From the NCBI RefSeq assembly GCF_000150275.1, contig NW_002060961.1:957957-995270 (forward strand): 37,314 bases of DNA. The letters run 5' to 3'. Within the stretch, counting starts at the first letter, position 1. Each line of letters opens with the position of its first letter. This document shows, one piece after another, positions 1 to 37,314 of this stretch. The notes under the pieces were generated by a model that saw only the letters and a list, made by a program, of their open reading frames with translations, was not told the DNA's origin and made no database searches. This DNA comes from Trichoplax adhaerens. Taxonomy: Eukaryota > Animalia > Placozoa. Position numbers and translations under genes: made by a program.

Positions 1-1146
1 AACGTAGGGCTGGAGAAGGACCTGATAGCGACGTGTGTGGTATTGGCTATCATCATCTTACCTCGCTACAGAATGACTGTAAAATTTCATTGGCTGAACC
101 TTCTGACATACTGCCGTCAATGTGGATAGCGTACCCAATCGATGAATATTAAATAGAATAAGTTAAGTTGGCAATAAAGGAAGGAAACAGTCTGCGTCTT
201 GAGCAATGACTTTATGGAAAGCCAACTTCCATTCCAATTCACGGTCCAATATTGTCAACTCGTCCACCCACGGCTACCTAAATCAATCCAATGCTAATAC
301 TGCCAATGTCTTCTTGGTAGTCTTGATCAATTAATACGTTTGCATCGACAATTAGAGCCTAAATGGAATCTCTTGAGCAGCCAATGGAGAGAGGAAAGAG
401 AAATGGTTGGCGCTGGTCCTTCTGTTCTGTTGAATCTTTGTAGCAGGCTTTTGGGCTGCCACTGTACTGCACATGCGCACTGTCCATGCGTCCTGTAGAC
501 GGTGAGTCCCTTCTGGGCTTTCCAGTACGAACCCTGACCGTAACAGTACCGTTCTGAACCGAACCGTGCCGCAACCGGTACGGTACAGAACGCAAAACAA
601 GGAAAATGTCTCCAGGACAGTGCACAGTACTGACGACTGCTACAGTACGTAGTACTGTAGCAGTCTATGACATGGTGTCGGGTACTTACTGGGCGTTCTA
701 TAGTACGTACTGTACAGTACGTCCACTGTTGAGGTCTACCTTGAGTGTACAGTGTACAGTCAAGGTAAAAGTGGAGGCATTTCATACTCAACAGTACTGT
801 GGACAGTGGACTGTACTGTACCTTGTATAGCACAATACAGGATTGTATGTTGGCACGTGGACAAGCCATGCGTGCTACGCTCGACATTACTAGTTCAAGA
901 TGGGTCGGTCGTGCATGACCATTTGCAATGGCTTTACTGTGTAGTAAAAAAGACGAACAGTCTATGCTTCGGAACTAGTTGATGTACAGCCATCTTAGAA
1001 CACCGATCTACAGTAGTACAAGATGATAGCGGCACCTTTTACCTTTTATCCTTCAAGATTGCATGGAGACTCATTGTACTGTACAGTGTACAGTACAACG
1101 TTTCTACAATGTACAGTATAAAACGTAGACTTACTGTACTGTAGAT

Positions 1147-2296
1147 ACTGTAGGTTGCTAATAGTGACATTAGTTTTGCTATCCACATGATTTTCTATTC
1201 AGCCCAAGCCATGACATGCCGAGACCAGTGTTGACTATGATGATGATGAACAAATGCAAAAGGAATGTCACTAGTCAAGAGCGGACGCTGACTTGCTCCC
1301 TAGGAGACCCAATAATACTATATCGTCAACATGATTTTCTATTCAGCACAAGTCCTGACATGCCGAGACCAGTGTGGACTATGATAATCAATAACAAATG
1401 CAAAAGGAATGTCACTAGTCAAGAGCGGACGCTGACTTGCTCCCTACACCAATAACACTATATCGTCAACATGATTTTCTACTCAGCCCAAGCCATGACA
1501 TGCCGAGACCAGTGTTGACTACGATAATCAACAACAAATGCAAAAGGAATGTCACTAGTCAAGAGCGGACGCGGACTTGCTCCCTAGGCCAATACTGTAC
1601 GTTGCTAATAGTGACATTAGTTTTGCTATCCACATGATTTTCTATTCAGCCCAAGCCATGACATGCCGAGACCAGTGTTGACTATGATGATGAAGAACAA
1701 ATGCAAAAGGAATGTCACTAGTCAAGAGCGGACGCGGACTTGCTTCCTAGGAGACCCAATAATACTATATCGTCAACATGATTTTCTATTCAGCCCAAGC
1801 CATGACATGCCGAGACCAGTGTTGACTATGATGATGAAGAACAAATGCAAAAGGAATGTCACTAGTCAAGAGCGGACGCGGACTTGCTCCCTAGGCCAAT
1901 ACTGTACGTTGCTAATAGTGACATTAGTTTTGCTATCCACATGATTTTCTATTCAGCCCAAGCCATGACATGCCGAGACCAGTGTTGACTATGATGATGA
2001 AGAACAAATGCAAAAGGAATGTCACTAGTCAAGAGCGGACGCGGACTTGCTCCCTAGGCCAATACTGTACGTTGCTAATAGTGACATTAGTTTTGCTATC
2101 CACATGATTTTCTATTCAGCCCAAGCCATGACATGCCGAGACCAGTGTTGACTATGATGATCAAGAACAAATGCAAAAGGAATGTCACTAGTCAAGAGCG
2201 GACGCTGACTTGCTCCCTAGGAGACCCAATAATACTATATCGTCAACATGATTTTCTACTCAGCCCAAGCCATGACATGCCGAGACCAGTGTGACT
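1147..2296. repeat. Tandem repeat: about 119-bp core plus one of two alternative spacers (units mostly 144 or 163 bp), at least 8 cores, running into an assembly gap
   Basis: The core CATGATTTTCTATTCAGCCCAAGCC...GACTTGCTCCCTAGG starts at 1186, 1330, 1470, 1633, 1777, 1940, 2103 and 2247 (spacings 144, 140, 163, 144, 163, 163, 144). Confidence 0.97.
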
Positions 2297-2510
2297 NNNN
2301 NNNNNNNNNNNNNNNNNNNNNNNNNNNNNNNNNNNNNNNNNNNNNNNNNNNNNNNNNNNNNNNNNNNNNNNNNNNNNNNNNNNNNNNNNNNNNNNNNNNN
2401 NNNNNNNNNNNNNNNNNNNNNNNNNNNNNNNNNNNNNNNNNNNNNNNNNNNNNNNNNNNNNNNNNNNNNNNNNNNNNNNNNNNNNNNNNNNNNNNNNNNN
2501 NNNNNNNNNN
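2297..2510. other. Assembly gap (N run)
   Basis: Run of N directly after the tandem array. Confidence 1.
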
Positions 2511-2640
2511 TGTATCAATCAGTTCATGTTGTAGTCAATATCCTACATCGATGAGTACTTTTGCTAGTGGGTGCTAGGAGATGGAATCAGCCAGACGTGT
2601 TACTTATTGTAGCTCCTTGTATCATTATTGTTCCTTGTAG

Positions 2641-5600
2641 GAAGAACATGGCAAGCCACTCTTTGGTGTTCATTTTAATTATTCTTATAGCCATCCTGAT
2701 GATTCCAAGATATTTGCATCAGTGGGAGCCAATAAGGTCGAGTCAATAAGCGATTCAAGCCATAATCGTTTCTTACCAACTGTTCTGCTTCTACTAGTGA
2801 TGCTATTTTGATTCAATCTATTATCCACGACGGTTTACAGTATCCAAACGATGCCTTCATAACGCCATGTACAGCTGTATAGGTGTAGAGCTATCAATAT
2901 CAGCTAATGTTGCAATCCAGATGAATAGATGATGATATTGTATAATGTACAAGATGTCTCTATAAAGTAGATCCCAATGGCCGATCACTTCCTAGAAAAG
3001 GATATCGCCCTGTTTCTATAGTCGAGTCTGCACGTATTAGAAACCGATGCTACAGTGGGCAATCAAGCCAACTTGATAATCACTTTCGATAAATGTAATG
3101 ATTTGGTCACATTGCTATCATATTGCCTATGGCAATCTTGTGTTAAAATCCACCTCAATAGATGATACTTTTCTTGAATGTACAGTACAACCCTCTTCAT
3201 GTTGCTACAGTCGAGTCTATTGCATTTGCACGACAAGCTTACCTTAATCCAACGTAAAGACTTGCTCGATGTAGCGGTCCAATCAAACAACTGTCAATTA
3301 CGATAACATATCGGACACTAATAAATCCATTCATCAATGGAGCTCTCATTCATTGATGTAAGATTAAACTATGCCTGATCCTATTTTTTATTTTAGGTTT
3401 CAATATATCAATGCACTGATGATGGTAGAATTAAGTTACTCCAAGCTTATACCGATCCTGACGTATCCGTATAACCAATACATATCTCCAAAATGATCTT
3501 ATTCTCAGTACAATTACTCGTTATACTATACTGACAGTTGATAGCAAATATAAAAAGAATAGAAACAACTTATTGACATTACAAAACGGACAACAATGCA
3601 AAAAATTGGGTTTGCAAATACTGTGCAATCATTGCTGAGTTGTCTGCGTATGTAAACCTTTTATCTAAAGCTATTTATGAGCTGTACTTATTCTAACTCA
3701 ATGTAATGGAACTAGTTTTCATCATTCCATGATACTATACTATTGAAAATTAATTTTATTTTGTATTTGAAGATCAAAAATAGTTACACTTTTGTAGAAT
3801 TGAATTAATAAGGGTAGCAGCTATGGTCTCCTGATTTTAGTTATAGTCTTTCCAAGTTATTCATTACGTAGAGTTAGTGTAGAATCACTTTCAATTGATT
3901 GCAGATGACGATTTATAAAATCATCACTTATTCTCTGGTGCATTAATTATTATTTAATTTTAAGTTTAAAAAACAATTGATCAAACTTAACCCTTAACGT
4001 GCGTTTTAGCCAGAAGAAGATTTCTATACTTGTGCCTGGTCTTACCTTCACAATACATCTGAATTAATTTTGGCTATTGCAGGAGCTCGAGGCGTTATTA
4101 GAATTATTAAGTAATTCGATAACTCATCATCACTAATTATATATTTGTAATGCAGTCAAACAACACAATCTGTGTTGTATGCAACGAAGATAAATATGGT
4201 ACTGTATGTCATTTATCTTCAATCTTTTCTTTTATTGCTCTTATCACAGCGCTGCTACTACCGTTTGCATTAAGGTACCAAATAATGTACAAATTGATTA
4301 TCGTATTATTGATCCTATTTACGCACTATTGAGTGTTTCAAATTAAAGTATTCAATTTTCCCTAGTGTTATCCAGGCCAAGGAAATGCCATTAATGAGCT
4401 TAAATTCCATCCTTTGGATCCTAATATTTTAGCTTCAGTTGGAAAAGGTATGATTGCCACTAGGAAATTGGTCCTGTACTATACCCGTTTATGCTAACTT
4501 TCATTAATGCATGAATAAATAGGATGCTATTATGTCATGATTAAATGGCGTATAGCGTAGCTTAACAGACTTTTACAAAGTCTTATATACTGTATACTTA
4601 ACTTTATTATTACGAAATAGATCATTTAATTCATTTGTGGAATATTAAGAATGATACATGCATTGCCATTTTTGGTGGAATTGACGGTCACCGAGATGAA
4701 GTCTTGAGTGTTGTATGATATACTTACTGCAGTTAAACAACAGTTTATTCCATTGATTTGTTGAACGTGTATCGCTTACTATAAGAAACTTGTTATTTTT
4801 AGGATTTCGATATTTTGGGAAAAAAAATAATCTCTTCTGGAATGGATCATTCTATAAAAATGTGGACGTTGGAATCGGAAATACTAGAAGAGGTCAGAGC
4901 ATGCTTTCATGAATGCTTAATCGCTTATGCTAACGATTATGTATTCTGTGATTGATAGTATCACCTTACTGCCATGGCTATAATGCTATTTAGATCATTA
5001 AATACAGTACATTTATCCCTATTAGACGATCAAGAAATCCTATGAATATAATCCTGTGACTGCGGATAAGTAATACAATCGGACATTTCGTTATCCTTTT
5101 GACTTTCAATTATGCTAAGATACAAATATAAATGTTTTATAATTGTAATTTTTTGTTCACATCTTCTATAAATAGGTCGTTCAAGATCCTTTACGTAGAT
5201 GAGCCACAATTTTCTACTCGCGATATTCATCGGAATTATATTGACTGTGTTAGGTGGTTTGGCAATCTAATATTATCAAAAGTAGGTGGCATGTTATAAC
5301 AGTAAATATGTGTAGACTTTACGGTAGTTACATATGGCTAAATAAACTTTTATCCAATTCTTAATTCGTATAATGTTCTATCCATGATTTGTAGTCCTGT
5401 GAGAATTCCATCGTCTGTTGGCAGCCGACGTGTCTGACGGAGAAGCTCAATCCGAATATTAAGAAGGTTCGCTTACAACCTTTCTTTGCTATTTGAAAAG
5501 TTATTTAACAGTTCATTGTTCTCGAATTCTGTTAGGCAACGCCCTTAGATAATTTAGTTATGGTCCATCGGTAAGTTACTATCGCAATAACTGTTTATTG

Positions 5601-6117
5601 TCTGGGAGAAGTTTATACTTATAGGAACGAAATTGTTTTGAACGTTCTAGGTTTGACTATAATCAATGTGACATCTGGTACCTCCGATTTTGCTTAGATT
5701 ATCAACAAAAGGTTATAATTTACAGTAATGATATCTGAACATAAATTGCGATTGCACATATCTTGATCGTTCGATTTAATTATATAATTTGATGTAAGCT
5801 TAATAGCTGTATCATCTCCAGCAAATACAGATATAAAGAATATGTAATTTGATAAGATTAATATTTGTTTGGATAAAAATCCAACTTTACCTAAAGACAT
5901 TTTATCATGTCAATAGACATTAGCTGTTGGAAATCAAGTTGGGAAGGTATTCTTATGGGACTTGGAAAACGAAAATTTAAGTCAGCATCGTGCTGTTGTT
6001 TTATCACATCCGAAATGTTCTGCTGCCATTCGACAAATAGCTATTAGCCGTGACGGCTCTTGCTTGGTTCATGCTTGCGATGATGGAACTATCTGGCGAT
6101 GGGACAAAAAGATGTAG
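2641..6117 (+). CDS. EED: Polycomb protein EED/ESC (PRC2 WD40 subunit), 5'-partial. Exons 2641-2736, 3397-3462, 4010-4110, 4250-4274, 4366-4447, 4621-4712, 4803-4892, 5026-5069, 5176-5281, 5395-5466, 5625-5711, 5917-6117
   Basis: Spliced translation gives [109 protein letters not shown] and [10 protein letters not shown]. All introns are GT-AG with consistent phases; stop TAG at 6115-6117. Confidence 0.96.
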
Positions 6118-6624
6118 AGTCTTACTTGTATATTAGTTACCATTTGAATGACACTTTGCCGAGTATCCCATAGTAACTGATGTTGCTAATTTTACTCTTA
6201 ATCATATTTCGAATCCCCTCCAAAAATTGAATTTATCGACATTGTATATTATCCTACCAGACTTGAAGTTGAATATTTTATATAGCTACTGTTTGGTACA
6301 GGCTTTTAAAAAATCTTGAAAACCTACTCGTACAACTTTCGACTCCCTATAATCTTATATCCGTATGATCGTCTCATTTTACTGAGTAGCAGCATATAAG
6401 ATTACTTGCTGCCTTTCATTACAAGATAACTTTAAACTTTCAGTTAAAAATTTATTGTGATCAGTTATGGAACACAAAATGTAATATATATATATACATA
6501 GCATCTTGTACAGCGGATTAGGGTACGTGCAATAACCTTTAACGATTCAAAACGACTGTAGTATCATATGCTTTGAAAATACTCAATATATACAGCATTG
6601 CTTTCGTGTATAAAGAGCTATGAA

Positions 6625-9598
6625 TTAAAATAAACCGATTTTAACTTTTCCTTCTTTTGCCAGAGGCACAAAGTATTTAAGTAGCAACTGCGTAATGTCT
6701 TCTCGAATCTATTACAAATACAGCAACACAAATTTGACTAAGTATCCTTAATAAGTCTAAAACTATTCTGTAGGTGGTATATTTCAATTATGCGTATTGC
6801 AATGGACTAACCTCGACAATATCAAGCAAGCGCCTCTCCTTTGCATCGCGATAATTCCAATCCAATATGACGTACTTTAATTTATCTAACTTTAAGGCAT
6901 CTGCACGTCCGGTAACAAAAATGTTTGTTTAGTTTATAACGCTAAAGCAGTTCACGAAATCGGTTCAAGATGTGTAAAATGTTATTAGATATTCAATCTA
7001 TACTGTTAACTTTCATATCTAACCTTCAGTAACTAATTTATGCACTCTGTTTGGAGTTGCTACGGCAAAATGTACTTTTCCCTTTAGCAATTCTACATGT
7101 TGATGCAACTAGAAAGCAATACCCAAATACTAAATTTCTTTCATCATATAAAATAATTCTAATAAATTGCTTTAATACAAACCTTAAAATGTTTAGCAAA
7201 TAACTTAATTGTGCAACATTTTCCTTTAAATTCAGTGGACGCCCTATTTTATAATTTAAAAGCAGATTAGCTTATGGTATCAGGCATTGAAAACTAGACA
7301 GGTAACATCGCTACGCTCGATACTTTGTACCTGTTTAAATCAACAGCTCGACTAGCAGAAGAGGTAATTACAAGAAGTATGGGGCTTCCACCTGTACCTT
7401 TATATTTCTTCACATCCCTTTTCCACTGTGGGATTACTATAGCAAGTTATTAAAGTGTAATCAATTGCAATCGTTCCTCATTAACAAGTCTATCAACTGT
7501 CGGAAAACAGAAATAGTACCGTGTTTAAGATATGTAGACAGCGAATCCGGATGTCCAGATTGAGATTTCGGTTCTTCAAGAAAGCTAGATTCTGAGGTAG
7601 TAAAGAAAAGGTTACAGTCGTTCATTTTCGTAGAATATGGGCGGATAACTTATGCCTCAAGCTTCTACCAAGTTATCAGTTTAACGATTGCGCTTGTAAA
7701 GGCTGTTAAAAGCCCCGATTATAAAGCTCAAGACTAATTAGTGCAAGACTTATTAAGAATAAATGCTAATTTATAAGTAAAAAACATCCTTGGTTCAATT
7801 TAACAAGTTGTAGTCTATAAATTCACTGTCGTATTACCGCTTAATTTATAGTCTTCCGCTTCAATAGGCGTCAACTTTGCAGCATTGCATAATGCAGTTA
7901 GCAACTGGTTGTCTTTGTTTCCATCACTAGTAGTATCGCTTTTAAACTAGAAAGAAAGTGAATTATAGTATTGAATGACGATTTAGATACATTACTCATA
8001 GCTTAAAGTTTAACGCTTCTGTAATATGCGAAGTCATACATTAGATCCAAGATTATGTAGGATAACGATCACACGCGATATGCAGATGACTCAGAATAAG
8101 GTTTAGGTTTATTGCAAGGACACGCTACAGGATCGAGATCGATATCCCGAGATAGCTATGTAACATCGGCATGTATTATATCAGAAGCAATACTATTGAA
8201 CAGTCTTATTCTGTACTTAGGCTACCTTACTACGGTACGTATCCTCTGCAACTACAGTGCTTCGTATTATAATAATCATAGTCCTTATCTACTTTACATA
8301 GTCGGTGTTACTACACATATCACAGCTTCTACTTCAGGTTTTCAACGGTTACAAATCTAGGTAAATAATCAAATATCTTACGCATGATAGCATACCTTCT
8401 TCTTGCGCTTTTTTGCTTTACTTTTAGTTTTTCCCGTTGACACATCTGAGATTTTGTTGTCATTGGCAGTATTCTTCTATATGAAGTAAAACATACATTT
8501 ACAACTAGCACAAAATTGGCTTCGAGCATTATATTTATTTCTCGATATGAAACGATTCTATTTATAGGCACATATGTGTTTGAGCTATCCTGACGATACG
8601 TTCACTATATTAACTGCTTGAGAACTGAGATTTTGTATTTTTGCTTGTATTTTGTGTTACAGCTAATGTACTAATGACAGACTATTAAGACTACATCTTC
8701 TACTTCTATACAGTTATTATAGTGTCTAGGAAAGAATAAAAGCGATACACAGGTCGAAAAGGTAGTTTCATTAGCTTTGCTAATATGCCAATTAATGATA
8801 ACTTATACTCCGTTATTCACTGCAAGAACGTTGCGTAATACAGAATTAAATATAAGCTAGAAAATAACTGTAGTGTCACTGATTCAAATATATGAAAATA
8901 AATGTAGACATCGAATTATTATACTAACACTGCCAATCAACTCGGTCTGGGTATATCGTACTGTACAAGTGACAAATAGCAATCTTAACATACTGTATGT
9001 ATCGTAGTAAGCTGCAGAGAACCTGTGAAGGCGCAAGGAAATTATGGCATTGCAAATGACTTACAACTCATTGAAGTAGAATCGTAAGCATATCACACGC
9101 GAGGCAATTAACCGTCTGTGATTATGAGTATTAAAATGTTCAATCTTACGGTGCATCTTGCTTGCATTTATACTATATAAGATCTACTGTACATCATCTA
9201 CAATGTAGATTTTTATTTATTAGTCTTGAATGCATATTTATTGCTGAGTACACGTTTAATATAGCTTACAACAGGAAACGTTTAACTGTTAATACTACAG
9301 CAATTGCAGTTGATAGTTAGCGCTAATAACCTTTCATTTCGTGCTATAGACAAGCAAACCTATGCAAGCTATTGCAACTAGAAGACAGCTATCTCGTAGC
9401 TGGTAACACATGCAACATAGCTATCGGAATCATAATTTGCATCAAGTCATTATCCCTATTAGCCACCTGTGCATTGCTATCCTCTGTTTCGGTAGTTTCT
9501 ATCGTGTTACCATTTCCCTCATCGGGGCCATTATTCAGCCACCAATCTCCATCATCCATGGCATCAGCACTAGCTAACTTTCTTTTCCTGTGGGCCAT
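6625..9598 (-). CDS. CMSS1: CMSS1/Cms1 (small-subunit processome associated, DEAD-like fold). Approximate exons 9467-9598, 8395-8476, 7838-7947, 7520-7592, 7331-7436, 7183-7244, 7024-7088+, 6812-6900, 6625-6708
   Basis: Motifs MDDGDWW (N-terminus), GSPILLVITSSASRAVDLNR, KLFAKHFK, FAVATPNRV, LDWNYRDAKERRLLDI and C-terminal KIGLF*. The start could be the Met at 9598 or at 9559. Confidence 0.9.
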
Positions 9599-10234
9599 GT
9601 TGTTCCTATCGATAATATGGCTAACACCAAGTCTGTCCAAGGCTGATTTGGCAGCAGAAGCAAATCTGTTTTACCTGCAAGATTGCAAATCAGCTGCAGT
9701 AGTCGCATGCAGAATTTGTGCGAAAAAGGCTGTCAGCTTCTTGACCACTCTTGCCTATCAGAAGTAACTATGTTGTCATAGAAACGAGGTAAGAAGGTGA
9801 CACATAATTGACACATACTTAAGACTACCACCTAAACTCTCACGGTCTTTAACACCGTATAACAACTGCAGTCAAATCCTTAAAACGTATCACACACATG
9901 GCACAGTGTACAGCTAGTGTATTGGTAGACTACTTTCATGAAGGAGGAAAGGCGTCATAAACCAACGCGTGCGCAGTATTCACTCTTACCTCCTAATTTG
10001 TATTGCTAGGTTACGCTAACAACAAAAATTGATTTGATAGGATTACATAGTATAGAGTCTCATATATGTTATACTGTTGTAGAAGAACATCCAGAAGGAC
10101 GCAACATCATTCCTCATCAACTATCCTGCGTTAAAGGTCGAAAATTAATACAGTTTAGCCCTTACTGAAGCAGAGCTGTAAAGAAAAGCACCTTTCAATC
10201 GAAAATCATATTTATATCCGTTAAATTCTACAAG
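9599..10234. promoter_or_regulatory. Putative bidirectional promoter between CMSS1 and MYCBP
   Basis: Head-to-head start codons about 640 bp apart. Positional inference only. Confidence 0.45.
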
Positions 10235-11367
10235 ATGACGACATATAGAGTGAGTAAAACACATATTGACATCTATCCAAGCTACTGTATTATTGAAGTA
10301 GGGACGATTGATAAACTTAGAAATTTTAATAAATAGAAACTCTATCGCATACTCTAGTAATTTATAAAATAGGATCGTACGGTATCAAAGAATAAGATAT
10401 CCCACTTTTAACATTGTAAAATACGATTAACAAAGTCAAATGTCAGCTATAAGGATACATGCAAGAGATACAGTTTAACATAATTTTTTGCTTGACTGAG
10501 TAATTTGAGATCTACCCTTACGCTATTCTGCTGGAAAATACTGACAACTAGCAATCCAAGAAACTGTAATGGAGAGGAGCGATTCCATTTTAATGTACTA
10601 TAAATTCTCACGAATTACAAAATAAGATTATACAGCATCAAATGAATATATTTGCGCTGTGATTGTAAATGTGTACGTTTAAAGCAAACATTGTTTGCAA
10701 ATGACATACGAGGATTTAAATTTACCATGATTTTGTTCAAAGTGATAGATTAAGCTTTGTGCTGCAATTATATCTAAAGTTTTCAACAGTCATTCCATAG
10801 AATATCATGCTGAGTGATTTAAAAATATAATGCTTTTACTGATTTTGAACTTATGGCAATATAATTTACAGGCTGCCGATTCTAAACGCGAAGAATTCAG
10901 AAAATACTTAGAAAAGGCAGGTGTATTAGACTGCCTCACTAAAGGTAAATTCATATAGCGTAGGATAAATAGGAAAGCTATGAACATTGCAATGACTATT
11001 GACTATGACCAAGTTTGAACTCATTTTATATTCAATCCTTACGATAAAGTACTGGTTACTCTATATGAAGAACCTGAAAAACCAAATGATGCATTGGACT
11101 TTTTAAAACAACACTTGCACGGCGGTCCTCCCGAAACAAGCGATGTAGAAGCATTGAGATTAGAGAATGCAGAATTAAAACAAAAAAACAATGCTTTACA
11201 AGAAGAAGTCAACGAGCTTAAATCAAAGGTAGACATCGATTATCTTGGAATTATAAATTGAAATTCAAAGTTGTTAATTTTAACTTAAGAAGTTTAAAAT
11301 TAAATGGCTCAATTATTATGTTTTACTCTTACAGCTTGCAGAATACGAGAATAATACGGAAGAATAA
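10235..11367 (+). CDS. MYCBP: c-Myc-binding protein (AMY-1). Exons 10235-10249, 10872-10944, 11050-11228, 11335-11367
   Basis: Spliced protein MTTYR|AADSKREEFRKYLEKAGVLDCLTK|VLVTLYEEPEKPNDALDFLKQHL...|LAEYENNTEE*. It matches the known MYCBP sequence (AADSKREQFRRYLEK...LYEEPEKP) and uses GT-AG introns. Confidence 0.95.
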
Positions 11368-14332
11368 TTCTTCTTTCTACGGTTCGATAAACAATCATAA
11401 ATGGTACACCGCTAAAGAACTGTAATGACGCCATTACCGTGGTTATTGACTGCGCTTGAGAATATATGTACTTTCAACTATACATAATCTTACTCATGCT
11501 TATATTGCCATACAATTCATATAAATATTTTATGTTTGAATGAAGATATCATTTAATATTACTTGATGTCAATGTAATGTTATCTTGCGATTCCTTATCT
11601 TTTTAACCAACTGTAACAATGTTACTGTGCGTGATTCTATTATTAGAATTAAGGTATGCACCATTATTCAACAGTAGGCATTTAGTTATAAGTGTAATGT
11701 AATTAGTCATTTCACAACATTGCATCTCCTAATTATGTAAATTTGATACAACATAATATGCAGATTAAATTGTTAATAAATCAAACTATAAGTTGAGGTT
11801 GTTTTAACAATTAATTGTTAGTTTACGCAAGCAATACCAAGGGCGTTGAAGGTAAAGATAATTTTTATTCTTTGTTAATTATACATACATTGTAGATTAT
11901 TAATACGAATTGAGTTAATTTTAAATATTTCAAATCAGTTGCAATTGCTATTTGAGACTGTAAAGTGTAACAATTATGTTGCAACGGCTCATGGACTCGC
12001 ATCTACTATACATCAAGTATTCAAATAGATGACTCTACTACTAGCTGTGCGTAATAGCCACCGTAGCAGAGGCATATAGAGGTAGTTAGGGTGAATTGAC
12101 CAATCTGCTGCTAATTCTAAATTGCAAAGGTACTGGATTTAAAAGAATTATGCCTCATTTAATTATAAATGGGAGAACATGGATACATACTTAATACAGT
12201 AGGCATTAATTATAATGCAAAAACATGATCCCTAAGTCATTCATATGATCTATTTCATATAGATCTACAAATAGTTAGCATGACCTGGTTGGCGTGGCAA
12301 ATTAAAAGAAAATAATTTTATACCATTTTCAGGATGCGCTAAAACACCTGTGAACTATTTTATGACAAATCTATCAATTCAGTAGGTCGGAAGCTTTATG
12401 ATAACGTCTTGTCATCAATGGATATGAGTGCTCAGTTTTCTTTCCCATAATAAGCATAAATGTATATCAAGTATATTGCTGATGGTATGCTTGAAAATAT
12501 CCTTCATTTCCTTCCTGTATTAGCTGTTCAACTCGTATATTCACAAAAGAGTAACGATTATTGATATTAATCGCCTTTTACCTTACTTTCCTGCATTAGC
12601 TGTCATGCTTATTTATGCACGCGTACTTGTCATGGCAAATTTACTAAATTGGTAATTTTATTAAATTCTTATATAAAATTCTATAACTCTTAGTGTTAGA
12701 GACCGAGTTCGAAAGCAAATGGGTAGGCTAGTGTTTAATTTTATTTATTTCAAATGCGAAAATCTTGAATTTTTTTGTAGTACGAGGTTTATCTTGTAGT
12801 TCCTTTAGGGTTAGAGATGTGGAGCAGGTGTAGAAGGTCAGGGCTTAGTTTTCTTATGAAAAAAAGGTAGAAAAAAATGAAGTCAATTTACTGCAACATA
12901 TTCACAGGATTGTCACGTACTGCCAGCAGATTCTAAGTAATAATCTCCTTTATGCTTGTACTGCCTATAGATTCATCTGTCATCTCAACCGGAACTCCTC
13001 GCGTAAGCTATCAAGTAATAATCAGCATATATAATCAAAGGAAGAAGTTCATGTAGTCTATCATAGATCCGATTTCAAAGTATTTTTGCTGAGTTTGCAG
13101 TTGTGGCAATGTTATTAGCTGTCCCAGATGAAGCACATTAGTCTTGAAACCGTATAATGATAGCGTAAGTTTGCGTTGTATACTTTTGCTTACTGTAATA
13201 ACAAAGTACCAGCTTGTAAATAATTATTAGCCAAGTTTGGCATATGATGGCATGCCACTATTTGCAAGCCCTGGAAAATACGTTTGTGCAGGTAGCTTTA
13301 GAAGTTTAAAATTTTTCCATTAGTTATATTTAACTAAGAACAGAGCTGTGAATAATGATATCTTTACACATTTATTTACTTTCGCTGATGTTGCACCTGC
13401 AATCTCCTTGCACCTTTCGTATCATCAGCATCGAATTTATCTGGGAGATATATTGCACGTCTCGAAAGTAAACTATGCAATTAAGTAAAATGCTCAATTT
13501 TGGGGAGGAATAAAAATAGTCTGCATGACTATCATTGTTGCAGTGTGCAATAGACTAGAGTAGGTTGGCTACGCCTAGAGGTAAGAACTAGATCTCTTTA
13601 CCATGTGTGAACAGGAAAAGAAGTCGCCAGACTAGTCTAGTCGTCGAGCTTAATTCATTCAACTAGAGTACTGCACTAGGGAGAGTCATGAACCCATTGC
13701 ATGACTCACAATATTATAATCTAATAATTAATTAAGGAGTAACAGATTTTAAAACCAGCTGGAAATCAGCTGTGCTCCATGTCCTCTCATTAAGCCCGTC
13801 TGCGCCGCCCGGCCAGTGTACAGTATGTCTGTATCCTAGACTACCGTCGACCTCAGTATTTCCAACGACTAGCTAGTAGCTGCATGGGAGAGTTTATTAT
13901 TCAAGTAATGCAATAATTATTTATAATCATAATATGAATATGGACGACTTTAGCGTTTCCCTTTTCGACACATACTGTACCATCGTCCACCATCATGCAA
14001 CAATCCTCCTTGCCGTAACCACGACTACTCTATATGTCAACAGTACTACAGACGTCCTGTAGTCTGAAGTACAGTACAGCTACTCTAGTAATAGTAATGT
14101 CTTAGTCACAGTCTATCAACAGCTCGATTGACGACGCGTCTTATATGATAAGTAGTTCAGTTTACGTCCGTCTGTACAGGGTGTCCATTTTTCTCCTACT
14201 GGACCGTATCGAGTCCGGCTGGGACTACTGAAGACATCTCGCGAACTTTATTTCTCCAGCGTTAAAAAATTAGTTTACCAATCTGAGTTAGCTGGAAGAA
14301 TTGTTCTCTATCGTGTTGCAGAAGGAGAAAAA

Positions 14333-15409
14333 ATGGCTGAAGGAGGTGATGCAACAGTAGTGTTAGTGACAGGTGCGTCGGGTTTCGTTGCTACCCATGT
14401 CTGCTATCAACTCTTACAGAAAGGATATAAGGTTCGAGGGACAGTGCGCGATCCTAGCAATGAAAAGAAATGTAAACCATTACGAGAATTATGCCCAGAT
14501 GCAAAATATCCCATCGAATTAGTTCGTGGTGAATTATCCGAGAAGGAATGCTGGATAGAAGCGGTGAAAGGCTGCCATTTTGTCGTCCATATCGCTTCGC
14601 CTTTCCCACCTGGAAGTCCCAAGGACGAAGATGAAATTATCAAGCCTGCTGTTAATGGTACTCTCAATGTTTTAGAAGCTTGTGCTCAATCGGGTACTGT
14701 CAAACGGGTTGTTTTAACCAGCTCTGTAGCCGCCATTTCCAATGGTTTCCTGTGGGAAACAGGTCGATTGTATAATGAAAAAGATTGGACCGATCCAAGT
14801 CAAGCTGCACCTTACGAAAAGAGTAAAACATTAGCTGAGAAAGCTGCATGGGATTTTATGGAGAAATTACCTAGCGAGCAAAAATTCGAATTAGCCGTGA
14901 TTAATCCAGTTCTTGTACTTGGACCTGTAATGCAAGGCTCCAATTGTACAAGTATGGAAATACCCATGCGTCTGTTAATGCGGCAAATGCCAGCAGTGCC
15001 CAAGTTAAATTTCCCCATTATTGATGTACGTGACTTAGCAGCTGGCCACATTGCTGCCTTAACTTCGGATAAAGCCGCTGGCAATCGACATATTATGGTC
15101 TCGGAGAATATGTGGTTCGCAGAAATTGCTAAAGTATACGCCGAAGAATTTAAATCACAAGGTTATCGTGTACCGACCTTTGTCTCACCTAACTGGATCG
15201 TTCGGTTAATGGCGTTTACCGATCCAACCCTTAAGATGGCTACTAAAACGCTCTCACGAATTGGCACTTATGATACTACGCAAGCCAAGGAACACTTAGA
15301 CATGAAAACAAGACCAGCTCGAGAGACAGTCATTGATATGGCTTATAGTTTAATAGAGCGCGGTTTTGTACCTAAAACTGCGAAATATACCGGACCTAAG
15401 AGAGCTTAA
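14333..15409 (+). CDS. Extended SDR, NAD(P)-dependent epimerase/dehydratase family (aldehyde reductase II / dihydroflavonol-reductase-like), copy 1, intronless CDS
   Basis: 358-aa ORF with TGASGFVA Rossmann motif, RGTVR, HIASP, PAVNGT, VVLTSS and catalytic YEKSK (YxxxK). Confidence 0.93.
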   Translation: MAEGGDATVVLVTGASGFVATHVCYQLLQKGYKVRGTVRDPSNEKKCKPLRELCPDAKYPIELVRGELSEKECWIEAVKGCHFVVHIASPFPPGSPKDEDEIIKPAVNGTLNVLEACAQSGTVKRVVLTSSVAAISNGFLWETGRLYNEKDWTDPSQAAPYEKSKTLAEKAAWDFMEKLPSEQKFELAVINPVLVLGPVMQGSNCTSMEIPMRLLMRQMPAVPKLNFPIIDVRDLAAGHIAALTSDKAAGNRHIMVSENMWFAEIAKVYAEEFKSQGYRVPTFVSPNWIVRLMAFTDPTLKMATKTLSRIGTYDTTQAKEHLDMKTRPARETVIDMAYSLIERGFVPKTAKYTGPKRA

Positions 15410-16513
15410 AACGGCCTGCAAACGGAAATGGACCTGCAGCGGTGAACGCCTTTTATTTCTTATTACAACAAAAATTATAATGACCACTATATTTGCTTAC
15501 ATATGTTTATATTGTCAAAAATAAGGAATTACTTTCTACTTTCTCAGCGGTGCCTACTGCATGATTTGAGCCGAATGTGCCATGTTTGTCAGTTCGTCAA
15601 TACGAGTTGATTTCTTGCATTCAAGTAAAATGTTCAACACTTTTGCCAAATAAAAAAACATTCTGAATGACTATCGCGATTCCAGTGTTGAATATACTTT
15701 ACTAGAGTAGGTTGGCTACGCCTAGAGGTAAGAGCCGTATCTATCTGTTACTGTGTGTGAGCAGGAAAAGAAAGTCGCTAAAGTAAAGTAGTCCAGTCGT
15801 CGAGGTTAACTCCAGCAGTGCCCTTGGGAGGGTCATGAATCCCATTGCATGTAAATAACGAATTCATTAATGAGTGACAGATTTTACAACCAGCTGGAAA
15901 CCAGCTGTGCTCTATGTACAGTACTGTAAAGTATGTCTGTATCCTGGGCTATCGTTGACCTCAACATTTCCAACGACTACCTACACGGAAGAGTTGATTA
16001 TTTCACTTAGTCATAAAATAACATGGACGACTTTGGCGTTTACCTTTTCCACGTCTCCAAGCTATCGTCCGCCATCGTCCATCCAGCCTTCCTACCGTAA
16101 CGCATCTTGTGCATTGTACAATGCCCATACGCTGTTGATGTTTGTATAGTAGTGTAATGAGCCATTTGACAGTCCAACTACGACAGCGTATACAATCCAG
16201 TCATGTATGGGTAGCACAGCCAGCGTCTGTACCAGGAGTACCTACTAGACCGTATCGAGCACGTGACATGCGACGACTGAGTTCGCTCGCGCAGGCGTGT
16301 TGTGTACACCGGCGAGTTTAGTTGTCATCTAGAAGGGCCTAACCAACCCGAGGATTTTTACCCTCCCTGGCTTTAAAACTAATGAAAATAGTAGTTTGAA
16401 GAGGATTGTTGCCAGCAGATTGATCGGAGATCCATTTTCAAGCGTTCAAAATTAGTTGATCAATTTGAATTGGCTAAAAGAATTATTCTTTATCGTGCTG
16501 AAGAAGGAGAAAA

Positions 16514-17590
16514 ATGGCTGAAGGAGGTGATGCAACAGTAGTGTTAGTGACAGGTGCGTCGGGTTTCGTTGCTACCCATGTCTGCTATCAACTCTTACAG
16601 AAAGGATATAAGGTTCGAGGGACAGTGCGCGATCCTAGCAATGAAAAGAAATGTAAACCATTACGAGAATTATGCCCAGATGCAAAATATCCCATCGAAT
16701 TAGTCCGTGGTGAACTAACCGAGAAGGAATGCTGGATAGAAGCGGTGAAAGGCTGCCATTTTGTCGTCCATATCGCTTCGCCTCTCCCAGCGGCACTTCC
16801 CAAGCACGAAGATGAAATTATCAAGCCTGCTGTTAATGGTACTCTCAGTGTTTTAGAAGCTTGTGCTCAATCGGGTACAGTCAAACGGGTTGTTTTAACC
16901 AGCTCTGTAGCTGCTGTTTCCAATGGTTTCCTGTGGGAAACAGGTCGATTGTATAATGAAAAAGATTGGACCGATCCAAGTCAAGCTGCACCTTACGAAA
17001 AGAGTAAAACATTAGCTGAGAAAGCTGCATGGGATTTTATAGAGAAATTACCTAGCGAGCAAAAATTCGAATTTGCCGTGATTAATCCTGCCCTTGTACT
17101 TGGACCTGTAATGCAAGGCTCCAATTGTACAAGTATGGAAATACCCATGCGTCTGTTAATGCGGCAAATGCCAGCAGTGCCCAAGTTAAATTTCCCCATT
17201 ATTGATGTACGTGACTTAGCAGCTGGCCACATTGCTGCCTTAACTTCGGATAAAGCCGCTGGCAATCGACATATTATGGTCTCGGAGAATATGTGGTTCG
17301 CAGAAATTGCTAAAGTATACGCCGAAGAATTTAAATCACAAGGTTATCGTGTACCGACCTTTGTCTCACCTAACTGGATCGTTCGGTTAATGGCGTTTAC
17401 CGATCCAACCCTTAAGATGGCTACTAAAGCGCTCTCACAAATTGGCACTTATGATACTACGCAAGCCAAGGAACACTTAGACATGAAAACAAGACCAGCT
17501 CGAGAGACAGTCATTGATATGGCTTATAGTTTAATTGAGCGCGGTTTTGTACCTAAAACTGCGAAATATACCGGACCTAAGAAAGCTTAA
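16514..17590 (+). CDS. Extended SDR (aldehyde reductase II / DFR-like), copy 2, intronless CDS
   Basis: 358-aa ORF with the same motifs; 14 aa differences from copy 1. Confidence 0.93.
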   Translation: MAEGGDATVVLVTGASGFVATHVCYQLLQKGYKVRGTVRDPSNEKKCKPLRELCPDAKYPIELVRGELTEKECWIEAVKGCHFVVHIASPLPAALPKHEDEIIKPAVNGTLSVLEACAQSGTVKRVVLTSSVAAVSNGFLWETGRLYNEKDWTDPSQAAPYEKSKTLAEKAAWDFIEKLPSEQKFEFAVINPALVLGPVMQGSNCTSMEIPMRLLMRQMPAVPKLNFPIIDVRDLAAGHIAALTSDKAAGNRHIMVSENMWFAEIAKVYAEEFKSQGYRVPTFVSPNWIVRLMAFTDPTLKMATKALSQIGTYDTTQAKEHLDMKTRPARETVIDMAYSLIERGFVPKTAKYTGPKKA

Positions 17591-18929
17591 AAGAGGGAAT
17601 GCTTTCTTCCTTACTCTCGATCTTTGCAGATACGTGTACAACCGTCTGTAAACGGAAATGGACCTACAACGATGGCGTAAATCAATCCCATGGATACAAC
17701 ACTACGATAGTAGACTTGGATCGTACGCACTTGCAGACGATCCACCGCCTTTAATTTCCTACTACAACTAAAATTCTAGCGTGCTGTAGTTATTAATAAT
17801 ATCAATAACATTACTAAGCAATAGGGTGTCCAAGCGTTGGTCATGGAATCTTAACGCTGCCTAACCATTTCCAAGAACTTGACGTCGATTGACAGTTTAC
17901 GCCCCAAATTTGATACCAAGAATAACTTAATATACTTATATAAATAGACTGAATTCTTTCAAGCTTGATTAATTATAATGCAATTATCGAAAAATAGAAA
18001 TGACATGCTAACTGAGTGAGAATATTATCGATTGAAGACAGTATTTTAAATACGTAGATCTTGGTAGATTGAATTTCTCAGGTCTTAAGACTACTTACTA
18101 AATAAAGTATATGTAAAAGAGTGAATCAGGAGAGGAAAAACTGAAGCCAACGAAGAGTTGTTAGACAATCCCTTAACTTGAAATGGCTAAAATCCTATTC
18201 TAACAGTTTATATTAGTCATTGGATAGAGAATTTCAGAATAGACATTTAAAAATGCGAATTGGCTGCGCGCCTTGTACCGTGCATACTAACATAACTGGA
18301 TAACTAGTTTTGCTTTTGGTATCTCATTTCCTTGCCTTACTCTCGCATCATTAAGCATCGATAGCGCAAACCATAGTAGTAAAATAAAACAAATTTGATA
18401 TTGGAATTTTCTTATATTGGTTTTATTATTCTTTTGTTACGACTTAGAGCAGAAAACTCTTGATATCGAGTTCGATGTAACTACCACATTGCTTAATCTG
18501 TACTCTATATCTGTCATAAGTTATACTTCAACTATTAACATAGATTGGCTAATCGTTCTATACTGATTAAACTATGCTAAGATCAATAAAAAAGTGCTCA
18601 TCACTTTACGTCGTAGACAATGATGCAATTTTTGTTGATCGTTTGGAAGAAATGGCCAAGCAATGCTGTAGAAAGAGGATGAGTGCAAACGATAGATTTT
18701 CACTCTAAATCACTATCGATTCTATATATACTATATACATATATGTTATCAATATTAATAGGTACGTGAATGATCTACAGTATATTACGAATAGTTGCAT
18801 CCAAAGTGGATAATTACGCAATCAATCTCACTTTAATTTCATTTACTAAAATAATATTTGGGTATAAATGAACATCTATTGATATTTAATGAGGGCGTTT
18901 TTATACTTGTACACGATAGACTATTGCTT

Positions 18930-19670
18930 ACTTTCTTTTTAGAGTATGTAGATCATCATTCTCATTCTTGTCAGCATCTAGGCTATCATTATCAAGACAT
19001 ACATACGAGTATAGGTCTACTTTTAATGTATTATTTGTTGACCATGCGATGGTTATGTCTAGCTTTACCATAAATACAGTACAATATTTCACTTGACAGA
19101 TATTTTGGTTTCCTTTAGGTAATGACTTTTAAAAATATTGAAGTGTAAAATGGGCATACGAATATAGGTATACGTACTTCTAATACATCATTTGATGATT
19201 TATAAGAATATTTTTATTCACAGGTATTTTTTTACTCTCTTTCCTTCATGTAATTAACTCGTACAAACATTGAAATAGATTGACGATCTACGTCTATATT
19301 GGTATATCTAAATATACGTATGTACTTTGCATATGCACTATTTACTATCCACGTTGTGGTTGTGGCTAGCTTTAAATACAGTATTTGGCTTGAGAGATAT
19401 TCTGGTCTCTTTCGTTTATTGAACTTTTAAAAATGGTGAAATAGATGTAAGATATACATGCAGTGATAGGTATACGTACTTCTAATGCACCATTCATTGA
19501 CCGTGTTATAATTATGACTAGCTTTCAATACAGTATTTCACTTCAGAAGTACTCTGATCTTCTTCATTTATTGAACTTCAGCAATATTGAAATTGGTGTA
19601 TATATATATATACACGAATATAGAAATATTTCTGCAACAGTGTATTATCTGGTAACTATGCTCTAGTGAT
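18930..19670. repeat. Degenerate tandem repeat, about 150-bp unit, about 5 copies
   Basis: CTAGCTTT..AATACAGTA recurs near 19060, 19365 and 19518. TAGGTATACGTACTTCTAAT recurs near 19165 and 19468. TTTATTGAACTT recurs near 19415 and 19567. Confidence 0.7.
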
Positions 19671-20227
19671 CACTACATTTAAGTCATAACATCATGCAAT
19701 TTATTTCACTGCTGAGAGGACATGTGAGTCTTACTTTTTAGCCATTCGTGCGAACATAGTTCTCTCATTTTGTCGGACTTATTGATGTTAAGCATGACGT
19801 TATAAAGTTACAAGAATTAGTTTATGTTGTTGTAGTGCCGTATAAATTTTAAGGTTCCTTCATTATGAATTAGCTCAGTAATACTCTAGTTATAAGTCCT
19901 AAGTACTATAGAAAGTAATTGTAATTCTTGCAAATGGATCAAATATAAATGAAGTGAAGCAAGAGAGATCTTGCAATTATATACAACGGCAGTTGGGTAC
20001 TTGTAACAGCTAGTTTTTAACAAAGTCCCCCCAAAAAATTTTGTAATAGCTTGCGATTGTCAATGGAAGCATTTTGCTTAACTAGAATTGGATAGCAATG
20101 TCGCAAAAGTAGATATAATCTATTTATTTGCACCGTAACAAATCCATAAAAGAATAATTCATCGAATGATATTGTAATGATTAGCGTAAGCTATGCAATC
20201 TTTCTTCTATGGCGAATACATTAGGAA

Positions 20228-23200
20228 TCAATTTATATCGTATTGATTGGGATCTTGTAGTTGATGAATCTTTACAAGATGGCTATTCTTAAAGTTTTTC
20301 AAGTTACTAGTCAATAGGATGAAAAAATAGAATGATTTCATTAGACAAACTCTCAATACATGTGCAAAACTAATTCAATAATTAAAATATCAACTTGCCT
20401 CATATTTTGAGGTGATAGAAATATAAATTGGCGATGGGTTACGTGAGAAGTGAAATTCAGCAATGTCGACGTCGCTATTTCTCGGTTATACATATCCTAA
20501 AGGTAACAAATTGTCCAATTTTAGTAGCCATTTTTCTTTGTCAGTGTTATAATCTTCAATTGAAAGGCTATATACTGCAACTCATTCCGAGGTATGAATA
20601 ACACTAATGATATAAAATCATAACTACGAGTAGGCCTACTCCACTATCAAAGTGATTTCTTGACATTGAAGAAAAGAGTAATCAAATTTTACCATGAAAA
20701 CATCAAATTCGTCCAAGCATATAATTGGAGGGGACATGGATTGAAGAAGGGATATGATCAAAGCAACAGTGGCCAAAGATCTTTCTCCACCCGAGAGAGA
20801 TAAATGACTGCAATGGCCACCACGTGCTGCTAAACTCTATATTTTGTGAGGGTAGAAATGAAAACATTTTATAAGAAAGCCAAAGCTTAATTATGTTGGC
20901 TTGATGATTAACTTATCCACTGCTACTTTATTGCAGCTAAGAAACAGAAATTATCGAAATGATAGCAATACTGTAAGGATTACCTGAATTTGTAAATGAA
21001 ATTCTTCATTAAAAGGATCAATTCGTAATTTTGCACTTAAGCCACGTCTTGAAAAAAGACTTCCAATAGTTGTTGTTACTCTTTCCGCTAGTGATTTCTG
21101 TATAAATTTACATTTTGCTTCTCGAAGATGAACATGCTGTTGCAAGGTCTACCAGGCAATGTCCCAAATGAAAGACAATCCATATGTAAGAGAAGATATC
21201 GAAATGAATATTCAGTGGATTTAAATTGAATTTTAATAGCCATAAAGCAAGGCGATATTACTATTAAATATAGTATGAATCTTACTGAGAATATATCAGA
21301 TAAAATCTGCGAACAAGCTTTCCTTCTATAATAAGTTATTTGCGCTTCTTTAATAGCTGCAATAATTTCTTCTTTTGTGCCAATTTCCTCCTGTAGTTTT
21401 TCAAGGCTTTGCTCCTTACGATAGATTTTGTGATCGAGATCTTCAATCTTTTGCTCCGTGATAATTCGATCTGCTGCAATTTTACATGCACTAGCAGTAC
21501 AAGTCTATGATAATTAAAATAAATCAAAAATTGATTTCTCTTTTTCGAATAACCTTCATAGAACGATAAAGAAGATACTAACCAAGACTTTTTCTTGTTG
21601 ATGGTTCATTTTTTGTAGCCAATAATTCTTCTTTTCCTCTAATTCGTCTATAGTTTTATGAAGGTATTTACATTTTTCTAATTTCTCCCGGTATTGTAAC
21701 GTTTTGTGCTTAATTTCATTCTGTTGGTATTGAAGATGAATTTAAACCATTAAAATCTTTAGTAATCTTAATATAACCAAGACCAAGTAATTTTCTAATT
21801 TTTTCCCCATATTGTAACGTTTTGCGCTTAATTTCATTCTGTTAGTGTTCAAAATGAATTTTTAAACTATCAAAATCTCGAATAATCAAGCTGTTTTCTA
21901 AACTTTCACAATATTGTAGCGCTTTGCGCTTAATTTTATTCTGTTGGTGTTCAAAAAGAATCTCTATAATCAATATCTTCAATAATCTTAATATAACCAA
22001 GATCAAGCAATTTTCTAATTTTTCACAACATTGTAGCGCTTTACATTTAAATTCATTTTGTTGGAATTCAAAACGAAGTCTGTATCAAGATCATTAATTA
22101 ATAGAACCATGAGCAATCTATTTTTAAACTTTGACGCATAGTAACATCTTACATTTAATTTCATTTTGTTGCGATTTAAAACGACATTCTATGTCGATAT
22201 CTTTAGTACTCTTATTGTAGCCATGATCAATCTATGTTCTAAACTCTCATCCTAGAAGAGTGCCGTTATATTTTTATCGCATTTCTATGACAATATCGTC
22301 AAATAGTATTCATGCAGCCAAAAATCCAGCCAACTTCCAAGTCTATCTATAGAAAAGGACAATGCCATATTTGCTCTGATGGATAATTTAGACTAATTTT
22401 TTCCGCCTAAGAGGATAGGCTGCATTCTTCTAGTACTTAGTGAGTTATTGTAAATCATTTAATGTATGCTAACGACATTGTAAAGATTATTATAAAAGTC
22501 TTATATGGGTATTCTTCAATAACGAGCAATTTGTTGTCAAATATTATTCTCTTATCCTTCATAGGATACTATGGCAAAATATCTTTACGAGGATGAATTC
22601 TTGTACTAATTCTATCCAGTTATTGTCATAGACAGTTGATAAATGAATTAATTAATGATGAATTTACGAGTGCATTTTGTACTATTCAAGAGCTCAATTA
22701 GAGATATTATTAAATATGAAGACTAATGCTATTCTTAATGAATACTATTCCATAGTTTTAATTTAATTATGGATATGATTCAGTTATGTGTATTCTTTGC
22801 TAGTGTTTTTTTGATATATACAGTATAATACTTTTTCTTGACGTTGTAGGAATACAAAATATTTGGGAAAGTATTCGGTAGTACCAGCGGTAGGAATTGT
22901 TCTATTAAAATAGTATAAAAATAACATCTTTCGCCTCATAACTGCGACGTAGAATTCTCTTCTAGTTTAAAGCGTATACATTTATAGATAATTAAGTGTA
23001 TGAGATGCTAGAAATTGAGAGATATAGGTATTACTATTCATGGAATCATTTTTTGATATCATGAATTAGCAACTCGAGTTAGCCATTAATTAATGCAGTA
23101 CAACATTATTTTTCGGTCAGGCTAGAAGCTATAAAGTTCCTGGAAGGAAGAAAATCTTTCAATTTTCAAATTGATACTAAGATTAGAATTTTACCTGGTA

Positions 23201-26200
23201 TTCGTATAATTTTTCTCTAACTTGCTGCTCCTCACACTCAATTTCTTTCTTTTGACTTTCCAATAAATGGACTGTTTTTAAAGCCTCCTGATAATTCTGA
23301 TATGCCTGCTGCAGCTGCAAGAGTCGGTAAATGAGAAAGAATATTCTCACAATTCAAGCTGGAATGGGCTGCGAATTGACTGTTAGCATAAACTAATTAG
23401 ATGCTCCGTACGAGTTTTTCTTCATCGTTAATTTCTTCTTGGCATGTTTGCAATTCTTTTTCCTAATACAAATTCATGAGAAACAATAATATGCATACGA
23501 GTCGATTCTAATTCAATAATTATCCATCAACTGCATGCATATTCTATCTTACTAATTCTGAGCTGTCTTCTTGCACAAATTCCGTACTTTTAATGTCTTC
23601 TATTTCCTTTTTAGTCGTAGGTTAGTTATGTTATAAAGTTAAATGAAAATGGATTTAATGTTCTTATACACAGCTGATTACCATGGAAAAGCTTACATTT
23701 TGTAATTCTTGAGTTTTATCTTGACAGGCTAACATAGCATCGCATATTGAAGCTAATTCTTCCTGTAGTTTTAGAAAAGAAATATCTATCATCATGCAGC
23801 AATCTCGTGAAAAAAGTATTGCATTCAGTGTACTATACCTTTTGAACTGAAATGACATTGGTAGTAAACTGGAATTGAAACTGTGATTTAGTAATAATTT
23901 GATTTATTTTCTCGGTTCGTTCCCTGCGTTTGCTATCATTAAACATACCAGAGAGTTGTTTAAGTTCATCCTTTATACATAATAATTTTGATATCTTATT
24001 TATACAAAATAATTCCGATATCGCATTAGGATACCATTAGCACTTGATATACATCACTGAGCTAAGAAGATTTTATAACCTATCTTAAAGTTATATATAA
24101 AAATCTTAGAATGATCTGGAATAAAGCTCAGATAGGTGACCATGCAGGTGAAAATAGGAATACAAACTATCAGGGCATAGCAACATTTACTATCCATCAA
24201 GATCGATGCATGGCAATGCAAGATTGTAATCTAAGTGATATTGGCTTTACTATTTCCGTTTTGCATATTTATTCCACATAAATGAAGGGTCTAACCAATT
24301 ACCTATCGCAAGATAAGAGCTAAAATCTAAATCTATCGCTCAACAATCTAATTTTGGTTTTTTAGAAAATATTGAATCTCTAATATCGGCTATTGTAAAC
24401 ACATGAATAACTTTATATGCTATTGCAAATGACAGATGGTCATTGCAAGTTTCAGAGTTGTGTATAAATCAATCGTTGTTGATGATATGAAGCAAGAAAC
24501 AATATTGCTATTAGAAGCAACGATTATGGGATATTAATATTTTCTATTGGGATGGGGTAGACAAACAGGGTTGGAGCAATTTCGTTTTTGCTTTAGCTTT
24601 CCGATTTAGGGTAAACTAAGCTAAGGGTTTGATACATTAAGCAAATAATCAAATTCGGTCGGTCTACTGAGCAAGAAGAGTAGCTTAGCATTTAAAGTTG
24701 ATCGTAGAATAAAGATCTTGAAACCGCTTGGTTATCCTTTCATGAATTTTTCTACTTACTTAATTTCTTGCTGAACATCTTCAATTAGATAATCAATATG
24801 GGGGCGAGTATTGGAATAGCATCGATGATTTTTGCCGACTTCAATGCTATCCCCAGTAAGTGTATAAGCCTAAATAGACCCAAAGATACAAATAGTAAAT
24901 GGGATTTCTTTGATTCAAACAGATTTAATGATTTTTAGACACAAAGATATGAATAGCAAATGAGAATTTCCTTAATTTAAAGTAATTTTTAAAGGTTTAA
25001 CTCATAATACCACTTTCTTAATTCATGAAAGTGGACGGAAAAGATAGCTTAAATTTAGCCTACCGACCTGGAGCTGGTGTGCTTGTTGCTGGCACATAAA
25101 TGCTCTGGCTTCTTGGCTACTTTCAATCAAGAGAGTTCTTTCGATTTGTTTCTGTTCGTGAATTAGAATATCAAAATTGAGCTTCGGAATATTAGAACTT
25201 CAAAGTGTTGAGTGAATAAAGAAGAAAAATGTTTCCGTCTTTTAAATTACAACTAAAATTGAAGTAGTTTAGGAAGCTGTTAAAGCTTCCAACTTTTCAA
25301 GAAATGCTACCATCCAACCAGCATTCGATGGTATGGCCAAAATTGAAATAATTAAGCAAGCTTTTAAAACTTCAATTTTTCAATAAATGCTACCATCTAA
25401 TGGCGATTCGATGATGCAGCTAAAATTGATATAATTTAGCAAGCTGGCAAAAGTTGAAGCTTTTTGATAAATGGTAACATCTAACGATGATTCGATGATG
25501 CAGCTAAAATTGAAATAATTTAGCAGGCAGGCAAAAGCTTCAACTTTTCATTAAATGCTACCATCCAACGATGATTCGATAATACTGCATTTTACAGCTG
25601 TCGCTTTAATCATGAAACCGCTCGTACTATTCTAGTACTACTGGCACGACAAATGAATATTTTTTCACCATTAAAATGACAAGAGTATCCTTGTCTATTT
25701 TAAGGATTACAATTATTCGACCGTGAAATCATTACCTGATCAATCAGACAATTGGTTATATTACAATTTTCCGCAATTAGCATATCCAACACTGTCTTAT
25801 AAAGACCCTGTCCTTCCTGCAATGATAGTTAATAAGCAAAGACGATAGAATTCAAATGCGTTTTACAGCAATGCCTCTCCTAACTAGCCATGCCGCCATT
25901 CAGTAGCTATTCTCTTTCTAAGGCAAATGAAACTTATAATGATAATTTACACCATCATCCATTCCAACTCATCTTACCGTAGTCGGGATATCATATGGCT
26001 TATCCTAGTTGAAAATGGCGAAATGAAATTACAGTGTAGACGTGTTAAATTGATTTTTTAGTTTAACAGAATAGATATTATAAACCTCTACCTGATAGCG
26101 ACAAACGATAACGGTTGGATACTTGGCGATTTTCATCTTTCGACAGACCTCTTTTAAAAGTTTGGCATCGTGGAAATTATGGCAGAGGAACGAAGTCAAG

Positions 26201-29200
26201 GCTCTACCAAGGCATCGCTCAATGGCTAAATTCCATTTTGGATCTCGAGTAGCAATATGGTAGCCTATCCATGACAAATCAAAGAAATTGATGACTAAAC
26301 TGTCTCTAACTTTCTTCCATAACTACGAAATTACCGCTATCACTTTCTAAACTAGTCAGGAACTATTTCTCTATCTCTGTCCTATAAGCAACAAGATTTT
26401 CATGGCGATACCTAGTGGCCCATATGGATTCCTGTGAAATTGTCCACGTTGTTTCATTTCATGCAAATGGCGGATTAATTCTGGCATATAACTGCCATAA
26501 ATAGCTAGTCTATTCCAGCGAGATGCTTTCAATCTGCCAGTTTCCTTTTCTAAATCGTTCAATTCCTGTTGCTGCATAGCAATATCTAACCTAGCCAAGT
26601 AATAAATTCATTTCTTATCCAATCCAAGGTTTCATTTTAATCTCAGTAAATGTTATTTCGTATGATGTATATCAAAAATTGATCTACTAAGTACTGTAGT
26701 TGATTGAGTTGATCCTTTTCGGCTTTAATTTCTTCCGATAGTTGCAATTTTCGCTGAGCATAACTAGATAATGCTGACTTCTGGCCAGAAAGTTCTTTTT
26801 CGAGTAAGGCAAATTGCTTACCTGCCTGCCCTAATAGCCTTCTACAATCAACAAGTCCAGTAGAGGTAATAGATCAATTCGATATTTTATTAGCTTATGG
26901 TTATTTTTTGAGTGATTTATAGCCAATGGCAACAGTTCACTCTTCCATAATATTCTCACTTTTGATTGATTTCGTTAAATTTAGTCTCTAGGCCATAGTA
27001 AGTGTTTTTTAAATGATCGACATTACACTTGATAGATTCATACTTTTGCTAGTGAAGGGATGGTCAAGGAATTAAGAATCATTCCAGACGTAAAGTTATC
27101 CATTGAAATCGTTAGTATTCTATCCTTTCCTGTTTTAATGGACTCTACAAAGTGTTTACTAGTTATTACCTTCAAATTGCATTCGTCTCCTTTGGCACAA
27201 TTATGTTCCTTCAAGAAGTCTTCTTTGCAAAGTTGAAGATGGCTCAATCGGTCGATTAATCGATTCAGTTCTCGTTCTAGCGCTTCTTTATCCCTTTGGC
27301 AATCTTGTGTATATTTCTATAACGGGATTTAAGTATTTATTAAATTGAATTTTGTTTTAGGATACAAATTAAAATTTAGATAGAATATTCTTATTTTTAA
27401 ACGGCTGCCACAAATATTTGCTAAAAGTATTCGTTTCTACGCCGATTGAACATACTTCAATTTCAATTAATTCTTCTTCAATTTCAGCTCGACGAGAATA
27501 AACTTGCTGAGCTTGGAATTCAATCTGTTTCAATTTCTGACAATATATGAGTTAAAAATTGTCATGACTATCATCTCGTTAATGCAGTAGTCTAACTAGC
27601 GCTTTTTGTACGATATATAAGGTAGATCAATCAATTAATTCTATTCTACCACGTTGAAAATTATTCCTAACGAATCGATCAGATCACAAATTCTATTCTG
27701 TTATACTGAAAAACATTTTATTTGTAAAATGAAGTAAAGCTCTAATTCTATTCTGTCATAGTTAAGGCCTATAACTCATTTATCATATGAAGAAAACTTG
27801 ATCAAATAAGTATTTCATGTTATATTGGCTGAGGAACGAGTTCTAACGTTATAATAGTTAGGATTGCAATAATGCAATACTCTACCAGTGTAATTACGAA
27901 TAGCTTACATTTTCTTCTTGGTAGACGTAAGCCCAAGCTAATTCACTTTTAAGTTGGGTTAATTGCTGATTGATTTCATCAATTTGATCAAACAATTTCT
28001 GCCTTTCCATTTTTTGTTCCAAATCATCTTGGAGTTCCTTCAGAGACTAGTCGAAGCCATAATCACAAACCGCTAAATAAAATCATGAGATGAATTGAAA
28101 TAAATCATTCTCTTATCTTACCTCCTCTTCCTTATTCAAGATATCTTGCAAGATTCGTTGTGATAATTTTGCATAATTGCAATTATTAATGAGCTGAGAT
28201 AGTTGAGTACCTTTGAGGTAAAACTGATGGCAGAAGCAAACACTTAATAATATGGCGGAGGTAAAATTGCACTTTGCCAGTATACCAGGCGTTATAAGAC
28301 ATTTCTATAATAGCTTATAACAATTTAAAATTTACTATAGGATCAAAATTGTAATGGTTCTGTTATTAATTTATTTCTACAGGTTAAATTTTGACATCTT
28401 ATAGAATATGATTAAAATTATGATATCATGGAGCCATGGATCTAAACGATTGTTTATGCAAGCAGAAAGTTGTTGCCGAACTTTCATATACATGGATTTA
28501 CTGAGAATATTAAGTAATATGGAGATAAATTGAAAATTCTTATGAAGAAGTAGCTTAGATATACACTATGCTACCATTCTTTACAATGATGGAATGGTCT
28601 TTGATATGTCATTTTGAATGATACTAAATATATTGGCTATATTGCAACTCATGTTGTAGCATTTTAAGAGAAATTTTAAATTAATATGCTACCGTAATTA
28701 GTATACATTTTTTTCGTAATAAACATGGAAATAACTACTTTAGAGCTAGGAATATCTTATACTCTAGAAAGCGCTGATATTCCTTTCCGAACATTTTGAT
28801 TACTACAAGTAAATTCCATCGATTCTATTCTGATAAAGTTGTCAATATAGTTTTAAGCAAATAATATCTAGAAATGTTTTGGAATTAAACGAGTACCTGA
28901 TACATCTTGGAGGGATGATGGCTGCTTAAGAACTCTTTGCTAGCATCCTGAGTTAAAAAACAAACTGGATTATCGACTTGAATATCGAAATGGTCCAAGA
29001 TTGCCATTAGCTCCTTCTTCTCTTCAGCAACAATGAATCCTAGTAAGAAATACTGTTTAGTTCCAGTAGGATTTTCTTTATTTCAATCATCCTGCTCAAT
29101 ACCATTATTTTAAATGCATGGCCTATCCAGCTCAAGCTAGAATACGAGTAAGCTATGTACCTTTCGAAGACTTTATCTTGTAGTTTGCATGGCCATCTTG

Positions 29201-32200
29201 CCATAAATCTCTTTGAATGATGATTTTACTACCAAATTTTTCCGGATAGTAACTGTCGGAACCATCATTTGCTAAGGTTATAATAATGCGAGCGTAACTA
29301 TAATGTTGGTTTAATGATCAACCAATTTTAGTAAGGATTAAATATTTTTTAATAGCAAAATTTCAAAGTTCATTTTTGTTTAATATGATTTAATAAATAC
29401 GTAAATGAAGTCTATTAAACGAATAGCCGTATTCAAGCCTATTCTTAGTATGCAAAATGAACGTGCAATAAAATTCAAAAAATTCTTAATTAAAAGACTA
29501 ATTCTATATTCTACTCGCCACTGCTACTATCGATTTCAATAATGATTCATTTTAGTTAAAAATTGAATGCGGTCAGAATTAAGCGAAATGGGAGGAATAA
29601 AGATTTCATTTATTATAAATCTATTAACTAAAATTGAGATTATGCAAATAAATAAATTCGCTATAGCAATAATTACTCTATTAGTAATTCGACTTCCATA
29701 AATCCGATTTAAAATTAGAATTATACACGTGAATATATGATTATTTTTTCATCAGAGCAAAATCATACCAAAGATTAAACATGAAGATTCGTAGATATAC
29801 TTGTATGACATGTTGCATGATTTAAATCAAAAAAGGTCCACTATAACCTAATCTATCAGTAAAATGATCTATTAAATGCAGTTATAATCTACAAGATACC
29901 TGCTGCCTTTCTTAATTAGCCCTTTCATTGAGGTTGCTCGATTAGTTAATCGAGAGCGTCCACCCAAACCAACAATTATGCCCACCATGATTGCGCTTTT
30001 ACCACCTAGGAGTAAATGTTTGGATTTATGTAGGTTATAATTAATTGTACTAGCTAAATGGTGAGGATTGTCTCCAATGAGCAATGTGCTATTTAATTTG
30101 CCTAGTCAATATCCTATAAAAACTTTTACTACCGACGTAAATAGGAGGCAATATAAGCAACAAATCTGCCATCTGCAATATCACTTAGTATTTATTCATT
30201 AATTTAAGTCAACTTAAATCTCAATTTTGAAATTTTTATCGCTAATTCAATATAGATTAAAGTATTCCTCATGCCTGCTATGAGGGATATGAGTGAAAAC
30301 TAAGAAACCATAGTAATGTAGTTCTGTTCAAATAGGACTTACTTCCATTATTTCCAATGATAAAGTTAACATTTTTACCAAAGGTAATTTTTAAATTTTT
30401 ATGGCACATAAAATTGATTAATTGAATTTGCTGCAGTAATCCAGCTTCATTGCTAAAGCTTCCATGGTCCACTTTCTAGCATTTAGAATATAAAAATTCA
30501 ATTTCAGCAAGAATAATTAGTTAATGTTCAACTTTGATTCCTTTAAACGGAAATTAGTTATGAAGACGTAAGAATATCAAGCTATTTGGCCTTGCCTTTG
30601 ACTAAAAATCATGTAGGTTCTATATTGATTAATTTATCTAGGAACTTGCTATAAAAACCTAACCTTGACTCCATTAGCAGTTGAATTTTTAACTTTACTG
30701 GCATGATGTGTCAGGTCATCGTCAAGATTGCAGATCTATATCGCGTATATTATATGCAATATTCTATAAGTAGATATTTACACTTTAGGGTTCGCTGTGA
30801 TACGGCCAAATAGTAGCATCATCAAACCTGTAGGACATCTGCTACTGCTTTTTTCTCTTTACCCTTGCCTATCGGCTTAATTGGCTGATTGATGCGATCA
30901 CAGGCCTATGTTTGTCGTGAATGATTAGTAGTACACTCGTATATACAAGAAGTGATAAACCTAATTAGTGAATCCCTATTCAGTAGCCATCGCAGATATT
31001 CCTATCCTCGTGCTACGATTTTAGGCAAAAAAGTTCACCGGTTGTCGTAAGACTGTTTCTGGATTGCAATCTTCTGAGCTGGTGTCGCTACCATCTATTC
31101 CAATATCATCCTGTTAAATTATCAAATTAAAAATCGATCTTACAACCATCCCATAAAGTGATTCCCTTACTACGTTAAGTAGTTTATAAATAAAGCTTTA
31201 GCCATTAACCTGGCAATTGTCTTTAAGGTTAATTGTAGCCAAGCTTTTACCATTGGTGGCATTAATTTCTCCATCGGATTGATAGAAACGTGCTTTTTTG
31301 CTGATTCTACTAGAAGGTAACACATCGCTTTCCCGAAACCGCTTTTCTGGCTTAATTCTATCCGTATAATGCTGTACACGTTGTACAAAATAACTAATGG
31401 AATAGAATAAAGAAATGATACTCGAACCGACAGCTACAAATATATGACGCTTGCCACAAGACAATAATCAACTTTAAGACTCCATATAACGACTACAAGA
31501 CTTTAGTTCGTGAAATAGAAAAAAGAGACGATATTTGAACTCTTATTTGCAGATATATAACGACTGTAACAAAACGATAATCAATTTCAAGACTATATAA
31601 ATGACTACAAGATATTCCTTTTTGGAATAGAATAAAGAGATGATATTCAAACCGTTACTTGCAGATATGTAATGATTGCAAAAAGACGATAATCAACTTC
31701 AAAGACTCAATATAAATGACTGCAAGGCTTTAGTTCGTGGATTAGAATAAAGAAATGATAATCGAACCGATAGTTGCAGATATACGCTCATACAACGATT
31801 GCAACAAGAGCAAAACTAATTTTAAGACTTAATATAAATGACTACAAGACTTTAGTTTGTGGAATAGAATAAAGAAATAATACACGAACCAATAGTTGCA
31901 GATATATAACGATTGCAACAAGACCACAATCAATTTTAAGACTCAAATATAAATGATCGTAAGACATCAATTTGCGGAATAGAATAAAAAAACATGATTT
32001 GAACTGTGGTTTGCAGAAACATAACGATTACATCAAGATGATAATCAATTTCAAGAGTCAATATAAATAACTGCAAGACGATAGATAACTTTAAGACTCA
32101 AGATGTAAGACTATAGAATTTTAGTCCGTGAAACAGAATAAAGAAACGATATCCAAGCCGTTATTTGCAGATATGTAATGATGTATTAAGACCATAATCA

Positions 32201-32607
32201 ATTTGAGACTAAATAGAAATGACTGAATGACTTAATAGCTACAAGTCTTATCCCCAAATTTAATGATTTAACTTTGAAAAATCTCAAAGTCAATTTCTGC
32301 TGATCAGTTTGCAATTCTGGATATAATTAAAACTGTACATCCGCATAAATGTTGATATCCGAACGTGCGTGTATTTTACTTTTTTCCATCTAACGAGATG
32401 GCTAAGCTTTCCCTCAAATTTGATACTTTGAAAAGTAAATTGTAATCAGATGATATATTCTATTTGATCGTTGCTAATTAATTTATAATCTTAGTATGAA
32501 ATTTGCCAATTCGTTAAACTATAGCGCTGTTAAGTGATCCTTTAGAATAATACAGATTAATGAATTTACCTAAAGAAACCTCGAATATCTGTTGCATAAG
32601 ACGGCAT
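20228..32607 (-). CDS. SMC6: SMC6 paralogue A (divergent, complete, about 32 coding exons, about 1,170 aa)
   Basis: Hand-spliced frame is open throughout: INFMCH, Walker A GNNGSGKS, TNRA, Q-loop DNPVCFLTQD, FYLKGTQL, LAWAYV, hinge PYGPLG...WNLAIERCLG...NCLIDQ, signature LSGGERS, Walker B/D-loop [10 protein letters not shown] and QFIFLSPQ. Stop at 20228-20230. The first exon (32570-32607) is inferred from phase compatibility and is less certain. Confidence 0.9.
21721..22250 (-). repeat. Intronic tandem copies (102-118 bp) of the acceptor plus 5' part of SMC6-A exon 21583-21720
   Basis: On the minus strand AACAG|AATGAAATTAAGC-like text recurs, with acceptor-equivalent positions at 21721, 21839, 21941, 22058 and 22166. 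Confidence 0.85.
25255..25585. repeat. Intronic tandem repeat, about 81-bp unit, about 4 copies
   Basis: AAATGCTACCATC...ATTCGAT...AAAATTGA recurs near 25302, 25385, 25468 and 25553. Confidence 0.85.
31395..32230. repeat. Tandem repeat, about 110-125-bp unit, about 7 copies, in the inferred first intron of SMC6-A
   Basis: GAATAGAATAAAGAAATGATA...TTGCAGATAT...ATAATCAA.TT.AAGACT recurs near 31400, 31512, 31625, 31740, 31862, 31977 and 32130. Confidence 0.9.
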
Positions 32608-34077
32608 CGTTTCAAAAGATCAGTTAATCCTTTTTGCAGAGATTGACTACAGTCTGTAAATAATAATGAAAGTAAGAAATGGGAAGTGGCTTTTTAATCA
32701 AGCTAACAATTTAAAGGGGAAATGATCCTGCGACATTCTGAAATCGTAGCGCTTAATTTAAAATCAGCGTAAAAAATATCACTAATTGCATTTAAAATAC
32801 CAGTACTAGACTTTTACAGCCGTCGCAACTTGATTTTAATGCATTGATAGTAAGTTAACCTCCTTAAGTGGCTAATTTTTAAAGTTCATATCCACATTGT
32901 TGGAACAATTTTGTTAATAATTGCTTAGATCTAAAGTTCCAGTAGCGAATGAAGACTGCCTTTCGATATTCCAAGTAGTGATAATAGACAAGGAATAAAA
33001 CTTACTATTGCTTTTCCAAGATGTAAGAATACTTCGTTGCTATCAAATTAGAATAACCAAGATAGTAATTCCAGTGTCGTGACAGAACAGATCGGTTAAA
33101 ACAATTTATCCTTTCAGTGTCATAAATTTATATCCAACTCAAACTTAAATCTCATACTGTACTCGGTTAATCTCTACTACCACAACGACAGCTGATATAG
33201 TATGCCATGCTAACTCAGTGCAAATAATCCACAACATCAAACATTGACCTATTACTAACTGTAAATTTAGGACAAAAATTGGATAATAATATTTAGTCGC
33301 TTATCGCTATTAGCAATAATCTAAAATTATTTTGGGGGGTTAAGGCGATAGCTTAGTTGCACCGTCATCTAGAATGTAATGATCATCATGATCGTGGCCT
33401 CGATTTATGTTTATTAATGATTGTCGTGCTGCACATTATACAGATGCATGCCTAAACTGCTAGTAGAATACATTTGTGTATTCTATAAGACAACCATGGA
33501 CCTGCTATGCAGGTCAGTAAATCAAATCATCACATCGACAGAAACATTAACGAATAAATGAACTTTATTAGAGTTATATCAGTCGCAATAACTCCCTTAT
33601 AATCATTCATAAATCGCTTGAAAGTATCATGGTTATCACCTAGTTGACGAGTCCAAAGATTGAAATTCGTATCGGTTGTAGCAGTCATAATACTAGTATA
33701 ACGCACATTGAACAACATAATGATGTACAGTACAACAACATTGCTAGCAAGAAATTCAGCAAATGACGTCATCGCTAAATCTAGTGCAATTAATTTTAAA
33801 ACAGACAACTTTTAACCGAAGAAAGTAAATGTACAATTGTAATAAACAGTGGATATGGCTAATGTTGAATACCAAAGATTGTAAAGAACAAGTTTGTAAA
33901 AATAGGAATCTAATTTCCAGCGTATAAACTCACCTTCTACTGCCATCAACAAGCTTAAAATCAATCTAGCCTGTACAGAATTATTAAACAGTAGATAAAC
34001 AGTATAAAAGCGAACGCTTTACGGATAATAAGCATTTAACACTACAGTTTTATTTAAAATACAGAAATGGACATATT

Positions 34078-37000
34078 TCAGGACTGTCTAACTAAGCTAT
34101 CCGTAATTGGTGGTTGATTATTTTCACGTGCAGGATCTTGTAAACGGTGAATTCTGATGTTTTCCTTAAACTTTAATTTGCTAAAGATCGGTATGTAAAG
34201 GTAGAAGTTAGGCTAGAATTTTCTTTTACGTAATTAGCTTACCTGCGTAAACCATACCAATGAGTATCTGGCACAACGCTGATATGATTCCCTCACCTCA
34301 TGTTCTGTGGAGATAGAAATATAAACTGGCGACGTTTTCTTTTCGTGGCTAATTGTAGCAAAGTATCCATGCACAAATCTCGATTGACCATGTCCTGTAT
34401 AAATAGGGTAACGACTTTAAATTACGGCCATAAACTTCATAATGAAAGTTTTTATAAAAATATAGTTTTATTTACTTAGGAGAGTTAATCTACAAGTCAA
34501 CAACAACATACCATAAAAACGTCAAATTCATCTAAACATTGTAAAGGTGAATCCGTTGCTTCCCAAAGCGCGACGATAAAAGCAACGGTTGAAAATGATC
34601 GTTCACCACCTGACAATGAACCGGTGCCAGAGGTTTTTGCATTGGCAGATATCTTAACCTAAAAGTTTACGTGTCAATGAATCACAATCCAAAATGGCTA
34701 TTCCTGAACTGCACTACTATAATTATAACATACATCTAAAGATATCTTTTTTTTGTTATGATCAATCAGCATAGTACCAAGATATCCTCTTTTTGCCAAC
34801 GTTTTACCAAATGTAGTGATAATTCGTTGAGTTAAAATTTTTTGCATTCCTGTAAATAGCTTGTGTCGCTTCTTTAATTGATTGTTCAGTTGCTATCCGA
34901 AAGAAATCATCGATACAGAAACAGGTACATATTAAGAAACTAAATCTTTATCCATCAATAAGTAATATAGCTTGACAACAGTATAGAGTCTTGGTAACTA
35001 TTGACTTTTACTTACTATCCGAAAAAAATCATCACCATAGAAATATGTACATAATAAGAAACTAAAACTAACATCAATCAGTAAGAAATACAGCTTCAAT
35101 AACTTTTAGTACGGTACTGCTTGTAGTAATAGCATTTGCGTCATGACCAATTTCAATCGCACATGGAGCTACTAGCTTTGATGAGGTGAACCTGTGCCAT
35201 TTCTCGTAGCTCCAAAAGTGATAGTGCCATCAACATAGACAAATTATCCTTATCTTTGGTGTAAAAGTGAATTACCTTAGATGTACTATCAAGTATAGTA
35301 AGGTGACCGCTTTGTTCATTATACTTTTTTTTTGCAATACCGTAAGCGGCCAGAATTTCTTCACGACTACCAGTTTCTTTTTCATGGTCCCTTAAACGTT
35401 TTTTCTTTGCCTTAATTTGTTTATTCAATGTTGAAATATCTAAACTGGAATTACATCGCGTTGGAGATAACTTGAAAGCGGCTTCCTTGGACGTCTATAT
35501 GTGGTAATGAAAGTACATAAGCCCAATTGAATGGATTGAATCACTGAACTGATATATATTTTATAGACATATCTTACCTCTACGGTGTTTTCTTGATTAG
35601 AAGTAGTTTGTAATTTTTCATTTTTCTTACGATACAATTGATCAATTTTTGATTGCAATTCATTCCATTGACTATCATAACTCCTGTATTTTACTTCAAT
35701 TTCTTTACGTTTTTCCTAATTAGAAATGATTAATAATCGTTGCATAAGGGCTGTACACTGTACAGTATAGAAATAGAGTTAACCCCCAAAATTGCATACT
35801 TTAAGCAGTTTCATATCTTCCACGATCTTTTGTATCCCATTTTCGAGGTCATTTATCTGATCTTCCAATGTTGTAGCTTTTGTGGCTACGTTGCGGTATG
35901 ATACCACGAGTTTTTCTAACTAATAATCGAAATTGCTATATCAAATTAGTGGTAACATGACATTGTAGAAATAGTAAACTAGAGTTGAGACAGTAACAAG
36001 AAATTTATAATAAATTTGAACCTCTTCTTTATCTTTCTCAATTTCTTCCTCTCTGTCATGTAATTCCGTTTCCTATATATTAAGATTAGAAATTGTAGGA
36101 CTGATAAAAGAGTTTGTAATTTCCTTGTACTTTACTAAATTGTTGTTGGACTTAGATGTTGTCTTACCAATGCTGTCAAATCAGAGGCTTTGACCTCAAA
36201 CGATTGCAACTCTTGGATTTCCTGTAAGAAATAATATTAAGTCAGCCTTTATTAATTGCTACCATTACCTGTCATAAATTATGAGTCATATTTATTTACA
36301 TTCTTTAGTGAATTCATTCGGTCTTGATGATAGCTAATTGATTGGCGTATTGAATTATAGTCCGTCTGTGTTATCATCCCAATATCGATTAGTAAATGTA
36401 ATTAAACTTCAAAATATTATTCTTGTATATATATACTGTGATAAATACAAGTATAATTTAAGACCTTAATTTTATCTAAATTCCTCTGAATTGATGTCAT
36501 TTGAGCACTAGCGTTGCGAATGTCATTGTTGCAATTTTCAAAAAGCGATTTTCTACGTCTATTAAATAAAGAACGTTTATTAATTTCACGCCGACTGACA
36601 TCATAAACATCAACAACATCCTCTATTTTCATAGTGTGATAACATCTATCTACACTTTTACAATGATAAAAATTTGTAATCATCGACTGATCTATCCGTA
36701 CCTTATTTCTTCTGTTACATTTCGTACAAAATAATGAACTCCACGCCGAAAATTGGAATAATATCTGAAGTTAGCGCCGCCATAAAGATGGTCACCATTG
36801 ATTATATAGGCCTGCGTATTAAGACAACGTACATCCTAAGCACGTAGAAACAATCACTTTGAAATTTTAAATAGTTTCACTACAGTTTACAATACCTCTC
36901 TGACATTTCCAGGAACATTTCTACCTGTCAAAAAATTTATAGCTTCTTCTCGATGTTCGATAAGTAAAATGTTTTCGATTCCTTTCTATAACGTAGAAAA

Positions 37001-37147
37001 GTGATAATGTATTCAATCGAACTTACACTAAATTCATTTAATTTACAAATTCAAACAGCTTGCAGCATTACCTGATCAATAAAGCAATTTATAACATTGC
37101 TATTATTGATATCTAACGATTCTAAAACAGTTGGGTACCGACACCGC
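34078..37147 (-). CDS. SMC6: SMC6 paralogue B (canonical), 3' half from hinge to C-terminal head; the 5' part lies beyond the window end
   Basis: Exons give YPTVLESL...NCFIDQ|[10 protein letters not shown], a coiled coil, [42 protein letters not shown]|[15 protein letters not shown] and RLQDPAR. Stop at 34078-34080. Confidence 0.93.
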
Positions 37148-37314
37148 TGGACATTAAGAAATACATGTATCGTCAATAGTAGTTTCATGTTTGACAACTA
37201 CTTTATCAGGCCATTAATATCGTATCAGAAATATCAGTGTTTCTTACAAATTTGGGAATATCATGTGGCTTATCATATTAATATCAACAACGATAAACGA
37301 AATCAGTCACGATG

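What the first reader, a model, noticed from the sequence alone, without database searches (positions are those of the whole stretch)
20228..37314. Two tandem, anciently diverged, intact SMC6 paralogues: a possible second SMC5/6-type complex
Seen: both copies share exon lengths and phases across the post-hinge arm (110, 94, 66, 54, 51, 120, 138 and 219 nt), yet the arm sequences barely align by eye (e.g. EIEDIKSTEFVQEDSSEL vs [18 protein letters not shown]). Copy A has no stop or frameshift and keeps Walker A, Q-loop, LSGG, Walker B and D-loop. Known: SMC6 is usually single-copy in animals; SMC5/6 acts in recombination repair and silences extrachromosomal viral DNA. Inference: exact length conservation despite heavy divergence means A has been kept by selection as a full-length ATPase able to pair with SMC5. 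It could form a specialised (germline or antiviral) SMC5/6 variant.
Basis: partly seen in the sequence, partly recalled or inferred. Interest (0 to 1): 0.8.

Follow-up and report, generated by a model that had tools for sequence, protein, structure and literature searches.

The report
Tandem SMC6 gene cluster in Trichoplax
The placozoan Trichoplax adhaerens carries side by side one intact, deeply diverged SMC6 DNA-repair ATPase gene (A) and a second SMC6 lineage (B, plus a young extra copy just outside the window) whose exons change faster than their introns, so this animal may build more than one kind of SMC5/6 complex.

Summary
On the minus strand lie SMC6 gene A (20228-32607; 27 exons from the Walker-A exon to the stop, no stop or frameshift) and the C-terminal 14 exons of SMC6 gene B (34078-37146). 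B is cut at the window end by an assembly gap. A and B are about 38% identical with saturated synonymous sites.

Three things change the picture:
- The duplication is lineage-specific: A and B are sisters (100% support) inside animal SMC6.
- There are three copies. B has a 97-98% copy, B', 13.6 kb further on. B' carries LSCGE and FDEFDVSM, and Trichoplax sp. H2 shares both changes.
- The B lineage is the one that looks unusual. Its exons diverge faster than its introns, nonsynonymous to synonymous changes are 77:9, and B in this assembly has a lost splice donor and a +1 frameshift.

A must have been under purifying selection for nearly all its history. Expression of A, A orthologues in other placozoans and SMC5 pairing were not testable. 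NSE1-4 are single-copy. The scan noted the neighbouring copies before (s1-739431, s1-739531).

The parts
30343..30475 (-). A exon 1 of the conserved core: head N-lobe with the first part of Walker A (…FIIGNNG + split Ser codon)
   Evidence: Identical to TRIADDRAFT_31729 (P0279), which matches my model residues 10-253 at 100%.
28897..30005 (-). A exons 2-4 (29900-30005, 29161-29297, 28897-29039): rest of Walker A (GKSAIM), head beta-sheet, Q-loop (NPVCFLTQDAS)
   Evidence: SMC6 HMM hits with E 1e-13 to 1e-23. Lengths 106/137/143 are the same as in B, B' and H2.
26695..28223 (-). A exons 5-10 (28122-28223, 27909-28046, 27456-27536, 27170-27316, 26960-27048, 26695-26841): N-terminal coiled-coil arm
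   Evidence: Exon lengths 102, 81, 147 and 89 equal those of the H2 B-type gene.
25978..26590 (-). A exons 11-13 (26412-26590, 26092-26264, 25978-26004): hinge, including a 27-nt micro-exon (DKPYDIPTT)
   Evidence: Lengths 179/173/27 are the same in B' and H2. The hinge exon hits the S. pombe SMC6 hinge 5mg8_B at E 4e-6.
21286..25816 (-). A exons 14-23 (25736-25816, 25068-25151, 24760-24869, 23839-23932, 23697-23762, 23553-23606, 23412-23462, 23195-23314, 21583-21720, 21286-21504): post-hinge arm.
20228..21148 (-). A exons 24-27 (20984-21148, 20693-20836, 20399-20496 with a GC donor, 20228-20306 with the TGA stop): head C-lobe with LSGGE, Walker B, D-loop, FLSPQ
   Evidence: Aligned to human SMC6 986-1021.
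30664..32607 (-). Probable A 5' exons (32570-32607 with ATG MPSYATDIRGFF, 31210-31393, 31039-31110, 30828-30905, 30664-30735). Low coding scores; not verified.
   Evidence: The KRF..SS..KKAR motif resembles the B-type N-terminus.
32608..34077 (.). Spacer of 1.47 kb between the stop of B and the putative start of A (head-to-tail arrangement)
34078..37146 (-). B exons 14-27 (37072-37146, 36896-36985, 36702-36811, 36465-36558, 36300-36365, 36168-36221, 36022-36072, 35800-35919, 35578-35715, 35276-35494, 34734-34892, 34512-34658, 34297-34394, 34078-34180): post-hinge arm and head C-lobe with LSGGE and LDEFDVFMD. The frame is intact.
37147..37314 (-). Intron of B running into the assembly gap. Ns occupy 37315-39820 in scaffold-extended coordinates, so B's hinge is missing from the assembly.

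Best explanation
The locus is a head-to-tail SMC6 gene cluster of Trichoplax adhaerens.

History and state of the copies:
- An old tandem duplication on the placozoan branch produced two SMC6 lineages, A and B-type.
- A is complete in the window. It has kept every intron position, the arm length, the hinge and all ATP-binding and hydrolysis motifs while its sequence diverged to about 38% identity. That requires long-term purifying selection on a working SMC ATPase.
- The B-type lineage duplicated again recently, giving B and B'. It evolves fast, with exon divergence above intron divergence.
- B' and its Trichoplax sp. H2 counterpart have a changed signature motif (LSCGE) and a changed Walker-B/D-loop stretch (FDEFDVSM).
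- B in this assembly shows a lost donor and a 1-nt insertion.

Inferred mechanism:
- SMC6 works only as the partner of SMC5, bridged by NSE4 with NSE1 and NSE3.
- NSE1-4 are single-copy here, so A and the B-type proteins most likely compete for the same partners. That would give alternative SMC5/6 holocomplexes that differ only in the SMC6 subunit.
- Which one is the housekeeping form is open. The evidence leans to A as the stable form and B-type as the diversifying one.

Shown: gene structures, intactness, motifs, phylogeny, rates, and copy numbers of NSE1-4.
Inferred: selection on A, complex formation, and division of labour.
For: Structure and intactness.

SMC6 identity:
- SMC6 HMM scores are 817 bits for A and 928 for H2 B-type.
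- Against solved structures, A's head scores 212 bits for SMC6 and 42 for SMC5. Hinge and signature exons also hit SMC6.

Phylogeny: (A:0.76,(B,(B',H2)):0.50), with 100 SH-aLRT for both the placozoan clade and the B clade.

Conservation: A keeps 23/25 invariant columns and 51/57 columns at least 90% conserved. B keeps 47/50 and B' 50/54.

Neutral-drift simulation: at least 5% random hits never leave A's frame open.

Genome-wide copy number:
- SMC6 matches occur only in this cluster.
- NSE4, NSE1, MAGE/NSE3 and NSE2 each have one locus.

B-type rates:
- NG86 omega is 1.4-2.6.
- Per-branch nonsynonymous:synonymous counts are 31:4, 18:1 and 28:4.
- Head exons against the introns between them: 34/528 vs 24/2497, p 1.3e-12.
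- For contrast, mammalian SMC6 has mean dN/dS 0.116 with no positive-selection signal (PMC11431564).

The B' motif changes are shared with H2.

A's N-terminal 248 aa are annotated as TRIADDRAFT_31729 and match my splicing at 100%.
Against: - No transcript, splice-junction or protein evidence for A could be reached.
- A-specific profile searches, covering proteins of 212-674 and 453-1440 aa, found no A-type protein other than the 248-aa partial model. None came from Trichoplax sp. H2 or from run assemblies. These searches score only the 8000 candidates that share most words with the query.
- A's rate within placozoans is unknown because no orthologue was found.
- A is slightly less conserved at key columns than B-type, and significantly faster with 3 of 5 outgroups.
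- A uses one GC donor.
- SMC5 was not located, so its copy number is unknown.
- B and B' both contain assembly gaps. The lesions in B could be sequencing errors next to a gap.
Confidence: 0.6

Rival explanations
1. One reading: B is the ordinary housekeeping SMC6, and A is the extra, specialised (germline or antiviral) subunit.
For: B-type is somewhat closer to the SMC6 consensus: 928 vs 817 bits, and 29-33% vs 25-30% identity to other animals. A is faster in relative-rate tests with 3 of 5 outgroups.
Against: B-type copies evolve with no sign of purifying selection. Omega is 1.4-2.6 and exon divergence exceeds intron divergence. They have duplicated. B' and H2 have a non-canonical signature motif. 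B in this assembly has a donor loss and a frameshift. That is unlike a housekeeping SMC6; in mammals dN/dS is 0.116 (PMC11431564).
Confidence: 0.25
2. A is a relic: a gene silenced or inactivated very recently, intact only because too little time has passed.
For: No full-length model or transcript-derived protein for A exists in public protein sets. It has one non-GT donor. It has lost 6 of 57 highly conserved residues, for example W to L after the signature motif.
Against: - A has zero stops and zero frameshifts in 3105 nt, and all 26 acceptors and donors are usable.
- Only about 2% neutral change would already be expected to break the frame.
- The donor AG|GCAAGT fits the usual GC-AG intron consensus (my own knowledge; not tested here).
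- The same public sets also lack a full-length B-type model for T. adhaerens, so absence reflects poor annotation rather than a dead gene.
Confidence: 0.1
3. B and B' are not two genes but two haplotypes (alleles) of one B gene, laid in tandem by the assembler. The locus would then hold two SMC6 genes.
For: Both copies sit beside N gaps. They are 97-98% identical over a 13.6-kb period. The H2 contig shows a single B-type gene and ends right after it.
Against: B' differs from B by about 8% of residues, including catalytic motifs. The H2 gene shares the B' states in exons 23-25. So both sequence types are real and older than the H1/H2 split. The H2 contig end is what a collapsed repeat would give. 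This rival does not touch the A-versus-B finding.
Confidence: 0.2
4. The excess of exon and nonsynonymous change among B-type copies reflects gene conversion between copies, or low-quality sequence, rather than positive selection.
For: Mosaic pattern: exon 2 is identical in B and B'. H2 groups with B' in exons 23-25 but with B in the long intron 2. Several H2 states equal the A or consensus residue. Gaps lie nearby.
Against: - Conversion from a constrained donor would import mostly synonymous differences, but observed nonsynonymous:synonymous is 77:9.
- Introns between the affected exons are about 1% diverged, against 6.4% for the exons.
- Two independent assemblies (H1, H2) agree on the B' motif changes.
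- No stop codon appears among about 90 codon changes.
Confidence: 0.2

Closest known systems
Eukaryotic SMC6 (Smc6/Rad18; human SMC6 in PDB 9lwi, yeast Smc6 in 7qcd and 7tve)
   Same: Same architecture and motifs: N-lobe Walker A, Q-loop, two long arms, hinge, C-lobe signature LSGGE, Walker B, D-loop. A's head matches solved SMC6 at E 1e-61 and SMC5 only at 1e-9.
   Different: Only 25-30% identical to other animal SMC6. Present as three tandem genes rather than one.
Arabidopsis SMC6A / SMC6B(MIM)
   Same: Two SMC6 genes with single SMC5, NSE1, NSE2 and NSE3. The paralogues share the essential function, since the double mutant is seed-lethal (PMC5793187).
   Different: The plant pair is a young, Brassicaceae-specific duplication (PMC5793187). 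The Trichoplax A/B pair is about 38% identical with saturated synonymous sites. It lies in tandem, and one lineage evolves fast.
Variant SMC subunits and kleisins of other complexes: meiotic SMC1B with SMC3, and NSE4A versus NSE4B/EID3
   Same: One complex scaffold with an alternative paralogous subunit. Specialised paralogues show positive selection or different substrate preference (PMC11431564).
   Different: Those are vertebrate or mammalian paralogues with known expression domains. Nothing is known here about expression. In mammals SMC6 itself shows no positive selection (PMC11431564).
Tandem clusters of fast-evolving host-defence (restriction-factor) genes
   Same: B-type copies show copy-number change, a nonsynonymous excess and exon divergence above intron divergence. 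SMC5/6 is a known silencer of episomal viral DNA and a target of viral antagonists (PMC11431564).
   Different: No link to any virus or mobile element of placozoans was tested. This is a resemblance only.

Membership tests
SMC6 (SMC5/6 complex subunit) | ABC-type head with Walker A in the N-lobe, and signature (LSGGE), Walker B and D-loop in the C-lobe, plus a Q-loop | tested here: met
   A has [29 protein letters not shown]. B has [26 protein letters not shown]. B' and H2 have LSCGE and FDEFDVSMD, so their signature is not canonical.
SMC6 (SMC5/6 complex subunit) | Closer to SMC6 than to SMC5, SMC1-4 or Rad50 | tested here: met
   P0279 (A residues 10-253) scores 212 bits against solved SMC6, 42 against SMC5 and 35 or less against others. 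All named top hits of the exon search are SMC6. A clusters inside animal SMC6 in the tree.
SMC6 (SMC5/6 complex subunit) | Central hinge flanked by two arms of matching length | tested here: met
   Hinge exons hit the SMC6 hinge 5mg8_B and 9lwi_A 513-564, and HMM positions 466-599. The arms lie at HMM positions 223-466 and 600-990 with no frame-breaking indel. Coiled-coil propensity itself was not computed.
SMC6 (SMC5/6 complex subunit) | Forms a heterodimer with SMC5 and binds the NSE4 kleisin | not testable with these tools
   NSE4, NSE1, NSE3 and NSE2 are present as single loci. SMC5 was not located because no SMC5 query sequence was available. No multimer modelling was possible for a spliced model.
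SMC6 (SMC5/6 complex subunit) | Expressed, spliced gene | not tested
   The only support is a partial public model (TRIADDRAFT_31729, 248 aa) that agrees with my exons 1-6. No transcript data were reachable.
Retained functional paralogue (as opposed to pseudogene) | Open frame and usable splice sites despite saturating divergence | tested here: met
   A has 27 exons and 3105 nt with only the terminal stop. pS against B is 0.77-0.81. In simulation, P(no stop) is 0.03 at 2% hits and 0 at 5% or more.
Retained functional paralogue (as opposed to pseudogene) | dN/dS below 1 against orthologues in related species | not testable with these tools
   No A orthologue could be retrieved. For B-type the test was possible and was not met: omega 1.4-2.6.

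The most novel reading that the evidence does not exclude
Placozoans keep a stable SMC6 (A) for genome maintenance. Beside it sits a birth-and-death cluster of B-type SMC6 genes under recurrent positive selection. Selection acts on the ATPase head and, in B' and H2, has remodelled the signature and D-loop motifs. That is the pattern of a host-defence gene in conflict with episomal DNA, viruses or selfish elements. It would be the first adaptively diversifying SMC6 in an animal, and an early-branching example of SMC5/6 used as an immune factor.
Probability: 0.3. Interest if true: 0.8.

Novelty: new member of a known kind. Interest (0 to 1): 0.6.

Why it matters
SMC6 is normally a single, slowly evolving, essential gene. 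The held literature lists it as single-copy in yeasts, fly and human, and the only duplicate listed there is Brassicaceae-specific (PMC5793187).

This locus offers a natural experiment on how an SMC complex can be diversified through its ATPase subunit. It holds an animal with three SMC6 genes in tandem. Two lineages are as different from each other as oyster SMC6 is from bird SMC6. One lineage changes its coding exons several times faster than its introns.

The locus also gives a concrete test of whether the antiviral or episome-silencing role of SMC5/6 predates bilaterians.

Practically, the public annotation represents these genes only by 248-aa and 385-aa fragments in T. adhaerens and a 567-aa fragment in Trichoplax sp. 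H2. Placozoan SMC6 is therefore mis-scored in comparative studies.

Tried and rejected
- **Representative search with A's Q-loop exon.** It returned no hit above 61% identity, which at first suggested A was unannotated. Later work showed the partial A model (P0279) is hidden in the 50% cluster of P0001.
- **Profile of a sponge SMC6 plus A and B exons (A2).** The top 120 hits were all vertebrate or invertebrate SMC6. A local test showed A would score only 341 bits, below the 520-bit listing limit, so this search says nothing about A.
- **MAFFT alignments of single exons to a full-length protein (A1-A4).** They are badly stretched. I used them only as word sources and A-specific probes, after local calibration.
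- **The look-up of encoding contigs for P0001 and P0279.** Records of the window's genome are withheld.
- **First ab initio exon chains.** They over-extended exons and added spurious small exons in intron minisatellites. I corrected them by A/B/H2 comparison and splice-site matrices.
- **Intron divergence of 4% between B and B'.** It was driven by the repeat-rich 2.2-kb intron 2. Short introns give 1.0-1.7%.
- **Literature.** No paper in the library treats SMC6 in Trichoplax or names the two locus tags.
- **Joined spliced model.** Those searches were done exon by exon by reference. Joined translations existed only inside local scripts, for the tree and the dN/dS counts.

Full report
**Where we are.** The window is G000:C1396:957957-995270 of a 105.6-Mb, 1414-contig assembly. 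A database protein that matches the neighbouring copy 100% is TRIADDRAFT_61012 of Trichoplax adhaerens, on a 1,364,312-bp scaffold. I fetched 30 kb beyond the window end. The window is followed at once by a 2506-N gap, and a second gap lies 14 kb further on. Coordinates above 37314 below are window coordinates continued along the scaffold.

**The observation.**
- Stop-to-stop reading frames of region A (20.0-32.7 kb) and of the region from 33.2 kb onward match colinearly on the minus strand. Head exons are 55-70% identical and arm exons 30-40%. blastn finds no A-B match at all.
- A profile built from 31 full-length SMC6 proteins anchors exons of A from profile position 58 to 1091. Those proteins came from a search with A's Q-loop exon.
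- I curated the rest with a small exon-chain program, splice-site matrices and A/B/H2 comparison.
- From the Walker-A exon to TGA, A has 27 exons and 3105 nt, with no internal stop. Every acceptor is AG and every donor GT, except one GCAAGT donor at exon 26.
- Exon lengths are identical in A and the B-type genes for 18 of 27 exons, including a 27-nt hinge micro-exon. All other differences are multiples of three, so all 26 intron phases are conserved.
- A plausible start (ATG at 32607) and four weakly scoring 5' exons precede the core. I did not verify them.

**Is A an SMC6?**
- The public partial model TRIADDRAFT_31729 (248 aa) is 100% identical to residues 10-253 of my A model. This independently supports exons 1-6.
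- That model matches solved SMC6 chains at 212 bits, SMC5 at 42 and other SMC or Rad50 heads at 35 or less.
- The hinge exon hits the S. pombe SMC6 hinge. The signature/Walker-B exon aligns to human SMC6 986-1021.
- Against the 31-sequence SMC6 profile, A scores 817 bits and the complete B-type gene of Trichoplax sp. H2 scores 928.

**How old, and who is the odd one?**
- A and B-type are about 38% identical over 1021 columns. That is like oyster versus sponge (35%) or oyster versus bird (37%). Synonymous sites are saturated, with pS 0.77-0.81.
- Yet in ML trees A and the B-type genes form one clade with 100% SH-aLRT support inside animal SMC6. Branch lengths are A 0.76, B stem 0.50 and common stem 0.47.
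- The duplication therefore happened on the placozoan branch. It is deep, but both copies are fast by SMC6 standards.
- A keeps 51/57 highly conserved columns, B 47/50 and B' 50/54.
- Tajima tests show A somewhat faster than B-type: 98-116 versus 75-93 unique changes, significant with 3 of 5 outgroups.

**Selection on A.**
- I could not obtain an A orthologue.
- Two A-specific profile probes would, in local tests, give 44-170 bits to any 300-aa piece of A and under 46 bits to foreign SMC6.
- In the 5.8-billion-cluster collection they found only TRIADDRAFT_31729, TRIADDRAFT_61012 and one H2 protein, over the size ranges 212-674 and 453-1440 aa.
- The argument for constraint is therefore indirect but strong. 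Random hits at 2% of A's coding sites give 3.5 stops on average, with P(no stop) 0.03. At 5% or more the frame never survives. A has diverged far beyond that with frame, splice sites, arm length and motifs intact.

**A third copy and a fast B lineage.**
- The stretch 33224-46664 is repeated at 46824-56664 with 97-98% identity. This gives B and B'.
- Genome-wide, SMC6 matches occur only in these three genes.
- B' has LSCGE for LSGGE and FDEFDVSM for LDEFDVFM, as an earlier scan note said.
- The Trichoplax sp. H2 'SMC6' (567-aa model) lies on a contig whose upstream genes are 99.4% identical to the DNA upstream of B'.
- I modelled the H2 gene in full: 27 exons, 3153 nt, an open frame, and the same LSCGE/FDEFDVSM. 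The B' states are therefore real and shared by two strains.
- Among B, B' and H2, Nei-Gojobori omega is 1.4-2.6.
- Parsimony on the three-taxon tree gives 77 nonsynonymous and 9 synonymous codon changes, p 0.0095 against neutrality.
- Exons are more diverged than introns. For the head exons, B versus H2 is 34/528 against 24/2497 in the introns between them (odds ratio 7.1, p 1.3e-12). For all shared exons against short introns, p is 1e-3 to 1e-5.
- No stop arose among about 90 codon changes.
- Mammalian SMC6 has mean dN/dS 0.116 with no positive-selection signal (PMC11431564).
- B in this assembly also differs from H2 in three ways: an exon-6 donor changed from GT to AT, one extra A in an exon-7 homopolymer that shifts the frame, and a 6-nt shorter exon 5. 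These are either decay or errors near the gap.

**Partners.** NSE4 (Nse4_C), NSE1, MAGE/NSE3 and NSE2 (zf-Nse) each give one locus. I did not locate SMC5, because no query sequence was available. If two or three SMC6 proteins are made, they must share one set of partners. Arabidopsis SMC6A and SMC6B do this with their single SMC5 (PMC5793187).

**Reading.**
- The proposal that A is the specialised extra subunit next to a canonical B is not supported. The features one expects of a specialised or conflict-driven gene are all in the B lineage.
- I commit to the following, with confidence 0.6. There are two old SMC6 lineages, both encoding SMC5/6 subunits that use the same single-copy partners. 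A is the stable one. The B lineage is diversifying, and one copy may be decaying.

**Limits.**
- No expression data were reachable.
- No A orthologue was found.
- Both B and B' contain gaps.
- The trees were quick ML searches (LG+G4, SH-aLRT only).
- dN/dS was computed by counting methods on few synonymous changes.
- The joined spliced models were never submitted to search or fold tools. All such calls were exon by exon by reference, and joined sequences existed only inside local scripts.

**Earlier notes of this scan.** Notes on neighbouring windows (s1-739431, s1-739531) had already flagged the tandem B/B' pair and the LSCGE motif. I re-derived both here.

Noticed in passing
beyond the window: scaffold-extended 46824-56664 (L003-L005), G000:C1396:1004780-1014620: A third SMC6 copy, B', is 97-98% identical in DNA to B but about 8% different in protein. 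It has LSCGE and FDEFDVSM in place of LSGGE and LDEFDVFM. Trichoplax sp. H2 (L006) shares these states.
   Followed up: yes
L003:3187 (exon-6 donor) and L003:3030-3111 (exon 7) of gene B, just beyond the window: Relative to the H2 gene, B has its exon-6 donor changed from GT to AT and one extra A in an A-run of exon 7 (82 vs 81 nt), which shifts the frame. This is either early decay or sequencing error near the gap.
   Followed up: partly
window 21674-22245, 25250-25580, 31398-32225: Minisatellite-like tandem repeats (units of roughly 80-115 bp, 74-82% alike) fill three introns of gene A. They caused spurious exon calls.
   Followed up: no
window 14250-15411 vs 16434-17592: A 1.16-kb direct repeat at 96.6% identity. 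The scan's own note calls it an SDR gene pair. GC content there is about 42%, against 31-34% around it.
   Followed up: no
window 1145-2296, next to the N gap 2297-2510: A block of tandem repeats (83-97% alike) abuts an assembly gap.
   Followed up: no
window 32570-32607: The putative first exon of A encodes MPSYATDIRGFF. The scan's note s1-753058 calls it PIP-box-like. The exon has a usable GTAAAT donor, but the link to the next exon crosses a 1.2-kb repeat-filled intron and is unverified.
   Followed up: partly
L005/L004 56219-56474 (B') and L006:10012-10267 (H2): The N-terminal exon of B' and of the H2 gene contains an internal duplication of about 33 aa (HKRWIDDEDDCIIVSSNTLP.KRRVEESQDSQQ). 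B has a single unit.
   Followed up: no
L006:16511-17622 (Trichoplax sp. H2 contig NOWV01000244.1): About 545 bp are present twice across a 20-N scaffold join, so the 54-nt and 51-nt exons appear twice. The contig ends about 270 bp after the gene's stop, as expected if a tandem repeat was collapsed.
   Followed up: partly
window 20398-20399: Intron 26 of A starts GCAAGT (a GC-AG intron) where B, B' and H2 have GTGAGG.
   Followed up: partly
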